Virus record (IMG/VR): IMGVR_UViG_3300029910_000007
Length of the DNA: 64,000 bases
From: a virus
Direction: 5' to 3' (one strand)
In this document: in pieces, positions 1-64,000 of the stretch
How the letters are laid out: the number at the start of each line of letters is the position of its first letter
How positions within the stretch are numbered: the first letter of the stretch is position 1
The notes under the pieces: model-generated
What the model was told of the DNA's origin: nothing
What the model saw: only the letters and a program-made list of their open reading frames with translations
The model's database searches: none
Translations under genes and position numbers: made by a program

Positions 1-65
1 GTTCAATGGTAGAACCTATGCACGACACGCATATGACCTCCGCTCGAATCGGAGTAGACGTACCA
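1..65 (+). tRNA. tRNA, 3' portion only (5' acceptor strand lies left of the window); 7-nt anticodon loop ACGACAC would give GAC (Val) but C33 is atypical
   Basis: D arm GTTC-AATGGTA-GAAC (1-15), anticodon stem TATGC/GCATA (17-21/29-33), T arm CTCCG-CTCGAAT-CGGAG (38-54), 3' acceptor strand TAGACGT + A + encoded CCA (55-65). Confidence 0.6.
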
Positions 66-101
66 CTAAAACATAAAATTGCAGATTTTATTCAAATACT
101 C

Positions 102-129
102 TTGACAATTTTATTGTATGATGTATACT
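102..129 (+). promoter_or_regulatory. sigma70-type early promoter
   Basis: TTGACA (102-107), 16-nt spacer, TATACT (124-129), about 35 nt upstream of ORF 164. Confidence 0.5.
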
Positions 130-163
130 GGACATCCATTAGATTGATAAAGAGGATTGAGAG

Positions 164-364
164 ATGGAAGGTAAAAATTTGTCTGTAGATGAACGAGTTC
201 GTTTGTATCAAACTGGAGATTCATCCTTGGATGGATTGACTGGATTGGTTATGGGAACTTCGTCTAGGGCCTATATGTGCAATTTCAATATTGTTTTGCT
301 CGATGTACCATACAACGGTGAAAAAGCAATCAATATCATTGACTCTTGCTTGGAAAGAGTCTAA
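164..364 (+). CDS. hypothetical small early protein
   Basis: 66-aa ORF directly behind promoter 102-129 with purine-rich GAGGATTGAGAG before the ATG. Confidence 0.45.
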   Translation: MEGKNLSVDERVRLYQTGDSSLDGLTGLVMGTSSRAYMCNFNIVLLDVPYNGEKAINIIDSCLERV

Positions 365-374
365 ATAGAATTAT

Positions 375-463
375 GGTTCAGTTAGCTGGCGGGCGTCAGC
401 ATCGGCCTTGAAAACCGACTATATGCGAAAGTGTATGGGGATCGATACCTCATTGAACCGCCA
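375..463 (+). tRNA. tRNA-Ser (anticodon UGA), class II with long extra arm
   Basis: Acceptor GGTTCAG/TTGAACC, D stem GCTG/CAGC, anticodon loop CTTGAAA (407-413), extra arm closed by GAAA tetraloop (420-435), T arm TGGGG-ATCGATA-CCTCA, G73 + CCA; C31-A39 mismatch. Confidence 0.8.
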
Positions 464-472
464 AACAAATAT

Positions 473-562
473 GTGATACAACCCAAATGGTGCGGGCGCG
501 GACTGTGACTCCGTTATATGCGAAAGCTAGGCTACTTAGTTCGATTCTAAGGTATCACCCCA
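473..562 (+). tRNA. class-II-shaped tRNA with anticodon GUG (isotype uncertain; Tyr-like scaffold)
   Basis: Perfect acceptor GTGATAC/GTATCAC, D stem CCC/GGG, anticodon arm GCGGA-CTGTGAC-TCCGT (498-514), 20-nt extra region (515-534), T arm CTTAG-TTCGATT-CTAAG, C73 + CCA. Confidence 0.6.
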
Positions 563-593
563 ATTTGTTCAAATCTGGATATAACTAAATATT

Positions 594-1406
594 ATGACAA
601 GAGCGTTCGTCAGCATTCTCAATGCTCATTCAATCGGTGACACTATCAATCAGATGTACATCGATCTATTGGTAGAAAAGACATCTGATGATCAATATTG
701 GTTGTTACACACGTCTGATAGTCCATCTGTAAATTCAGGACTCACTGATGGGTGGATTCACTTCGAACTTTTCAACCTCTATCGTAAAGCCGGTCTGTTC
801 AAGAATCTAATTTACATTGACAGACTTAGCAACCGAAATTACAACGAAGGTCATGTTGCAGGAAACTGGATTCACAGAGAGACTTGCAGAAGCTTCATAG
901 CCAAGGTCTACTCAAAGCATTATGATGAAGTGCATCTTGGTATCCCTGTTGAGATTGGATCGACTGTGTACATGCCAGAAGAGCTTAGAGAGAGGTTTTC
1001 TTTTCTGGATAGTGACGAAGAACCATATTCAACCATTCAGTGTCTGAGCACTCACTATAACACTGTAAAGATTCTTCCTAAAATTTACATGGATGCATTC
1101 TTGCATGGTCCACATCAAAAGATAAAGTTTACCGGATCATTGGTAGAGAAGCAGAGAGTTCAGGAACAGATTGATATTTTGAAACTTGACAATCCTGACA
1201 TAGATATGGTAAATTGTTGTGGTGTGAATATTGAAGAATATTTTCGAATCATCTATAATAGTGAGTCAAATCTCTCAACCGAGAGTAGTAGTTCATTATT
1301 GGCTGCTCAGCTTGGCATTCCTTCAATCATCCATTTTGTGTATCGTGCCGAAGTGGACATTTGGAAGAAGAAATTCAAGGATGTTCCTACTTTGACGTTT
1401 GTTTAG
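594..1406 (+). CDS. hypothetical protein, possible GT-B/GT9-like glycosyltransferase paralog
   Basis: 270-aa ORF; N-terminal HSIGD and C-terminal SSSLLAAQLGIPSIIHF resemble the GxGD and DSG..H.A.A.G.P motifs of family-9 glycosyltransferases; similar pattern in ORFs 2818 and 35166. Confidence 0.5.
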   Translation: MTRAFVSILNAHSIGDTINQMYIDLLVEKTSDDQYWLLHTSDSPSVNSGLTDGWIHFELFNLYRKAGLFKNLIYIDRLSNRNYNEGHVAGNWIHRETCRSFIAKVYSKHYDEVHLGIPVEIGSTVYMPEELRERFSFLDSDEEPYSTIQCLSTHYNTVKILPKIYMDAFLHGPHQKIKFTGSLVEKQRVQEQIDILKLDNPDIDMVNCCGVNIEEYFRIIYNSESNLSTESSSSLLAAQLGIPSIIHFVYRAEVDIWKKKFKDVPTLTFV

Positions 1407-1417
1407 AGAGTGATAAA

Positions 1418-1714
1418 ATGAGATTTGTATATTTTATAACACCAGAAGCGATGAATTACGACTGGACAAAATGGAAGAATGAACAAGTAGGAAAAATCTA
1501 TAAATCACAATATGAATTTGCATTCACTTTTTTCAATTATGATGAGAGGAATGTTTCTTACTATATGCAGGGTGTTGAGATGGCAATCCATATCAAATTT
1601 TATGAAAATGCTTCTTATATAGAAGCTTGTAGAGATAAGTGTCAATTGAATTCTTTTTATAAGCGCGGGTATGAAAATACTTCTGGCGCAATAGAAAAAT
1701 TAAAGAAAGTTTAA
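1418..1714 (+). CDS. hypothetical protein
   Basis: ATG at 1418 preceded by GAGAGTGA; the track start at 1361 overlaps the preceding gene. Confidence 0.55.
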   Translation: MRFVYFITPEAMNYDWTKWKNEQVGKIYKSQYEFAFTFFNYDERNVSYYMQGVEMAIHIKFYENASYIEACRDKCQLNSFYKRGYENTSGAIEKLKKV

Positions 1715-1716
1715 AT

Positions 1717-1790
1717 CCCCTCGCTGTTGGATTACAGCCGAAGCCCTACGAAGGCATCTGGTGCAGGTTCGATTCCTGTCGAGGGGTCCA
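1717..1790 (+). tRNA. tRNA-Arg (anticodon ACG)
   Basis: Perfect acceptor CCCCTCG/CGAGGGG, anticodon loop CTACGAA (1746-1752), T arm GCAGG-TTCGATT-CCTGT, T73 + CCA; D loop short. Confidence 0.7.
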
Positions 1791-2062
1791 CTTTAAGTTG
1801 TAGAGAACGGTTGGATGAAGTGTATCGAAAGCGGCTAGGACTCGGCTTCAATGCCGATAGGTCCACCAAAAACATCTTCACTGTCATAGCCCAAGACAGT
1901 TTGCGAGGATTAATGCAATAGAGGATGTTTCTGATGGGCCTAAAAGGATTCGACTGGCAGGTTATTAGAGAAAATGGACAACCCGAGAAGAACTCTCGTT
2001 AAAAAGATCAAGCAAGTAATTGCAGCAGCAAATGATACTTCTTGGGATATGGCACTCGCTGC

Positions 2063-2725
2063 TTAAACCAAGCTGGGATTTGGCAGTTGTTCCTTGTTAT
2101 CCAAACAACTGCGCTTTCTTTTTCTATTATTGAATTTACCAGAACAAGTATTACTACAAAACATTCGTTTTGTTAGATTTGTTTTGAAATTTGAATTACA
2201 TTCTTGGCACACCAATTCTAATATTGGTAGTTTTCTAGTCTTCCAATATATCTCATTTCGCCTTTTACAAACTGCACTTTGTCCCGGTCTTCGTATTCCT
2301 TTTGGTGATGCATTAGTCCAACCAAGTGCAGTATTAGTAGTCATCCATCGTTCGATTACATCTTTTCTAAACATAGGATTATTTTCTTTCATAAATTTTG
2401 AATATTCTGACTTTGCAATAGTGTATACATGAGAAGTTACTTTATATGTTCTATTGTTCCACTTTCTTGGTGGTACCGACATCGCCCACAGTGCCCGATA
2501 CATCTTAGATTTATCACTACCTATTGTCATTTTAACCAAAAGACGATGAAGAATGAAATGGACTCTAGCTGGAATTTTTGTTATATTTTCAGAAGAATTA
2601 TTTCCACCCATACTCTTAGGTAAAATATGATGCTTTTCTCCATATTCAGAGCCGTTAAAATGCTTGATCAAAATGAAATATAGATTAGTGTATTTGTTGT
2701 TTAGAAATTTTGAATAAATATCCAT
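2063..2725 (-). CDS. HNH homing endonuclease
   Basis: GEKHHILPKSMGGNNSSENITKIPARVHFILH HNH motif; C-terminal CQEC..CSNTC zinc-ribbon-like; opposite strand to neighbours and AT-richer. Confidence 0.85.
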   Translation of the reverse strand: MDIYSKFLNNKYTNLYFILIKHFNGSEYGEKHHILPKSMGGNNSSENITKIPARVHFILHRLLVKMTIGSDKSKMYRALWAMSVPPRKWNNRTYKVTSHVYTIAKSEYSKFMKENNPMFRKDVIERWMTTNTALGWTNASPKGIRRPGQSAVCKRRNEIYWKTRKLPILELVCQECNSNFKTNLTKRMFCSNTCSGKFNNRKRKRSCLDNKEQLPNPSLV

Positions 2726-2757
2726 GCTGCTGACCTCCTAAAGAAAGTTAAAGTAGA

Positions 2758-2799
2758 GCACATGGGTCTGAGAAACCGCGATGTGCACCTTTATTTATA
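2758..2799 (-). promoter_or_regulatory. T4-type late promoter plus 5' hairpin of the HNH gene
   Basis: On - strand TATAAATA (2792-2799), then stem GCACAT/ATGTGC (2758-2763/2781-2786), then CTCTAC..CTTTAGGAGG-N7-ATG; same cassette at 4761-4802 and 40770-40810. Confidence 0.55.
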
Positions 2800-2817
2800 G
2801 AAATCGAGTGAATATAA

Positions 2818-3744
2818 ATGTTATTGACTGATCCAGCTGAAATTACACTGATTGAAAACTATAGAAGAAATCTGAGCACTCAGGGAAAGTCTATAACAGT
2901 CGATACAGTCCAAGGCGTAGGAGACCTCGTATGGGTCTATCAGAAGCTTGCACCATACTTCGGTAAGATCAACCTGAACATCCTCGCAGTAGATAACTCA
3001 GAGCTTCAAATGAGAGCCAAGAAGTTCATCGAACTTCTCCCAAAAGTTGGAACAATCAACTACAAAATCACATCTTCTGAACATTACAACAAAGTAGCAT
3101 GGACACACCACAAGATGGGTCCAATTCTTATTGACCCAAATAAAATCCATGAGTATGCTGTCAACAAGCCAATGGAAGAAGGAATGAGAATTGATGCTAT
3201 CGATCCTGATACCCAAGTTGAATGGGACTTGAAGTTCAATGTCCCTGAACCTAGATTTCATGCCGGGAACTACATCGTTCTCTACATCTCAGGATCAAAG
3301 AATAATATGTCATGGGACCACAACAAGTGGGCAAGTTTCATCGTGACCATGTATCGTCGCTACAGACTTCGTGACACACTAGTCCTTTTTGGTGCCAACT
3401 ATGATGCTGCTGTTTTGAGAGCCATCGTTCCAATTCTTGCTAGAGACAAGATACCTATCAAACTACAGATCGATGGGACGCCACAGGACGCAATCAGATG
3501 CATCCGAGACGCACGTCTGTTCATAGGGTATCAGTCTGGAATGAATATCATTGCAGACAACTACAATGTCCCACAGATCATGTTGTATTTTCCATATCTA
3601 AAACCAATGTTAAACACTTGGTGTAAACCCGGTCATGCTGAGCGAAAGATTTTCAACGGATTCACATTTGATCAAACACCAGAAGAAATCTTGACATCCT
3701 GTCAGACCGTGTTAACATCGTTGGTGAATGGAAACAAGTTGTAA
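2818..3744 (+). CDS. putative glycosyltransferase (GT9/heptosyltransferase-like fold)
   Basis: 308 aa; VQGVGDLVWVYQKL near N-terminus and LFIGYQSGMNIIADNYNVPQIMLYF near C-terminus resemble GT9 signature regions. Confidence 0.5.
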   Translation: MLLTDPAEITLIENYRRNLSTQGKSITVDTVQGVGDLVWVYQKLAPYFGKINLNILAVDNSELQMRAKKFIELLPKVGTINYKITSSEHYNKVAWTHHKMGPILIDPNKIHEYAVNKPMEEGMRIDAIDPDTQVEWDLKFNVPEPRFHAGNYIVLYISGSKNNMSWDHNKWASFIVTMYRRYRLRDTLVLFGANYDAAVLRAIVPILARDKIPIKLQIDGTPQDAIRCIRDARLFIGYQSGMNIIADNYNVPQIMLYFPYLKPMLNTWCKPGHAERKIFNGFTFDQTPEEILTSCQTVLTSLVNGNKL

Positions 3745-3753
3745 ATAAAATAT

Positions 3754-3845
3754 GCTCCTGTCTTCTAATGGTAAGAAAGCAGATTTATACCCTGTAAGCC
3801 CCAGATTAGGGCGTAATACGTGTTCAAGTCACGTCGGGAGCACCA
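3754..3845 (+). tRNA. 92-nt tRNA with 22-nt extra arm; 7-nt loop TTTATAC gives anticodon UAU (Ile?), isotype uncertain
   Basis: Acceptor GCTCCTG/CGGGAGC, D arm TTCT-AATGGTA-AGAA, anticodon arm 3779-3795 (A31-C39 mismatch), extra arm GCCC-CAGATTA-GGGC (3798-3812), T arm ACGTG-TTCAAGT-CACGT, A73 + CCA. Confidence 0.6.
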
Positions 3846-3857
3846 AGTTCAAATTAT

Positions 3858-3932
3858 GGTGATATGGCAGAGCGATCATGCACTTCCCTCATAAGGAAGA
3901 TTAGACCAGTTTAACTCTGGTTATCACTACCA
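3858..3932 (+). tRNA. tRNA with CAU anticodon (Met or lysidine-type Ile2)
   Basis: Acceptor GGTGATA/TATCACT, perfect anticodon stem CTTCC/GGAAG with loop CTCATAA (3888-3894), T arm ACCAG-TTTAACT-CTGGT, A73 + CCA. Confidence 0.75.
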
Positions 3933-4729
3933 TATTTGTCATTCCAAATTCTAATATTTTGATTCAATTCTTCAATGGTAATAGAAGATCGACTAAATTT
4001 CTTCATATTTTCTCGTTGGGTCATAAGGGCGCAATTTGCAGGATGTTTCATTATGTTATGTGAAATTTTTAACAGAAATCCATCATAAATTGAAAACTTA
4101 TGATCTCTAGATAATCCATTTTGATTATTTTTTGGATTGAACATTTTACATTCTGAGAGAAGTTTAATATTAAACTCTTTTGGAAAATCACCAATGTTGA
4201 AAGAAAAATTGCATAATTTTCTATACTCGAAGAATATAGAATTGCGACAGGTCATGCACAATTTTGATGATATTGATGTTTTTCTGGCTTCATATTTTTC
4301 ACAATTAACACACTGTTTGAAATAAATTAGACATAAAGTTTTCTCTTTTGTAACTTTAAAATTTGTTGGTGAATCTTTGATGTAGCAAAAATCTCCAACA
4401 ACATTTAAATCTTTATTAACTGCTTTTAATGCAGATACTCTAGATTTTTCTGGATTCGAACAACCTGCTCTATTTTTATAAGTAGCACTACATGAATGTG
4501 AACAAAAATCTTTATTATCATGTCTTTTATCATATGGTATAATACTCTTACATTCAAGACACAATTTTGGATTTTCGTTATACTTTAAAATATTCTTTTG
4601 TTTCTTTGAATGGTTTGCTATACTAAGCACAGTGTAGTCGATTGTACTATGATTGTTAGATGAGTGACCACCAAGAGAGCTTTTATTTTTGGTAGTGAAA
4701 TCGCAATATTTACACTGATAAATAGTCAT
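3911..4729 (-). CDS. HNH-family homing endonuclease with N-terminal C2H2 zinc finger
   Basis: N-terminus YQCKYCDFTTKNKSSLGGHSSNNH; C-terminus LSRDHKFSI...HPANCALMTQRENMKK (HNH-like); 3' end overlaps tRNA 3858-3932 on the other strand. Confidence 0.75.
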   Translation of the reverse strand: MTIYQCKYCDFTTKNKSSLGGHSSNNHSTIDYTVLSIANHSKKQKNILKYNENPKLCLECKSIIPYDKRHDNKDFCSHSCSATYKNRAGCSNPEKSRVSALKAVNKDLNVVGDFCYIKDSPTNFKVTKEKTLCLIYFKQCVNCEKYEARKTSISSKLCMTCRNSIFFEYRKLCNFSFNIGDFPKEFNIKLLSECKMFNPKNNQNGLSRDHKFSIYDGFLLKISHNIMKHPANCALMTQRENMKKFSRSSITIEELNQNIRIWNDKYGSDNQS

Positions 4730-4760
4730 GCTACTAATCTCCTAAAGAAAGTTATGTAGA

Positions 4761-4802
4761 GCTAGTGGTATTGATAGTACGCGACTAGCACCTTTATTTA
4801 TG
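4761..4802 (-). promoter_or_regulatory. late-promoter-like box plus 5' hairpin of the HNH gene
   Basis: On - strand CATAAATA (4795-4802), stem GCTAGT/ACTAGC (4761-4766/4784-4789), CTCTAC..CTTTAGGAG-N7-ATG; the box abuts or overlaps nucleotide 1 of tRNA-Thr. Confidence 0.5.
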
Positions 4803-4875
4803 CTGCTTTAATTTAATGGTAGAATGACGCCTTCGTATAGCGTATGTAAGTGTTCGATTCACTTATGCAGCACCA
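4802..4875 (+). tRNA. tRNA-Thr (anticodon CGU)
   Basis: Acceptor GCTGCTT/ATGCAGC (one T-T mismatch), D arm ATTT-AATGGTA-GAAT, loop TTCGTAT (4832-4838), T arm AAGTG-TTCGATT-CACTT, A73 + CCA; C31-A39 mismatch. Confidence 0.7.
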
Positions 4876-4896
4876 CAAATTTTAGGAAACTATATT

Positions 4897-5123
4897 ATGC
4901 AACCACATGAAGAAAGAGTCTTTGAAGTCAAAGAACTTGATGAGAAGATCATCAATCTGACAAAGTTTGTCCATGGCGCAAACGATGGATGGTTGGAACA
5001 TTGAGTGCAAAATTTCAAGGACTCGATAAAGCAGAGCAAAGTCGCATGATGTCTCAGTTGCATATCATGCGAGCATATTCAACAATTCTTCACGCAAGAA
5101 TCAACGCATTTCCAAAGGATTAA
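4897..5123 (+). pseudogene. small conserved-looking gene split into two overlapping frames (4897-5004 and 4989-5123)
   Basis: Frame A gives MQPHEERVFEVKELDEKIINLTKFVHGANDGWLEH*; frame B gives MVGTLSAKFQGLDKAEQSRMMSQLHIMRAYSTILHARINAFPKD*; together they read like one helical protein. Confidence 0.4.
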
Positions 5124-5129
5124 AATATT

Positions 5130-5348
5130 ATGAGCGAATGTAAAGAAAAGAAGCAGAAGAAAGACGGTCAGGAAGTCTATCGAAACAGAGAATTAATTTT
5201 TGCTCAGTTTCGTGGTGGTAAGTCTCCAGCCAATGATTTGACATGCAAGTTACTCCCTCATCTGACTCACATTTCCTGTACCAAAGAATTTGCATTCAAC
5301 ATGTCTCTGGTCAAGGATGAAAATTTTGAAGTGACTCAGCATGGATGA
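5130..5348 (+). CDS. hypothetical protein
   Basis: 72-aa ORF, co-directional, 8-nt overlap with the next gene. Confidence 0.5.
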   Translation: MSECKEKKQKKDGQEVYRNRELIFAQFRGGKSPANDLTCKLLPHLTHISCTKEFAFNMSLVKDENFEVTQHG

Positions 5349-5778
5349 GATTACTCGATACGTTCTCGGCTTCATGTTCACAGAAGATATGAAGCGAGTC
5401 GTCCTGATCAAGAAGAATAAGCCAGAGTGGCAGAAAGGTCTTCTGAACGGTGTCGGTGGGCATGTTGAAGAATTTGAATTTTCTGAGAATGCAATGATCA
5501 GAGAATTTGAAGAAGAGACAGGTATTAAAACAGTAACTGGTCAATGGTATAATTTTGCACTGATGACTGGAGAGAAGTTTGATGTCGATTGTTATTTTTG
5601 TGTGAGTAATTCTGCTCTCTTTGCAGCGTCTATGACAGAGGAAGAAGTTACGGTTCCATTTGTTAATCATCTGTCAAAGGACCAAATACTATCGAATATA
5701 TCTTGGCTTTTAGGGTTGTGTCTCGACAAGGATATTAAGAGAATTTTCACACATGTTTCATATAGAACGGAAAGTTAA
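5341..5778 (+). CDS. Nudix hydrolase
   Basis: Nudix box GVGGHVEEFEFSENAMIREFEEETGI (G-x5-E-x7-REx2EExG). Confidence 0.85.
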   Translation: MDEITRYVLGFMFTEDMKRVVLIKKNKPEWQKGLLNGVGGHVEEFEFSENAMIREFEEETGIKTVTGQWYNFALMTGEKFDVDCYFCVSNSALFAASMTEEEVTVPFVNHLSKDQILSNISWLLGLCLDKDIKRIFTHVSYRTES

Positions 5779-5854
5779 GCTGAGAGGATCAGCCGCTGCC
5801 TCGAAAACAGTAGGATCATAATAGATAGAGTTTCGAATACTCAATTTTCCGCCA
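5769..5854 (+). tRNA. tRNA-Ser (anticodon CGA), class II
   Basis: Acceptor GGAAAGT/ATTTTCC, D stem GCTG/CAGC, loop CTCGAAA (5800-5806), extra arm 5812-5826, T loop TTCGAAT, G73 + CCA; the first 10 nt overlap the Nudix stop region; C31-A39 mismatch. Confidence 0.65.
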
Positions 5855-5861
5855 AATTTAC

Positions 5862-5937
5862 ACCGCTGTGCCCGGAAAGGATACGGAACATTTTCCTAAA
5901 GTGTTTAATGCTGGTTCGAGTCCAGTCAGCGGTTCCA
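5862..5937 (+). tRNA. tRNA-Arg (anticodon CCU)
   Basis: Perfect acceptor ACCGCTG/CAGCGGT, anticodon arm ACATT-TTCCTAA-AGTGT (5888-5904), T arm GCTGG-TTCGAGT-CCAGT, T73 + CCA. Confidence 0.8.
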
Positions 5938-5979
5938 TCAACAGAAATAGTATTATGATTTTACGAGACATCGACATGT

Positions 5980-6008
5980 TTGACATTCTAGTACATGTCG
6001 TTTATAGT
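5980..6008 (+). promoter_or_regulatory. near-consensus sigma70-type promoter bracketed by an 8-bp inverted repeat
   Basis: TTGACA (5980-5985), 17-nt spacer, TATAGT (6003-6008); CGACATGT (5972-5979) and ACATGTCG (5993-6000) are reverse complements. Confidence 0.65.
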
Positions 6009-6014
6009 GGTCTT

Positions 6015-6300
6015 AGATTCGGTTCAGCAAAGATTACCAAACTTAGACCGGAAGGTCTGCCAGATCACAAAATCGGCAAATAGTACACCTGTGGGTTGAT
6101 CACCATAAACGTATACGAGTCTGTTAAAGTTTTAGACTAGATACTGCAACCAAAATTTCGTCGAAAGACGCATACTAGCTGGTCACAAAATGGGCAAATA
6201 ATGCACCTTCGGGCTGACCACCGAGAACGCACACTAGTCTGTATAGTTTAAGAATGTTTGCAGCACTATAAAATTCTCCTGTAAAGAGCCAAAACACATT
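6015..6300 (+). ncRNA. candidate structured non-coding RNA or long structured leader with two tandem about 60-nt modules
   Basis: No ORF. Module 1 is 6063-6123 and module 2 is 6181-6241, roughly three-quarters identical by eye. Stems GATCA/TGATC (6063-6067/6097-6101) and GGTCA/TGACC (6181-6185/6215-6219) covary. GNRA hairpins at 6044-6059 and 6159-6170. Direct repeat ACGyAyACkAGyCTG x3. Confidence 0.4.
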
Positions 6301-6321
6301 CTGTTAGAAGGAAAATATATC

Positions 6322-15154: not shown

Positions 15155-15376
15155 ATGAACAAACTATATATTCAACAGCGTGCCAAAGCCCTTCTAAAGG
15201 TCCACTCCCATTCCTTTGCACAAGAATGTCTCAATCTTGCAGCAGGTGGTCTTCCTGTTATTATGGACCATGAAGGGAATGTAACGATCCTTCCTCGTCC
15301 TGCTCAGAAGGTCAAGAAAGACAAGTACGAGAAGCGTCGAGAACCAAGAGAAGAATACGAGCCAGAGGCTGTCTAA
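15155..15376 (+). CDS. hypothetical protein
   Basis: 73-aa ORF immediately behind promoter 15120-15148. Confidence 0.55.
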   Translation: MNKLYIQQRAKALLKVHSHSFAQECLNLAAGGLPVIMDHEGNVTILPRPAQKVKKDKYEKRREPREEYEPEAV

Positions 15377-15378
15377 TC

Positions 15379-15637
15379 ATGCAATGGCGTATTTTAAAAG
15401 AGGATGGAAAATTATACCCACAAATTAAAAGTGGGTGGTGGATATTTTCTGGTTGGGATTACCTTAGCATTTATAATCATAATGAATCACGAACATCAAA
15501 TTTATATGCTTCCAAGTATGAAGATAATGAACGAGGTATTTTTTTATTGTAAAGGTAGAGTTGAACTATATATTAGCTCTAGGCGTGAAAATATCATAAA
15601 GAAGACACCAGAAGTTGTGTATCAAGGTGAAATGTGA
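15379..15637 (+). pseudogene. small gene apparently frameshifted in a T7 homopolymer
   Basis: Frame 1 gives MQWRILKEDGKLYPQIKSGWWIF...ERGIFLL* (15379-15552); the run of seven T at 15539-15545 joins it to the frame of track ORF 15404-15637 (..FFYCKGRVELYISSRRENIIKKTPEVVYQGEM*). Confidence 0.4.
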
Positions 15638-15834
15638 ATACCATAGCAACATGGACAGTCGAACTCAATTGTGACTGTCCCGGATGTAAAGAATGGGTTA
15701 ATCTATTGAACTATCCAGATTTCTTTGATGGGAGTACTTTAAAGATAGCCGAACACGGAACACCCAAGACCACAGGAATGGAAGTCGTCTGTCCAGAATG
15801 TGGACATGAATTTTTAGTTGATTTGGAATATTGA
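15634..15834 (+). CDS. small zinc-ribbon protein
   Basis: CDCPGC...CPECGH pairs of Cys; ATGTGA overlap with the upstream ORF. Confidence 0.55.
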   Translation: MNTIATWTVELNCDCPGCKEWVNLLNYPDFFDGSTLKIAEHGTPKTTGMEVVCPECGHEFLVDLEY

Positions 15835-15835
15835 A

Positions 15836-16216
15836 ATGAATGAAGTGAAACCGATGACTGCTCAAGACGCACTTTTCGCCATTGAACGTCTTAATGAACT
15901 TATTTCTACACTGAATACTATCGGACGTGTGTACGGTCTTGAGACTATTAAATTGGAAGGTGGGTTTGTAGATCAACTTCGTGCCATTGCCATTGGAAAA
16001 CATGAAGTTCATCTATTTGAAACAGAAGAAGTTAGAAATTTATCTGATCAACTTCAACTAGCTCAAGAGCGGATTGATGAACTGATGAATGCACTCGAAA
16101 AATCTGTCAAGCTTCAGGGATTTTATGCTACACTTTTAAATCTATATGATGGTGGAAAGCGGATTGAATTTGTAGATGCAGCCGAGTGGATGCAGAGGTT
16201 GAAAGGTGGAATCTGA
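15836..16216 (+). CDS. hypothetical protein
   Basis: ATG 15836 (track TTG 15818); coiled-coil-like middle. Confidence 0.55.
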   Translation: MNEVKPMTAQDALFAIERLNELISTLNTIGRVYGLETIKLEGGFVDQLRAIAIGKHEVHLFETEEVRNLSDQLQLAQERIDELMNALEKSVKLQGFYATLLNLYDGGKRIEFVDAAEWMQRLKGGI

Positions 16217-16418
16217 AGAAATTTACACCAAATTGAAAGTAAAAGAAGTTCATGACTCTGGATTCTTTTACGCTCCATACATTCCTACAAGTCGTTGGTC
16301 AAGAGTAAAACGCATGTTTAAAAAGCTTCTCGAATTTCTATTCAGACACATCGGTCCCACTAACCGAGAAACACCAAAAGAGTCAGATAAGATTTCATAT
16401 CTGACTTGGAGAGAGTGA
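16206..16418 (+). CDS. hypothetical protein
   Basis: GTG start, 70 aa, overlaps its neighbours by a few nt. Confidence 0.45.
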   Translation: MESEEIYTKLKVKEVHDSGFFYAPYIPTSRWSRVKRMFKKLLEFLFRHIGPTNRETPKESDKISYLTWRE

Positions 16419-16684
16419 TGAAAGTAGATTTGACTGAATGGTTTAAAAATCAATTCAAAGATCACGTTCCAGAAACTAGTTGGATTCGAACCAAAGAGCG
16501 TCTTCCAGAAAAAGAAAAGTTGGTTCTTGCTCGTTATGAAAGTGGCTGTCATGTTGGATCATATTTTGACTATGCCTTCCTTGAACTTACTGCCGATGGT
16601 AGCTGGTATTTGAATACTGGTCGTCTACAGAGAGTCAAAGTTGATCCTCCAAGTGAATGGGTCTACCTACATTTGACACTATAA
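16418..16684 (+). CDS. hypothetical protein (DUF551-like pattern)
   Basis: ATG 16418 behind GGAGAGAG; WIRTKERLPEKEKLVLARY resembles the W..-..LP motif of DUF551. Confidence 0.5.
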   Translation: MKVDLTEWFKNQFKDHVPETSWIRTKERLPEKEKLVLARYESGCHVGSYFDYAFLELTADGSWYLNTGRLQRVKVDPPSEWVYLHLTL

Positions 16685-16690
16685 TTTAGA

Positions 16691-17020
16691 ATGACTTTTA
16701 AAGTTGCAAAATTTAAAAATTCGTCGTATAATCTCCCTATATTTTGGAGACCAAAGATGTTAGACGAAATTGTTAATCTCATGTTGACAGACATGTCTTG
16801 GTATGAAAAAGACGGATTTCTTTGGTGTCATAGTTCAAAGACCAATAAAAAATTTCCTAAACAAATCAATGTCACCAGCCATTGGACTGGAAGACAGGTT
16901 CGATTTGTAGTCGATTATGCACGGAATGAAGTCAACGAATGGTATGATGGTGAACAGTGTGATTATCGTCCTGTTGATCCATCTGGAAATGTTGAGAGAT
17001 TGAGTGTTTGTCACAACTGA
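16691..17020 (+). CDS. hypothetical protein, TG-x-x-V-R/K-F paralog family member
   Basis: INVTSHWTGRQVRFVVDY, similar to the cores of ORFs 47454, 47794, 48127 and 48881. Confidence 0.55.
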   Translation: MTFKVAKFKNSSYNLPIFWRPKMLDEIVNLMLTDMSWYEKDGFLWCHSSKTNKKFPKQINVTSHWTGRQVRFVVDYARNEVNEWYDGEQCDYRPVDPSGNVERLSVCHN

Positions 17021-17094
17021 CGAACGGTAGTTGTTGAATTCTAAATTTTGTTTATACTAGTTTCACAGTATCTAAACCAAACGGAGAACACGAA

Positions 17095-17442
17095 ATGTCT
17101 ACTTACATGTATGGCCTGAAGTCGCCGCGTCTTGTCAAGCAAGTTGTGGTTGAATTTAAGGACGGTACTCGTGGAACTGTTTATTGTGGTGCATTTCAGT
17201 TCCTCTTTGGACATGCTTATGAACGGACTGCCTACAAGGCTCGCCGTATGGGTCTGGTTCAGCATATGTGGGATGGTGAAGTTCGTCCCGTCTTTGCTGC
17301 ACACATTTCCAGCGAGGACAAGAAGCTTTCTGTTGGCAAGGAAGTCTTTCACTGGCTGAATGGCGCTCCTACACTTTTCAGTGATGGCAATGGAACTGTC
17401 GGTAATGGTGCTCTGGTTGGAAAGATTGTGGAGATTTTGTAA
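17095..17442 (+). CDS. hypothetical early protein
   Basis: ATG behind the leader AAACGGAGAACACGAA; candidate promoter TTGTTG-N16-TATACT about 17030-17057. Confidence 0.6.
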   Translation: MSTYMYGLKSPRLVKQVVVEFKDGTRGTVYCGAFQFLFGHAYERTAYKARRMGLVQHMWDGEVRPVFAAHISSEDKKLSVGKEVFHWLNGAPTLFSDGNGTVGNGALVGKIVEIL

Positions 17443-17470
17443 TCTATTGATTTCATTCAGATTTTAAAGT

Positions 17471-17499
17471 TTGACAGAAATCAAAATTTCCTCTATAAT
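17471..17499 (+). promoter_or_regulatory. consensus sigma70-type early promoter
   Basis: TTGACA (17471-17476), 17-nt spacer, TATAAT (17494-17499), followed by the CTCATCAAGTC leader. Confidence 0.7.
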
Positions 17500-17535
17500 C
17501 CTCTCATCAAGTCGAGAAATCAACGGAGAAAAGAC

Positions 17536-17718
17536 ATGAACAACGCCGATATCGAATTTTATCATGCTGCAATTGTCATGACTCTTGCAAAATTTCTTGC
17601 ACCAAAAAATCGAAAATGGGATTCTCTATCATACCGAACCAAACAGAAATATCTTAATAAGGCTGTTGAAATCGTTAAGATTTTTGTTGTTGACACCAAG
17701 TCTGTTTCTGGTATATAA
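17536..17718 (+). CDS. hypothetical early protein
   Basis: ATG behind AACGGAGAAAAGAC; 60 aa. Confidence 0.55.
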   Translation: MNNADIEFYHAAIVMTLAKFLAPKNRKWDSLSYRTKQKYLNKAVEIVKIFVVDTKSVSGI

Positions 17719-17719
17719 T
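17690..17719 (+). promoter_or_regulatory. sigma70-type early promoter
   Basis: TTGACA (17690-17695), 18-nt spacer, TATAAT (17714-17719). Confidence 0.6.
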
Positions 17720-17756
17720 TCTTCTATCAAATCAGGAATCGAACGGAGAAAACGAA

Positions 17757-18143
17757 ATGGATTACATGAATCAAGAGAAGAAGGCAAAGATCGCAGCTGC
17801 TCTCAAGCTGGTCATGCCGAAGGACTGGAAGTACTCTCTTCGCTGTGATCAGAGTTCGATCACCATGACCGTCAAGTCTGCTCCGATTCCGGCTGGTGAT
17901 ATGGTTGAGTTTGGAACGCATCCGACTTCTGTTGCGAATCTGAATAGCTATCAGCTGAATACCTACTATCCCGGAAACGTCTTCTCCGGTAAGACTCTGG
18001 AAATTGTCAAGGCTGCTATCGCTGCCATCAATACTGATAACTACGATCACAGCGATAGCCAGAGTGATTACTTTTGTGTGAATTTTTACGCCTATCTGCA
18101 GTTTGGTAAGTGGAACAAATCTTTTGTGAACACGGCGAAGTGA
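17757..18143 (+). CDS. hypothetical early protein
   Basis: ATG behind AACGGAGAAAACGAA; the ending DSQSDYFCVNFYAYLQFGKW resembles a domain seen in phage polyvalent proteins (from memory, unverified). Confidence 0.55.
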   Translation: MDYMNQEKKAKIAAALKLVMPKDWKYSLRCDQSSITMTVKSAPIPAGDMVEFGTHPTSVANLNSYQLNTYYPGNVFSGKTLEIVKAAIAAINTDNYDHSDSQSDYFCVNFYAYLQFGKWNKSFVNTAK

Positions 18144-18144
18144 T

Positions 18145-18381
18145 ATGACAATCTCAGTCGTCAATCAGCGTCAGAAACTTTTCTTTGAGAGTTTGGTCAC
18201 TCTGTGTAAGCAATATGATGTGACAATCACTCTCGGGACATCTGGTCGTGGATGGGGTGAAAATCCAAACATATCCTATGAGTTCAACTGGAACGAACGA
18301 TTTCAGGATGAATGTAATACACCAGATGTTATTGATTCTTATCTCACTGGTGATGATGAAGTTAAGTTGAAAGGTCAATGA
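18145..18381 (+). CDS. hypothetical protein
   Basis: 78 aa, starts 1 nt after the upstream stop. Confidence 0.5.
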   Translation: MTISVVNQRQKLFFESLVTLCKQYDVTITLGTSGRGWGENPNISYEFNWNERFQDECNTPDVIDSYLTGDDEVKLKGQ

Positions 18382-18476
18382 ATATTCTCAAACAAGAAGA
18401 AGTTGATGAACTTCGGTTGATTGGTAGAAGATAAAAAGTTTTTATAAAACTTCAAATTTTAATAGAAAACTTTTCG

Positions 18477-18505
18477 TTGCAAACTCTTCAAATTTGAAAT
18501 ATTAT
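18477..18505 (+). promoter_or_regulatory. sigma70-type early promoter
   Basis: TTGCAA (18477-18482), 17-nt spacer, TATTAT (18500-18505), CATCAAGTC leader. Confidence 0.6.
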
Positions 18506-18544
18506 ACACACATCAAGTCAACACCAAACCAACGGAGAACTTAG

Positions 18545-19540
18545 ATGTCTGTTAAAATTACCAGCGAAGAGATGAACCAGCTGCGCACCAAGTTTGGTGA
18601 ACAGGTCACTACTTCCGAACTTCAGTCTCTGGGTGGCACTCTGTATTGGAGGGCTTCTCAGGGTGGTCTACAGAAGCTGTCTCGTGCTCTCTACAGCCTG
18701 TCAGACGTTCCGGTCGTGGTCGAAGAAAATGAAGAGCCGGAAATCGAACAGATTCAGCCGATCACCTCAAAGATGACTCGTGGTGAAAAGGCTGTCCTGA
18801 TCAATGAGCGTTTTGAAGTCATGGACATCCTGTCCGATTCAATCATCAGTGGCAACACTCGTTCATTGATCGTTTCTGGCGCTGCTGGCGTCGGCAAGAG
18901 CTACACTCTGGAACAGAAGTTAGAAGGTGCTGTGCGCTCTGGTAAGGTCAACAAGGTCACTACGATCAAGGGCAGCATCTCGGCTATCTCCCTCTACATT
19001 GCGATCTATGAGAATCGTGAGAAGGGCCAGATCATCATTCTGGATGATGCTGACGTGTTCGGTGATGAAGAGACCATGAACATCCTGAAGGGTGCATTGG
19101 ATTCCAGCACCAAGCGTGAGATTTCTTGGATGAAGATGTCTACCTATCTGGCGGATGCTGGCATTCCGAACCAGTTTGAATACTTCGGTCAAATTGTATT
19201 TTTGACAAATTGCGACATGGTTCGTGTTTGTGAGAAGGGTGGAAAAATGGCCCCTCACATGAAAGCTCTTCTCAGTCGTGCGGTCTTTTTGGACCTTGGG
19301 ATTCATTCTTCGGAAGAGATTCTTATCCGTATCGAACAGGTCATGGCTACCAGCACCATGCGGACTGATCTTGGTCTGGAAGTGCATGAAGCTTCTCAGA
19401 TCATGGACTGGATGCTTTCGAATGAGACCAAGTTGCGTTATGTGTCCCTGCGCACCGTGATCCAACTGTCTGGATTTTTGAAGACGACTGCAGATTGGCA
19501 GAAGATTGCTCGTACCACCCTGCTGAAGCACAGCTTTTAA
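18545..19540 (+). CDS. P-loop/AAA-type ATPase
   Basis: Walker A SGAAGVGKSYT, Walker B IIILDDAD. Confidence 0.7.
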   Translation: MSVKITSEEMNQLRTKFGEQVTTSELQSLGGTLYWRASQGGLQKLSRALYSLSDVPVVVEENEEPEIEQIQPITSKMTRGEKAVLINERFEVMDILSDSIISGNTRSLIVSGAAGVGKSYTLEQKLEGAVRSGKVNKVTTIKGSISAISLYIAIYENREKGQIIILDDADVFGDEETMNILKGALDSSTKREISWMKMSTYLADAGIPNQFEYFGQIVFLTNCDMVRVCEKGGKMAPHMKALLSRAVFLDLGIHSSEEILIRIEQVMATSTMRTDLGLEVHEASQIMDWMLSNETKLRYVSLRTVIQLSGFLKTTADWQKIARTTLLKHSF

Positions 19541-19552
19541 GGAGGATTTGAA

Positions 19553-19732
19553 ATGTTCAAAGAAAATGACAGAGTCAAATACATCGGAAACCACGATTTG
19601 TGGAAGAATCGGAAAGGCACTGTCCTTGTCAATCAAGGGCGTCATCTGACCTCTACTCAAGTTTTGCTTGACGGTGACAAAGATGCATGTTATCCTCTTA
19701 CCAAGAATTTGGAAATTGTCAAGGAGATTTGA
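19553..19732 (+). CDS. hypothetical small protein
   Basis: 59 aa; strong SD AAGGAGG 7 nt before the ATG. Confidence 0.5.
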   Translation: MFKENDRVKYIGNHDLWKNRKGTVLVNQGRHLTSTQVLLDGDKDACYPLTKNLEIVKEI

Positions 19733-19733
19733 A

Positions 19734-19880
19734 ATGTTCAAATTTACAAAATGTCTTGTTGGTGTCACCATTCAACTTGTTGGACTTGCAGCATTTGGTG
19801 TCCTCTTTGCTGGTGTTTGTGTTGCAGGCAACATTGAAGGACGTTTAATGGGTGATGAACAACCGGGTTTGGACCTTTAA
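19734..19880 (+). CDS. small membrane protein
   Basis: ATG 19734 behind AAGGAG; hydrophobic core VGVTIQLVGLAAFGVLFAGVCVAG. Confidence 0.5.
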   Translation: MFKFTKCLVGVTIQLVGLAAFGVLFAGVCVAGNIEGRLMGDEQPGLDL

Positions 19881-19889
19881 GGGGTTTTT

Positions 19890-20150
19890 ATGAAGATGAA
19901 AGTTACAAAGTTTTATGAGTGGGCTAGCGAATTTCATGCTGGAACTCGCCTTACGGTACAAGATGCTGTGAAATCTGGCTTTGATAAGAAGACTGCTTAT
20001 AATGGATTCAGGGCACTTCTCAAGGAACAGAGAATCACAAAGTTGATAAAAAAGAAGAATTCCGTTCGATTCCAGTATAGAATCACGTCTAAGATGTTTG
20101 TTCAACGTCCATCTACTCGTGGAATTGCTATATTTTTGGATAAGCTTTAA
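19890..20150 (+). CDS. hypothetical protein
   Basis: 86-aa ORF. Confidence 0.5.
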   Translation: MKMKVTKFYEWASEFHAGTRLTVQDAVKSGFDKKTAYNGFRALLKEQRITKLIKKKNSVRFQYRITSKMFVQRPSTRGIAIFLDKL

Positions 20151-20166
20151 ACTATGAAACCGGGTC

Positions 20167-20195
20167 TTGCAAATTTTTAAAATTTGGTTTAATAT
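20167..20195 (+). promoter_or_regulatory. sigma70-type early promoter
   Basis: TTGCAA (20167-20172), 17-nt spacer, TAATAT (20190-20195). Confidence 0.55.
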
Positions 20196-20232
20196 ACGTC
20201 TACTGAATCACAACAAACCAACGGAGAAATTT

Positions 20233-20574
20233 ATGAAGACGATGAAAATTAAGCATGGTGGAAAGAATGTTGGCGACTCTGCCAATTTTATCAGCGCCAT
20301 CAAGTACATTCGTGAAGTTGCCTACGGTAGTCCTTTGGGTAGCCTGAAGGAAGCCAAGGATTTTGTGGAGAACAACGAAGTTCAAGAGTTGACATTCAAT
20401 GATAACTTCACATTTACCCAGATTAAGGCCCAGATGGCTGCTTATGGTTATCATCTGGTGAGTCAGAATGTTGATCTGGTCGAACAGGCTCGTACTTTGG
20501 CTCGTGTGGCATTGGACGAGAACAAGTTTGACGAACTTGTCGATCTGGTCGCTTTTATCAAGAAATATTCCTAA
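20233..20574 (+). CDS. hypothetical early protein
   Basis: ATG 20233 behind AACGGAGAAATTT; the track start 20167 is the TTG inside the -35 box. Confidence 0.6.
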   Translation: MKTMKIKHGGKNVGDSANFISAIKYIREVAYGSPLGSLKEAKDFVENNEVQELTFNDNFTFTQIKAQMAAYGYHLVSQNVDLVEQARTLARVALDENKFDELVDLVAFIKKYS

Positions 20575-20588
20575 TCAGGAGAAATATC

Positions 20589-20891
20589 ATGTTTGATGTC
20601 AAGCGTTTCAACACCAAGTCGGCAATGCGTGATTGGCTTTGTGGAAAGAATTCAACCACTAAGTTTAAATTTGGCAGCACTATCAACTGTCTGATTGCTC
20701 AGTGGGCAAAAGAATGTGGGATGGAACATCCGAGTGTTGGTGGTGAATATTGCCATGACATGGATGATCGCAGCTGTACTTCCATTAAATTCCGGCCTTG
20801 GATGAGGCGTGTCAGTATGTTCATGGCTGGAACTGACGCGGAATTTACTGGTCTGTCGGTCTGGTCGTTCCTGAACTACGAGCGGAAGTAA
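20589..20891 (+). CDS. hypothetical protein
   Basis: 100 aa behind AGGAGAAATATC. Confidence 0.55.
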   Translation: MFDVKRFNTKSAMRDWLCGKNSTTKFKFGSTINCLIAQWAKECGMEHPSVGGEYCHDMDDRSCTSIKFRPWMRRVSMFMAGTDAEFTGLSVWSFLNYERK

Positions 20892-20909
20892 ACAAAGGAA
20901 ACATTTGAA

Positions 20910-21509
20910 GTGAAGAAGTTCCACGAAGCAGAGAAGAAGAGTGGTCATTTGCCAATGATTTTAAAATTGGACAAATCAGGCTCTCCGTGCGCTTGGTCAA
21001 AGTGGCAAGATATTGTGGTAGCTGAATTCACCGATAAGGTGATCTGGCGTCTGGGTGATCCTATTGACCTCACAGGAGGTACAGGCAAGGATGGAACTAC
21101 CTCACAGTTTGAATTGTATCCAGTTGTTGCAGTAGATGATCAGTCTGCTAGAAAGCGGAAGTGTGCGCCTGCACTGACCAATCGAATTTTGTTCTTGCGT
21201 GATCATCACACATGTGCTTATTGTGGGCATGTCTACATGGCTTCTAGTAAACTTTCTAGGGATCATGTTATTCCAACTTCAAAGGGTGGTCAAAACACTT
21301 GGAACAACTGTGTGACCGCATGCAAGCAATGCAACACTAAAAAGAGTGATCGACTGTTGTCTGAATGTGGTATGGTTTTGAGGTTCAAGCCGTTCACTCT
21401 GAATAATTTCGAGCACTTGATACTTCAAAACAAGCGCATCCTTCCAGTCCAGTTGGACTATTTGATCAAGGGTGTTTCCAAGAACTTTCATTATGAGGAA
21501 ACTGTATGA
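20910..21509 (+). CDS. HNH endonuclease-domain protein
   Basis: CAYCGH...LSRDHVIPTSKGGQNTWNNCVTACKQCNTKK. Confidence 0.8.
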   Translation: MKKFHEAEKKSGHLPMILKLDKSGSPCAWSKWQDIVVAEFTDKVIWRLGDPIDLTGGTGKDGTTSQFELYPVVAVDDQSARKRKCAPALTNRILFLRDHHTCAYCGHVYMASSKLSRDHVIPTSKGGQNTWNNCVTACKQCNTKKSDRLLSECGMVLRFKPFTLNNFEHLILQNKRILPVQLDYLIKGVSKNFHYEETV

Positions 21510-22087
21510 AGAAGAAATTTAAAGTTGGTGATAAAGTCAAGATTGTCAAGAAGTATGGGACTCTCTGGGAACAAATTTGGATGGATAAGACCATCGGTGA
21601 AACTGGAACAATAACCACTACACGAGGACCACGTTTGACATATTATGTCAAATTGAGTCCCGGTCGTGGTTATTACTACGATCCTCGTTCACTCGAACTT
21701 GTTCCAGAAAAATCTCCACAGATTCCTCTACCCATCAAGCGAGAATTTAAGATTGGCGATACCGTCAGAATTTGTCGAATGAGTGGTAAGGTTATATGGT
21801 CTGAAGCAATGAAAGATACTATTGGTGTAGTTGGTGTAGTTGGTGAGATTATTGGAATTAAAAACACCTGCATCCATGTAAGATTTGATAAGTATTATGG
21901 TAATCAAGATAGTTGGTACTATCACACCGACGATCTTGAGCATCCCGAAGAAGTCAAGACAAAGGAAGTATCATTGGTAGAAACAGTCAAGCAATTGAAG
22001 GAAATTATCGAAATCAAGGATAAGATTATTTCTACACTAGAAGATCAAATTAAGCAAGTCAGAGAGATTGTTCAAATCGAGCTTTAA
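21506..22087 (+). CDS. hypothetical protein with two internal repeats and a coiled-coil tail
   Basis: KFKVGDKVKIVKKYGTLWEQIWMDKTIGETG and EFKIGDTVRICRMSGKVIWSEAMKDTIGVVG repeats. Confidence 0.55.
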   Translation: MKKKFKVGDKVKIVKKYGTLWEQIWMDKTIGETGTITTTRGPRLTYYVKLSPGRGYYYDPRSLELVPEKSPQIPLPIKREFKIGDTVRICRMSGKVIWSEAMKDTIGVVGVVGEIIGIKNTCIHVRFDKYYGNQDSWYYHTDDLEHPEEVKTKEVSLVETVKQLKEIIEIKDKIISTLEDQIKQVREIVQIEL

Positions 22088-22089
22088 AT

Positions 22090-22257
22090 ATGGCAAAGAG
22101 AATAGAAATGGATGGTAAGTTCTATAGAATGCGCAGAGGCATTCTTATAGAAATTCCAGAATTGTGGGTAGGTAAAGTAACTCATCCACAAACTATTCGA
22201 AAACGCCCAAGTAAAGATCAACAAGGTATAACACACAAACCGAGTAGAAAATCATGA
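22090..22257 (+). CDS. hypothetical small basic protein
   Basis: 55 aa; ATGA overlap with the release-factor-like gene. Confidence 0.4.
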   Translation: MAKRIEMDGKFYRMRRGILIEIPELWVGKVTHPQTIRKRPSKDQQGITHKPSRKS

Positions 22258-22929
22258 ACAAAATTTTAATTGAAGTCAGAGCAGCCGAGGGCGGAGATGA
22301 TGCCAAGTTATTGGTTAAAGATCAGGCCAAGATTTACCTGAATTATGCCAAGCAGGAGAGTCTTTGACCCTGAGATTCTAGAAGAATCATCAGGCTTTGC
22401 TTCACTAACACTATCAGGAGACTCTAGGAAGCTGTCTAGACTCATGAATGAGTCAGGTGGGCACAGATGGCAACGAATACCCCCTACAGAGCGTAATGGG
22501 CGTGTGCAGACCTCTACAGTAACAGTCTATGTATATCCCTTGGAAATGGAAACCAAGGGATATAAATTTTCCGAGAAAGACCTAGAAATCAGGTATACAA
22601 CAGCCGGTGGTAATGGTGGTCAACATCAGAACAAAACTTTGAGTGCCTGTCATATTCGACATGTTCCGACCGGAATCACAGTCTCTATCAGGACAGAACG
22701 TTCTCAGCCTCAAAATAGACGCCTAGCCTTTGAAATTCTGGAAGCTCGATTGAAGTCCAAGCATGAATCTGAAATTCACTGCGCAGCAAATAATGACAGA
22801 AAACAAAATATTGGTTCTGGTCAACGTGGTGATAAGGTCAAAACCTATTCTGTCAAACACGACATGGTCATTGATCATCTGACTGGAAATAAATTGAAGT
22901 TGAGCAAAGTTTTGAAAGGAATTTTGTAA
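22254..22929 (+). CDS. truncated class-I peptide chain release factor-like protein, two frames joined by a +1 shift at 22362-22368
   Basis: Frame 0 (22254-22364) gives MNKILIEVRAAEGGDDAKLLVKDQAKIYLNYAKQESL then TGA. The +1 frame (22366-22929) gives DPEILEESSG...RIPPTERNGRVQTS...GGNGGQHQNKT (GGQ). Junction AGGAG-AGT-CTT-TGA-C. Confidence 0.7.
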
Positions 22930-22997
22930 GCCGACAAACGGTACTTCTCAAATTTGAAATTTGGTTTATACTGGTCTCATCAAATTAAGGAGAAACT

Positions 22998-23324
22998 TTG
23001 GTGAAAACTTTATATGACCAAGAGTTTTGCTGCACTTCCGATTACTACAAGTATCTTCTGGAAAATTCTGAGGATTATGCTGCATTTCTCAATGATTCCT
23101 ACAAGAGTGGTTTCGATACTGGAAGTAAATGGAATTCTCCTTGGATTCCGGGTGGTCCGTTTGTCCACCAAGCTCGTGCTTATGAGAAAAAAGATGCTCT
23201 GAGCATTGTCTCCAAGGCACAGAATGAATCTTGGATGCGTGGGTGGCACGATGCTGATGGTTCTGCAAAAACTGAAGCTTCTCGTGTTTCTCGGATGGCT
23301 GCTGGACTTCGTGTTCCTTATTAA
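22998..23324 (+). CDS. hypothetical early protein
   Basis: GTG behind AAGGAGAAACTTT; candidate promoter TTCTCA-N16-TATACT about 22946-22973. Confidence 0.55.
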   Translation: MVKTLYDQEFCCTSDYYKYLLENSEDYAAFLNDSYKSGFDTGSKWNSPWIPGGPFVHQARAYEKKDALSIVSKAQNESWMRGWHDADGSAKTEASRVSRMAAGLRVPY

Positions 23325-23476
23325 TTAGGAGAAATTAAGTGAACCAATATATTGCAAATAGTATGACAAAACGTGAGCATTTGTGGAAGTTGACGCTTGC
23401 TTGTTCACACAAGAAGGTCATTCTGACCTATCTTGTTGGTGCTTACTTCGTTACGATCAATCGTTGATAATTTATG

Positions 23477-23505
23477 TTGACAAAATCTGAAGTCTTTAGT
23501 ATCAT
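23477..23505 (+). promoter_or_regulatory. sigma70-type early promoter
   Basis: TTGACA (23477-23482), 17-nt spacer, TATCAT (23500-23505). Confidence 0.6.
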
Positions 23506-23564
23506 CTTCTTCTGCGCTGTACTCTTTTTCACAATTCTCGCAATTCATTTAGGAGATTAATGTC

Positions 23565-23762
23565 ATGATGGGCGCACGCTACAAGACCAAGAAAGACCTT
23601 AAGGCTGCTGTCGGTCAGGCACTGAAGTATGAAGAGACTTCAATGTTCGGTCCTGAATTCAAGGAAAATGGAAAGTTCTGTGTGGTTGGTCCGTCTCCCT
23701 ATGAGCGCAAATGGTTTGCTGAAGTGACCATGGAAAATGGTCTGATCAAGAAGGTGTCGTGA
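23565..23762 (+). CDS. hypothetical protein
   Basis: 65 aa behind TAGGAGATTAATGTC. Confidence 0.55.
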   Translation: MMGARYKTKKDLKAAVGQALKYEETSMFGPEFKENGKFCVVGPSPYERKWFAEVTMENGLIKKVS

Positions 23763-23763
23763 T

Positions 23764-24012
23764 ATGAAAACTTGGTTCGAGTTCTTTGTAAAACTTGAAG
23801 AAGATTCAAAACTTTTAGCTCAAGCTCTTGATGAGATTGAAGTTTATGAAAAGACTGGAGTTCTTCATGATGGTGTCGTTCGAACACAGGTAGATGCCGT
23901 TAGTGTAGAGTACAAAACACAACATATCTATATTATGCCGGTGTGTAACCATATTAATTCTATTGCTGCCAAGAAGTGGCAGCAACAATACAAAATTGAA
24001 ACTGAGTCGTGA
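23764..24012 (+). CDS. hypothetical protein
   Basis: 82 aa, 1-nt gap from the upstream stop. Confidence 0.5.
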   Translation: MKTWFEFFVKLEEDSKLLAQALDEIEVYEKTGVLHDGVVRTQVDAVSVEYKTQHIYIMPVCNHINSIAAKKWQQQYKIETES

Positions 24013-24170
24013 TGAAAATTTACATCGATGAAAAAGATGTTTCGGTTGAGGATTGGAACCGTGCGATGGATAAATTGGCATGGCAAGGATTTCTTTTGTT
24101 TGTTAGTGGACTCTTGTCTTTTGGTTTGATACCCTTGATTTATTGCTATTTTAGAGACCGAAAACTTTAA
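24012..24170 (+). CDS. small membrane protein
   Basis: 52 aa below the track cutoff; ATGA-type overlap; segment GFLLFVSGLLSFGLIPLIYCYF. Confidence 0.4.
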   Translation: MKIYIDEKDVSVEDWNRAMDKLAWQGFLLFVSGLLSFGLIPLIYCYFRDRKL

Positions 24171-24178
24171 AATTTCTG

Positions 24179-24207
24179 TTGACAATCGCCTCTAGAGAGC
24201 ATATAAT
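24179..24207 (+). promoter_or_regulatory. consensus sigma70-type early promoter
   Basis: TTGACA (24179-24184), 17-nt spacer, TATAAT (24202-24207), CTCATCAAGTCGAGAAA leader. Confidence 0.7.
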
Positions 24208-24240
24208 TCTCTCATCAAGTCGAGAAACAGGAGAAACGAA

Positions 24241-24831
24241 ATGGCCAACAAGAATCGCGCAAAGTTTATCGGTGAATGCCAGTGCTGCGGTCATGTCCAG
24301 AAGCTCCCGAATGGTCGTCTGTCGAAGCATGGCTACACCAAACAGTGGGGTTTCTTCTCTGGCACCTGTCTCGGTGCTGATGAGCTTCCTTTGGAGATTT
24401 CCAAGGAACTTGTCGAAGATTTCATCTTCGCTGCTCTGATTCAGAAAGATAATCTGAAGGCTGCTCAGGCCAAAGCTCGTGAAGTTCCGACCGAACAGAA
24501 AGCTTGGGTCCATGAGTATGTTCATGGAACTGGTTACGTTCCGAGTGGCTATCAGTGGCGTTATGTGGACGTGGAGTTTGTTGAAAATGTTTCTCAGGAT
24601 GGTAGCTATCACTGGAACACTTATTCTTTTGTCGGTGTTGACGGAAAAGATCAGAAGATTGAACTTTACAGCGTCGATAGCAAGGATGTGAACACTGTCA
24701 TTGCTCATCTGAATGAGAAGAAGGCTGTGTCTCTGGAAGCTACCGTTAAGCAGATTGACCAGTATGTGGCTTGGCAGACTGACCGCATCAACAAGTGGGT
24801 TCCGCGTGAATTGAAGCTGGTGGAGGCATAA
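24241..24831 (+). CDS. hypothetical early protein
   Basis: 196 aa behind CAGGAGAAACGAA; N-terminal CQCCGH Cys cluster. Confidence 0.6.
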   Translation: MANKNRAKFIGECQCCGHVQKLPNGRLSKHGYTKQWGFFSGTCLGADELPLEISKELVEDFIFAALIQKDNLKAAQAKAREVPTEQKAWVHEYVHGTGYVPSGYQWRYVDVEFVENVSQDGSYHWNTYSFVGVDGKDQKIELYSVDSKDVNTVIAHLNEKKAVSLEATVKQIDQYVAWQTDRINKWVPRELKLVEA

Positions 24832-24836
24832 AGTCC

Positions 24837-24865
24837 TTGACAGGGACTTGGATAGAGAGTATTAT
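24837..24865 (+). promoter_or_regulatory. sigma70-type early promoter
   Basis: TTGACA (24837-24842), 17-nt spacer, TATTAT (24860-24865), CTCATCAAGTC leader. Confidence 0.65.
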
Positions 24866-24900
24866 TCTTCTCATCAAGTCCCTGTCAACACGGAGAACAC

Positions 24901-25275
24901 ATGAAATTCAATGGTTATATGCGAGATTGGAAGTCTGAACACCAAGTTCATCGTGATTGTGCTAAGCGCTCTTTTGATCATGTCATAAAAGATGCTATCG
25001 TGAGTGACGGTGTTGCTCGCTGGAAGAATATGACCAATCTGGTTCCGATGGACCTCTGTGAATTTGTTCTGGAAATTCTACCTGCTGATGAGGCGTACAA
25101 GTTTCAGGTTGATCTGGTGAAGCAGGAAGCTGCTCATGATGTGATCTTGGAACAGCTGGTCGCTCGTGAGAAGACTCGTGTGTATTCTGCTGAAGACTTG
25201 TTTGAAATGCGGGCCGCTTTCGGTCCCGGTGCAAGTGTTGTGAATGTTCTGAGTGGGAAGAGGATTCAACTGTGA
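24901..25275 (+). CDS. hypothetical early protein
   Basis: 124 aa behind CACGGAGAACAC. Confidence 0.6.
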   Translation: MKFNGYMRDWKSEHQVHRDCAKRSFDHVIKDAIVSDGVARWKNMTNLVPMDLCEFVLEILPADEAYKFQVDLVKQEAAHDVILEQLVAREKTRVYSAEDLFEMRAAFGPGASVVNVLSGKRIQL

Positions 25276-25463
25276 ACTTTCTTATTGGTCTTGGATTATG
25301 GGTTCTGTGTGCTATGATTGTAGCGAAGATCATGTATAATCTAAACGGAAAATTGGAAGCTGATAGTTGGACTGCGTCAATGCTTATGTTCTGGCCTATC
25401 TTTGTTATTGGATTGATTTTTGTTGGAGGATTTAAATTTTTAGTTTGGATTGTTAAATTTTAA
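25272..25463 (+). CDS. small membrane protein
   Basis: GTG start overlapping the upstream stop; two hydrophobic segments. Confidence 0.5.
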   Translation: MNFLIGLGLWVLCAMIVAKIMYNLNGKLEADSWTASMLMFWPIFVIGLIFVGGFKFLVWIVKF

Positions 25464-25466
25464 TTT

Positions 25467-25680
25467 GGGTCGTTGCCGACCTGTTGTCACAGCATCAAGG
25501 CTTGGTTAGCGGGGCTTTGGTGTGGGGAATCCTGCAAGTGTGACAATATAGGTATGGTTATGGGCACTAGGTAGGAGAGGTCTTTGGAAGCGTAGGGAGT
25601 GGTCGAAAGACTACCGCAACCTCCCGAGAAACAAGGATGGGTACTACCAACGTCAAGTTCGAGTCTTGGACGACCCACCA
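25467..25680 (+). ncRNA. 214-nt GC-rich structured RNA with a tRNA-like acceptor/T-arm formed by its two ends (tmRNA-like topology; class unknown)
   Basis: GGGTCGT (25467-25473) pairs perfectly with ACGACCC (25670-25676). T arm TCAAG-TTCGAGT-CTTGG (25653-25669), A + CCA (25677-25680). Internal helices 25484-25490/25540-25546 and 25595-25599/25621-25625, plus a GAAA hairpin 25600-25613. No D or anticodon arm in tRNA positions. Confidence 0.55.
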
Positions 25681-25704
25681 ATTTTGTAGTTCTGGAGAAA
25701 ATTT

Positions 25705-25899
25705 ATGACAGATACAGAAAAAGCTTGGATTGATTCAGCAGACTATGAGACACTTCTCAGGCGCTGGAGATTTTCCGAAATGACTGATTCAATTTTTCAA
25801 GGTGAGTCTGGAAAGTATTACTCAGACAGGATGTTTTCATTGAGGAATGCGAATGAAACCGCTGCTGTTGCAGCTTCGAAGAGGATTGGGTGGGGTTAA
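25705..25899 (+). CDS. hypothetical protein
   Basis: 64 aa behind TGGAGAAAATTT. Confidence 0.5.
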   Translation: MTDTEKAWIDSADYETLLRRWRFSEMTDSIFQGESGKYYSDRMFSLRNANETAAVAASKRIGWG

Positions 25900-26687
25900 T
25901 GGGTAGGAGGAATGTATAAAGATGGTGTTATTTTTGACCATTTTCTAGTCAGAATCGGTAGATTATACCTCTGCACACATTCTAATAAACATTGAATTGT
26001 ACTTTCTTTTGATATACACAATGCAACTGTTCCATTGTTAATATTTAACACTTTGGCCCTAGATGATTGATTTAAAATATCATGAATCCGCTTATTTAAA
26101 AATTCTAAGTTATTTTTCCAAGATGGATGAATCTGTATATTTATTTTATTATATCCAGTCTTTGTTCGATAAATACAACCATCCCCATCTACAAATCCAA
26201 TGAATAAACTAATCCATTGATCATCTGTTATGTTATACAATGATAGTTTTGGTGGATTAGTGGTTTTTCGTTCATTGATATCATACTTAGAACATATTTT
26301 TGGAACGACTTCACAATTTCTTGTTGTTACGTTAAAGTATGTATAATTTTTCTTAAAATTTGTGTTTCTAACGTATTTACCAACTTTTGCACCAACATAT
26401 TTTGCATATTTTTCAATATGTTCCTTATCCTTACTACCTAATTCTAATGCAATGGAAGTATTACCACTTACCCATCCATCCGCTAATAAAAATCCGATCC
26501 AATAAGCAGACACGTTTGTCTGGTCTAACAAAATTTCGATATTGTTGAATTTATGTTTCTTTGCTGAAATATTTAATCTTTTTAATGTGTTTCGTATAGA
26601 GCTAACATCACGCTTCAAATGAGACGCTAACTCTGTTGCCGTTAAATTATTACAGTTTTCTATAATGTATGTAGTTGAAGTGTCCAT
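25896..26687 (-). CDS. LAGLIDADG homing endonuclease (two-motif) with N-terminal HTH-like region
   Basis: WIGFLLADGWV and LFIGFVDGDGCIY motifs; ATG 26687 (track GTG 26693); opposite strand, AT-rich. Confidence 0.8.
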   Translation of the reverse strand: MDTSTTYIIENCNNLTATELASHLKRDVSSIRNTLKRLNISAKKHKFNNIEILLDQTNVSAYWIGFLLADGWVSGNTSIALELGSKDKEHIEKYAKYVGAKVGKYVRNTNFKKNYTYFNVTTRNCEVVPKICSKYDINERKTTNPPKLSLYNITDDQWISLFIGFVDGDGCIYRTKTGYNKINIQIHPSWKNNLEFLNKRIHDILNQSSRAKVLNINNGTVALCISKESTIQCLLECVQRYNLPILTRKWSKITPSLYIPPTH

Positions 26688-26761
26688 AACCACCTATCAT
26701 GACTTGTATATTTCTATTTATCATGGTACACTACACATAAGATGATAATACGGACAATTCA

Positions 26762-27331
26762 ATGAAAATATTTTTTACTAGTGACAACCATTTCTACCAC
26801 AACCGAATAATTGAATATTCTAAACGTCCATTTGTGGACGTTGAAGACATGCACTACCAGATGATTCAAAAGTGGAATGCTATCGTTCAACCTAATGATA
26901 CTGTTTATAATCTTGGAGATTTTTCATTTGGTAAAATTGATGATACTGTCAAGATTTTAAAGAGACTGAATGGTAACATTCATCTCACTCTAGGGAATCA
27001 TGATCGTGAACTGATTCGAAACAAGGAAATGCTCTTGGCTAAAGGTTATTTCAAGTCCATGGATTACTACAAGGAAATCAAAGTCGAAGGTCAACATATC
27101 AACCTATTTCACTTCGGTTGTCGTGTGTGGAACAAATCTCACCATTCTGCTTGGTTGCTTTTTGGTCATTCTCATGGTAGTCTAGCACCCCATGGAAAGT
27201 CTGTTGATGTAGGTTCCGATTCTCCGTGGATCACAGGTCAAGCTGAATACAGACCGTTCTCATTTTCAGAAGTCAAGCGATTCATGGACAAGCAAGAAGT
27301 CACTTACGTCGATCATCACGAGGAACGCTAA
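26762..27331 (+). CDS. metallophosphoesterase (calcineurin-like)
   Basis: FFTSDNHF, LGDF, LGNHD, GHSHG motifs. Confidence 0.8.
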   Translation: MKIFFTSDNHFYHNRIIEYSKRPFVDVEDMHYQMIQKWNAIVQPNDTVYNLGDFSFGKIDDTVKILKRLNGNIHLTLGNHDRELIRNKEMLLAKGYFKSMDYYKEIKVEGQHINLFHFGCRVWNKSHHSAWLLFGHSHGSLAPHGKSVDVGSDSPWITGQAEYRPFSFSEVKRFMDKQEVTYVDHHEER

Positions 27332-27547
27332 ATGAGCAACACAGCTATTATGCCGGTAAACACTACCAAAGAACATCTGGTCTATCTGGACAAGCTGATA
27401 GAATCTGGTGTGACCAATATGTTTGGTGCAGCACCATATCTCAAACGTGCGTTCGGACTTTCTGCAAAGGATGCAACAGTTATTTTAATCTATTGGATGG
27501 AAACATTCGATGATCGTCACATCAAAGAAGGGACTGCAGCGTCATGA
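27332..27547 (+). CDS. hypothetical protein
   Basis: 71 aa, abuts the upstream stop. Confidence 0.5.
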   Translation: MSNTAIMPVNTTKEHLVYLDKLIESGVTNMFGAAPYLKRAFGLSAKDATVILIYWMETFDDRHIKEGTAAS

Positions 27548-27921
27548 ACAAGACTGAACGTCGGAAGATGTATCGACACATTGCAAACATTTTGGAGAAT
27601 GGTACTTCATTTTCGGGATATATTTGTGTTGAAATCGCAGGTTATGTTGAACAAAATTTTCAAAAAAAATCAATTAGATTTGAACAATTAAAATTGGAAT
27701 CTCTTCTTGGTGTACCAGAACTAATATCTGGTCGTGCATGGCTTAGTCATGGTCATGGACCGATTGGTGAGGAAATTGATACTAAACAAAAAATGATTGG
27801 GCGAAAGATCAAGGTTCTTCGTCTATTGGCTTCTGGACGCCGCAACGACCTCATTATGGCAAAAAAGATTGCTCTTCCTTCTATCAGTCATACCTTGAAA
27901 ATTCATGGTGTTGATCAATAA
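27544..27921 (+). CDS. hypothetical protein
   Basis: 125 aa, ATGA overlap. Confidence 0.5.
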   Translation: MNKTERRKMYRHIANILENGTSFSGYICVEIAGYVEQNFQKKSIRFEQLKLESLLGVPELISGRAWLSHGHGPIGEEIDTKQKMIGRKIKVLRLLASGRRNDLIMAKKIALPSISHTLKIHGVDQ

Positions 27922-27937
27922 AGTCTAAATACACAAC

Positions 27938-27958
27938 AGAGACGGATAGACTGTCTCT
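27938..27958 (+). promoter_or_regulatory. conserved hairpin upstream of the NMNAT-Nudix gene
   Basis: Stem AGAGAC/GTCTCT with 9-nt loop GGATAGACT; the identical loop occurs at 29433-29441. Confidence 0.45.
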
Positions 27959-27987
27959 CAAATGAAACTAGCCGGAGATATACTCCA

Positions 27988-29061
27988 ATGCAAAAACAAT
28001 ATAAGACAGCCGTTGTAATCGGGAGATTCCAGCCCCACCATCAGGGGCACCTCTCACTCTTCAGAAAAGCAGCCGAACTTGCTGACAACATCGTCATCAT
28101 TGTTGGTTCTTCTTACATTGCTCGAAACATCAAGAACCCATTCACATTTGAAGAGCGTGAAGCCATGCTCTATGAAACTGTCAAGAACATGTTCGAAAAT
28201 GTCTATACCTATGGTGTGACTGACTACATGTATAACGACTCTCAGTGGATTTCTGAGGTTTCCTATAATGTTGATGAAGCAATTTCTGATATTGATGAAA
28301 ACGACCCACACCCTTTGCATGTCAGAACTTTTACCAAAGACGTTGTGATCGTCGGGTATCACAAGGATGCTTCCAGCTGGTATTTGGATAAATTTCCACA
28401 GTATGACTATGTCGAAGCCAATTCTGAACATCCTTTGGATGCCACAACAATTCGTGAACAGTTGTTCACCCTAAAAGATGATGAATATTACGCATGGAAT
28501 GTTCCGAAGCATGTATTTAACTTCTTGATGAAGTTTGTCAAGACGGATGAGTATGTTGCACTGCGTGAGGAATATGAGCAGAACGTAAACTACAAAAAGC
28601 CTTATATCGGGCTTCCTTATCCACCAATTTTCCAGACTGTGGATGCTGTTGTGTTCTGTAAGTCTCATTTCCTTGTCGTAAAGCGTCGTGCGAGTCCCGG
28701 AAAGGGACTTCTAGCCCTTCCGGGAGGTTTCCTGAACGTTGATGAGCGAATCAACAATGGCATCCTTAGAGAGCTTCTGGAAGAGACCAGAATCAAGGTC
28801 CGAGAAGATAAGCTAGTGATTAGGGAAACCAAGACATTTGATCATCCAAATAGGTCTCTTCGTGGTCGAACGATTACCACAACTGGATTGATCATTCTGG
28901 ATGATGAACACGAACTTCCAAAGGTTCGTGGGTCTGATGATGCTGAAAAAGCAAAATGGATTCCAATCAGTAAATTACATACAATGAGTGACAAACTATT
29001 TGAGGATCATTTTTCAATTTTGAACTATTGGGTTCCTATTGCCGAACGTTACGGATTTTAA
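27988..29061 (+). CDS. natV: bifunctional NMN adenylyltransferase / Nudix (ADP-ribose pyrophosphatase-type) protein
   Basis: N-terminal VVIGRFQPHHQGHLSLF (nucleotidyltransferase HxGH); C-terminal Nudix box GGFLNVDERINNGILRELLEETRI. Confidence 0.8.
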   Translation: MQKQYKTAVVIGRFQPHHQGHLSLFRKAAELADNIVIIVGSSYIARNIKNPFTFEEREAMLYETVKNMFENVYTYGVTDYMYNDSQWISEVSYNVDEAISDIDENDPHPLHVRTFTKDVVIVGYHKDASSWYLDKFPQYDYVEANSEHPLDATTIREQLFTLKDDEYYAWNVPKHVFNFLMKFVKTDEYVALREEYEQNVNYKKPYIGLPYPPIFQTVDAVVFCKSHFLVVKRRASPGKGLLALPGGFLNVDERINNGILRELLEETRIKVREDKLVIRETKTFDHPNRSLRGRTITTTGLIILDDEHELPKVRGSDDAEKAKWIPISKLHTMSDKLFEDHFSILNYWVPIAERYGF

Positions 29062-29064
29062 GCC

Positions 29065-29409
29065 ATGTTATCCAAACCACAAATCGAAGCCATTCTCAAA
29101 AGAGTCAAATATCTTGACTGGGAATTCCGTGTTCACCATGAAAAACTTGAACCTCGTTCATGGCAGGATAAAACACTCGAAAAGAGGTATATGTATTTTC
29201 TTCAGGTAGTTTTTAAAGCGCCTGACGCAAACACTGGAATATTGGAAGAACAACGTTGCAGATGGCATCTAATTGATACCGATAAAGGCACATACGAAAT
29301 TTTAAGGCTTGCTTACAAAGCTATCAAGGATGCAGTTCTGCATGAAATGAATGAAAACTTTTATGTTGATGGCGATAGAGTAGCTGACCCACATTTGACA
29401 TATAACTAA
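29065..29409 (+). CDS. hypothetical protein between the two NAD-salvage genes
   Basis: 114-aa ORF. Confidence 0.5.
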   Translation: MLSKPQIEAILKRVKYLDWEFRVHHEKLEPRSWQDKTLEKRYMYFLQVVFKAPDANTGILEEQRCRWHLIDTDKGTYEILRLAYKAIKDAVLHEMNENFYVDGDRVADPHLTYN

Positions 29410-29427
29410 CCTTTGATGTAAACTTAC

Positions 29428-29446
29428 AGTGCGGATAGACTGCACT
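29428..29446 (+). promoter_or_regulatory. conserved hairpin upstream of the NAMPT gene (also terminator-like)
   Basis: Stem AGTGC/GCACT with loop GGATAGACT, followed by TTTTAATTTT; the RBS region GGAGATAGACTCATG echoes the loop. Confidence 0.45.
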
Positions 29447-29472
29447 TTTAATTTTAAAATGGAGATAGACTC

Positions 29473-30870
29473 ATGACACAGACAAATTTCTTACTGAATA
29501 CAGATAGTTACAAACACAGCCAGTGGCTTCAGTACCCACCCGGAACTGAGTATGTCTATAGCTATATCGAATCTCGTGGTGGAGAATATCCTCATTCTCT
29601 GTTCTTTGGTCTTCAAATGTTCATCAAGAAGTATCTGACCAAGCCGATCACAATTTCAGACATTGTGGAAGCGCAGATTGTGTGCAAGGCCCATGGTGTA
29701 CCATTCAATGGTGATGGATGGATGTACATCCTCAAGGAACATGGTGGTAAGCTTCCTCTTCTCATCAAGGCGGTTCCAGAAGGGTCTGTTCTTCCTGTTG
29801 GACTTCCTTTGGTTACTATTGTCAACACTGACCCAAAGTGTTATTGGCTGACATCATTTGCCGAGACTGCGATTCTTCGTGGTGTTTGGTATCCAACAAC
29901 CGTCGCAACAAAGTCCATGGAAATCCGAAAGGTTATCAAACGTTATCTTGAACAGACTGGTGATGTTTCTGGTCTTGACTTTAAATTGCATGATTTTGGT
30001 GCAAGAGGTGTTTCTTCTGAAGAAAGTGCTGAAGTCGGTGGACTTGCTCATTTGGCAACCGGATTTAAGGGAACTGACACAATGTCTGCTCTTCTTGGTG
30101 CCTACAAATATTATGGTGAAGAAATGGCTGGTTTCAGTATTCCAGCTTCCGAACATAGCACCATCACGTCATGGGGGAAGGAACGAGAGTTTGATGCCTA
30201 TCGAAATATGATCAAATTGTTTGGCGGAGACGGGAAAATTTATGCTTGTGTCTCTGATTCGTTCGATGTTTTCAATGCAACCAGAAACGGGTGGGGTGGT
30301 GTTCTCAAGGATGAAGTGATTGCAGCTGGTGGAACGCTTGTCATTCGTCCAGATTCTGGTGAGATTGTCCCCACAATTTTGAAGCTCGCAAATATTATTG
30401 ATGAAAAGTTTGGCTCTACTATCAATGCCAAAGGCTACAAAGTCTTCAACAACGTTCGTCTGATTCAGGGTGATGGAATTGATGGTCATACCATCGTTGA
30501 TGAGATTCTTTGGGAGTTGAGTGATTGGGGGTTTAGTGCTGATAACATTGCATTTGGTTCTGGTGGTGGAATGCTTCAGAAGCTCAATCGTGACACCATG
30601 AAGTTTGCCATGAAATGTTCTGCAGCCAAGATCAATGGTGAATGGGTTGATGTCTATAAAGACCCTATCACTGATTTAGGAAAGCGTTCCAAGCGCGGTA
30701 GAATCGAGACTGTGAGGATGTGGACCACTGATGGTAAGCTGGTTGTTCACGATCTATCTAAGCCTCTGGAAGGCGGTGATTACATGATGCAGACTGTGTT
30801 TGAAAATGGTCGCCTGTTGGTTGATCAAAGTCTGATGCAGATTCGCTCTCTTGTTGCTTCACAAATCTAA
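29473..30870 (+). CDS. nadV: nicotinamide phosphoribosyltransferase (NAMPT)
   Basis: 465 aa; N-terminal LLNTDSYKHSQW, GARGVSS, SIPASEHS, IRPDSG, LIQGDGI regions typical of NAMPT/NadV. Confidence 0.85.
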   Translation: MTQTNFLLNTDSYKHSQWLQYPPGTEYVYSYIESRGGEYPHSLFFGLQMFIKKYLTKPITISDIVEAQIVCKAHGVPFNGDGWMYILKEHGGKLPLLIKAVPEGSVLPVGLPLVTIVNTDPKCYWLTSFAETAILRGVWYPTTVATKSMEIRKVIKRYLEQTGDVSGLDFKLHDFGARGVSSEESAEVGGLAHLATGFKGTDTMSALLGAYKYYGEEMAGFSIPASEHSTITSWGKEREFDAYRNMIKLFGGDGKIYACVSDSFDVFNATRNGWGGVLKDEVIAAGGTLVIRPDSGEIVPTILKLANIIDEKFGSTINAKGYKVFNNVRLIQGDGIDGHTIVDEILWELSDWGFSADNIAFGSGGGMLQKLNRDTMKFAMKCSAAKINGEWVDVYKDPITDLGKRSKRGRIETVRMWTTDGKLVVHDLSKPLEGGDYMMQTVFENGRLLVDQSLMQIRSLVASQI

Positions 30871-30871
30871 T

Positions 30872-31114
30872 ATGAAAACTAGATTGTTTACACCAGAATC
30901 AGTCAGGATAATAGTATATGATATGTTACACTACTATCCTGAATTAGGCGATGGTGATGTTAGAAGGAATGTTGGGAAAAACGTAACAAAGAGAACATTT
31001 ACCCAGTTCAATGGATTGTGTGGAAATTATCTGAACTTTTATGAGACCACTCCAACAGAATTTTTCTCTTATGTAATTTCTGAAATTGAGAAAGAAGTAA
31101 ACAAACTCACATGA
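30872..31114 (+). CDS. hypothetical protein
   Basis: ATG 30872, 1 nt after the nadV stop. Confidence 0.5.
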   Translation: MKTRLFTPESVRIIVYDMLHYYPELGDGDVRRNVGKNVTKRTFTQFNGLCGNYLNFYETTPTEFFSYVISEIEKEVNKLT

Positions 31115-31473
31115 ACAAAATTTATATCCTAGTCCATTCATGGCTTGCACCAGCCAATCGTGCTGTTCAGGCTGCTCATGTCGTTCAAGGGTGGGCTGCA
31201 GCCGAAAAGGACATGCATATCATCCTATTGGAAACTGGAAAATCACAACCACAAGATGATCTGAAGACATCCATTCATGTATGTGCTAGGTTGAATAAGT
31301 ATGCAGTAGAAGGAACTGAAATTCCAACCAAACATTTTACTGAATCTAAAGAATGTAATGGTGGTCAAATTACAGCTGTTGGTTTTATTCTTGATCCAAA
31401 TGAAACCACACCAGAATCTACCAACAATAAATCTATGCTTCTCCATCTCTCAAAATTTCGTCTAGCGTCATGA
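31111..31473 (+). CDS. hypothetical protein, weak resemblance to PTH2-type peptidyl-tRNA hydrolase
   Basis: 120 aa; ANRAVQAAHVV and QITAVGF plus the C-terminal HLSKFRL loosely match the PTH2 pattern (GK.AAQ..HA ... lai.GP ... HLKL). Confidence 0.3.
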   Translation: MNKIYILVHSWLAPANRAVQAAHVVQGWAAAEKDMHIILLETGKSQPQDDLKTSIHVCARLNKYAVEGTEIPTKHFTESKECNGGQITAVGFILDPNETTPESTNNKSMLLHLSKFRLAS

Positions 31474-31664
31474 ACGATATCACTGCTGAAATGAAAGAAT
31501 CAATTTCCAAGATGAACTATGCTCAGTGTCTGGATTTCAGAAATAAATATTCACCGACAGCACATGTCATTTTCACTGACGCAGAATTGAACGCATATTT
31601 CAAGTCGCATCTCTATCTACTGAGGTTTAAAACACTCGTCATTCCCGATGGAAATGTGCTTTAA
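31470..31664 (+). CDS. hypothetical protein
   Basis: 64 aa, ATGA overlap. Confidence 0.5.
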   Translation: MNDITAEMKESISKMNYAQCLDFRNKYSPTAHVIFTDAELNAYFKSHLYLLRFKTLVIPDGNVL

Positions 31665-31697
31665 ATATCAATATACACCACATTATGCGAACCTAAA

Positions 31698-32258
31698 ATG
31701 AATGATTTCATCCTTGATCTAGAAACACTCTCACTAAGACCTAATGCTGTAGTTCTATCTTGTGGAATTATTGCTGTCGATCTATCCAAAGATTTTACAG
31801 CAGAAGATTTAAAAGAAAGAAGTCTCTTTGTAAAATTCAAATCAAATTCTCAGACCAATAGACATATCTCATCCGATACATTGAATTGGTGGCGCAACCA
31901 GTCGATTGAAGTACAACGCTCTCAGCTTCTACCAAGCCCGTCAGACGTTTCTTTAGTTGATGGATACAAGGCCATCCAACAGTTCATCAAATTGAACTGT
32001 ATGACGCCTAATAAGGCTGTGTATTGGTGTCGTGGTGATCTTGAATCTTCTGTTCTGTCTGATATTGCTTTTGAACTCGGACTACCAGAACTCTATCCAT
32101 ACCATCGTAAGAGAGATGTAAGAACAGCCGTCGATATACTCACCGGATCAGACAATGGGTATTGTGATACAATTCCACTAATGCCAGATGGTTTAAAAGA
32201 ACACGATCCTGTAGATGATTGTATTCGAGACCTTTGGATGCTCAGATATTTTGAATAG
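31698..32258 (+). CDS. DEDDh-type 3'-5' exonuclease
   Basis: FILDLETLS (DxE) and HDPVDDC (H-x4-D) motifs. Confidence 0.7.
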   Translation: MNDFILDLETLSLRPNAVVLSCGIIAVDLSKDFTAEDLKERSLFVKFKSNSQTNRHISSDTLNWWRNQSIEVQRSQLLPSPSDVSLVDGYKAIQQFIKLNCMTPNKAVYWCRGDLESSVLSDIAFELGLPELYPYHRKRDVRTAVDILTGSDNGYCDTIPLMPDGLKEHDPVDDCIRDLWMLRYFE

Positions 32259-32260
32259 GG

Positions 32261-32617
32261 ATGAACATGACAACAGAAGAAAAGAATGCGATGAAATTTA
32301 GTGCTATTTTTGCTATAGTTGTAATAATTGCAGTTTCGATCATGTGTTTTCTACCAAAAGATCATCTTGGTCCACTCGATCTTGATCTAAGCTATGGTGT
32401 AAAGGAAACAACATTTGTTGATTTCATTTGGCCGCATGGTGATATTGGAACCATAAAACTTCCATTCAGAAAGGATTTAAGCTATTATGTCTGTGGTATA
32501 GATGGAACGCCAAAGGAACCTATAATTTATTGTGATGTTAAAATCCATCATCCTGATGGCACATACGAAGGTGGTCAGATTGAGTTGCCACTAGTTACAA
32601 ACAAGACAGATATATGA
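32261..32617 (+). CDS. membrane-anchored hypothetical protein
   Basis: N-terminal hydrophobic FSAIFAIVVIIAVSIMCFL. Confidence 0.5.
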   Translation: MNMTTEEKNAMKFSAIFAIVVIIAVSIMCFLPKDHLGPLDLDLSYGVKETTFVDFIWPHGDIGTIKLPFRKDLSYYVCGIDGTPKEPIIYCDVKIHHPDGTYEGGQIELPLVTNKTDI

Positions 32618-33147
32618 AACGCACTGAAGAAGAGAATAATCGAATGCAAGCACTAAAAGACAATCAACCACTTTTTGCTGATCTTGAACATCACAGAATT
32701 GAGGGATATACCCATACCGGACGAAGAATCGAACCTATTCCTCTGATTTCTCACATCAAGGGAAATTTGTATTCGGGTGGTTGTAAAGATGGAGCGCAAC
32801 TACCTGATATCATTAAGTTTGTTGTGTCGGCCTATCCTTGGGAAAAGTACAAAGTTTCTTCCAAGAACAACAATGTCAATGTCTCTTACAATTGGCTTTA
32901 CGATGCAGCAGCGATGCCTAACCTGATCCAGCTTCATGCTCTAGCTGATTATGTGGCTGCTGTCAGCAAAATCGCACCAACACTCGTCCATTGTCAGGCG
33001 GGTCTGAATCGTTCCGGGTTGATTGTTTGTCTAGCTCTCATGAAGGATGGTATGACTGCAAACGAAGCTATTAACCTGCTTCGCTCTCAGCGTAGTGAAG
33101 TCTGTTTGAGTAATGCGACTTTTGAAAAGTATCTATTGAGTTCATGA
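32614..33147 (+). CDS. Cys-based (dual-specificity/PTP-like) phosphatase
   Basis: CX5R signature VHCQAGLNRSG. Confidence 0.75.
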   Translation: MKRTEEENNRMQALKDNQPLFADLEHHRIEGYTHTGRRIEPIPLISHIKGNLYSGGCKDGAQLPDIIKFVVSAYPWEKYKVSSKNNNVNVSYNWLYDAAAMPNLIQLHALADYVAAVSKIAPTLVHCQAGLNRSGLIVCLALMKDGMTANEAINLLRSQRSEVCLSNATFEKYLLSS

Positions 33148-33566
33148 GCGAAATTTACTTAATCAAACCGATGGATTTAATAACCGAAATTGCACACAAT
33201 TTGTACATCGGTGGATGGTCTGACTCCAATCTACCAGAAAAGTTTGGTTATGTGGTATCTCTTATTAGAGAATCGTATCGTTTTAATTCAGATGTCACCA
33301 CATTGAAAAGCTACTTTGCTGACACTGATAAAATACCAGACCTTACTCAGATTGGTGTAATTGTTGATTGGATTAGTTCGGTTAGAATTCATAAACCAAT
33401 TTTAATTCATTGTCATATGGGTATTAATCGCTCTGCATTCATTGCTGCAATAGTCCTCATTCAAGATGGAATGACTCCATCTGATGCTATTACTCTGATT
33501 AGAGAAAAAAGATCAGAAAGTTGTTTGAGTAACAAAACTTTTGAAAAATATTTGAGGTCTCTATGA
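33144..33566 (+). CDS. Cys-based (dual-specificity/PTP-like) phosphatase, tandem paralog
   Basis: CX5R signature IHCHMGINRSA; shared tail ..LRSQRSEVCLSN.TFEKYL / IREKRSESCLSNKTFEKYL. Confidence 0.75.
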   Translation: MSEIYLIKPMDLITEIAHNLYIGGWSDSNLPEKFGYVVSLIRESYRFNSDVTTLKSYFADTDKIPDLTQIGVIVDWISSVRIHKPILIHCHMGINRSAFIAAIVLIQDGMTPSDAITLIREKRSESCLSNKTFEKYLRSL

Positions 33567-33757
33567 AACAAGTTTCAATTGGTGAAGCACTGACGATTCT
33601 TATCATCTGTATCTATAATTTTGCCGTTATATTTTCAACTGGTTTTGTAGTGTTTGAAAAGGGATACAGTGGATGGTGGTTCCTATTGGCATTTTTCTGT
33701 TTGACGGGAATCAAAAATGATGATAGTGAAAAGGAATGCAAATGTCAGAAGCAATAG
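33563..33757 (+). CDS. small membrane protein
   Basis: Two hydrophobic segments. Confidence 0.5.
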   Translation: MKQVSIGEALTILIICIYNFAVIFSTGFVVFEKGYSGWWFLLAFFCLTGIKNDDSEKECKCQKQ

Positions 33758-33927
33758 ATGTTAAATTGAAAGAGCAAGCAATCTTTATTTTAAGTGCTTA
33801 CAAAAAGCGTGTTGGAATATTCAATGTGTCTTTAACAGGTGCGGTTAACGAACTTTTAAAGAATGGGATAGGTTTCTATGATACAAAAACTCAAAATGTA
33901 ATTGACAAAAGTGATAATAAAGTATGA
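33736..33927 (+). CDS. hypothetical protein
   Basis: 63-aa ORF. Confidence 0.45.
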   Translation: MQMSEAIDVKLKEQAIFILSAYKKRVGIFNVSLTGAVNELLKNGIGFYDTKTQNVIDKSDNKV

Positions 33928-34394
33928 GCAATCAGATAAGTTCATGGGATAGGTTCTTTTTGGAAAATGCCCATTTACAGGCATCAAAAAGTAAAGACCC
34001 TTCAACGAAGGTAGGCTGTGTTGTTGTCGATGATGACAATGTTATAAAATCTAGCGGTTTTAATGGTTTTCCTCGTGGTATTGATGAAACTGATCCTAAA
34101 CGATGGGAACGACCTCTAAAGTACAAAATGATTGTTCACTCTGAATTAAATTCAATTTTTAATGCAGCGAGAGTTGGAGTATCACTTAAAGGTTGTCGTT
34201 TATATTTAAATTGGGCCGGTTCACCTTGTGAAGAGTGTGCAAAAGGAATTATTCAAGCTGGCATCAAGGAAATTATTACTACCGATATACCATTCCCCGG
34301 AAAGGGAAATGGCATAAATTATAGCACAGAAATTGGATTTCAACTTTTACAAGAGGCTGGAATTTTGATTAAAGAAATTCCCACAAATAGATAA
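33924..34394 (+). CDS. cd: dCMP deaminase
   Basis: HSELN (HAE-type zinc ligand) and PCEECAKGI (PCxxC) motifs. Confidence 0.85.
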   Translation: MSNQISSWDRFFLENAHLQASKSKDPSTKVGCVVVDDDNVIKSSGFNGFPRGIDETDPKRWERPLKYKMIVHSELNSIFNAARVGVSLKGCRLYLNWAGSPCEECAKGIIQAGIKEIITTDIPFPGKGNGINYSTEIGFQLLQEAGILIKEIPTNR

Positions 34395-34402
34395 TCATTA
34401 AA

Positions 34403-34429
34403 TACTCCTGCGTATATCATGCAGGAGTA
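34403..34429 (+). promoter_or_regulatory. hairpin sequestering the Shine-Dalgarno of the HNH gene
   Basis: TACTCCTGC (34403-34411) pairs with GCAGGAGTA (34421-34429); AGGAG at 34423-34427 lies 7 nt before the TTG start; ATTAAATA (34397-34404) sits just upstream. Confidence 0.55.
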
Positions 34430-34434
34430 TAGTT

Positions 34435-35169
34435 TTGCAAATATTTAAACACAAACATCACATTATACCAAAACATATGGGAGGTACTAACGATCCTTCT
34501 AATTTAATTCGATTGACTATTGAAGAACACGCGGAAGCTCATAGGAAATTATGGGAAACTTTTGGTAAAAAGGAAGATTATATTGCGTGGAAAGCTCTCT
34601 CAGGATCAATATCATGTGAAGAAATTACACGCTTAATTCTTTCTATGGTTGGGCAGAGACAGGGAAAGATTAATGCTGAAAATGGTCATATGTCAAATAT
34701 TGGAAAAAATATGCCAATGGAGGATAGACTTAGGTATTCTGCTCTTGCTGTTGAAGTTATGCGATCAGAAAAACTTGGTTGCTTTTTTAATGATGAACTT
34801 AGAAGAAAATCTTGCTCTCTAGGAGGAAAAATACAAGGCCCAAGGAATGTAAAATCTGGGCATTTATCTCGAATAGCAAAAATTAAAACACCTAAAAGAG
34901 AACAAGCTTGGAAAGAAGTTCAGAAAAAATCCTATCTTGTATGTACACCAGAATGGAAAAGTAATATGCTTACTCAATATTGGGCAGATGTTCATTCTGG
35001 ATTAAAACAACGAGTAAAACAACCTAAGAAAATAACTATAAACAATGGTATCAATAATAAACAAATATTAGCAATAGAAACAATTCCAGAAGGATGGAAA
35101 CGAGGTATATTGAGAAGTAGGTCTGGTCCTAAAGTTGGATCAAAGCATAAAATAAAGATTAAAACATGA
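34435..35169 (+). CDS. HNH homing endonuclease
   Basis: TTG start; HKHHIIPKHMGGTNDPSNLIRLTIEEHAEAH. Confidence 0.8.
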   Translation: MQIFKHKHHIIPKHMGGTNDPSNLIRLTIEEHAEAHRKLWETFGKKEDYIAWKALSGSISCEEITRLILSMVGQRQGKINAENGHMSNIGKNMPMEDRLRYSALAVEVMRSEKLGCFFNDELRRKSCSLGGKIQGPRNVKSGHLSRIAKIKTPKREQAWKEVQKKSYLVCTPEWKSNMLTQYWADVHSGLKQRVKQPKKITINNGINNKQILAIETIPEGWKRGILRSRSGPKVGSKHKIKIKT

Positions 35170-36134
35170 AGATAATCAAGAGCTTGCACGGCATTGGGGA
35201 TCACTTATATGAAAGACCGCTCATCAAAGCTCTCGCTGAGAAAGAAACGCTATACGTAGAATCTCCACTCCCATTTATGCTATCTGGGATTGATAATGTA
35301 AAGTTTCTTAAAACAGAAACACCATGGAGAACACAAAATCTCCAACAAAAAATAGCTGATAACAATGTTGGCATTGAATATTCACAGCTTCCAGAAGAAG
35401 CCTTTCAGCAAATCACCTATCCACCAATCAGACCGGGATACCCTAGACCAAATTTCAATCGTATTCAGAGAGTTGTCAGACCTGAACTAGAAATCAGGTT
35501 TGGTTATGGTCCTGACAACTATTCTAGATGGAATCTCATTCAATGTCTTGAGAGACAAGCTAAAGTCACTCTAACTGAACCTATCGATTTTGCAATGCCA
35601 GATTTTGGTCCTTGTCCGGTCGATACTGGTGGCAAGAAATTAGCCATTGTCAGACCTCCTACAGACCGTGCTGAGTGGCACACACCATCTAGACAGTGTC
35701 TACCTCAGTACACCAACAGAGCGTGTCAGATGCTCAAGGCTGTGGGCTACTACACGGTATCAGTGGCTGATTGTGTCGAAGGTAAGGAATGGCTGGTGGG
35801 TGATACACCAGAAGCTGACTTGATTCTTCATTCAGGTGAATTGAGTCTAGTCAAACTGATGGCTCTCTGTCAACATGCCGATGTTATTGTTGGTGGTGTA
35901 GGCTGGATCGTTCCGGCTGGCATTGCTTTCAAGAGGAATACATTTATATGTGGGGGTGGACGAGCGGGTTACGACCATCAGGAAAAAATCTGTGACATGA
36001 GAATGGACCTAGAAAAGTTCACAATGGTCCATCCAGACTTTCCATGTATGTGTTTCGAAGCTAAACATAACTGTTATAAGATCATTTCCAACTTTGATGA
36101 GGAATTTCAGAAGTTTATAAATAATGCACGGTGA
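35166..36134 (+). CDS. putative glycosyltransferase-like protein (GT-B/GT9-like paralog)
   Basis: LHGIGDHLYERPLIKAL near the N-terminus, HADVIVGGVGWIVPAGIAF near the C-terminus. Confidence 0.4.
   Translation: MKIIKSLHGIGDHLYERPLIKALAEKETLYVESPLPFMLSGIDNVKFLKTETPWRTQNLQQKIADNNVGIEYSQLPEEAFQQITYPPIRPGYPRPNFNRIQRVVRPELEIRFGYGPDNYSRWNLIQCLERQAKVTLTEPIDFAMPDFGPCPVDTGGKKLAIVRPPTDRAEWHTPSRQCLPQYTNRACQMLKAVGYYTVSVADCVEGKEWLVGDTPEADLILHSGELSLVKLMALCQHADVIVGGVGWIVPAGIAFKRNTFICGGGRAGYDHQEKICDMRMDLEKFTMVHPDFPCMCFEAKHNCYKIISNFDEEFQKFINNAR
36116..36123 (+). promoter_or_regulatory. T4-type late promoter box
   Basis: Exact TATAAATA 30 nt upstream of GTG 36154. Confidence 0.45.
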
Positions 36135-36153
36135 TAACAATGAGAACTAAAAC

Positions 36154-36795
36154 GTGCATACTGAGCTTGAGCTTGAGCTTTTCTGGTGGGAGAATCTAGG
36201 TTATGGTTATTTTCCAGTTGATGAATACTGGAAGCAGAACAATTTGAAAGAGTCGGATGTGTATGGAAAATCCTACTTTGAAAAATATTCAGTCTATGAA
36301 AAACAAAGCTGCGCCATCAATGATGCCAGAGTAGAATTTACTCAGCTAGTTCTAGGATCAGACAATGATGCAATCGTCCTAGACGTTGGCATTGGTTCAG
36401 GAACATTTGTCCGATCTTCACCAGATTATTACGGTTATGATGTCAATCCAGCTGGTATTGAATGGTTGACTGAGAACAAGAAGTTCTTAGACATGTACAA
36501 GCCGAATAATACTACTGCCTACACATTTTGGGATTCATTCGAACACATCAAAGATTTGAAGTCTGTTATGCTAGCTGCACCAGAATTCATCATTATGAGT
36601 ATTCCGATCTTTAAGAATAAGGAAGATGTTCTGAAGAGTAAACACTATCGCAAGGATGAACACTTTCACTATTTTACAGACTGTGGTATAAAGGACTTCA
36701 TGCACGACTATGGCTTTCAATTCCTCTTCCAGAATGATATGGAAGTGAAGCTCGGAAGAGAATCCATCGGAACATATGCCTTCAAGAGGGTTTAA
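36154..36795 (+). CDS. class I SAM-dependent methyltransferase
   Basis: Motif I IVLDVGIGSGTF, then GYDVNP. Confidence 0.65.
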   Translation: MHTELELELFWWENLGYGYFPVDEYWKQNNLKESDVYGKSYFEKYSVYEKQSCAINDARVEFTQLVLGSDNDAIVLDVGIGSGTFVRSSPDYYGYDVNPAGIEWLTENKKFLDMYKPNNTTAYTFWDSFEHIKDLKSVMLAAPEFIIMSIPIFKNKEDVLKSKHYRKDEHFHYFTDCGIKDFMHDYGFQFLFQNDMEVKLGRESIGTYAFKRV

Positions 36796-36797
36796 TT

Positions 36798-37013
36798 ATG
36801 TCGGTTTTCAATGATTGTACCGGAATCAAAATTGATTTTGAAATCAAGAGCCACAAGACAGGAACAGTTGTAACTGGAACCAAGAAATTCAATACTTCAA
36901 ACCATGAAATGGTCTTGAGTGAGTTCTTCAAGGAATTTCCAGAATCAGAATTTAAGGTCAATAAGTTTTCTTCTATTCTTTGTTTTGGAGAAGCCGACCT
37001 TATCTGTGGATGA
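36798..37013 (+). CDS. hypothetical protein
   Basis: 71-aa ORF. Confidence 0.5.
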   Translation: MSVFNDCTGIKIDFEIKSHKTGTVVTGTKKFNTSNHEMVLSEFFKEFPESEFKVNKFSSILCFGEADLICG

Positions 37014-37078
37014 GTGTTGACTTTTAAAGTTTCATTGTGTTACACTCGATCTTTCGTTCTTAAAACGGGTGAAGAAAC

Positions 37079-37561
37079 ATGAAACTAATTACAATAGGAC
37101 TCATAGTCGCTACATTGATGGTCTCCAATAACGTAGAAGCAAACTATAGTCATCAGTCCAATAGTTATCATTCAAATATGGAATGTCTTGTCCAGAACAT
37201 CTATAGAGAATCAAGAGGCGAATCTTATACAGGCAGACTCGCAGTCGCCTTTGTGACATTCAACCGAGCAAAGAAGGACATCAACAACCTATGTTCTGTT
37301 GTCTATCAATCAGCTGTCAGAAATGGTAAGAAGATTTGTCAATTTTCTTGGGTATGTGAGCCACCTAAGAAAGTTATAGACTTTCAGAGCTATCAAGATA
37401 GTCGAGAGATTGCAAATTTGGTGGTTGGATATATTGCTATTGATCCTTCTCATGGGGCAACTCACTTTCACACAACTACTGTACACCCAAAATGGGATAA
37501 AGCAGCCAAAGTTGTAGCCAAAATAGGCCACCATATTTTTCTTATGATTTCAGCTAAGTAG
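37079..37561 (+). CDS. SleB-family cell wall hydrolase with N-terminal signal/anchor
   Basis: ECLVQNIYRESRGESYTGRLAVAFVTFNRA...CQFSW; hydrophobic N-terminus. Confidence 0.75.
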   Translation: MKLITIGLIVATLMVSNNVEANYSHQSNSYHSNMECLVQNIYRESRGESYTGRLAVAFVTFNRAKKDINNLCSVVYQSAVRNGKKICQFSWVCEPPKKVIDFQSYQDSREIANLVVGYIAIDPSHGATHFHTTTVHPKWDKAAKVVAKIGHHIFLMISAK

Positions 37562-37717
37562 CTTTACTATAAATGGTTCCGTCAATAATAAAAACGGAAT
37601 CAGAAAGTGGAAAAATTGAACATATCTATGCGAATAATAATCTATGTATCGTGGCTATTGATCAGAGAAGGACTCAGAAACTTGAACATCCTGAAACGGC
37701 CAGTTAAACTATATCCA

Positions 37718-37954
37718 ATGACTGACCAAATACAAGAAATTCTGAACAGGAAATATTCACATAAGTGGAGTGGTTGGCCCGGTGCATACTGTCTCAAATG
37801 TGGTACTCAAGACCCCTATGAAATTGCCATTGCTGATGGATGGATTGATTTTGTCGAAAATTCAGACGATCCTACTGGTGAATATCTTCAGAAGTGGGAC
37901 ACCAAAGAACATGAAACCCTCGTTGAACAACTGAACATCTGCCACCATCCATAA
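37718..37954 (+). CDS. hypothetical protein
   Basis: ATG 37718 preferred over track GTG 37607, whose N-terminal 37 aa look non-coding; start uncertain. Confidence 0.4.
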   Translation: MTDQIQEILNRKYSHKWSGWPGAYCLKCGTQDPYEIAIADGWIDFVENSDDPTGEYLQKWDTKEHETLVEQLNICHHP

Positions 37955-39111
37955 TGAACAACATCACTTATAGCGTCCATGCAAATATGTTGCATGAGCA
38001 GACCAATACTTTTGGCTATTCAAAGTTTTTGGCTGTATTCAAAGAAGCACCTAGACATGCGATGCATATCTATGGAATTGGATTGACACCGAGTGAAGTT
38101 GAAGAAAGGTTAACAAAATTTCGTGTAAGGTACAACGAAAAAGAAAAATACTCTTCTCACAATGTAAGTGATTCAAAGCATTCATTCCAATTCTCCAATT
38201 TCTATATCTATCCGGGGATTGTTATCTCAGTAGATGGGTCGAATAGTAACAACCCCACAAAGCCAATTACTATTGATTCAGTTTTTGATGAGTATGGAGA
38301 AGACGACGATCTTATTGACAGTAAAAAGTCAAACATCGTTTTCTTGTCTTCTTCTCTTGAACGATACGACGAATTTTATGAATTTGCAACAAAAAATTTG
38401 CTAGTACATCCAATTCCTAGCAATGAACGAAAGATACATATCATCACACAAGGTCCAAGAGGTTTGGATTTGTCGGAATACACAATGCCAGTCTCTAGCG
38501 TAAAATCCAATGAAGAGGTGATGACAAACTACAATGACGATTTTGTGGCATTCGATGAACACATCAGAAAGAGTCTGAAGGACAAACCAAAAGGCATCAT
38601 CATGCTTCATGGCGTTCCCGGAACTGGAAAGACTTCTTATATCAGAACTCTCATCACAACAGCCACCAGAAAGGTCATCTATGTTCCGAATGAGATTGCC
38701 AAGATGTTGGGTGATCCATCATTCATGACACTTCTTCATGCAAATGAAGGTGCTATTCTGGTGATCGAAGATGCAGAAGAAATTCTTGCACCTAGAGAGG
38801 ATGGTGGAAATCCAGCTGTCAGCAATATTCTGAACCTCTGTGACGGAATTTTGAGTGATATCTTATCGATCAGTGTTGTAGCAACCTTCAACTCTAGTTT
38901 GAACAAAATCGATAGCGCACTCAGACGTAAAGGTCGATTGATTGGAGAGTATGAATTCAAACCACTCTCTCAGAGGAAGGCTTCTGTTTTGATGCAGTCT
39001 CTGTATAAGATTGATGCACAAAAACCAATGACATTAGCAGAAATTTACAACTTTGAAGAACAAGAGTTCAAGACTCAAGAAGCAAAATCAAAATTTGGAT
39101 TTACCCAATAA
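37954..39111 (+). CDS. AAA+ ATPase
   Basis: Walker A HGVPGTGKTS, Walker B ILVIEDAEE, Arg-finger region ALRRKGRL. Confidence 0.8.
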   Translation: MNNITYSVHANMLHEQTNTFGYSKFLAVFKEAPRHAMHIYGIGLTPSEVEERLTKFRVRYNEKEKYSSHNVSDSKHSFQFSNFYIYPGIVISVDGSNSNNPTKPITIDSVFDEYGEDDDLIDSKKSNIVFLSSSLERYDEFYEFATKNLLVHPIPSNERKIHIITQGPRGLDLSEYTMPVSSVKSNEEVMTNYNDDFVAFDEHIRKSLKDKPKGIIMLHGVPGTGKTSYIRTLITTATRKVIYVPNEIAKMLGDPSFMTLLHANEGAILVIEDAEEILAPREDGGNPAVSNILNLCDGILSDILSISVVATFNSSLNKIDSALRRKGRLIGEYEFKPLSQRKASVLMQSLYKIDAQKPMTLAEIYNFEEQEFKTQEAKSKFGFTQ

Positions 39112-39121
39112 GGAATATATT

Positions 39122-39505
39122 ATGATAGACACTGGAACCAGAACAGCTGTACTTCTCGGCATTTGTATGCTACAAGGCCATATCAAGAAAACCAATACTC
39201 ATTGGTGGACAAATCTTGACACTGGCGAACCAATGAAGAGAAACAAGGGTGAGTTAATTGCACTGATTCACTCTGAACTATCTGAAGCACTAGAAGGCGT
39301 CAGAAAGAATATGATGGATACACACCTGACCCATCGACCAATGGAAGTTGTAGAAATGGCTGATGCTGTTATACGTATCGTTGACTACTGCGCTGGATAT
39401 GATCTTGATTTGGCTGGTTCCATTGTCGAGAAACTTGAATATAATGCCACAAGAGAGGATCATAAGCGCGAAAACCGCCTGAAGGCCGATGGGAAGAAGT
39501 TTTGA
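39122..39505 (+). CDS. MazG-like all-alpha NTP pyrophosphohydrolase
   Basis: LIHSELSEALEGVRK and EMADAVIRIVDY metal-binding helix pattern. Confidence 0.55.
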   Translation: MIDTGTRTAVLLGICMLQGHIKKTNTHWWTNLDTGEPMKRNKGELIALIHSELSEALEGVRKNMMDTHLTHRPMEVVEMADAVIRIVDYCAGYDLDLAGSIVEKLEYNATREDHKRENRLKADGKKF

Positions 39506-39747
39506 TGATCAAAACATATTGTGATGTATGTGATAACCAACTCACACTTGAATATCCCAGAGCAGATAACTCAGTGACTGAACTGAAACTACCGAAGGGT
39601 GGTTCACTGAAAATTACCGCACAAACAACCTATAAAGAAAATATTCATGTTTGTTGTTCATGTTTGGCAAAACATTTTAAAAGTCTTGATACTCGTCCAC
39701 TAACATCAATATGGTATCCACTTGGAACTTCAAGGATGTATGAATGA
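39502..39747 (+). CDS. small Cys-rich protein
   Basis: CDVCDN ... CCSC. Confidence 0.5.
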   Translation: MMIKTYCDVCDNQLTLEYPRADNSVTELKLPKGGSLKITAQTTYKENIHVCCSCLAKHFKSLDTRPLTSIWYPLGTSRMYE

Positions 39748-39932
39748 GCGACTACAGAATCGTCTATGAGTGTTCTCTATGCAAGAGGACATTTCGAATA
39801 GATGAAGAAGCGACTAGTGGGTGGGACATGTCAACTCTACTAAAACAAGCATGGCCTACCGTCCATAAATGTACTACATTTTCAATCGGAACAGCCAAGC
39901 CAATTGGAATAGAATTTGGACCAGAACTATGA
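39744..39932 (+). CDS. hypothetical protein
   Basis: 62 aa, ATGA overlap. Confidence 0.45.
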   Translation: MSDYRIVYECSLCKRTFRIDEEATSGWDMSTLLKQAWPTVHKCTTFSIGTAKPIGIEFGPEL

Positions 39933-40132
39933 TCTTGACAATCCTTTCACTCTATGCAATCTTTTGCTTCTACGTCATCATTTCGTTTGCTGTAGACGAT
40001 GACAGCTTAACATTCTCAGAATGGATGGAAACCATTTGTATAGGCATACTCTTGCTTATTCCGATCATGGTTCTCTTACCATTCATCATCTATGACCTCA
40101 ACAGAGACCATACTAATGACAGCTACAAATGA
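39929..40132 (+). CDS. small membrane protein
   Basis: ATG 39929; two hydrophobic helices. Confidence 0.5.
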   Translation: MILTILSLYAIFCFYVIISFAVDDDSLTFSEWMETICIGILLLIPIMVLLPFIIYDLNRDHTNDSYK

Positions 40133-40737
40133 TATTTATTTTTGTGAATTGTAAAAAGTCCGGTATTGAACAATTTGTTACAATGAGTACAAAGAATTTT
40201 GGGTCTGAGTAACATGAGTTTTGATTTAAGGTCTTTGGTTTCTTGCGAATCTGGTATACCTAATCTATACTTATTTCCTTTAGATTTTTCTCCAATTTTT
40301 CTTTTATGCTCTTCTGAATGTTTCTTTCCATAACAATGATTTTTAGGTCCAATTTGTCTAAGAGACGTTTTTATACAAAATTCAGCAGATTTCTTTTTAC
40401 CTTTCTGCGATTTAGACATCTTCTTTCTACTTTCTATAGTGACTATTCGGCCTCTTTGATTTGGACCAGCATCACCACCATCGGTACCATTAACCAATTT
40501 CCAACCTATCATTCGATAAAAATATATGAAATATTTCTCCCATTCAAACGCAGAAAATTCATCTTCGATATTATCGATTAAAATTTCAGAGTAGAATCCA
40601 CCATGCTTTTTGACTTTATTCGTCCAATGAAGACTTCTTGCTCTAGAATGAAACCGACGCCTTGCAGTTCCTTTTCCTATATAAAATACTTCATTAGTAT
40701 CTTGAGTACGATGAATGTAAACGTAGTAAATAGTCAT
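40123..40737 (-). CDS. GIY-YIG homing endonuclease (Seg-like) with NUMOD-type repeats
   Basis: YYVYIHRTQDTNEVFYIGKGTARRR; SKSQKGKK and HSEEHKRKIGEKSKG. Confidence 0.85.
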   Translation of the reverse strand: MTIYYVYIHRTQDTNEVFYIGKGTARRRFHSRARSLHWTNKVKKHGGFYSEILIDNIEDEFSAFEWEKYFIYFYRMIGWKLVNGTDGGDAGPNQRGRIVTIESRKKMSKSQKGKKKSAEFCIKTSLRQIGPKNHCYGKKHSEEHKRKIGEKSKGNKYRLGIPDSQETKDLKSKLMLLRPKILCTHCNKLFNTGLFTIHKNKYHL

Positions 40738-40769
40738 GCTGCAAGTGTCCTTAATCAGATTATTGTAGA

Positions 40770-40810
40770 GCCTATGGTGCTAGATACACGCGATAGGCAC
40801 TTTATTTATG
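40770..40810 (-). promoter_or_regulatory. late-promoter-like box plus 5' hairpin of the GIY-YIG gene
   Basis: On - strand CATAAATA (40803-40810), stem GCCTAT/ATAGGC (40770-40775/40793-40798), then CTCTAC...AAGGA..ATG. Confidence 0.5.
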
Positions 40811-40822
40811 GGAATGTGTGAA

Positions 40823-41410
40823 ATGAAAAAACTTATTGGAATACATGGTAAGGCCGGGTCTGGAAAAGATACTCTTGGAAAGTTAATTATTGATATAGCT
40901 CTCGAAGATTTGAAAATTAAAATTGAGCGATATGGGTTAGCTGATCCAATAAAAAAAGTTTGCTGTTATTTGTTTGATTGGGATGAAAGACATGCAAATG
41001 GAGAACTTAAAGATGTTGTTGATTCTAAATTTGGATTTTCACCAAGACACGCATTTCAGACACTAGGAACAAATTGGGGGAGAGCATGTCTTAGAGATGA
41101 TATTTGGTTGTTTATCGGAAAAGATAAAATGCCAGAATATACCATCATTACAGACGTGCGATTTTCAAATGAGGCCCAATTCATCCTAGACAATGGTGGC
41201 CTATTGGTCCATATTGTAAGACCTTCCCAGAGTCAAATCTCGCTGTCTGAGCATGTGTCTGAAGCTGGACTCAGTCCTGAAATTTTAGAACGTGCATTTT
41301 TAATCAATAATGATGCTGGATTTGAAGCATTGGAAGCACATGCCAGAGTGATTGTCAGAAATTTCTGTTCTGAAAAAGAGCTTGACAAGACTCTCTTTCG
41401 TAGTGTATGA
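40823..41410 (+). CDS. deoxynucleoside monophosphate kinase (T4 gp1-like)
   Basis: MKKLIGIHGKAGSGKDT P-loop as in T4 gp1; alternative ATGs at 40808 and 40814. Confidence 0.65.
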   Translation: MKKLIGIHGKAGSGKDTLGKLIIDIALEDLKIKIERYGLADPIKKVCCYLFDWDERHANGELKDVVDSKFGFSPRHAFQTLGTNWGRACLRDDIWLFIGKDKMPEYTIITDVRFSNEAQFILDNGGLLVHIVRPSQSQISLSEHVSEAGLSPEILERAFLINNDAGFEALEAHARVIVRNFCSEKELDKTLFRSV

Positions 41411-41439
41411 TGAGTCACCACAAATATTGAGGTAAATTT

Positions 41440-41850
41440 ATGTCAACTTACAAACAGCGTTTTCAAAATCTTGTCCGTGTTCTTGATCTTCATATCGAAG
41501 CTTCGAGACGTGGAGAACTTGCGACCATTAATGGATTTATCAAGAGTGTCAAGTTTGATCTAGGAATATGGGTTAATAGTGGTAATTGTGGAACCGCTGC
41601 ATGTGCTGTTGGTTCCTGTATGATTGATCCTTGGTTCAAGAAAGAAGGGTTTGTGCCGAATAATTATCTTACACGCGGTACTTATCCAACATTTTGTGGT
41701 ATTGGTGGATGGCCTGCGGTACAGAACTTTTTCGATTTAACTTATGATGAAGCAAAGAATTTATTTATTGAACAAAGTTATCGTCAACCAACCGCCTATA
41801 ACGTCAAGCGTCGTGTAGTTTCCTACATGAAGAAGAAGGGATATCTGTAA
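41440..41850 (+). CDS. hypothetical protein
   Basis: 136-aa ORF behind GAGGTAAATTT. Confidence 0.55.
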   Translation: MSTYKQRFQNLVRVLDLHIEASRRGELATINGFIKSVKFDLGIWVNSGNCGTAACAVGSCMIDPWFKKEGFVPNNYLTRGTYPTFCGIGGWPAVQNFFDLTYDEAKNLFIEQSYRQPTAYNVKRRVVSYMKKKGYL

Positions 41851-42089
41851 TGAAAACTATTATTCTTGTCCTGTTTCTCTGGTTGTCCGCATGTGATGTA
41901 AATAAAAATGATTCCACATATCTAGACCATAGAGTCTTGATAGATTCTCATGGATGTGCTTTTGTATTCAATAAGATTGGTATTAGTGACACGCCATTTT
42001 TCTACAAGGAAAAATCCTCTTCATCTTGTGTGTTTATCCCAGATAATGCTGATGCGCGCTGGATCAGTGAAAACGTTATCAAGGAATAA
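41850..42089 (+). CDS. lipoprotein
   Basis: Signal peptide with lipobox LSAC (MKTIILVLFLWLSAC). Confidence 0.65.
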   Translation: MKTIILVLFLWLSACDVNKNDSTYLDHRVLIDSHGCAFVFNKIGISDTPFFYKEKSSSSCVFIPDNADARWISENVIKE

Positions 42090-42090
42090 T

Positions 42091-43434
42091 ATGAGCGTCT
42101 ATCAAATTCTCAATGAAGTAAGGAACGAGCCTTCCAAGAACGGAAAGATCGCAATCCTCGAAAAGCACAAAGATAACAAGTGTCTGATGAGAGCGTTTAA
42201 GTACGCCTATGACTCTCAGAAGAGCTATTATGTCACTTCTGCTCAAATTGAGACAATACCAGATTTCTTTGATGGTGTCGCAGACTTGGGCATCACAGGT
42301 TTTAGTCTTCTCGATGATCTAAATGAGAGACTTTATACAGGTCATGCAGCTGTTGATAAGATTACACAGACTGCAAAAGCACTCAATCGAGAAGATCGTC
42401 TTGTATTCCTTGACATCCTAGACCGAGACCTGAAGTGTGGTGCAACCGATACCACAGCCAATAAAGTTTGGCCCGGTTTGATTTTTGAATATGAAGTCAT
42501 GCTCTGTAAGGATTCAGACGAGAAGAACAAGAAGAAAATCAAATTTCCGGCTTATGTTCAGTCCAAAGCAGACGGTGGACGAGTAAATTTCTGGATCAGA
42601 AGGAAAATGGGTGGATTTGATATCCAAGCTTTTTCTAGAAATGGAAAACCAGCTGACTGTCTGAATGTCGAACTCAGGGAAGAATTGGCTCATCTGTGTC
42701 AAAATCTTTGTGAAAATTCTTCAGATGATATTGCCTTTGTGGTTGATGGTGAGCTTCTAACAAGGGGTGAAGACGGCTATACCATTGATGATCGCCAAAC
42801 TGGTAATGGTATCTTTACCAAGGCCATTCGTGGAACTATCATTGACCAAGAACGCAACAAATTCATTGCTAAAATCTGGGATGTCACGACTGTTGAAGAG
42901 TTTGAAGCGGGTTATAGTGCGACGCCATACAAGGATCGTCTTGCTAAACTTCAACAGGCAATCAAGAACGTCTCATGGGAAGCTTATCCTCGTCTCCACC
43001 TGTTAGATACAATCATGGTCAAGGATTGGAATGATGTCAAGGCGCTCTATGACAAGGCTATCGAGAATGGTGAAGAGGGTGTCATCGTCAAGAACATTGA
43101 TGCGCCATGGGAAGCCAAGCGATCTGTGAACTGTATCAAGTTCAAGGAATGTCTGACCAAAGAAGTCAAGATCATTGGACGAGAGGAAGGTGAAGGAAAG
43201 AACCTTGGAAAGCTTGGCGCATTCTTGACTCGTGACAAGACTGGAACCATTATCACATCTGTCGGTGGTGGATTTTCAGATGCACAGAGGTTAGAATACA
43301 ATACTGATGACATGATCGGACGCATTATAGAAATTGAATGTAATGGTATTGTCACCAAGAAAAATTCAGAACTTCGCGCTTATTACCAGCCAGTTTTCGT
43401 AAAAATTCGTGAGGATAAAAATGAACCTGACTGA
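42091..43434 (+). CDS. ATP-dependent DNA ligase
   Basis: ATG 42091; adenylation motif SKADGGR (KxDG); EGVIVK, KFK motifs; the track start 41950 overlaps the lipoprotein gene. Confidence 0.85.
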   Translation: MSVYQILNEVRNEPSKNGKIAILEKHKDNKCLMRAFKYAYDSQKSYYVTSAQIETIPDFFDGVADLGITGFSLLDDLNERLYTGHAAVDKITQTAKALNREDRLVFLDILDRDLKCGATDTTANKVWPGLIFEYEVMLCKDSDEKNKKKIKFPAYVQSKADGGRVNFWIRRKMGGFDIQAFSRNGKPADCLNVELREELAHLCQNLCENSSDDIAFVVDGELLTRGEDGYTIDDRQTGNGIFTKAIRGTIIDQERNKFIAKIWDVTTVEEFEAGYSATPYKDRLAKLQQAIKNVSWEAYPRLHLLDTIMVKDWNDVKALYDKAIENGEEGVIVKNIDAPWEAKRSVNCIKFKECLTKEVKIIGREEGEGKNLGKLGAFLTRDKTGTIITSVGGGFSDAQRLEYNTDDMIGRIIEIECNGIVTKKNSELRAYYQPVFVKIREDKNEPD

Positions 43435-43771
43435 TGGTGAGAGATTGGATTGGTTAGAACAATTCAAAGACGGTTTTCATAACATAGACCACATTTCTTC
43501 TGTTGAAGGTAAAGGATTTAATGACTTTGGAACTCTTCGAGAAGCGATTGATGATATGATGAATGGAGAAATTAAAACTAATGAAGATCGTATTTTGAAA
43601 TTGGCCGAAGTGAAGGATATAACTGGTCTATCAAAATCAAGCATTTACAAATTTGAAGCTATTGGTCAATTTCCTAGTAAATATCAGCTTAGCCCAAAGT
43701 CAGTTGGTTGGAAATATAGTGAAGTGTTAGCATGGATCAGTAACCTACAGAAAGTAGAACATAATGCGTGA
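43421..43771 (+). CDS. AlpA-like helix-turn-helix DNA-binding protein
   Basis: ILKLAEVKDITGLSKSSIYKFEAIGQFPSKYQLSPKSVGWKYSEVLAWI. Confidence 0.6.
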   Translation: MNLTDGERLDWLEQFKDGFHNIDHISSVEGKGFNDFGTLREAIDDMMNGEIKTNEDRILKLAEVKDITGLSKSSIYKFEAIGQFPSKYQLSPKSVGWKYSEVLAWISNLQKVEHNA

Positions 43772-44012
43772 GAAAATCACAGTCCTGAAGCTGAACGAAG
43801 AGCGATCATTGGTCGAATTCCTAGACTTCCTTGAACTCATTAATACAAACGCTCCTGTAGCCTCTGGAAAGGCCACTGTAAAGCTCTCCACAATTGAGAG
43901 CATACATGGTGAGCCTGTGCTCATCGTCTCCTATGACAGGCCAAAGACGGTCTCTGAGAATGTCTTTGGTTTCTTTGGTAGAATTACAAATAAAATGAAG
44001 GAATTTGGATAA
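43764..44012 (+). CDS. hypothetical protein
   Basis: 82-aa ORF. Confidence 0.5.
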   Translation: MREKITVLKLNEERSLVEFLDFLELINTNAPVASGKATVKLSTIESIHGEPVLIVSYDRPKTVSENVFGFFGRITNKMKEFG

Positions 44013-44015
44013 ATT

Positions 44016-44567
44016 ATGAAGCCTCTAGTGTTTTGTGACATGGATGAAGTTTTAGTAGACCTTGAAGGCGGAATGGCTAAATTCTTCCCCGGAACGATCT
44101 TCAAATCTGGCGATCCGAACAGAATTGCACCAAGTGTTTTCTTTCAACTACTCAAGCCATTCGCACTGGCAAGAAAGTTTGCGACTCTCGATCCAGCACC
44201 CGGATTCAAGATGTTGGAACACATCTACAGAATTTACAAGGATAGAGTAGACTTTGCTGTCTGTACTTCTCGTGGTGACTACATCAAAGATTCAATGATC
44301 ATTCTTGAAGACAAAGCAAAGTGGTTACTGGAAAACTCACCTGATGCATTTGCTAAGGTGGACATGCTCTGCACCACAACAGGCTTGAGCAAAGCAAGAC
44401 TTGCCAACTCTCATATCCTTCTGATTGATGACATGAAGAAGAATTGTGATGCCTTCAAGGCTGCAGGCGGACAGGCACTCGTCTATAAAGCTGGAGAAAC
44501 AACCCATACAGAAGTTTGTGATGAGATTGACAAACTTCTAAATAATGAGGTCCAGACAAAATCCTAG
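44016..44567 (+). CDS. HAD-family 5'(3')-deoxyribonucleotidase-like protein
   Basis: FCDMDEVLVD (DxDxV motif I). Confidence 0.6.
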   Translation: MKPLVFCDMDEVLVDLEGGMAKFFPGTIFKSGDPNRIAPSVFFQLLKPFALARKFATLDPAPGFKMLEHIYRIYKDRVDFAVCTSRGDYIKDSMIILEDKAKWLLENSPDAFAKVDMLCTTTGLSKARLANSHILLIDDMKKNCDAFKAAGGQALVYKAGETTHTEVCDEIDKLLNNEVQTKS

Positions 44568-44576
44568 AGAATGTGA

Positions 44577-45305
44577 ATGAATATTCAGATTGATAGTTCT
44601 ACCCTTCTACCAGTCCCAATGAAAAGACAGTTGTTTTTGGATCAGGATGTCACTTCCGATAGTCTGGGTTTGATCATTGAACAGGTGATAGATATCAATG
44701 AAAATGATGAATATTTGACCAAACTCTATGCCATTCACGGACTAGACTACAAACCAAAGCCATTCAAACTTTACATCAACTCATTCGGTGGTGATCTATA
44801 TTCATGTCTTGGATTTTTGTCTTTTATGACAGCCAATCCAACGCCAATTGATACTGTCGTGACCGGATGTGCCATGAGTGCAGCATTTTTGATTGCAATC
44901 ACTGGAACACACAGAACCTGCTATCAGAATGCGTCCTATATGGCCCACCAGCTGTCTTTTGATGGCTCTGAGTCTTCTACTCTCAAGCGTGCAGCTGCAG
45001 ATGCTATAGAAGGTGTCAGACTTCAGAAGGTTATGGAATCACATGTTCTCAAACACACCAAACTTCCAAAAGCAAAACTCAAGAAAATTTATGACAACCA
45101 GATTGACCTTTACTTTGATGCAGAAGATGCCATCAAATTTTGTATGGTCGATGAAGTGATACCGGACAGAAACAATGCAGTCAAGGCTAAGATTCTTCAA
45201 AGCACAAATATTGGAAAATCAGGAGATATCGGCACGTCGCCTGTTGTATGCGACCCTGTCGGACCAGAACAGTCTGTTATACAAAATCAAGAGCATTCCA
45301 ACTGA
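44577..45305 (+). CDS. ClpP-like serine protease
   Basis: YINSFGGDLYS, GCAMSAAFLI (Ser), YMAHQLSF (His) as in the ClpP family. Confidence 0.7.
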   Translation: MNIQIDSSTLLPVPMKRQLFLDQDVTSDSLGLIIEQVIDINENDEYLTKLYAIHGLDYKPKPFKLYINSFGGDLYSCLGFLSFMTANPTPIDTVVTGCAMSAAFLIAITGTHRTCYQNASYMAHQLSFDGSESSTLKRAAADAIEGVRLQKVMESHVLKHTKLPKAKLKKIYDNQIDLYFDAEDAIKFCMVDEVIPDRNNAVKAKILQSTNIGKSGDIGTSPVVCDPVGPEQSVIQNQEHSN

Positions 45306-45501
45306 TCGAGTTGATGCTGTTCTTTCTGGACTGAAATATTTTGGAATGTTTGGTGACTATCCCATCTTTGTTGACAAGTCATTCATAGTCAAAGGTAAAA
45401 GATTCAAATACGAAAGTTTCTCCAAGAAACTTGACATCCCAGAAAAATCGCATAAATAACACTGTGATCATCTGAATCACACTTTCTTCGGCTTTACTTA
45501 C

Positions 45502-46410
45502 ATGAGCGATAGCCGAACGCTCTCAGAGGAAATTAAAATGCATAAAGATATGCTCGTGGTATCGCTTCGTCCTTCATCTTCTTCCAATCGTTTCTACAAG
45601 GAAACAAACGGAAAGGTCTATATACCTTCCGGCGAAGAGTATGAAATTTATATCAAAAATCTAAACAGTGTCGGTGCTGTAGTTACCATAGAGATTGATG
45701 GTAAGAATGCCTATGGTTCTGAGGAAAGTTTCTTTATCAGACCGAACGAAACATTCACCCTCAAGGGTGATAGGTCTAATCGCGCCTTCAAATATATCCG
45801 AAAGACTGAGAAGATTTCTCAACATCGTGGTGACAAGATCGAAGATGGTATCATTCGTGTCTCCTATCAATTCGAAGAACCACTTCCTGAGGTAGTCAAG
45901 AAAGTTGAGGAAGTTACACACATTCACAATAATCATTATGGCTATCCATACTGGCATGGTGGATATTATGGAACTTGTAATGCTGATACCAAACGTGATC
46001 CCATTCTTCGTAGCTTTGTGAATAATATTGGACAAGTTCAATCATCCAACAATACTATAACAACAGACTCTTGTTCTATTAATGATTGGTATGAATCACC
46101 TCTTATGAGTGATACGTTGGAACGTTCTGTTGAGCGTTCAAAACCATCTAAACTGATACCATCAAATAATGACGTAGCCGGAATTACAGTCCAAGGTTCA
46201 GAAGTTAACCAAAATTTTGTTACTGTAACAACGCGAAAGTTACAAGAGCAAATTCATGTTATCATTCTTCAACTATTTGTCGAGACTGTTACTGGAAATC
46301 CTGTCACACAAAAAATGACTTCTAGACAGAAGACTCAATGTAAAATTTGTGGACAGTGGAACTCTCCCGGTAACAATTTCTGTTATGAATGTGGTGCGGC
46401 TGTAGTTTGA
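45502..46410 (+). CDS. hypothetical protein with C-terminal zinc ribbon
   Basis: CKICGQWNSPGNNFCYECG; CATAAATA box at 45451-45458 upstream. Confidence 0.6.
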   Translation: MSDSRTLSEEIKMHKDMLVVSLRPSSSSNRFYKETNGKVYIPSGEEYEIYIKNLNSVGAVVTIEIDGKNAYGSEESFFIRPNETFTLKGDRSNRAFKYIRKTEKISQHRGDKIEDGIIRVSYQFEEPLPEVVKKVEEVTHIHNNHYGYPYWHGGYYGTCNADTKRDPILRSFVNNIGQVQSSNNTITTDSCSINDWYESPLMSDTLERSVERSKPSKLIPSNNDVAGITVQGSEVNQNFVTVTTRKLQEQIHVIILQLFVETVTGNPVTQKMTSRQKTQCKICGQWNSPGNNFCYECGAAVV

Positions 46411-46504
46411 CATTCTAAAGGAAGTTTGTTAATCTATTCGAGCAGCGTCAAAGCATGTTTCGACAGCATGAGCCGAGTCCAAGGCAAGCAATAGTGCAAA
46501 CCGT

Positions 46505-46575
46505 ACATGCCGTGGTCGTGTAGCGTTACTGACACGTAGAAGCATTCCGAGAGCAATGCCGGTTGGCCCACGTCA
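46505..46575 (+). other. GC-rich non-coding segment with a three-way-junction-like fold
   Basis: CGTGG/CCACG (46511-46515/46568-46572) encloses hairpins CGTGT/ACACG (46517-46536) and GCATT/AATGC (46541-46558); no ORF in 46411-46605. Confidence 0.3.
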
Positions 46576-46718
46576 AGGGCTTAACTTATATTATGAGGAT
46601 TATCTGTGAAAACTAAACCTTTCAGACTCAAGTTGAGAGAAGAGTGTCGATATTTCACATTCAATGCGATGGTGAAACGAGGATTGCTTCCATGGTATTC
46701 TAGAACACCAAGAAAATA

Positions 46719-46949
46719 ATGAAAATAAACAAAAGCACCCCATACACAACCAGAAAGACCAATAGCCCTGTAACCATTCTATCGACCGCAATCAGGTCAG
46801 AGAATAACCACAATGTTGTCGGTATCATCCATGAGCTACACAATGACATTGTGACTCAATGGACTGATAGTGGCTATTGGAAGGATAACGAGACAGAACA
46901 TGCTCTCGATTTGATTCCATTTGTTCCTCAAAGGATGCTCGTAGCATGA
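46719..46949 (+). CDS. hypothetical protein
   Basis: 76-aa ORF. Confidence 0.45.
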   Translation: MKINKSTPYTTRKTNSPVTILSTAIRSENNHNVVGIIHELHNDIVTQWTDSGYWKDNETEHALDLIPFVPQRMLVA

Positions 46950-47203
46950 AAACATACCAATGGCGTGTAGTCACAACTGATGCTAAGGATGGATATTTCA
47001 AGGCTCAATTTCGAGTATTGAGAAACTTTCCTTGGTTTTGGACGACATTGGGTTGTAGTTTTACTGGAGATGATTATCGACATTTCATCTATGAGACTGT
47101 TCCAGAAGCTGAATTGGATGTTCAGAAGCACACCAAATCATTGAAAACAAAAGAAAATAAATTTAAAACAAGAACGGTAACTTGTGGTTGCATTACTTTT
47201 TAA
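46946..47203 (+). CDS. hypothetical protein
   Basis: 85 aa, ATGA overlap. Confidence 0.5.
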   Translation: MKTYQWRVVTTDAKDGYFKAQFRVLRNFPWFWTTLGCSFTGDDYRHFIYETVPEAELDVQKHTKSLKTKENKFKTRTVTCGCITF

Positions 47204-47241
47204 CTCTGATAAAATAGTTTCACCTAATTAGGAGAAACAAC

Positions 47242-47457
47242 ATGCGCATCAGTGATTACATTGAACAACTACAAGCACTTGGTGACGAACACGGCGATCT
47301 TGAGGTTGAATTAATCAATCTTGATTTGACTCGTGTTACTGCTCGCGCACCTGTTGTTTCTTTTCGTAAGATTCTCAAAGGTCGTGAGAGCAAGCCCCGG
47401 TTTTGGAGTTCTTATGATGGTGAAGATGCTCGTGGTGAACCGGTAATCCGGGTGTGA
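47242..47457 (+). CDS. hypothetical protein
   Basis: 71 aa behind TAGGAGAAACAAC. Confidence 0.55.
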   Translation: MRISDYIEQLQALGDEHGDLEVELINLDLTRVTARAPVVSFRKILKGRESKPRFWSSYDGEDARGEPVIRV

Positions 47458-47744
47458 TTACTCTTTCTACATCGAGTATGAGGTTTAATGTATTTGAGAG
47501 ACATCTGACTATATCTATTGGTGATCTAGAAACTTATGTTAGTTCGCATAAAGGAATTTTACTCCCAATTGCTTCTTGGACTCAGGTTGTAAATCACATA
47601 GCTGATAGATCAAATGCTCAAATTTCAATAAATTCACATCATACCGGAAAGACAGTTAGATTTTGTTTTGTTGATATAATAAGCACACTAGGTTTTTTAG
47701 TTCATCTATATATGCAATATACCATCCAACCGCTACTGATGTAG
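47454..47744 (+). CDS. hypothetical protein, TG-x-x-V-R/K-F family
   Basis: GTGA overlap; ISINSHHTGKTVRFCFVD. Confidence 0.5.
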   Translation: MITLSTSSMRFNVFERHLTISIGDLETYVSSHKGILLPIASWTQVVNHIADRSNAQISINSHHTGKTVRFCFVDIISTLGFLVHLYMQYTIQPLLM

Positions 47745-47793
47745 TAAACAACCCAGAATGTGCTGATGTCAAGTTTCGTATTTTAATTTATAA

Positions 47794-48117
47794 ATGAGCA
47801 AGATAGATAAAATTTGGTCAACGGACCTATTCGGCTATGACGAATCTACGAAGACTCTTCATTCATCCTTTATGCGGTTGTTGGGAGGAAATTATGGAGA
47901 TGTTGGATGTTTATATCAACACATCCAACATGAAGATTCTAATGGTACAGAATACTACATCCTTGTCCAATCCGCAGTCACCGGAGTAATAGTCAGGTTT
48001 GACTTTTCTGAGCTTATTGGGTCCACCGATAGCAACGGACAAATAAAATATACCTATAAAGACTCTTCGATTCCAAAATTGAATGGTCTGTCGGTTGTTA
48101 TAGATGATTGTCAATAG
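47794..48117 (+). CDS. hypothetical protein, TG-x-x-V-R/K-F family
   Basis: YILVQSAVTGVIVRFDFSEL. Confidence 0.55.
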   Translation: MSKIDKIWSTDLFGYDESTKTLHSSFMRLLGGNYGDVGCLYQHIQHEDSNGTEYYILVQSAVTGVIVRFDFSELIGSTDSNGQIKYTYKDSSIPKLNGLSVVIDDCQ

Positions 48118-48126
48118 TATTGATCC

Positions 48127-48450
48127 ATGAACGTCATTCCTTCAGATAAATTTCACACTTACGACCAAAATGCAAAAATGTTTATTGGCTGGTGGTCTGT
48201 TATTCAAGAGGGTGATCCAAAACGACAGATTTTTAATAAAGATCAAGGACAAACAAACACCAGTCCATATATCGCAATCAGATCGGTTGATACTGGTGTA
48301 GTAGTAAAATTCTATCATAATCCAAAGAAATCGGTTGATGCTCATACTGATACAATGCCTGTTTGGTTGTGTGAAACAGACCCAGATGATCCATATATAC
48401 ATGCATATGGGCAGCTTACAGCATTTATATATGTGGATAATTGGAAATGA
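48127..48450 (+). CDS. hypothetical protein, TG-x-x-V-R/K-F family
   Basis: YIAIRSVDTGVVVKFYHNPK. Confidence 0.55.
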   Translation: MNVIPSDKFHTYDQNAKMFIGWWSVIQEGDPKRQIFNKDQGQTNTSPYIAIRSVDTGVVVKFYHNPKKSVDAHTDTMPVWLCETDPDDPYIHAYGQLTAFIYVDNWK

Positions 48451-48884
48451 ACATAGGATTTACAGGAACACAGATTGGAATGACCATTCCTCAGATGGTC
48501 ACATTTCAAGACTTGTTGCTTGATAAAACCAAATTAACCAATTTGGCAGAGCAGCTTTTCGAGAGTGAGACATATTGGCTACATCATGGAGATTGTTGTG
48601 GCGCAGACGCACAGGCCCACCAGATCGCTAAAAGGTGTGGTCTGATGGTCTACATCCACCCGCCTGTCATTGACACTCTAAGGGCCTTCTGTGAAGGTGA
48701 TATCATTCAAAAACCAAAAGACTATATCAAACGAAACCATGATATAGTAGATACTTGTCAAGTTCTGATTGCTACACCGAAAGGAAAAGAAGAAGTCAGA
48801 AGTGGTACATGGGCGACTGTCAGATATGCCAAAAAGAAGCTACAACCGACAATCATTATCATGCCTGATGGGAGAATTGTGTGA
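48447..48884 (+). CDS. hypothetical protein (possible SLOG/DprA-like Rossmann fold)
   Basis: ATG 48447; GFTGTQIG...HHGDCCGADAQAH...RNHDIVD...LIATP pattern. Confidence 0.4.
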   Translation: MNIGFTGTQIGMTIPQMVTFQDLLLDKTKLTNLAEQLFESETYWLHHGDCCGADAQAHQIAKRCGLMVYIHPPVIDTLRAFCEGDIIQKPKDYIKRNHDIVDTCQVLIATPKGKEEVRSGTWATVRYAKKKLQPTIIIMPDGRIV

Positions 48885-49183
48885 TTTCGCCAATTTTCAA
48901 TACACGTCAATTCATCTATGATGAAACTGATGCTACCTTTCGAGCAATAACCTCAAACCTCAGAAGTATATTTCAATACAATTATGGTATAGAACTTGAT
49001 TTAAAATTATTGAAAGAATTTTGGCTTGAATCAGAAGTTACTGGTACATGTTTTAAATTTTACCTGAAAGAGATTATTAATCTTTTAGACTTTGAAGTAA
49101 ATTATATCTATTTTCCGTCAGATTTAACACTTGTAGATCGTCTACATATTCAACTGAGAGTAATTATTACCGAAGATGTTTGA
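48881..49183 (+). CDS. hypothetical protein, TG-x-x-V-R/K-F family (divergent)
   Basis: GTG start; WLESEVTGTCFKFYLKE. Confidence 0.45.
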   Translation: MISPIFNTRQFIYDETDATFRAITSNLRSIFQYNYGIELDLKLLKEFWLESEVTGTCFKFYLKEIINLLDFEVNYIYFPSDLTLVDRLHIQLRVIITEDV

Positions 49184-49330
49184 ACATATCAAAGACATCT
49201 GGTATAGTGTAAACAAGAATGTCGAAACGTTTCTTGTTGCCTTTGGTCTCACCTATACATTATTTTGGTCTATCCAGAATTTCCACTGGATAGGATTTAT
49301 CCTCTACACACTCTTGGTTTTGATGTTTCT

Positions 49331-50143
49331 ATGCGTATAAGACTACTTTCCGATCTTCATCTAGAATTTTCCAGCTTCAAATTTTATCCGGTTGACTGTG
49401 ATCTTATCATCCTTGCTGGCGACATCAAAGAAGGTGGTGCATTCCAATGGGCAAGAGAGACATTTGGAAAAGATCAAAGCATTCTATACGTTCCGGGTAA
49501 TCACGAATTTTACAATCAAGGTGATTATTATGAATGTAATATGAGAATGCATATTCAAGCTGCACAGTACAATATCCTGTTTGATACTAGTTTCTCTCGT
49601 TGTCTCTTCAAACAAGATAATGTTCATTTCCTAGCCGGAACACTCTGGACCGACTATAGACTCTTCAGTCCGAAGTGGGAGCAATGGATTGCTATGAGCG
49701 AAGTCCAGAGAGCACTGAATGACTACAATTGCATTGAAATTAATAGAAGAAAGATTGAACCTAAAGACTTCCTGAAAGAGCACCTCGAATGCCTTGAGAA
49801 TATCAGCGCCTATTCAAAAAAACTTCAAGTTGAAGCACCAGACGATAAAATCGTGATTGTGTCTCATCATGCTCCATCTATCAGGTCCACACTTCCGCGA
49901 TATTTGAACGATATTGTGACAGCTGGATTCGCTTCCAATTTGGAAAATTTCATTCTGGACCATCCGAATATCAAGCTATGGATGCATGGCCACATGCACA
50001 ATTCAAGCTCGTATGAAATTGGACAGTGTCGTGTTGTAGCAAATCCTAAAGGATATTCTCGTCTTGTTGCTTATGATGGTGAGAAAGAAGTTCATCGATT
50101 GGAGAATATCAACTTCAATCCAAATTTGATTGTGGAAATTTAA
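49331..50143 (+). CDS. metallophosphoesterase
   Basis: ATG 49331; LLSDLHLE, LAGDI, PGNHEF, SHHAP, HGHMH motifs. Confidence 0.8.
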   Translation: MRIRLLSDLHLEFSSFKFYPVDCDLIILAGDIKEGGAFQWARETFGKDQSILYVPGNHEFYNQGDYYECNMRMHIQAAQYNILFDTSFSRCLFKQDNVHFLAGTLWTDYRLFSPKWEQWIAMSEVQRALNDYNCIEINRRKIEPKDFLKEHLECLENISAYSKKLQVEAPDDKIVIVSHHAPSIRSTLPRYLNDIVTAGFASNLENFILDHPNIKLWMHGHMHNSSSYEIGQCRVVANPKGYSRLVAYDGEKEVHRLENINFNPNLIVEI

Positions 50144-50550
50144 TGAAACCACTAGACGTTGTCATAGACTACTTAACATGTTGGAAAGATGAATTTCAGA
50201 ATTTGACCATCTCCAAGACTAAAGATATCAATGGATTCTTGGTCACTGAGGAAGGTAAGAAAGTTGACTACAAATGTCTTACTAGACATTTGAAGAGTTG
50301 GAAGCAAAAAGGTAATTTTATCAACAGTAATTGGATAGAAGACATATGTAAAGAGCTTCATACTGAACTTCATAAATTTCCAACAGACAAGAAATACATA
50401 GTGCTTTATCATAGTCTGGATGAAATTAGAATGTGCATACCTGATATGAATAGTAGGGAGAGGATTGTCGTCACCGAAGATGGTGTCCATGATGTAGCAT
50501 TTCTGAGTGGTACATATTTTACTGTCAGATATGCAGTAGTAGAAATTTAA
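50143..50550 (+). CDS. hypothetical protein
   Basis: 135-aa ORF. Confidence 0.55.
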   Translation: MKPLDVVIDYLTCWKDEFQNLTISKTKDINGFLVTEEGKKVDYKCLTRHLKSWKQKGNFINSNWIEDICKELHTELHKFPTDKKYIVLYHSLDEIRMCIPDMNSRERIVVTEDGVHDVAFLSGTYFTVRYAVVEI

Positions 50551-50748
50551 ATGAGTATAGAAAACGAGATAACAGAATTTCTCAGACAATCTCTAAAAGA
50601 CAGACTAGAGAAGTTAACCAAAGCCCAACAGCACATGTTCTGGATCATTCATATGAGTGCTCCATACAAAGCCAAAACAGTAGAAGAAATACCAGAGAAG
50701 TATCTGGTCCCTTGTATCAATGTTTGTGATAGGACAATAAATTCATGA
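50551..50748 (+). CDS. hypothetical protein
   Basis: 65-aa ORF. Confidence 0.5.
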   Translation: MSIENEITEFLRQSLKDRLEKLTKAQQHMFWIIHMSAPYKAKTVEEIPEKYLVPCINVCDRTINS

Positions 50749-51749
50749 CAGAATATAGATCAGTAGTAGAAGGAAAAGGTGGAATTATAGCTAGAGTTGT
50801 TGCAGACTCAATCAGCAAGCACGATTTGTATAGCGACAATCCTTCCAGAATCATCACATTTGAATGTGAGTATCACAGGTGGATTCTTGCTGAAGTCAAC
50901 ACACACCGAATGGAAAGTAAAAACTCAGCATCATCCAGAGCCGTTCCTGTTGAAAAAATGATTGAAAATATCAAGAATCAGACAGCGATGCCTATTTTCT
51001 GGGGAAAGAATCAGGCTGGAATGAGTGCCAAAGAAGAGACTGATGAGCCAGTAAGGTTTACTCATGATGGTGTTGGTTATCGAATGACCAGAGAACAAGC
51101 TTGGACTTATGCACGAGACCTTGCTATCAAGATGGCTATTGGTTTCCAACAGGCCGGATATCACAAGTCCATTACAAACAGGCTCATCGAACCATTTTGT
51201 ATGATGAAGAGTGTGTTGACTGGAACCGAATGGGATAATTTCTTCCATCTCAGATACCATCCAGACGCTCAACCAGAATTTAAAGAACTTGCACGTTGTA
51301 TGTTGGAAGCTGCAAAGCTTTCTGAACCAACTGTCCTCACGAGTAAAGATTGGCACATGCCATATTTTGATGATGGGTTCTGGATCGCTGGTGAACTCGA
51401 TTCATTGATGAATGATGCTGGTATCTCATTAGGTGAAGCCCTGAAAACTTCTGTTTCTTGTGCTGCTCAAGTATCATATAGAAAGAATGATCCATCTCTA
51501 GAAAAGGCTGAATCGATCTACGAACGACTGGTGAAATCTGTTCCGGTCCATGCTTCTCCAACAGAACACCAAGCACGTCCATTCGACAGAGCAACAGAAA
51601 AAGCCAATATGCAAGCTGGAAAATTTACAACTGATGAGAACGACTGGTGGTCTGGAAATTTCAGAAACTGGTTCCAATTCCGTCAGACTGTCAAAAATAA
51701 CGTCTGTAACAAGTATGAGCCTTTCAGGACTCTCTATAGCAATGAATGA
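50745..51749 (+). CDS. thyX: flavin-dependent thymidylate synthase
   Basis: ThyX signature THRMESKNSASSR (RHRxxSxxxxSxR-type). Confidence 0.85.
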   Translation: MTEYRSVVEGKGGIIARVVADSISKHDLYSDNPSRIITFECEYHRWILAEVNTHRMESKNSASSRAVPVEKMIENIKNQTAMPIFWGKNQAGMSAKEETDEPVRFTHDGVGYRMTREQAWTYARDLAIKMAIGFQQAGYHKSITNRLIEPFCMMKSVLTGTEWDNFFHLRYHPDAQPEFKELARCMLEAAKLSEPTVLTSKDWHMPYFDDGFWIAGELDSLMNDAGISLGEALKTSVSCAAQVSYRKNDPSLEKAESIYERLVKSVPVHASPTEHQARPFDRATEKANMQAGKFTTDENDWWSGNFRNWFQFRQTVKNNVCNKYEPFRTLYSNE

Positions 51750-51867
51750 TTTTCTAAAATTTTTCTTTCAGGGTGCATCTATTGTTTTGTTTGTCAGATG
51801 TTTATTGAAAGGTGATCATTCTGGGGCAGCAATAGCTGCTCTTGCAATCATAGAATCAACAAAATGA
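51742..51867 (+). CDS. small hydrophobic peptide
   Basis: 41 aa, overlaps the thyX stop (ATGAATGA); below the track cutoff. Confidence 0.3.
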   Translation: MNDFLKFFFQGASIVLFVRCLLKGDHSGAAIAALAIIESTK

Positions 51868-52517
51868 AGCCGACTAACGCAATTCCATCTTCTGTTCTTC
51901 CCTTCATCAATCATATCGAAAAGGAACTGAAGAAGAACAAAGTGAAATTGAATTTTTCCAAAACCAGACTGGTTGATGGTTGTAATGGGTATTTTTCTGA
52001 TTCTCCGAAACCAGAACTTGCTGTTGCTGTCGATCAGCCATTTGAAAAATGGTTTCCAATTTTTGTTCACGAATCTTGTCATTTTGATCAATGGATGGAA
52101 CAGTGTCCAGAATGGACCAATACGATCATGTCTTCCTCTGACTCAAATTCTGTCATGGAACTTTGGTTGAATGGTGAAATTACTCTGTCTAGGAAACAAA
52201 GGGAGAATATTATTGGTTTGTGTAGGGATTGTGAGCTAGACTGTGAGCGTCGAGCGATTGGAAAGATTAAAGGGTGGAAACTCCCAATCAATCCCGAATA
52301 CTATGCACAGCGTGCTTCTGCCTATATCCACTTCTACAATGTCCTAATGGAAACAAGGCGCTGGTATGATGAAACGCTATCAGAGCCTTATAATATGGAA
52401 AGGATTGTTAAAGCAATGCCAGAAAATCTTGATGGTGACTATTCCAAACTACCTTACTATTACAGAGAAGTGTTTGGTAGTGCCTATGGTTTAAACTTAA
52501 AGTGGAAGTATCGTTAA
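51864..52517 (+). CDS. hypothetical protein with HExxH-like motif
   Basis: FVHESCHF could be a zinc-peptidase HExxH; otherwise no match recognised. Confidence 0.45.
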   Translation: MKPTNAIPSSVLPFINHIEKELKKNKVKLNFSKTRLVDGCNGYFSDSPKPELAVAVDQPFEKWFPIFVHESCHFDQWMEQCPEWTNTIMSSSDSNSVMELWLNGEITLSRKQRENIIGLCRDCELDCERRAIGKIKGWKLPINPEYYAQRASAYIHFYNVLMETRRWYDETLSEPYNMERIVKAMPENLDGDYSKLPYYYREVFGSAYGLNLKWKYR

Positions 52518-52936
52518 AATTTCTTCTTACGTCTTGCAGTTGGTTTAGGCTTGGCTCTATGGTTCTGTTCACAGTCATCTAATCGTTCTTTTACACCACT
52601 CAACTCAGTTTTTAAACTACCTATCTGGACCTTGTTATCGGTGTCTCGCTCTTCACATTCGATCCATTTCCCCTCATATTTTTTAATCTCAATTTTCAAC
52701 TCATTTTTCAATTCTGTCATGGCTTCTGATGATGACTTTCTGATGCTATTGGCAGCTGCACTAACTTCATCACGAATTTGTCTAGCTTTTTTCTCAGCAT
52801 CCTCTTTGAGTCTTTCTGCATTTTCTTTAGCTGTAGTAATTGAAAGCTTTCTCTGAGAAATCACAATTGAACCTAGAGCGGTAGCAAGAGCGGCAATACT
52901 AGTAGCATGGTCAGTTACATATGGAAGGAAATCCAC
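52514..52936 (-). CDS. membrane-anchored coiled-coil protein with a basic tail
   Basis: N-terminal hydrophobic SIAALATALGSIVI, long Glu/Lys-rich helix, C-terminal RRKKKF; its stop overlaps the stop of the convergent + gene (TTAA). Confidence 0.55.
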   Translation of the reverse strand: MDFLPYVTDHATSIAALATALGSIVISQRKLSITTAKENAERLKEDAEKKARQIRDEVSAAANSIRKSSSEAMTELKNELKIEIKKYEGKWIECEERDTDNKVQIGSLKTELSGVKERLDDCEQNHRAKPKPTARRKKKF

Positions 52937-52966
52937 GTTAAAATTCTCCGATTGTTAGTTTGATGT

Positions 52967-53452
52967 TCATTTCTTTAGGTCACTAATCAACAACTGAAAG
53001 AAAGTCAATGGGAGAGGATTGCTTTTTAGTTGTTTATCAATGTGTTGGACTTGATATTTATACTTTTCGATATCTAGATTCTTGGCAATGGTGACATGCG
53101 GTTTATAGGTATCAAAATCTGATGTTGCCCCTAGAGCCTTCCATGTCCTATTTTCTGAATGGAGTGATGCACTAGAAAGGTGCAAAACGATATAGCCATC
53201 TCCATCACTTCCCGGCCATGCTTCACATCCGATTGCAGATGCTGAGAATCTTGTTGGTGCTGCCATTACAGCCGCTTCTGCTGAGCCTACAGGCACGCTC
53301 GTCTTGGAATAGGCGATGGTACAGTGAAGCTCTTCTGGTGGCTCAGAATGGTCGCCAAAGGCTTGTAGACGTGAAATCGTGTCTCTGGACAACTGAGTCG
53401 GTTTGACAGAGACATAAAGTCCATTGGTGGCTGTATAGTTGATGATTGTCAT
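52967..53452 (-). CDS. 2H-phosphoesterase superfamily protein (LigT/Acb1-like)
   Basis: Two HxT motifs: ELHCTIAYSK and KPHVTIAKNL, about 90 aa apart in a 161-aa protein. Confidence 0.65.
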   Translation of the reverse strand: MTIINYTATNGLYVSVKPTQLSRDTISRLQAFGDHSEPPEELHCTIAYSKTSVPVGSAEAAVMAAPTRFSASAIGCEAWPGSDGDGYIVLHLSSASLHSENRTWKALGATSDFDTYKPHVTIAKNLDIEKYKYQVQHIDKQLKSNPLPLTFFQLLISDLKK

Positions 53453-53539
53453 ATCTGAATATTTAACGATCCGATGAACGGTAGTTGAGAAGATTTCAAA
53501 TTTGATTTAAGATGTGTTTATTGAAATTTGGAGAAACCT

Positions 53540-53764
53540 GTGAACTACGAATTTACCAGTGTCGAACAGATTGCAAAGCTTCTGAAGCAAGCTAGGGCTG
53601 CTGAGAAAGCTACCAAGCAGTTTGTCAAGACACAAATAGTGATTCATGGGAAGATTATTGTGAATAGTCTCTATCACCACAATGGACAAGTGAAGGTCAG
53701 TTATGTGATTGGACATGACCTATACACTGTTTACACTCAAGATTTTTACTACTCGGATTTTTAA
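53540..53764 (+). CDS. hypothetical protein
   Basis: GTG 53540 behind GGAGAAACCT; candidate promoter TTGAGA-N17-TAAGAT upstream. Confidence 0.5.
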   Translation: MNYEFTSVEQIAKLLKQARAAEKATKQFVKTQIVIHGKIIVNSLYHHNGQVKVSYVIGHDLYTVYTQDFYYSDF

Positions 53765-53816
53765 TCATGAAACTTACCCAAGCCATTGCAAAGAAAGTCA
53801 CCTTCAACTTTAAAAC

Positions 53817-53845
53817 TTGACAGCATCAGTCCAAAGTAGTATAAT
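53817..53845 (+). promoter_or_regulatory. perfect-consensus sigma70-type promoter
   Basis: TTGACA (53817-53822), 17-nt spacer, TATAAT (53840-53845). Confidence 0.7.
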
Positions 53846-53894
53846 AGTAACAAGTAGTAAACTGTCTAAACTTCAACTCATAGAGGAAATATCA

Positions 53895-54938
53895 GTGGCA
53901 AATCTAATCAAGAATTATCTCGGTATTGTTCGTGATCATACCGGCTCGATGCGAACCATCAAGGAAGCTGCAGCCAAGGATTACAATGCAATGATTCAGT
54001 CCTTCAAGACTGAATCCATCGTTCAAGGACAAGATACAGTCGCCTATGTCATGCAATGTGGCATTGGCCGTCCTGCACGAAATGTCTTTGAGGCACAGAA
54101 CTCAAGCATCGCTGTTCTACGTCCTATTCAACCCGGTCACTATGATGTGACTGGTGATTCCACCCCTTTGTTTGATGCTATCTATGAGACAATCACAGCG
54201 TTGCAGAAGGTGCCTGACTATAATGAAACCAATGTGTCTTTCATCGTCATGGCAACGACCGATGGTGGTGATAACAACTCTCGTATGAGCGGACACAAGC
54301 TCGGTGAAATCATCAACTCTCTCCAAAAGAGTGATCGCTGGACTTTCGTCTTCCGTGTACCTCGCAATTGTGTTGATGGACTTGTCCGTCTCGGAATCCC
54401 GGCTGCAAATATTTTGGGATGGGACCAGACCGAACGTGGTGTCGAAGTTGCAACTGTAGAAACGACCAGTGCTGTAAAGCGTTTCTATGCTGCTCGTTCG
54501 GCTGGAAAGACCTCTTCGTCTTCTTTCTACACTGATCTGAGCAACGTTCAGGCCAAGGATGTTCACAAGAAGATGGACAATATCACCTCTGAGGTTGAGG
54601 TGTATGATGTCAAGACCAAGGATGATGGCAAGCAGATTCGGGACTTCTTCGAAGAGCAGCGCAACAACTACTTGCTCGGTCAGGGTTTCTATCAGTTGAC
54701 AAAGCGCGAGAAGGCCATTCAGGACCACAAGAAGATTGTGATCCAGAACAAGACTTCCGGGTTCTACTACTCTGGTTCCCATGCTCGTAATTTGCTTGGA
54801 CTGCCTGAAGTTGGATCAGTCGCTGTCAATCCGGGTGATCATGGAAACTTCAACATCTTCGTTCAGTCCACTTCTGTAAATCGCAAGCTGGTGGCTGGAA
54901 CCAAGGCTCTGTATTGGGCGCAAGTTCGCGCTCTCTGA
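53895..54938 (+). CDS. vWA-domain protein
   Basis: GTG 53895 behind AGAGGAAATATCA; MIDAS-like DHTGSM; TDGGDN. The track start 53817 is the TTG of the -35 box. Confidence 0.65.
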   Translation: MANLIKNYLGIVRDHTGSMRTIKEAAAKDYNAMIQSFKTESIVQGQDTVAYVMQCGIGRPARNVFEAQNSSIAVLRPIQPGHYDVTGDSTPLFDAIYETITALQKVPDYNETNVSFIVMATTDGGDNNSRMSGHKLGEIINSLQKSDRWTFVFRVPRNCVDGLVRLGIPAANILGWDQTERGVEVATVETTSAVKRFYAARSAGKTSSSSFYTDLSNVQAKDVHKKMDNITSEVEVYDVKTKDDGKQIRDFFEEQRNNYLLGQGFYQLTKREKAIQDHKKIVIQNKTSGFYYSGSHARNLLGLPEVGSVAVNPGDHGNFNIFVQSTSVNRKLVAGTKALYWAQVRAL

Positions 54939-54947
54939 TGTGAACAT

Positions 54948-54987
54948 GTAGCACAATAGTATTAGAAATTTGATACTATCGTGCTAC
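54948..54987 (+). terminator. strong stem-loop after the vWA gene (terminator or processing site)
   Basis: GTAGCACAATAGTAT (54948-54962) pairs with ATACTATCGTGCTAC (54973-54987), 14 of 15 bp, 10-nt loop; no T run follows. Confidence 0.45.
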
Positions 54988-55002
54988 AATCGGAGAAAAT
55001 TT

Positions 55003-55311
55003 ATGCAAAAGATGAAAAAAACTATCAAGAAGAAGTGGGTTAAGGCTCTTCTCAGTGACAAATATGAACAGACAATTGAAACACTCTGTGATGGTGATTC
55101 ATATTGTTGTCTAGGTGTTCTTTGTAGAGTCATTGAAGGACAGCTTCCGAGTGTGGTAGACCTCTTAGAAAATGGCGATGGAGAACTTGATTCGAAGACA
55201 CTTAACTTTTGTCAATTGAGTAAAGACAATCAGAAAAAGCTTGTTAGTCTCAACGACGAAAAGCGTTTAAATTTTAAACAGATTGCTGCTTACATCGACA
55301 GGTATCTCTAA
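55003..55311 (+). CDS. hypothetical protein, CCLGVL-motif family
   Basis: WVKALLSDKYEQ...YCCLGVLCRV...LNDEKRLNFKQIAAYI; paralog of 56972-57295. Confidence 0.55.
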   Translation: MQKMKKTIKKKWVKALLSDKYEQTIETLCDGDSYCCLGVLCRVIEGQLPSVVDLLENGDGELDSKTLNFCQLSKDNQKKLVSLNDEKRLNFKQIAAYIDRYL

Positions 55312-55312
55312 C

Positions 55313-55513
55313 GTGAAACGACCAACAAAGAAATTTCTTGGAAAGACTTGGTTGTTCTGGATAAATTTTCTAATTATTCAGTGGTTCTTTATGAGACTTT
55401 CTTTGACTGGATATCCAAACTCGTATTGTAATAAACCAAATACACTTAAACTGGGCCTGATGGTTGGAATTTGGCCCCTTACTGGCTGGTGGACAAACTA
55501 CAGGTATCTTTAA
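55313..55513 (+). CDS. small membrane protein
   Basis: GTG 55313; Trp-rich hydrophobic segments. Confidence 0.4.
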   Translation: MKRPTKKFLGKTWLFWINFLIIQWFFMRLSLTGYPNSYCNKPNTLKLGLMVGIWPLTGWWTNYRYL

Positions 55514-55960
55514 ATGAACAGACTCACAATCAAAAGAGATTCATGGCATTATTCATTCTATAAAGTCATCAGCATCCAAGAACCAAAACATCTATGTGGT
55601 TATTGTTGGGTTGTTGTGTTTGGTGCCATTATACTCACACTTCTTATCGTTCTTGGAACTTTATCGATTGGTACTGTAGGTTGGATTTTGTTCACTCCAC
55701 TCTTTCATCAATATTATCAAAGAAATATCGATGATGTTGGACTTTACATAATTGATATGATGAGTGTTGTGATGTGGTCTTTCATTCTCTATGTTGTCGG
55801 AAAACTCGTAGAAGAAAATGCAATCACAGGATTTCTATCCACACCAATCTTCACAATCGAAAATAAGTTTGAAATCAAGACACCCGGTTTTGTGACACTC
55901 ATCATAAAGTCACTTGTCTCGGCCAAACAAAAGTATTGCATTCCGGTGGATGTTGAGTGA
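55514..55960 (+). CDS. multi-pass membrane protein
   Basis: At least three hydrophobic segments. Confidence 0.55.
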   Translation: MNRLTIKRDSWHYSFYKVISIQEPKHLCGYCWVVVFGAIILTLLIVLGTLSIGTVGWILFTPLFHQYYQRNIDDVGLYIIDMMSVVMWSFILYVVGKLVEENAITGFLSTPIFTIENKFEIKTPGFVTLIIKSLVSAKQKYCIPVDVE

Positions 55961-55974
55961 ACACACATTGGTAT

Positions 55975-56124
55975 ATGTACATGTTTGAACAGGAAGATGT
56001 TGATTATTTTCTTTTAACAAGACCAGATATGCCAACACCGACAGAAGAATTTCATTATGATATTATTTCTGGAACAATGGAAGCGGTTAGAGAGAAGTTT
56101 GATCGTCTGGATTGGGAGTTTTAG
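55975..56124 (+). CDS. hypothetical small acidic protein
   Basis: 49 aa, abuts the next ATG. Confidence 0.35.
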   Translation: MYMFEQEDVDYFLLTRPDMPTPTEEFHYDIISGTMEAVREKFDRLDWEF

Positions 56125-56310
56125 ATGGTCTGGTTAAAGCCCGCTGATCAATGTCATTGTGATATTTGTCCCGGTAGAATAAAACCTCCAAATGGACAAT
56201 ATGGTGGAATGATTTGTACTTGTAGTTGTCACCGATTAAAGGAATGGGATAAAATTTTGATTCCTAGAATAGAAAACATTGAGGATAAAGATGATACGTT
56301 TGACTCCTGA
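56125..56310 (+). CDS. small Cys/His-rich protein
   Basis: CHCDICPG...CTCSCH. Confidence 0.5.
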   Translation: MVWLKPADQCHCDICPGRIKPPNGQYGGMICTCSCHRLKEWDKILIPRIENIEDKDDTFDS

Positions 56311-56399
56311 ACATCTTCAATCTTTTGGATTTATCAAAACTACTGATCAAATTTTAAAACTCTAATATACTTCTTCACATTAACCACGGAGGAAGTTGC

Positions 56400-56642
56400 T
56401 TGAAAACTTTTCGTAGGATCATCAAAGGATGTGGAAATCTCCCCGATATGGGTGAACATCCCGGAACTGCGTGGCTCATCATATTCATCCTGATGGGTGG
56501 AATGGCCGGTGCTGGTCGCGGTGGACTCATTGGCTTCTTTGGTGGTTGTGTATTCATAGCTGTCTTTATGGTTCCAATCTATCTGATTGGTGCTCATGAT
56601 CGTTCTGTAGAACAGGAGAGGATGAATGATCGAAGAGATTGA
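56400..56642 (+). CDS. small membrane protein
   Basis: TTG start; Gly-rich hydrophobic segments. Confidence 0.45.
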   Translation: MKTFRRIIKGCGNLPDMGEHPGTAWLIIFILMGGMAGAGRGGLIGFFGGCVFIAVFMVPIYLIGAHDRSVEQERMNDRRD

Positions 56643-56970
56643 AATTGTAAAAGAAATATCTACCATTGATCTATTGAAGTGGTCATTTTGGATGTGGTTT
56701 GAAGGATTTAGTGTGTGGATAATCCTTGGACTTATAATGACATCTGTTGTTGAGTTAAATGTTCTAAAGCCAATAATTGATCCTGTGTTATGGAATTCCA
56801 TAACACCAAATGGTAATTATTTCTATGACGCGAGTATAGGAACTGCAGCCTTGATTGCCTATCCGATAGTCTTTGGTCTCGGTTTTATTTTTATATTTGT
56901 GAGAGCAAGGATACATATTGACTTACAAATCAAGAATAAAAAACCATTTTTCTCAACATACGGACTCTAA
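56626..56970 (+). CDS. membrane protein
   Basis: Three hydrophobic segments. Confidence 0.5.
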   Translation: MIEEIEIVKEISTIDLLKWSFWMWFEGFSVWIILGLIMTSVVELNVLKPIIDPVLWNSITPNGNYFYDASIGTAALIAYPIVFGLGFIFIFVRARIHIDLQIKNKKPFFSTYGL

Positions 56971-56971
56971 A

Positions 56972-57295
56972 ATGAAAAGACAACTATGTGATGAATGGTG
57001 TGTGAAGCTTCGTCATCCTGAGAGCAAACAGATTACTGATGCTCTAGAAACACCATATGGAAATTGCTGTCTTGGTGTTTTAGCTAATATTTGTGAAGTT
57101 CCAAAAATTGTAAGTGAAAATATGAGTCTTTTTCAATTCGATGATGGGTCTGAAGAATATGCGTCTCTTCCAGACAATTGGTGTGGGATAGACGTTAATC
57201 AAAAAGGCGAACTGATCGGAATGAATGATAGATTGAATTACACATTCCCACAAATTGCTGACTGGATTGAAGCTAATATTCCAGTTGAGGATTGA
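56972..57295 (+). CDS. hypothetical protein, CCLGVL-motif family
   Basis: ATG 56972; WCVKLRHPESKQ...NCCLGVLANI...MNDRLNYTFPQIADWI. Confidence 0.55.
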   Translation: MKRQLCDEWCVKLRHPESKQITDALETPYGNCCLGVLANICEVPKIVSENMSLFQFDDGSEEYASLPDNWCGIDVNQKGELIGMNDRLNYTFPQIADWIEANIPVED

Positions 57296-57326
57296 CAGGT
57301 TGTTTGAATTGGTTTAAAATATAAAG

Positions 57327-58163
57327 ATGAATACAAATTATCTAACCGAACAGACACTTGGTAATATTCTAATGTCTGTTTATCCAAATCAAAAGATTAT
57401 TCCCCAGTACGACTATGGTAAAAAATATGATTTCGCTGTTGTCATAGAAGAAAAAGACTTTAATCTATTGCACAATTCTATTACCAGCAATATAGATGCT
57501 TCTGAATCTGGATGTACCGCATCATCCGAAGATGCTGATATGTTTGATGAAGATGGCGTCATGTTAGACGAATATAGAACAAAAGAGATTACACTTCTAT
57601 ATGAATATAATGGACATCATCACTATTGTATAAATTCTGTTGTTGAGGCCGAACGAGATTCATCTATTACAGAATGGGTTCAAATAGACTCAAATCATTG
57701 GTTAATTTCCATACCATACTGGATTCAACCGACATGTGTACACTCTTTCAATTGGTTTGGAGTTGCAAAGGATTATTCAAACGAGTTTCCACACGGATTT
57801 ATCAGTAGTAAATGTGTTTTACCAGAAAGATTTTGCCGTGCTGGAGAAGAAAGGTTTATCACTGAGTTAGATTCACTTGATGCTGATACAAAGCAACAAG
57901 TCATCAATAGTATCAAAGCAAAGACTGAATCTAAAAATTTAATGAAAGTTGCTTCACGATGGATGTGGTATGAATTATTAAAGCGTGATACAATCACCGA
58001 TAACGAAGTGAAAATTTTAGTACAAAAGTGTAAATCAGCAGAAAAATGTTATAAAGATTTAACTCCAAAAGAGTTTAATGAACTGGAAGAAAATAGATTT
58101 GTAAAATTTAGTTTTTCATCAAATGAGCACTATTACTATGCACAAAAAGAAATCCCCAATTAA
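57327..58163 (+). CDS. hypothetical protein
   Basis: 278-aa ORF, last gene of the + strand block. Confidence 0.6.
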   Translation: MNTNYLTEQTLGNILMSVYPNQKIIPQYDYGKKYDFAVVIEEKDFNLLHNSITSNIDASESGCTASSEDADMFDEDGVMLDEYRTKEITLLYEYNGHHHYCINSVVEAERDSSITEWVQIDSNHWLISIPYWIQPTCVHSFNWFGVAKDYSNEFPHGFISSKCVLPERFCRAGEERFITELDSLDADTKQQVINSIKAKTESKNLMKVASRWMWYELLKRDTITDNEVKILVQKCKSAEKCYKDLTPKEFNELEENRFVKFSFSSNEHYYYAQKEIPN

Positions 58164-58173
58164 GGGGATTTCT
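58148..58173. terminator. hairpin terminator between convergent blocks
   Basis: AGAAATCCCC/GGGGATTTCT 10-bp stem, loop AATTAA; on the - strand it is followed by TTTTTGTG, so it is intrinsic-terminator-like for the capsid operon. Confidence 0.7.
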
Positions 58174-58195
58174 TCAAAACTTTCAACTACTTGGT

Positions 58196-59596
58196 TTAGC
58201 TTACTGCTGTACCGGTCAAATTGATAACTCTAGAACGTCTGTAGTACACGTTCGCAGAAGCTGTCAACGCACCAAGTCCAACTGTCGTACCCTGTGCGAA
58301 TGGGTTTGCGACCATGCCGTAACGCGTTTTGAAGGCGATCTTAGGCTGTAGGGTCTCGCTGTCCAAAGTCTTGAACATCTGGAGTGGAACATATGGGCAG
58401 TAGAACAAACCTGCGTCATAAGCACTTGATCCACGGAATCCAACAACGAAGAAGTTGAATCCAGCGTGTGCTTCAGCTGTAGGTGTAGAAGCGACTGCAT
58501 ATGGATCGATGTAGACCTTGTAACGACCCTGTAGGATACCAGCGAAGGTGTTACCAGTATCATCTACGTCCAAACCTGTTGAAAGGGCAGGAGCATAGTT
58601 CAGAACGCCTGCCATTGCCAATGCGGAAGCAACGTCAGATGAACAGATGATGATGTTACCACGACCGCGTCTGGTGTCACGAGCAACTTGGTTAGCCTCA
58701 CGCTCGATCTGGAACAACATACCCTTGAACTTTTCAACAGCCCAACGACCGTTAGAGTCTAGGTTCAAGTCGAAAGTACCGGGAGTGGTCAAATCGGTGT
58801 TCTGACAACCGGGCTTTGCAATAACATAAACGGTACGAACAACTTCACGGTTGATTTCAGCGAGTGTTTCAGCCTGCAAGATGTTTGCAAGTTCTGTTTC
58901 TGCGTCCAATCCATGCACAGACTTCAAATCCTGTGCAATTTCAGAGGTGTATTCAGCCTTCAAAGCACGAGTCTGAGCAGAGACTGTAACCTTTTCGATG
59001 GTGATACCCATTTCTGGGAAAGGATTACCCGGAGTACCCAACATTTCACCGGTTAGGGTTGGCTGTGCAGTACCGTAGGTGTATGTTCCACCGTTATTCA
59101 ACGCAGCTGGAGAATTACCAGTCTGTGATCCAGTACCAGAGAATGCAGAGTTAACTTCGTTATAGTTGGTTTCTGGAAGAGATAACAACCCTGCTGGAGC
59201 AGAAGCTGGTGGGCTTGAGATATACTTGGTACGTAGAGCAAAGATCAAGCCGGTAGGCATGGTCATTGGCTGAACACCACAAATATCATAAGCGATCAAG
59301 TTAGGCATATTACGACGAACCAAGTTAATCAAAACTGGGTCATAACCTGAAACGTTGGTTGTGTTGTTAGCGAGAGGTCCGCCCAAGTTTGCAGAAACGT
59401 TGGAAGGAACTTCATTTTCGAGAATCAACTCACGAGGGATGTTGCGATCAATAGCTTCGCCCTTGAGGATAGAAACTTCTTGGTTCTCAAGCAATGTAGC
59501 AGTAACCTGCTTACGGTAGTTGTCACGAATCTTTGGATAAAATTCATTCTCAAGAATTGGCTTCCACTTTGCGAGAATTTGCTTATTGACCTTCAT
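58196..59596 (-). CDS. gp23: major capsid protein (T4 gp23 family)
   Basis: LAKWKPILE..., VRRNMPNLIAYDICGVQPMTMPTGLIFALR, KAEYTSEIAQDLKSVHGLDAE and FKTRYGMVANPF closely parallel T4 gp23. Confidence 0.95.
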   Translation of the reverse strand: MKVNKQILAKWKPILENEFYPKIRDNYRKQVTATLLENQEVSILKGEAIDRNIPRELILENEVPSNVSANLGGPLANNTTNVSGYDPVLINLVRRNMPNLIAYDICGVQPMTMPTGLIFALRTKYISSPPASAPAGLLSLPETNYNEVNSAFSGTGSQTGNSPAALNNGGTYTYGTAQPTLTGEMLGTPGNPFPEMGITIEKVTVSAQTRALKAEYTSEIAQDLKSVHGLDAETELANILQAETLAEINREVVRTVYVIAKPGCQNTDLTTPGTFDLNLDSNGRWAVEKFKGMLFQIEREANQVARDTRRGRGNIIICSSDVASALAMAGVLNYAPALSTGLDVDDTGNTFAGILQGRYKVYIDPYAVASTPTAEAHAGFNFFVVGFRGSSAYDAGLFYCPYVPLQMFKTLDSETLQPKIAFKTRYGMVANPFAQGTTVGLGALTASANVYYRRSRVINLTGTAVS

Positions 59597-59635
59597 GTGT
59601 TGTCTTCCTCTGTTGTTTAGTTGTTACTATGATTT

Positions 59636-59643
59636 TATTTATG
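59636..59643 (-). promoter_or_regulatory. late-promoter-like box upstream of the capsid gene
   Basis: On - strand CATAAATA, about 40 nt upstream of the gp23 ATG. Confidence 0.35.
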
Positions 59644-59686
59644 AAACTTTATTGTGCAGAAATTCTTTTGAATCAACCGACTGCGC

Positions 59687-61000
59687 TTAGAGTGCTTCGT
59701 TCTTTGCGTGTTGGATGTATCTTGCAACCATTGGATCAATTGCCTCTTCATTCACAACCTGTGTTGTAGGATCAACGACTGTCGCACCGACTGTTTCCAA
59801 AATTGGAGCAGCTGTCTTAGCAGTAGTTGAAACTGTTGCAGCCACTGCGCCTTCAGCAATCGTCTTCACTTTGGCAACAAATTCTTCTGCTGTTGTGAAC
59901 TCGATACCTTCAGCAATCTGTGTAACCTTTTCAGCTTGGAGTGTTGTCAATCCCTTGGTATATCCAACCAGAGAAAGAGTCTTCTGACTCTCAGTCAAAA
60001 GCTTCTTGGCTTCTAGGGTCTTACCCATTTCAATTGAAACACTTTCCTCAAGCTTTTCAATTCTGGACTGGAATGCTTCTAGGAGATTGACCTTGGACTT
60101 TGGAATTTCGATGTAGTGTTCTACAAAGAGAGTACGAAGACCTGAGATGAAGGAATCTGTAATGTTGGAACGAGTAGCAGATTCAATAGCAATCTGATTC
60201 TCTGTCAACCACTGAGCAGAAGTTTCTTCTGCAATAGCCCTGATGTTTGCAACTTCTTCATTGATCTTGGACTGGAACATTGTCTCTGCAGATTCTGCAA
60301 TCGTCTTGATGACACCAGAAAGCACAGTAGCAATTTTAGAATTACAAGCCGATTCGAAAAGATCGACAGCCTTTGTGATGGTTTCCTCAGTCAGACCCTG
60401 ACCTTCAAACAACTTACCAAATTCTGAACGATCAACCTTGACATCCTCAAATGTCATTTTGCTGATTGATTCGCGCATGTAGGTTCCCATCTCGGCTGTA
60501 GGCATTGTTGGCATCTCTGGTTCTGAAACTTGGGTTACACCGAGTGAAGATTGATCTTTGTAGGTATCGATATTTCCATTACCCAATTCAGAAATATCTG
60601 GATCGAGTTCGACATCTTCCATTCCATCATCTTCATGAAGTGGGTCCATACGGTCGAATTGAGCATTCATTCTGAAAGCTCTCTTGGAAAGCATATGAGC
60701 AGAAGGATTTTTGGTATCGAAAGCATTTAGTGCATTCTGGTGAGCAGAAACAACAGCTGCAGCTTCTGGATCATTCTTGTGATACTTGCTGATCAAATCT
60801 GCTGCCTGTCTGTGTTGATTGACAAGCTGTGCATCTTCGAGAACTGGTGATTCGATTGGATCGGTAACTTCTGGATTCTCGGCAAATTCTTCATTGTCGT
60901 CTTCTGGATTCTCAATCAAGTTAGCAGCTGGTTCAGCAATGGCTGTACCCTCATCTTCCTTGAGTAGATTTCTGATGGTCTGTTCCAATTTTGATGCCAT
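59687..61000 (-). CDS. gp22: prohead core scaffold protein (gp22 position)
   Basis: Acidic, Ala/Glu-rich helical 437-aa protein between the protease and capsid genes, as in T4. Confidence 0.6.
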   Translation of the reverse strand: MASKLEQTIRNLLKEDEGTAIAEPAANLIENPEDDNEEFAENPEVTDPIESPVLEDAQLVNQHRQAADLISKYHKNDPEAAAVVSAHQNALNAFDTKNPSAHMLSKRAFRMNAQFDRMDPLHEDDGMEDVELDPDISELGNGNIDTYKDQSSLGVTQVSEPEMPTMPTAEMGTYMRESISKMTFEDVKVDRSEFGKLFEGQGLTEETITKAVDLFESACNSKIATVLSGVIKTIAESAETMFQSKINEEVANIRAIAEETSAQWLTENQIAIESATRSNITDSFISGLRTLFVEHYIEIPKSKVNLLEAFQSRIEKLEESVSIEMGKTLEAKKLLTESQKTLSLVGYTKGLTTLQAEKVTQIAEGIEFTTAEEFVAKVKTIAEGAVAATVSTTAKTAAPILETVGATVVDPTTQVVNEEAIDPMVARYIQHAKNEAL

Positions 61001-61057
61001 GTTAAAATGCTCCCTACTGAATTTTTATTACGTGTATAATGAAGTATTTAGTGAAGT

Positions 61058-61723
61058 TTAAGTTCTTGAAATATATTTGATGAACTTTTCGAATGCTGCC
61101 AACTGTTGTTCGTTGACCATCTTTGCATTTGCCTTCAAAACATCTTCTCTGATGCTCTGGATAAAATTGACACTCTCAACATCTTCTGTGATCAATGAAA
61201 GGTCTTGACCTTCCAAAATTGCAGTGACTAATGGAGCATTTGACGGATGAAAAACCGCATCTATAGCGACAATCTTAAAATCATCCTGAACGACTTTGAC
61301 ACCAGCAGAATTATCTTCCATGGTTCCAAATCCACGAGTAGAGACACCAATTCTGATGTTTCCTTCCAGAAGAGCTTGGACATTCTTTCCACAGGTGGTG
61401 TTCAGAACGACAGAATTTCCATTCCAGTTCTTTCCACTCTTTTCCAATGAAAGGACACGATGGCAAATTCTATCTGGATCAACAGCAATTCTAGGTGGAT
61501 GATTAAGCTCACCAACACCACGATTATTGTTCATGTACTCGTTGATGAAACCATTGATAGCATTGTCTAGAACTGCTTCTGAATAGATTCTACCGTTCTT
61601 GTTGATGACATCTGCTTGAGCATAGATGCCCTTCAAATACCACTGCTTTTGACCGTTGATAGCTTCACAGATTGGTGTGAGGTAAAACTCTTCTGAGATT
61701 AGTTGAGGTTGATTCTTGGACAT
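61058..61723 (-). CDS. gp21: prohead core protease (T4 gp21 family)
   Basis: ATG 61723 (MSKNQPQ..), 4 nt after the upstream stop; GELNHP motif; position between the core and scaffold genes. Confidence 0.75.
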   Translation of the reverse strand: MSKNQPQLISEEFYLTPICEAINGQKQWYLKGIYAQADVINKNGRIYSEAVLDNAINGFINEYMNNNRGVGELNHPPRIAVDPDRICHRVLSLEKSGKNWNGNSVVLNTTCGKNVQALLEGNIRIGVSTRGFGTMEDNSAGVKVVQDDFKIVAIDAVFHPSNAPLVTAILEGQDLSLITEDVESVNFIQSIREDVLKANAKMVNEQQLAAFEKFIKYISRT

Positions 61724-61727
61724 TAAG

Positions 61728-62555
61728 CTATCTCTTTCCGTGAATGCGATTGATATGGTATTCAACCTTTGCTAGGTGTTTATTTGCATTTTTTAGATAA
61801 TTTTCTTTATATTCTGGTGATGCTCCTTCAGAACTTTTAAAATTCGATATTGCCATTCTTGCGTGGTGACGAGCCATTGCATATTTTTTATTTCCTAAAG
61901 ATGGAAATTTATCTGTATGGATTGTTTGTCCACCTGTCATATCCAAGAATTTATGAAGAGCATGAATGTGTCCTTCAAATTCTTCATTCACAACAGATTC
62001 ATTCGCAGGCTTCTTATTGCGATTCAAATGTTTGACAGCTGCTTCCTTTGAATCGAATCGACCACCTAGTGGTGTCTGATGCTTTCCACGAACGTTATAC
62101 CAACCACCTAGAAGTTTGTTATAGACAGTCTTGACTTCGCCTTCATTGATGGATTCGTTTGTTTCTTTTGGATACTTTCCAGTAATACGATGAATATGCT
62201 TTCTAGCTTCTTCTTTAGTCATACCACCCATAATTCTTGCACCAACATCAGACATTTTCAGTGTGTCTTTTGCAATTTTAAGAAGGTGTTTGTCAAAAAT
62301 ATTACCAGACTTAGCTTCATCAATTTTCTTCTTATCCTTCTCGGCATTCTTTCTCTTCTGATAGCCGGATTCTTTACGCTTCATCCATGTATCGACTGCA
62401 TGAGCGGTATAGTCCTTTCTACCTTCGACAATAGAATCAACACTCTCAGAAAGAGCAGACAATGAATAGTCAGCAACATGTTCATTGAGGGTCTTAGCGC
62501 CCTCTCTATTCAGAACAGATGTAACATACTCACGAACTTTTAATAGATTTGCCAT
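61728..62555 (-). CDS. head-module protein (gp67/68 position), shares modules with the internal-protein locus
   Basis: N-terminal REYVTSVLNRE resembles 8690 ORF KEFVTTVLSRF; C-terminal ARHHARMAISNFKSSEGASPEYKENYLKNANKHLAKVEYH aligns with the His-rich paralogs. Confidence 0.55.
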   Translation of the reverse strand: MANLLKVREYVTSVLNREGAKTLNEHVADYSLSALSESVDSIVEGRKDYTAHAVDTWMKRKESGYQKRKNAEKDKKKIDEAKSGNIFDKHLLKIAKDTLKMSDVGARIMGGMTKEEARKHIHRITGKYPKETNESINEGEVKTVYNKLLGGWYNVRGKHQTPLGGRFDSKEAAVKHLNRNKKPANESVVNEEFEGHIHALHKFLDMTGGQTIHTDKFPSLGNKKYAMARHHARMAISNFKSSEGASPEYKENYLKNANKHLAKVEYHINRIHGKR

Positions 62556-62731
62556 CAGATATTTCCCAAATTCGATTGAACTATAGGATATTTAAGGAAA
62601 TCTTTTATGCATCCCCATTGATGAGCCATTCGAGTGACATGAAGACATGTGTAGGGACGGAAACATCTCCGAATATAGACAAATTGATCTTGGAAACACC
62701 AGTTTCGTTGATTACGATTGCAAGCTAATAA

Positions 62732-63442
62732 TCAAACTTTCAATAATCCATTTAATTTTAAAACAGACACAATTTCATCTACACTATAAGCTGTATCTCC
62801 AATCTCACCTGTAAATGTCTTAATTTTCATAGAAGTGTCAATGGTTTCGTTAATTTTATAAGTAAGATTAGACATAGATTCTTCAAATTCAAAACCAAGT
62901 TGAGCAATTCTAGAAATTGATTCATCCAAAACGGCCACATGAATCACATCAAGGGCATTATTTGAATCAATAACAACTTCCTTCAGTGTTTCACTATGTT
63001 TTTCAGATAATGCGTTCACATCTTCCAAAAGCACTGCAAGTCTATCGGAAAAATTCAACCCTGTCTGTTGAAGTGCGTCGGTCAATGCTCGTTCAGCAAT
63101 GATCTGTCTGTTAGATAATGATGAAATACTATTGGTTAAAAATGTGTTGGTATCTTCTATGATACGAGTCAATCTTTTTGTAGATTGATCAATTTGACCT
63201 TTAGCAATATAGACAGCCGAATCCTGTGCTTCAGACACATCGCTCTTCAGAGCAACATTATCCTTGAACATTCGTTCGGCTTCTATTGACTCTTCGTTGA
63301 TTTGCTGAGTGACTGACTGTAAATCTTCTTTCAGTTTCTTGTAGAGATTGGCTTGAACTTCTACAATGCTCTTTTCAATTTCACTTTTAGCAAATACCGC
63401 TACGAAAGAAACAATCTCAGCAATTTTGCTAAGGTCTTTCAC
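62732..63442 (-). CDS. coiled-coil head-module protein (prohead core candidate)
   Basis: 236-aa helical ORF immediately downstream of portal. Confidence 0.5.
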   Translation of the reverse strand: MKDLSKIAEIVSFVAVFAKSEIEKSIVEVQANLYKKLKEDLQSVTQQINEESIEAERMFKDNVALKSDVSEAQDSAVYIAKGQIDQSTKRLTRIIEDTNTFLTNSISSLSNRQIIAERALTDALQQTGLNFSDRLAVLLEDVNALSEKHSETLKEVVIDSNNALDVIHVAVLDESISRIAQLGFEFEESMSNLTYKINETIDTSMKIKTFTGEIGDTAYSVDEIVSVLKLNGLLKV

Positions 63443-63449
63443 TTAAAAT

Positions 63450-64000
63450 TTAACCTTTCTTGTGCGTCATTCTTTCAAATAGTTTGATCATTGCACCTTT
63501 CAGTTGAACGTCTTCAATACTGTCAAAGAGGAAACTTTCTCCAACAGGAACATTCATGTCTGTAGGATTGTCCATTCCATTTGGTTCTGGTGGTGGTTGC
63601 ATCATCATTGCAGCCTGTGCTTCCTGTTCAGACAAGACAGAGAAATCATCATCCAGTTGCTTTGTCATATCCTTGATCTGTTGATCATCAAACTTGAAAA
63701 TTTCACGCCAGATATATTCTCTGGAAACGAGAATTTTAAGAAGAGGAAGAGCCAAACCAGCAGCCTGCATCTTGGTCTGGATGATTTCAATATCTTTCAG
63801 TTCTGCATAATAAGAGTCTCTAGCCCACTCAAAGATGACCTGATCCTTGAAATCATCCCATTCTTCCTTGGTGACAATACCTTTCAGGACAAGCTGAGAA
63901 GAAAGCACATCCTGAAGAATTAGGGTGAATCTGGCACGTAATCGATTGATAAATCGATTGAACGAGAGTTCATCACGGCTGATCTGACTTCCATTGGAAG
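63450..64000 (-). CDS. gp20: portal vertex protein (T4 gp20 family), C-terminal part; the gene continues beyond the window
   Basis: The frame is open to position 64000 (..ISRDELSFNRFINRLRARFTLILQDVLSSQLVLKGIVTKEEW..); the track GTG at 63908 is internal. Confidence 0.8.
   Translation of the reverse strand, partial: SNGSQISRDELSFNRFINRLRARFTLILQDVLSSQLVLKGIVTKEEWDDFKDQVIFEWARDSYYAELKDIEIIQTKMQAAGLALPLLKILVSREYIWREIFKFDDQQIKDMTKQLDDDFSVLSEQEAQAAMMMQPPPEPNGMDNPTDMNVPVGESFLFDSIEDVQLKGAMIKLFERMTHKKG

What the first reader, a model, noticed from the sequence alone, without database searches (positions are those of the whole stretch)
22254..22929. Phage-encoded mini release factor interrupted by a prfB-type +1 frameshift signal
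The ORF starting at ATG 22254 begins like RF1/RF2 domain 2 (ILIEVRAAEGGDDAKLLV..IYLNYAKQESL) and then hits TGA at 22365-22367. The +1 frame continues seamlessly (DPEILEESSG...) through an RF1-like decoding loop, RIPPTERNGRVQTS, which resembles RF1 RVPATESQGRIHTS, and on through the GGQ motif (GGNGGQHQNKT). The junction reads AGGAG AGT CTT TGA C (22354-22368): an internal Shine-Dalgarno, a 3-nt spacer, then CUU UGA C. That is the arrangement used for autoregulatory +1 frameshifting in bacterial prfB. Here it sits in a different part of the protein, in a factor that lacks domain 1 (as PrfH does) and looks RF1-like rather than RF2-like. If real, the phage may tune its own termination factor to host RF2 activity. 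The gene lies in a genome with many tRNAs and a possible PTH2-like gene.
Basis: partly seen in the sequence, partly recalled or inferred. Interest (0 to 1): 0.85.

Follow-up and report, generated by a model that had tools for sequence, protein, structure and literature searches.

The report
Frameshift-dependent phage mini release factor gene
A phage gene for a shortened RF1-like translation termination factor can only be read in full if the ribosome slips forward one base at a signal like that of bacterial prfB, and about 30 distant relatives keep this signal, so it is a real, apparently undescribed recoding system and not a sequencing error.

Summary
ORF0 (22254-22364, 37 codons) ends at TGA 22365-22367. 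The +1 frame continues to TAA 22927-22929. The junction is AGGAG-AGT-CTT-TGA-C.

The joined 224-aa protein is a class-I release factor without domain 1. It has PPT and GGQ motifs, scores RF1 > RF2 > PrfH, and gives a confident model (pLDDT 93) that superposes on ribosome-bound RF1 (TM 0.90).

Four independent assemblies carry the identical sequence. About 30 diverged orthologues (GC 0.35-0.71, mostly 53-59% identical to each other) have the same +1 break. All 25 tabulated junctions are CTT + T-stop. The consensus is C-GGAGG-GGT-CTT-TGA, usually with a 3-nt spacer. This includes the published 485-kb huge phage LR745208.1. The stop is TGA, TAG or TAA.

Unexpectedly, about 80 further relatives carry a gene-specific in-frame TGA at the same codon, in standard-code phages. 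This implies readthrough.

No accessible paper describes this. Reviews state that frameshifting in RF1-type genes and early in-frame UGA in release factor genes are unknown.

Programmed +1 frameshifting is well supported. That it senses host RF2 activity is inference.

The parts
22254..22364 (+). ORF0: codons 1-37 of the mini release factor (strand 1 and helix alpha5 of RF domain 2, including the GGDDA tip that aligns with the RF1 GGxEA stop-codon U1 element). The start ATG overlaps the upstream ORF's stop as ATGA (22254-22257).
   Evidence: Pfam PCRF covers residues 2-91 across the junction. The AlphaFold model has E2-10 and H15-34 with pLDDT 95-98. ORF0 in frameshifted orthologues shows many synonymous differences.
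22354..22358 (+). Internal Shine-Dalgarno-like AGGAG, the 5' frameshift stimulator.
   Evidence: In 25 distinct orthologous junctions, 19-20 have an SD match of at least 4 nt. The consensus is C-GGAGG and the spacer is 3 nt in 15 and 4 nt in 4. Readthrough-type relatives lack it. Window genes use SD: 39/121 against a 7% background.
22359..22361 (+). 3-nt spacer AGT, the E-site codon when CUU is in the P site.
   Evidence: The spacing is as in E. coli prfB (AGGGGG-UAU-CUU-UGA-C, established knowledge; PMC5009743 section 36).
22362..22368 (+). Shift heptamer CTT TGA C. The P-site Leu codon CUU re-pairs on UUU (22363-22365), and decoding resumes at GAC (22366-22368).
   Evidence: CTT is present at 25/25 distinct orthologous junctions, although CTT is only 15.6% of the other Leu codons in those genes.
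22365..22367 (+). Premature zero-frame stop codon TGA, read by RF2 and not by RF1-type factors.
   Evidence: TGA is a genuine stop in this phage: 52 of 121 predicted genes end in TGA and coding density is 0.92 under code 11.
22366..22929 (+). ORF1 (+1 frame): residues 38-224 plus TAA (22927-22929). This is the rest of domain 2, GGQ domain 3 and domain 4.
22480..22488 (+). CCC CCT ACA = P76-P77-T78, the RF1-type PxT 'tripeptide anticodon' within GGHRWQRIPPTERNGRVQTS.
   Evidence: The loop is conserved family-wide whatever stop codon is used at the recoding site. It aligns to RF1 PVT/PAT.
22615..22623 (+). GGT GGT CAA = G121-G122-Q123, the catalytic GGQ motif.
   Evidence: These are invariant columns in alignments A1 and A2. 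Pfam RF-1 domain 3.1e-25.

Best explanation
The gene at 22254-22929 encodes one 224-residue RF1-type class-I release factor that lacks the N-terminal domain 1 (a 'mini-RF1'). It is made only by a programmed +1 ribosomal frameshift of the prfB type.

Proposed mechanism: a ribosome translating ORF0 arrives with peptidyl-tRNA-Leu on CUU (22362-22364) in the P site and UGA (22365-22367) in the A site. AGGAG, 3 nt upstream, pairs with the 16S rRNA anti-SD. UGA followed by C is a slow termination context. The tRNA-Leu re-pairs on UUU and decoding resumes at GAC, giving ...AKQESL-DPEILEE....

If RF2 acts first, only a 37-residue peptide is released. The yield of full-length factor should therefore rise when termination at UGA by host RF2 is slow. 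The factor's own decoding loop is RF1-type (PxT, Gln and Thr determinants for UAA/UAG). In this phage the circuit is therefore most likely a cross-sensor of host RF2/UGA termination capacity, not strict self-feedback. In relatives that use CUU-UAG at the same site it could be true RF1-type autoregulation.

Shown here: one gene in two frames, a seamless RF1-like fold, and conservation of the cassette. Inferred: the slippage mechanism, the RF2 dependence and the biological purpose.
For: (1) The joined protein gives one continuous match to RF1 across the junction. NCBIfam RF1 covers residues 3-223 at 202 bits. PDB 1RQ0/2FVO RF1 scores E 5e-40 over residues 2-222. Pfam PCRF 2-91 plus RF-1 103-208 are both above their cutoffs.

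(2) The AlphaFold model has pLDDT 93.4 and pTM 0.80. Residues 31-40 around the junction have pLDDT 98. It superposes on ribosome-bound RF1 at TM 0.90 and rmsd about 2.1 A, on RF2 at 0.80-0.87 and on PrfH at 0.67.

(3) It is not a read error. The identical 676 nt are found in four assemblies from ENA, JGI and two Logan runs. The C-terminal product is on 22 contigs.

(4) There are 25 distinct orthologous junctions plus L055, L114, L176, L255 and LR745208.1. All shift +1 and all tabulated junctions are CTT + T-stop: CTTTGAC 10, CTTTAGC 7, CTTTGAG 6, CTTTAGT 1, CTTTAAC 1. The consensus is C-GGAGG-GGT upstream. Loci range from GC 0.35 to 0.71 and the proteins are mostly 53-59% identical to each other.

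(5) CTT is only 15.6% of other Leu codons in these genes but 25/25 at the site.

(6) ORF0 is under coding constraint, for example 10 synonymous vs 4 nonsynonymous differences between L069 and L094. It carries invariant residues E7, E12, G13, G14.

(7) TGA is a normal stop in this phage and its genes use SD sequences.
Against: There is no expression, proteomic or reporter data, so frameshifting itself is inferred from sequence.

Some orthologues have weak or no SD (L095, L113, L122, L174, L055), so the SD is not obligatory.

The regulatory logic is unproven. An RF1-type factor controlled through a UGA does not give the self-feedback that explains prfB.

The use of all three stop codons across the family, with an unchanged decoding loop, fits neither pure RF2-sensing nor pure autoregulation.

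The host is unknown.
Confidence: 0.85

Rival explanations
1. True autoregulation. The mini-RF itself recognises the premature stop in its own mRNA, UGA included, because its unusual loop (invariant PPTE-[KR][RK]-GR) gives broadened or omnipotent stop-codon recognition. This would make the circuit a direct analogue of prfB and of the Mimivirus release factor.
For: The family uses TGA, TAG and TAA at the same recoding site, while the decoding loop does not co-vary with the stop used. Both precedents, prfB and Mimivirus eRF1, are self-regulatory. The loop differs from cellular RF1 (PATESQGR) by a Pro and two basic residues.
Against: The Thr of PxT and the residues equivalent to Gln181/Thr194 are RF1-type determinants. 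From established RF1 structures they exclude G at stop-codon position 2 (knowledge, not tested here). HMM scores and fold are closer to RF1 than to RF2. UGA strongly predominates: about 100 of about 115 interrupted genes. That pattern is what one expects if the site is meant NOT to be read by an RF1-type product.
Confidence: 0.2
2. A fixed-ratio attenuator. The frameshift is real but not regulatory. It simply caps the synthesis of a potentially toxic termination factor at a constant low fraction of initiations.
For: Over-expressed release factors are toxic in bacteria (PMC12421855). Some orthologues lack the SD stimulator, and many relatives use plain in-frame UGA, which would give only low-level expression.
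Against: A weak ribosome-binding site would achieve the same result. Instead, a premature stop has been acquired or retained at two different codons and by two different recoding modes. The site is always a stop codon, not a rare sense codon. This points to termination efficiency as the sensed variable.
Confidence: 0.2
3. Artefact or pseudogene. The extra T is a homopolymer sequencing or assembly error, or a recent inactivating mutation.
For: The break lies in a short T run (CTTTG). The four matching assemblies are the same strain (100% identical), so they are not fully independent evolutionary samples.
Against: About 30 diverged orthologues have the same +1 break with an invariant CTT-T-stop and SD, and no other disruptions. 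Both ORFs are conserved. A three-base T run is not a typical error site.
Confidence: 0.02
4. Split gene. The two ORFs are translated separately (internal start at ATG 22345 in the +1 frame) and either assemble non-covalently or only the 194-aa C-terminal part functions.
For: There is an in-frame ATG at 22345. Gene callers annotate N-truncated proteins in several orthologues (P0001, P0094, P0101).
Against: ATG 22345 has no SD. Orthologues such as L012 have no start codon in the +1 frame near the junction, so no conserved restart exists. The break falls inside the compact domain 2, between helix 15-34 and strand 38-45. The N-terminal 37 residues carry the conserved GG(D/E)(D/E)A helix tip.
Confidence: 0.03

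Closest known systems
Programmed +1 frameshift of bacterial prfB (RF2), e.g. E. coli AGGGGG-UAU-CUU-UGA-C
   Same: The cassette is the same: an internal SD, a 3-nt spacer, CUU in the P site and UGA followed by C in the A site, early in a class-I release factor gene. The short zero-frame product is non-functional (PMC12421855, PMC5009743).
   Different: - The gene is RF1-type, not RF2. It should therefore not read its own UGA, giving cross-regulation rather than self-regulation.
- The site lies in domain 2 (codon 37/38) of a protein that has no domain 1, whereas the prfB site is at codon 26 in domain 1.
- Orthologues also use UAG (8) and UAA (1). The prfB survey reports UAG as never seen in prfB.
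- It is phage-borne.
- The cassette occurs at two alternative codons in the family.
Mimivirus/Megavirus class-I release factor gene (Jeudy et al. 2012, PMC3521657)
   Same: It is a virus-encoded termination factor whose mRNA contains internal stop codons. These are passed by a frameshift and by a readthrough, and were interpreted as prfB-like regulation.
   Different: The giant-virus factor is eRF1-type (archaeo-eukaryotic fold) in a eukaryotic host, and combines both events in one gene. Here the factor is bacterial RF1-type in phages. Individual genes use either the frameshift or the in-frame stop, rarely two in-frame stops (L038, L084).
PrfH (RF-H), the domain-1-less release factor paired with RtcB2
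   Same: It also lacks domain 1 and has a similar length of about 200-230 aa.
   Different: - The TIGR03072 score is 81.5, below the cutoff of 166.65.
- The fold match is poorer: TM 0.67 vs 0.90 for RF1.
- The mini-RF keeps an RF1-type PxT loop.
- No RtcB neighbour appears among the ten neighbouring ORFs scanned.
- PrfH is not known to need recoding.
Phage-encoded RF1/RF2 of stop-codon-recoded and huge phages (Borges et al. preprint 10.1101/2021.08.26.457843; Al-Shayeb et al. 2020, PMC7162821)
   Same: These are release factor genes carried by phages alongside tRNAs and tmRNA. One frameshifted member here is in LR745208.1, a 485-kb uncultured-phage record found beside the LR7565xx records; its attribution to the Al-Shayeb set rests on my recollection, not on the record.
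   Different: Those reports treat the genes as ordinary ORFs linked to genome-wide code change. The window phage and the in-frame-TGA relatives use the standard code. No recoding of the RF gene itself was described.

Membership tests
Bacterial class-I release factor, RF1 type | GGQ catalytic motif in an RF-1 (PF00472) domain | tested here: met
   G121-G122-Q123 at 22615-22623. PF00472 scores 88.8 bits against a cutoff of 35.
Bacterial class-I release factor, RF1 type | Codon-recognition domain (PCRF) with an RF1 PxT tripeptide rather than the RF2 SPF | tested here: met
   PF03462 scores 70.9 bits against a cutoff of 24. PPT lies at residues 76-78, with Q73 in the WQR position. Actual codon specificity was not testable.
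Bacterial class-I release factor, RF1 type | Full-length equivalog including N-terminal domain 1 (NCBIfam prfA/PRK00591 cutoffs) | tested here: not met
   The score is 200-202 bits against cutoffs of 400-423. The alignment covers model positions 105-330 of 347 only. This is therefore an RF1-like paralogue lacking domain 1, not canonical RF1.
Bacterial class-I release factor, RF1 type | Three-dimensional fold of domains 2-4 as in ribosome-bound RF1 | tested here: met
   pLDDT is 93.4. Foldseek gives TM 0.90 and rmsd 2.0-2.2 A to T. thermophilus and E. coli RF1 on 70S.
prfB-type programmed +1 frameshift cassette | CUU + stop codon heptamer with the downstream ORF in the +1 frame | tested here: met
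   CTT TGA C at 22362-22368. The same is seen at 25/25 distinct orthologous junctions.
prfB-type programmed +1 frameshift cassette | Internal Shine-Dalgarno about 3 nt 5' of the shift codon | tested here: met
   AGGAG plus a 3-nt spacer in the window. 19-20 of 25 orthologues have an SD match of at least 4 nt, with a spacer of 3 nt (15) or 4 nt (4).
prfB-type programmed +1 frameshift cassette | Phylogenetic conservation of the cassette in otherwise diverged genes | tested here: met
prfB-type programmed +1 frameshift cassette | The premature stop is one read by the encoded factor (autoregulation) | not testable with these tools
   The sequence predicts RF1 specificity (UAA/UAG), so UGA would not be read by the product. 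UAG variants in relatives could be. This needs biochemical release assays.
prfB-type programmed +1 frameshift cassette | Demonstrated frameshifting (junction peptide or reporter) | not testable with these tools
   No expression data are available.
PrfH (TIGR03072) | Score above the equivalog cutoff, and RtcB-type ligase neighbour | tested here: not met
   The score is 81.5 bits against a cutoff of 166.65. The ten neighbouring ORFs scanned between 18.5 and 29 kb show HNH, phosphoesterase, NMNAT-NUDIX and similar, with no RtcB.
ArfB / ICT1 rescue factors | GGQ domain plus a basic C-terminal tail, with no codon-recognition domain | tested here: not met
   The ArfB model scores 30 bits against a cutoff of 100, over residues 102-135 only. 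A PCRF domain is present.

The most novel reading that the evidence does not exclude
Phage mini-RF1 genes may be a hotspot of convergent recoding that works as a built-in sensor of host termination capacity.

A premature stop in the first ~50 codons has been installed or kept at two or more codons. It is passed either by a prfB-type +1 frameshift (CUU-UGA, CUU-UAG or CUU-UAA) or by gene-specific in-frame UGA readthrough.

The family would then contain the first RF1-type genes with UAG-based autoregulatory frameshifting. It would also contain the first release factor genes with the early in-frame UGA that was hypothesised before prfB was sequenced and never found.

The phage would deploy an RF3-independent terminator, together with its tRNAs and tmRNA, only when host RF2 or RF1 activity falls.
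Probability: 0.45. Interest if true: 0.9.

Novelty: new variant of a known kind. Interest (0 to 1): 0.82.

Why it matters
The prfB frameshift is the textbook case of autoregulatory recoding and has been regarded as unique to RF2.

- A 2025 survey of 12,753 genomes found no programmed frameshift in prfA and never a TAG in the prfB motif (PMC12421855).
- The 2016 Atkins review states that early in-frame UGA readthrough in RF genes, and the UAG/RF1 counterpart, are unknown in bacteria (PMC5009743).

The family found here supplies all three missing configurations, in phages, with dozens of natural sequence variants of the cassette. These vary in stop identity, +4 base, SD strength, spacer and position.

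This gives recoding researchers a ready-made comparative data set. It also raises a testable question: why does a virus couple an RF1-type, domain-1-less terminator to the efficiency of UGA termination?

It matters for annotation too. Gene callers currently split these genes, truncate them, or silently translate the TGA as Trp with code 4.

Tried and rejected
- Megablast of 21500-23500 against 50,697 phage records found no match.
- tblastn of the protein against the same set found only uncultured huge phages and host-contaminated records.
- Two crude tests for TGA recoding were dominated by GC effects and were discarded. These were stop-to-stop ORF coverage and counts of long ORF pairs separated by one stop. 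A greedy gene-density comparison and the TGG-versus-TGA count inside the genes replaced them.
- A Biopython NJ tree of 217 sequences timed out. Average-linkage clustering on identity was used instead, so the claims about repeated gain or loss rest on a rough tree plus nearest-neighbour identities.
- The genome-contig scan returned mostly cellular betaproteobacterial RF1. Only two mini-RF loci (L176, L255) were found, so it gave no firm host assignment.
- tblastn for PTH2 in the window was negative.
- No suppressor tRNA (anticodon tca) was found within 2.5 kb of 60 in-frame-TGA genes. Whole genomes were not scanned.
- Selenocysteine, transcriptional slippage (only three T's) and genome-wide code 4 were considered and rejected as explanations.

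Full report
1. THE OBSERVATION

The sequence is exactly as described.

- An ATG at 22254, overlapping the stop of the upstream ORF as ATGA, opens a 37-codon ORF: MNKILIEVRAAEGGDDAKLLVKDQAKIYLNYAKQESL. It ends at TGA 22365-22367.
- The +1 frame is open from before the junction to TAA 22927-22929. From GAC 22366 it reads DPEILEESSG...GGHRWQRIPPTERNGRVQTS...GGNGGQHQNKT....
- The junction is AGGAG (22354-22358), AGT, CTT (22362-22364), TGA, C.

GGAG-N3-CTTTGA occurs once in the window, against 0.15 expected. The motif alone is weak evidence. Its position and its conservation are what count.

2. WHAT THE JOINED PRODUCT IS

Joining ORF0 to the +1 frame by skipping T22365 gives 224 residues.

- Pfam finds PCRF (residues 2-91, i.e. 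across the junction) and RF-1 (103-208), both above their cutoffs.
- NCBIfam ranks RF1 (200-202 bits) above RF2 (126), PrfH (81.5, below its cutoff of 166.65) and ArfB (30). The RF1 alignment is a single stretch from residue 3 to 223 and starts at model position 105 of 347. Domain 1 is therefore absent and the equivalog cutoff is not reached.
- Against PDB sequences the best matches are RF1 of Thermotoga maritima (my identification of PDB 1RQ0/2FVO; the search output names only the molecule) and other bacteria (E 5e-40, one stretch 2-222). The junction Leu37/Asp38 aligns to the ...AERKGW|NLEV... segment.
- An AlphaFold2 model built on 68 intact homologues is confident: pLDDT 93.4, pTM 0.80, and pLDDT 98 around the junction, which lies between helix 15-34 and strand 38-45.
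- The model superposes on ribosome-bound RF1 with TM 0.90 and rmsd about 2.1 A. It fits better than on RF2 (0.80-0.87) or PrfH (0.67).

The protein is an RF1-like factor made of domains 2-4, with PxT (PPT) and GGQ motifs.

3. NOT AN ERROR AND NOT A PSEUDOGENE

The C-terminal product (P0001) is recorded on 22 contigs. Four assemblies from ENA, JGI and two Logan runs carry the identical 676 nt, including CTTTGAC.

Relatives are more telling. Scans of IMG/VR, JGI metagenomes and GTDB genomes with an alignment of the family, plus contig look-ups, gave 25 distinct frameshifted junctions. Five further cases were found: L055, L114, L176, L255 and the 485-kb huge phage LR745208.1.

- Every one is a +1 shift.
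- Every tabulated junction is CTT followed by a T-initial stop: CTTTGAC 10, CTTTAGC 7, CTTTGAG 6, CTTTAGT 1, CTTTAAC 1.
- The upstream consensus is C-GGAGG-GGT. The SD match is at least 4 nt in 19-20 of 25, and the spacer is 3 nt in 15 and 4 nt in 4.
- The loci span GC 0.35-0.71, and the proteins are mostly only 53-59% identical to one another.
- CTT makes up 15.6% of the other Leu codons in these genes but 25 of 25 at the shift site.
- ORF0 shows many synonymous substitutions between orthologues and holds invariant residues.

This pattern is the signature of a selected recoding cassette.

4. ARCHITECTURE COMPARED WITH prfB

The elements match E. coli prfB (AGGGGG-UAU-CUU-UGA-C). They are an SD 3 nt upstream, CUU in the P site, and UGA with a 3' C.

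The window phage uses the standard code. Coding density is 0.92, and stops are TAA 53, TGA 52 and TAG 16. Its genes carry SD sequences (39/121 vs 7% background). Both the stop and the stimulator should therefore be functional in its host.

There are four differences from prfB.
- The gene is RF1-type.
- The site is in domain 2 of a protein without domain 1.
- Orthologues also use UAG and UAA.
- In one subclade (L001, L176) the same cassette sits about ten codons further downstream.

5. AN UNEXPECTED WIDER PATTERN

Many relatives that tblastn reported as uninterrupted actually contain an in-frame stop. It is nearly always TGA, typically GG(C/T)-TGA-(A/G/C), at the very codon where the window has its shift site. 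A second group has it about ten codons later, and two genes have two such stops.

These are not code-4 phages.
- Gene density and gene number under code 11 equal those of the window.
- In 80 distinct genes there are 170 ordinary TGG codons but only the one special TGA (80) or TAG (2).
- Seven of the genes end in TGA.
- An apparently intact relative with Trp at the site (P0113) is a code-4 gene call of a TGA.

Among the best 80 IMG/VR loci, 67 have the in-frame stop, 8 the frameshift and 5 are intact. Among 36 metagenomic mini-RF loci, 20 have the in-frame stop, 15 the frameshift and 1 is intact. The protein database also holds many intact members with Leu, Phe or Tyr at the site, so all three states exist. 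The proportions are biased by the sampling.

On an identity-based clustering, frameshifted genes are scattered among intact ones. Several have a closer intact relative than a frameshifted one. This suggests repeated gain or loss. Intact genes read GGT-TTT-GAG or GGT-CTC-GAA here, one insertion away from GGT-CTT-TGA-G.

6. CONTEXT

The window is part of a phage of about 158 kb or more. It carries tRNAs, a permuted tmRNA (Rfam RF04321, 82.7 bits, 1809-2066), an HNH endonuclease just upstream, NAD-salvage genes and other auxiliary genes.

In relatives the mini-RF sits inside tRNA arrays, next to permuted tmRNAs (L076, L085, L116, L146) and sometimes next to PTH2 (L175, L052, L070). It therefore belongs to the phage translation and ribosome-rescue module.

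The family is essentially absent from cellular genomes. Only two MAG contigs appeared among the 80 loci kept (of at least 595 confirmed matches), and the rest were cellular RF1.

7. MECHANISM AND ITS STATUS

Shown:
- One gene lies in two frames.
- The joined product has a seamless RF1 fold.
- The CUU-stop/SD cassette is conserved.
- TGA is a real stop in this phage.

Inferred from the prfB paradigm:
- tRNA-Leu slips from CUU to UUU.
- The SD:anti-SD pairing stimulates the shift.
- Slippage competes with RF2 at UGA.

Because the decoding loop is RF1-type and does not change with the stop codon used, I favour a cross-sensor of host RF2/UGA termination in this phage. Self-feedback is possible in the UAG variants.

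From memory, not tested here: domain-1-less RF1/RF2 retain codon-dependent release in vitro but are not recycled by RF3 (Mora et al. 2003). That would make the product an RF3-independent terminator.

The rivals are autoregulation through broadened specificity, a non-regulatory attenuator, an artefact and a split gene. They are weighed in the rival section.

8. COMPARISON WITH THE LITERATURE

- The 2025 prfB survey states that programmed frameshifting is shown for prfB but not prfA, and that TAG is not found in the prfB motif (PMC12421855).
- The 2016 review by Atkins et al. states that no RF2 gene has an early in-frame UGA with the ORF continuing in frame. It adds that the UAG/RF1 counterpart is unknown, and notes only the amoeba giant virus (PMC5009743; Jeudy et al., PMC3521657).
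- Papers on huge and recoded phages list RF1/RF2 genes without recoding.
- The RF evolution review does not mention phage forms.
- Seven full-text searches found no description of this family's recoding. The library does not cover most subscription journals, so prior description cannot be excluded.

9. VERDICT

This is a new variant of a known kind: a prfB-type +1 frameshift in a phage RF1-like, domain-1-less release factor. It is embedded in a family where premature-stop recoding is the rule.

Confidence that the frameshift is programmed is about 0.85-0.9. Confidence in RF2-sensing as its purpose is about 0.5.

Noticed in passing
L015-L119 (e.g. L028 2497-3190, L032, L106); About 80 distinct relatives of the mini-RF carry a gene-specific in-frame TGA (rarely TAG), mostly GG(C/T)-TGA-(A/G/C), at the same codon as the window's shift site. 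All other Trp codons in these genes are TGG, and the phages use the standard code. This implies programmed UGA readthrough in a release factor gene.
   Followed up: partly
L001 3001-3655; L176 2501-3152: In one subclade (N-terminus EIRPGEGG) the CTT-TGA-C frameshift cassette lies about 10 codons further downstream (…ENRGSL|DLIIEG). Sister genes (L015-L019, L023, L024, L036) have an in-frame TGA at that second position.
   Followed up: partly
window 1809-2066 (+): There is a phage-encoded permuted (two-piece) tmRNA: Rfam RF04321, 82.7 bits; ARAGORN places it at 1777-2157 with tag AAANDTSWDMALAA. Permuted tmRNAs also lie within 2 kb of the mini-RF gene in L076, L085, L116 and L146.
   Followed up: partly
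window 375-5937 (+): ARAGORN calls a cluster of six tRNA genes: Ser-tga, Arg-acg, Ile-tat, Met-cat, Thr-cgt and Arg-cct. Rfam confirms four of them at gathering score. In relatives the mini-RF is embedded in arrays of up to 17 tRNAs, several including tRNA-Trp(cca). No tca-anticodon suppressor was seen nearby.
   Followed up: partly
L175 69-449; L052 1732-2109; L070 1345-1725: A PTH2 (PF01981) peptidyl-tRNA hydrolase gene lies immediately upstream of, or overlapping, the mini-RF gene in some readthrough-type relatives. No PTH2 was detected in the window by tblastn with this query.
   Followed up: partly
P0113 / L175 418-1131: This is a database artefact. A public gene call translated the in-frame TGA as Trp (code 4), so the protein looks intact. 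Other callers truncate these genes to 160-212 aa starting at out-of-frame or internal ATGs (P0001, P0094, P0101).
   Followed up: yes
L256 = LR745208.1 61974-65622 (reverse complement): The 485-kb uncultured huge phage LR745208.1 has a textbook cassette, CGGAGGGGTCTTTGACC, in its mini-RF gene. The record is unannotated. LR756504.1 (636 kb, GC 0.27) has an in-frame TGA at yet another position (…KPIE*RDGF…).
   Followed up: partly
window 27988-30870 (+): An NAD+ salvage pair is present: a bifunctional NMN adenylyltransferase-NUDIX protein (27988-29061) and nicotinamide phosphoribosyltransferase (29473-30870). A PAPS-reductase-like gene lies at 13874-15091.
   Followed up: no
window 21506-22087 (+): The 193-aa ORF two genes upstream of the mini-RF appears to contain two copies of a small domain of about 70 residues (KVGDKVKIV… / KIGDTVRIC…). 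PHROG hits have no known function.
   Followed up: no

Follow-up and report, generated by a model that had tools for sequence, protein, structure and literature searches.

The species 1 and species 2 RNAs of phage T4 have been known since the 1970s and had looked like a peculiarity of the T-even phages. Species 1 RNA (rnaC) is matured from a tRNA precursor transcript (PMC2330249) and its function is unexplained (PMC3014915, PMC9697503, PMC12685909). A covariance model was built from seven diverse rnaC genes, against which T4 rnaC scores 163 bits. We show here that rnaC is a family with a four-arm tRNA-like fold, supported by covariation in 22 of 44 pairs, and that this family is missing from Rfam.

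Several other RNAs make use of the tRNA shape. In Y RNAs the stem bound by Ro is built from the 5' and 3' ends, with the tRNA-like module lying inside the molecule. The engineered 'tRNA scaffold' carries a recombinant RNA within a tRNA frame so that it is stably expressed in E. coli. Bacterial Y RNAs, which mimic tRNA, are found in phages too (PMC12282133). The tRNA-like domain of tmRNA combines an acceptor stem, T arm and CCA with the absence of a closed D stem and has a long helix leaving from the anticodon-stem position; it is a substrate of RNase P, which also accepts other tRNA-like RNAs that are not tRNAs (PMC11143913). The t-elements of plant mitochondria are tRNA-like and define mRNA ends (PMC1920247), and both these and the 3' tRNA-like structures of plant RNA viruses are tRNA-shaped folds recognised by tRNA-processing enzymes (PMC1920247, PMC11143913).

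A predicted tRNA-like RNA with two long arms

The window analysed here is a 64,000-nucleotide stretch from an uncultured, T4-like phage whose capsid protein shares no more than 57% identity with its counterpart in any sequenced phage. A first-pass annotation of the window had described a GC-rich block with the ends of a tRNA, and its account of those ends was borne out. The first seven nucleotides, GGGTCGT, pair perfectly with ACGACCC, a canonical T arm (TCAAG-TTCGAGT-CTTGG) abuts the 3' acceptor strand, and A-CCA follows at 25677-25680 (Table 1). The GC content of the block is 0.50-0.53, compared to approximately 0.37-0.43 in the flanks. The element has the 7-bp acceptor stem, T-loop consensus, discriminator base and CCA end of a tRNA, and the spacing of its junction is also tRNA-like, with 0 nt between the T stem and the acceptor stem, 1 nt after the 5' acceptor strand, and a 4-nt 'variable loop' (AACG, 25649-25652) between hairpin II and the T stem. 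The 3' end is identical to that of E. coli tRNA-Lys, and an assignment as tRNA-Lys based on the acceptor stem, A73 and CCA was considered and rejected. The same end is found in tRNA-Ile(GAU) of L022-L024, and no amino-acid identity can be assigned because a tRNA-Ile elsewhere has the same stem and the weak model matches of the element are to Phe and Ser tRNAs.

Between these ends, two long helices (84 and 79 nt) take the place of the D and anticodon arms, which leaves the element unable to decode. Hairpin I contains approximately 29 bp, 8 of which are G-U pairs, together with a small GGG/CCU side hairpin, while hairpin II has a base helix of 5 bp (GGUAG/CUACC), is interrupted by internal loops and is capped by a GAAA tetraloop. 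The internal helices proposed in the first-pass annotation (TTGTCAC/GTGACAA, GGGA(G)/(C)UCCC and the GAAA-capped hairpin) all appear in the MFE fold with mean pair probabilities of 0.8-0.99. The GGG of the linker that separates the two hairpins could touch the T loop, in the manner of G18-G19 in the D loop of tRNA.

Table 1. Coordinates of the tRNA-like element, its parts and its neighbours in the window.
Feature	Position	Strand	Remarks
Predicted membrane ORF of 63 aa (ORF63)	25272..25463	+	Stops 3 nt before the RNA; most of the ORF is absent from L008/L009
Segment of ~386 nt missing in L008/L009	25308..25694	.	Most of ORF63 and the whole RNA
Whole tRNA-like RNA gene, 214 nt	25467..25680	+	Predicted four-way junction; fold, shuffle test, 17 identical contigs
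Acceptor stem, 5' strand GGGUCGU, U at -1	25467..25473	+	Mean pair probability 0.95; leader context like that of a tRNA gene
Hairpin I, 84 nt, at D-arm position	25475..25558	+	Pair probabilities 0.64-0.96
Linker UAUGGGCACUA between hairpins I and II, single-stranded	25559..25569	+	Unpaired in MFE and centroid folds
Hairpin II, 79 nt, at anticodon-arm position	25570..25648	+	Pair probabilities 0.82-0.99
T arm UCAAG-UUCGAGU-CUUGG	25653..25669	+	Sequence; apparently kept in the third strain (read-through translation)
Acceptor stem, 3' strand ACGACCC, discriminator A (A73), encoded CCA	25670..25680	+	Sequence
Downstream ORF of 64 aa	25705..25899	+	Anchor gene in all three strains
LAGLIDADG gene	25896-26693	-	216 nt downstream of the element

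The combination of tRNA ends occurs far beyond chance. A T arm with a correctly spaced CCA is found 7 times in the window as against 0.083 times per shuffled window (300 dinucleotide-preserving shuffles); with a perfect Watson-Crick 7-mer acceptor partner as well, these values become 4 and 0.0033 (n=300). The oversized composite is found once, and not at all in 300 shuffled windows. The fold is predicted to be strong on the plus strand only, with an energy of -78.9 kcal/mol compared to -48.7 kcal/mol (z = +1.0) for the reverse complement, a gap of 30 kcal/mol. The z-score of the whole molecule is only -2.4 to -2.6; taken alone, hairpin I reaches -3.5 on the plus strand (-0.6 on the reverse complement) and hairpin II -2.2.

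Resemblance to T4 species 1 RNA

On comparing sequences and predicted folds, T4 rnaC appears to be the closest known system to the element in terms of design. Both are phage-encoded RNAs longer than a tRNA, with rnaC and its Tevenvirinae homologs being stable and the element presumably so. The order of the arms is the same in each: a 7-position acceptor-type stem, a long hairpin I, a linker, a hairpin II, and a T arm abutting the 3' strand. The linker is found at the same place and measures 9 nt in T4 rnaC and 11 nt in the element. T4 rnaC lies within a polycistronic transcript, as the element probably does, and there is a homing endonuclease gene near both (segB and the LAGLIDADG gene, respectively).

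The two RNAs also differ in several respects. T4 rnaC is 139 nt long, 75 nt shorter than the element; two U-U mismatches interrupt the acceptor stem in most rnaC copies, whereas that of the element is perfect; and CCA is encoded in the element but not in rnaC. The invariant hairpin II loop of rnaC, GCGUCAAC, is absent from hairpin II of the element, and rnaC is located inside a tRNA gene cluster whereas the element is 19.5 kb away from the cluster of its own phage (375-5937). The rnaC covariance model did not match the element with default filters, and with filters off returned 9.1 bits for a mis-registered alignment, compared to 9.6 bits for a control intergenic region. The element's own covariance model gave no match to rnaC. 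Since the rnaC model fails to recognise the element, the resemblance is one of design, with no homology detected.

Two further candidates were rejected. A possible second rnaC-like RNA at 46411-46600, in which AGCGTCAA and GTAGCGTTACTGAC motifs accompany a hairpin that resembles a T arm and has CCA, proved to be unstructured (z = +0.98) with a score at noise level, and a weak 122-nt match to the rnaC model at L074:14549-14670 is a tRNA-Gln with its spacer.

Distribution among strains

The element is identical in all 17 available copies, which are metagenome contigs of one phage. A relative that is 83% identical (L008/L009) does without it, and the element is in this sense dispensable. The segment missing from that relative is flanked by a GTTCTG direct repeat (25302-25307 and 25689-25694), and the ORFs on either side are translationally coupled in its absence.

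The element is probably present in a third, diverged strain (P0009, JGI 3300050821), in which a gene call reads through its 3' end. Translating element positions 171-215 gives the N-terminal extension of this call, MGTINVKFESWTTHQ, apart from one change. This change, C181 to U, turns the G105-C181 pair into a G-U pair. Only 20% of single-base changes in this stretch would be silent, and 7 of 63 residues differ in the adjacent gene. The spacing of genes in the third strain fits an RNA of the same length beginning approximately 4 nt past the upstream stop codon.

Relatives of the element were sought widely. Searches of GenBank phages with the element and both flanking ORFs (megablast, blastn and tblastn) found nothing, as did exact and gapped end-anchored patterns in IMG/VR, where a protein-anchored search was also empty. 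GTDB genome scans gave 0 matches and 762 kb of related phage loci yielded no homolog. A pattern that does match the window gave three matches in a scan of JGI metagenomes, a collection that lacks this phage; these are not homologs, since each consists of part of a tRNA and, behind it, an ordinary tRNA-Ile(GAU) whose acceptor stem is the same. Homolog searches with three flanking proteins led to L008/L009, an unrelated contig (L010), a short contig in which the RNA is absent (L031), and the third strain. Across 662 kb in 52 loci that share NMNAT-Nudix as their anchor, only ordinary tRNAs were recovered by nhmmer, blastn and the element's covariance model. This model scores 269 bits on the element itself and nothing comparable elsewhere.

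Genomic context and probable maturation

The element sits within a run of small plus-strand genes. The Shine-Dalgarno sequence GGAG (25695-25698) and the start codon of the downstream ORF lie 15-25 nt past the CCA, and no sigma-70-type promoter or terminator was found flanking the element. ORF63 has no relatives outside this phage. The antisense ORF reported over the block in the first-pass annotation does exist (64 aa), but it is not the only one, as two plus-strand ORFs of 33 and 44 aa also overlap the element. None of the three has relatives; for the antisense ORF, a search of 1.84 billion representative proteins returned a single spurious match and no genuine relative. The LAGLIDADG gene is indeed downstream on the opposite strand. 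We do not consider it to be linked to the RNA because a different ORF replaces the endonuclease in the third strain, where the RNA is apparently present. An antisense regulatory role was dropped, since the complementarity of the element to the rest of the window is no better than chance.

The boundaries of the element match those of the seven tRNA genes in the window: all have an A/T-rich leader, an encoded CCA and an A/T-rich trailer, with T at position -1 in 7 of the 8. We think it reasonably probable that the element is a real accessory gene for a stable, tRNA-mimicking non-coding RNA which is cut from a polycistronic transcript by tRNA-maturation enzymes of the host. The transcription, processing and stability of this RNA, and any role in trans, are inferred. 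Excision by this route is the most likely origin of the RNA given the run of genes on the same strand and the lack of a promoter or terminator of its own. The ends reproduce the 'top half' of a tRNA, with the 7-bp acceptor stem stacked on the 5-bp T stem. RNase P would then cut between U(-1) and G(+1), while an endonuclease would cut the A/U-rich trailer and an exonuclease trim back to the CCA, which would be the same route as that of the phage's own tRNAs and T4 species 1 RNA. The tRNA frame would serve as a scaffold for processing and stability of the two arms, and these would carry the actual function, probably by binding or titrating a protein.

Possible functions and origins

A more specific and more tentative proposal is that the RNA is a natural 'tRNA-scaffolded' effector, the first in a phage. 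Host enzymes would mature this CCA-ended mimic of the tRNA top half as they do a tRNA, and its arms or mimic end would capture a factor of host defence or translation that recognises the acceptor/T-arm/CCA part of tRNAs. We give the same low weight to an anti-defence decoy, a tRNA mimic that would act in trans to soak up a host factor reading the acceptor/T-arm half or CCA and so protect the real tRNAs. Candidate targets would include a tRNA-targeting toxin or defence nuclease, a nucleotidyltransferase or an acetyltransferase. This idea refines the function of an excised accessory RNA without contradicting it. The element keeps those parts of a tRNA that such enzymes, and RNase P and CCA enzymes, read, and drops the decoding parts. 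The accessory region around it varies between strains and contains small orphan ORFs, and the element is 2.3 kb upstream of a NAMPT and NMNAT-Nudix gene pair, a combination described as a phage counter-defence that reconstitutes NAD+. A decoy is also favoured by the documented cases in which phage tRNAs counteract defences that target tRNAs (bioRxiv 10.1101/2023.03.15.532788). On the other hand, the best-known tRNA-targeting defences cut anticodon loops, of which the element has none, its acceptor stem is not specific for one isoacceptor (being that of E. coli tRNA-Lys and also of a tRNA-Ile), and no defence or anti-defence partner was identified.

It is unlikely, in our judgement, that the element is a signal acting in cis only, in which the fold allows RNase P and 3' processing to cut the mRNA between the 63-aa and 64-aa ORFs and the excised RNA has no function. 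Its position would suit such a role, as a stop codon lies 3 nt before its start and the next Shine-Dalgarno sequence 15 nt past its end, and it has no promoter or terminator of its own. The t-elements offer a precedent (PMC1920247), and PMC11143913 cites the processing of polycistronic mRNA by RNase P. However, a cis signal needs the acceptor/T-arm minihelix only and would leave approximately 165 nt of GC-rich, strand-specific helices superfluous, and the relative without the element simply couples the flanking ORFs translationally.

Equally doubtful is a decaying tRNA gene, whose D and anticodon regions were overwritten by insertions to leave a neutral relic in a variable region. A close relative does without the element, the region around it sees homing-endonuclease traffic, it has no sequence relatives, and a disrupted tRNA frame does exist in another phage (L065:11983-12202). 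Against this, none of 1,431 single-deletion derivatives of the element was called as a tRNA, and neither a D stem nor an anticodon loop has left any trace. It is the supposedly inserted parts that fold most stably and show the greatest strand asymmetry. Moreover, no flaw is seen in the acceptor stem, T arm or CCA, and the 3'-terminal 45 nt are apparently almost unchanged in the third strain, whose neighbouring gene has diverged.

Relation to described RNA classes

We regard as very improbable a Y-RNA-like mimic that works with a Ro60/Rsr-type protein. Y RNAs of the YrlA type are, like the element, non-coding tRNA mimics with a T arm, and the occurrence of such RNAs in phages lends the idea some appeal. 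The candidate partner is a DUF2828/DUF7788 protein of 466 aa (6322-7722), encoded next to the tRNA cluster and comprising a helical N-terminal part and an alpha/beta C-terminal part. The Rfam Y-RNA and YrlA models returned nothing on the element at an E-value of 10, however, and its topology is inverted compared to that of Y RNAs, in that its ends form an acceptor stem with CCA. There is no adjacent rsr gene; the DUF2828 protein has no sequence match to solved Ro60 structures and its gene is 19 kb away. A single-sequence AlphaFold model of this protein (pLDDT 41) was too poor for structure comparison.

The first-pass annotation had left three readings of the element, of which a new tRNA mimic alone survives, no Rfam family giving a match. 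Neither of the others, a miniaturised tmRNA or a tRNA with a large insertion, is supported by the searches made for it. The acceptor stem and T arm without a D stem recall the tRNA-like domain of tmRNA, but ARAGORN made no tmRNA call and there was no match to the Rfam tmRNA models at an E-value of 10. As the annotation had itself noted, the 3:70 pair is G-C and not the G-U that gives tmRNA its alanine identity, and no convincing tag ORF is present; besides the short plus-strand ORFs given above, the frame that crosses the 3' end is joined, in the third strain, to the gene that follows. The pseudoknot set of tmRNA is lacking and the long hairpin at the D-arm position is extra. The same tools detect a separate, complete permuted tmRNA of the phage at 1777-2157. 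As regards an interrupted tRNA, D and anticodon arms are, as first described, not found at tRNA positions, with no ARAGORN tRNA call and no match to the Rfam tRNA models at an E-value of 10. The deletion series and the ARAGORN intron search (default stringency) were likewise negative. A group I intron in a tRNA gene, a check proposed at the outset, was rejected: the interior is only ~180 nt, there are no tRNA halves, and no group I or II intron model matched at an E-value of 10. We therefore all but discard a miniature tmRNA or a tRNA with a self-splicing intron, as the least probable of the explanations considered. The element belongs to no Rfam family, and it is neither a tmRNA nor a Y RNA, nor a tRNA that carries an intron or a single insertion.

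The t-elements of plant mitochondria and the 3' structures of plant RNA viruses are parts of mRNAs or genomes, the acceptor arms of the viral structures are pseudoknotted, and in none of them do two arms of 80 nt separate a canonical acceptor stem and T arm. The engineered 'tRNA scaffold' shares the principle proposed for the element, namely that a tRNA frame gives an unrelated, structured insert precise processing and nuclease resistance, but it is artificial, keeps the D arm, and replaces the anticodon arm only.

Implications and other expanded tRNA frames

The apparently independent occurrence of an RNA of the same design in a very distant T4-like phage suggests that this design was selected and is not an accident. 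The element offers a second and cleaner model for it, with a perfect acceptor stem, an encoded CCA, a stand-alone gene, and natural presence or absence among close strains. If the RNA is an effector of the kind tentatively proposed above, then T4 species 1 RNA would belong to the same functional class by convergence, and an RNA that has been an orphan for 50 years would gain a hypothesis that can be tested. For now the practical value is limited, as the phage is uncultured.

Other oversized tRNA frames were also encountered. The frame in L065, the one other oversized frame that a structural scan of the 52 NMNAT-Nudix loci brought up, is a disrupted tRNA-Ser-like gene containing a whole nested tRNA-Ile; it is not an analog of the element. 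Expanded frames recur in the phage that carries the element, examples being a long-arm tRNA-Ile(UAU) and a long-arm tRNA-His(GUG)-like gene.

Predicted fold and gene setting of the tRNA-like RNA

Inspection of the sequence bears out the tRNA-like ends proposed in the first-pass annotation. The first 7 nt of the element (GGGTCGT) pair perfectly with ACGACCC, which lies directly downstream of a T arm and is followed by A-CCA. The minimum free energy (MFE) prediction is a four-way junction of -78.9 kcal/mol, with helices of mean pair probability 0.64–0.99, in which the base helix of hairpin II is followed by AACG (4 nt) and then the T stem, imitating the anticodon-stem/variable-loop geometry of a tRNA. 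The predicted fold is strand specific, with a z-score of -2.6 for the + strand, whereas the reverse complement reaches only -48.7 kcal/mol (z = +0.97). Hairpins I and II in isolation score -3.5 and -2.2, respectively, and hairpin I contains eight G-U pairs which exist in the + strand RNA only. The acceptor stem is that of E. coli tRNA-Lys and is also used by a tRNA-Ile elsewhere, so that no isoacceptor identity can be claimed.

Positions of the element, its predicted parts and other loci discussed. Positions refer to the window unless a contig is named; element position 1 is window position 25467.
Feature	Position	Strand	Remarks
Element	25467-25680	+	214 nt
Acceptor stem	25467-25473 x 25670-25676	+	7 bp, perfect
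Hairpin I	element positions 9-92	+	MFE fold
Linker UAUGGGCACUA		+	11 nt, between hairpins I and II; MFE fold
Hairpin II	element positions 104-182	+	base helix GGUAG/CUACC; MFE fold
T arm		+	TCAAG-TTCGAGT-CTTGG; last arm of predicted junction
A-CCA	25677-25680	+	after 3' acceptor strand
63-aa predicted membrane ORF	25272-25463	+	just upstream of element
64-aa ORF	25705-25899	+	just downstream of element
GTTCTG repeats	25302-25307; 25689-25694		bound the segment missing from a close relative
LAGLIDADG gene	25896-26693	-	homing endonuclease
HNH-type genes	2063-2725	-	homing endonuclease
	20910-21509	+	homing endonuclease
	34435-35169	+	homing endonuclease
NMNAT-Nudix, then NAMPT	27988-30870	+	2.3 kb downstream of element
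tRNA cluster	375-5937		
tRNA-like gene	473-562	+	
tRNA-Arg(ACG) call	1717-1790		
Permuted tmRNA	1777-2157	+	Rfam tmRNA_permuted, 82.7 bits
Long-arm tRNA-Ile(UAU)	3754-3845	+	92 nt; also L035:3106-3197, L065:12051-12142
DUF2828/DUF7788 gene	6322-7722	+	466 aa
Release factor 1-like ORF	22345-22929	+	194 aa
Intergenic stretch	46411-46600	+	190 nt
T4 rnaC	L011:1909-2047	-	139 nt
Nested tRNA frame	L065:11983-12202	+	220 nt
tRNA-like start before tRNA-Ile(GAU)	L022:745-945; L023:2123-2323; L024:5803-6003		125-nt stretch

The element shares its boundaries with the tRNA genes of the phage: an A/T-rich leader with T at -1, an encoded CCA (present in every tRNA gene of the cluster) and an A/T-rich trailer. 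Upstream, 3 nt separate it from the stop codon of the membrane ORF, and downstream 15 nt separate it from the Shine-Dalgarno sequence of the 64-aa ORF; all neighbouring genes share its + orientation, with no promoter-like or terminator-like sites seen bracketing it. Scanning the whole window for T arms with 7 nt, N and CCA behind them returned seven + strand sites, namely five called tRNAs, the tRNA-like gene at the start of the cluster and the element, against a mean of 0.083 per window in 300 dinucleotide-preserving shuffles. Four sites also had a perfect Watson-Crick 7-mer acceptor partner (shuffle mean 0.0033), and one was of the oversized type with an interior of at least 100 nt (shuffle mean 0). 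With its RNA-level features, a gene syntax in common with tRNA genes and strand-specific predicted arms, the element is likely to be a real RNA gene.

Comparison with known RNA classes

Neither ARAGORN nor Rfam 15 (covering tRNA, all tmRNA families, Y RNAs, group I/II introns, RNase P RNA, SRP RNA and 6S RNA) matched the element, either at gathering thresholds across the whole window or at an E-value of 10 across 25300-25850. The earlier suggestion of a miniaturised tmRNA is not supported, given a G-C pair at 3:70, the lack of a tag-like ORF or of any ARAGORN/Rfam tmRNA match, and the existence of a separate phage tmRNA. A tRNA carrying a large insertion fares no better: the ARAGORN intron search was negative at default stringency, and 0 of 1,431 derivatives, representing every possible single internal deletion leaving 70–96 nt, was called as a tRNA. 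Searched against 1.84 billion representative proteins, an antisense 64-aa ORF brought up no genuine relative. Considered as an antisense RNA, the element shows no more complementarity to the remaining window than chance would give.

No homologs were found in GenBank phages, IMG/VR, the JGI metagenome collection, GTDB genomes or 762 kb of related phage loci, nor through searches with the flanking proteins. By these comparisons the element is a sequence orphan.

The element shares its arm order with T4 rnaC

The same arm order appears in the predicted fold of the nearest known counterpart, T4 rnaC (species 1 RNA), which is made within a 1.75-kb tRNA precursor transcript (PMC2330249) and whose function is stated as unknown (PMC3014915, PMC9697503, PMC12685909). 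We aligned rnaC with six of its diverged homologs, drawn from other genera of the Tevenvirinae. Compensatory changes occur in 22 of the 44 pairs of the consensus fold, and the terminal stem (7 positions) covaries too, most phages having two U-U mismatches in it while it is fully paired in Yersinia phage TG1, establishing the family as a genuine four-arm tRNA-like RNA. It has no Rfam model and is worth submitting.

The rnaC covariance model scores T4 rnaC itself at 163 bits but does not match the element with default filters; with filters off it gives a mis-registered 9.1 bits, compared with 9.6 bits for an unstructured control region in the window. A model of the element likewise finds nothing in T4. 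The element therefore shares the rnaC design and is not a detectable member of the family. It is also longer (214 versus 139 nt), has a perfect acceptor stem where most rnaC terminal stems carry U-U mismatches, encodes its CCA, lacks the invariant rnaC hairpin II loop GCGUCAAC and is separated from the tRNA cluster by 19.5 kb. By type, it falls among the stable, tRNA-like phage RNAs represented by T4 species 1 RNA. Finding the design a second time, apparently independently built, in so distant a T4-like phage makes the long-standing question of rnaC easier to tackle.

Elsewhere in the window, an intergenic stretch combines a T-arm-like hairpin and trailing CCA with two motifs, AGCGTCAA and GTAGCGTTACTGAC, that resemble conserved rnaC loops. 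It was rejected as an rnaC-like RNA on its lack of a stable fold (z = +0.98) and a noise-level covariance-model score.

Occurrence among related strains

All 17 fetched contigs of the window phage are identical over 25201-25950. A close relative (L008/L009), 83% identical in a 124-aa ORF and 84% identical in the downstream gene at the DNA level, lacks some 386 nt comprising most of the 63-aa ORF and the whole RNA, a segment bounded in the window by GTTCTG repeats. The element is accessory among strains.

A third, diverged strain was read through gene calls on a single 1,315-nt JGI contig. Its version of the downstream gene is 83 aa long, with an N-terminal extension MGTINVKFESWTTHQ equal, but for one residue, to the translation of window 25637-25681 (MGTTNVKFESWTTHQ). 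This strain would thus carry the 3' 45 nt of the RNA, running from the 3' side of the base helix of hairpin II through the variable loop and T arm to the 3' acceptor strand and ACCA. The sole visible change would be C181 to U, turning G105-C181 into G-U; only 20% of single-base changes in this stretch are silent in that frame, and 7 of 63 residues differ in the adjoining gene. The coordinates of the genes are consistent with an equally long RNA that begins some 4 nt past the preceding stop codon. These data offer indirect, small-sample evidence that the RNA may be conserved.

After its version of the 64-aa ORF, the third strain has a 120-aa ORF in place of the endonuclease, so the LAGLIDADG neighbour remarked on previously is not tied to the RNA. 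A 130-aa ORF stands at the same place in L008/L009; since these unrelated ORFs replace it in two related strains, the LAGLIDADG gene is a recent insertion. Three HNH-type homing endonuclease genes are also scattered over the window.

Proposed processing and role

The element would be transcribed together with its neighbours, its 5' end freed by an RNase P cut at U(-1)/G(+1) and its 3' end by trimming back to the encoded CCA. Bacterial RNase P recognises a coaxial acceptor/T-arm minihelix plus NCCA and accepts several non-tRNA substrates (PMC11143913). With both ends locked in a tRNA frame the excised RNA would be stable, and lacking D and anticodon arms it presumably cannot decode. The GGG of the linker may stand in for a D loop by touching the T loop, a speculative likeness to the tRNA-like domain of tmRNA. 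We lean towards this explanation in terms of processing and scaffold; any specific function is much less certain.

Among possible functions, we place a trans-acting role, as a protein-binding RNA or decoy, above purely cis-acting mRNA punctuation, because punctuation has no need of a further ~165 nt of stable helix. Weak, contextual hints of an anti-defence role come from the surrounding region of strain-variable orphan genes and from the position just upstream of a bifunctional NMNAT-Nudix gene followed by NAMPT. These two genes are the NAD+ salvage pair of KVP40-like phages, a pair described as countering NAD-depleting immunity. Both the trans- and cis-acting readings rank ahead of a decaying tRNA relic, since the best-folded parts are the non-tRNA parts and the ends are flawless.

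Other loci in the phage genome

The window phage is T4-like (Gp23 capsid protein, T4 scaffold protein, ATP-dependent DNA ligase and the NAMPT + NMNAT-Nudix pair). Its capsid protein shares no more than 57% identity with any GenBank phage counterpart, its genome measures ~158.5 kb, and the phage recurs across many ENA and JGI metagenome assemblies. It encodes a complete permuted (two-piece type) tmRNA with tag AAANDTSWDMALAA, which overlaps a tRNA-Arg(ACG) call at the latter's 3' end and gives a hint of a host of alpha-proteobacterial, beta-proteobacterial or cyanobacterial type. For one ORF, the match is confined to the C-terminal half of release factor 1 (PCRF end plus RF-1/GGQ domain) and falls short of family cut-offs; the region is called as 37 + 161 aa or 194 aa depending on the assembly. 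The ORF could be a truncated release factor, a ribosome-rescue factor or a frameshift-requiring gene. Right after the tRNA cluster lies a DUF2828/DUF7788 protein with a helical N-terminal and an alpha/beta C-terminal part, which was considered as a Ro60/TROVE-like candidate; it has no sequence match in the PDB, and its single-sequence model has a pLDDT of 41.

The tRNA-like gene early in the cluster combines a perfectly paired acceptor stem with a T arm and an encoded C-CCA. Missed by ARAGORN at default settings and by Rfam at the gathering threshold, it is called at slightly relaxed stringency as a 90-nt tRNA-His(GUG), without an encoded G-1. Its long variable arm is similar to the one in the adjacent tRNA-Ser(UGA), and such a (type II-like) arm would be out of the ordinary for a tRNA-His. 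A tRNA-Ile(UAU) with a long variable arm is shared with two distantly related IMG/VR phages (L035 and L065). Bacterial long variable arms are normally restricted to Leu, Ser and Tyr tRNAs. In L065, this complete tRNA is nested inside a frame that has a separate acceptor stem of 7 bp, T arm and ACCA. Once the inner tRNA is taken out, the frame gives a weak call of an intron-containing tRNA-Ser(GGA); we read the locus as a disrupted tRNA gene or else as a nested-tRNA arrangement. Finally, three JGI contigs carry, directly upstream of tRNA-Ile(GAU), a stretch with a tRNA-like start (GGGTCGTTGGTTCAGT...) that forms no tRNA; its first 16 nt are those of tRNA-Ile(GAU), and it looks like a partial duplication of that gene.
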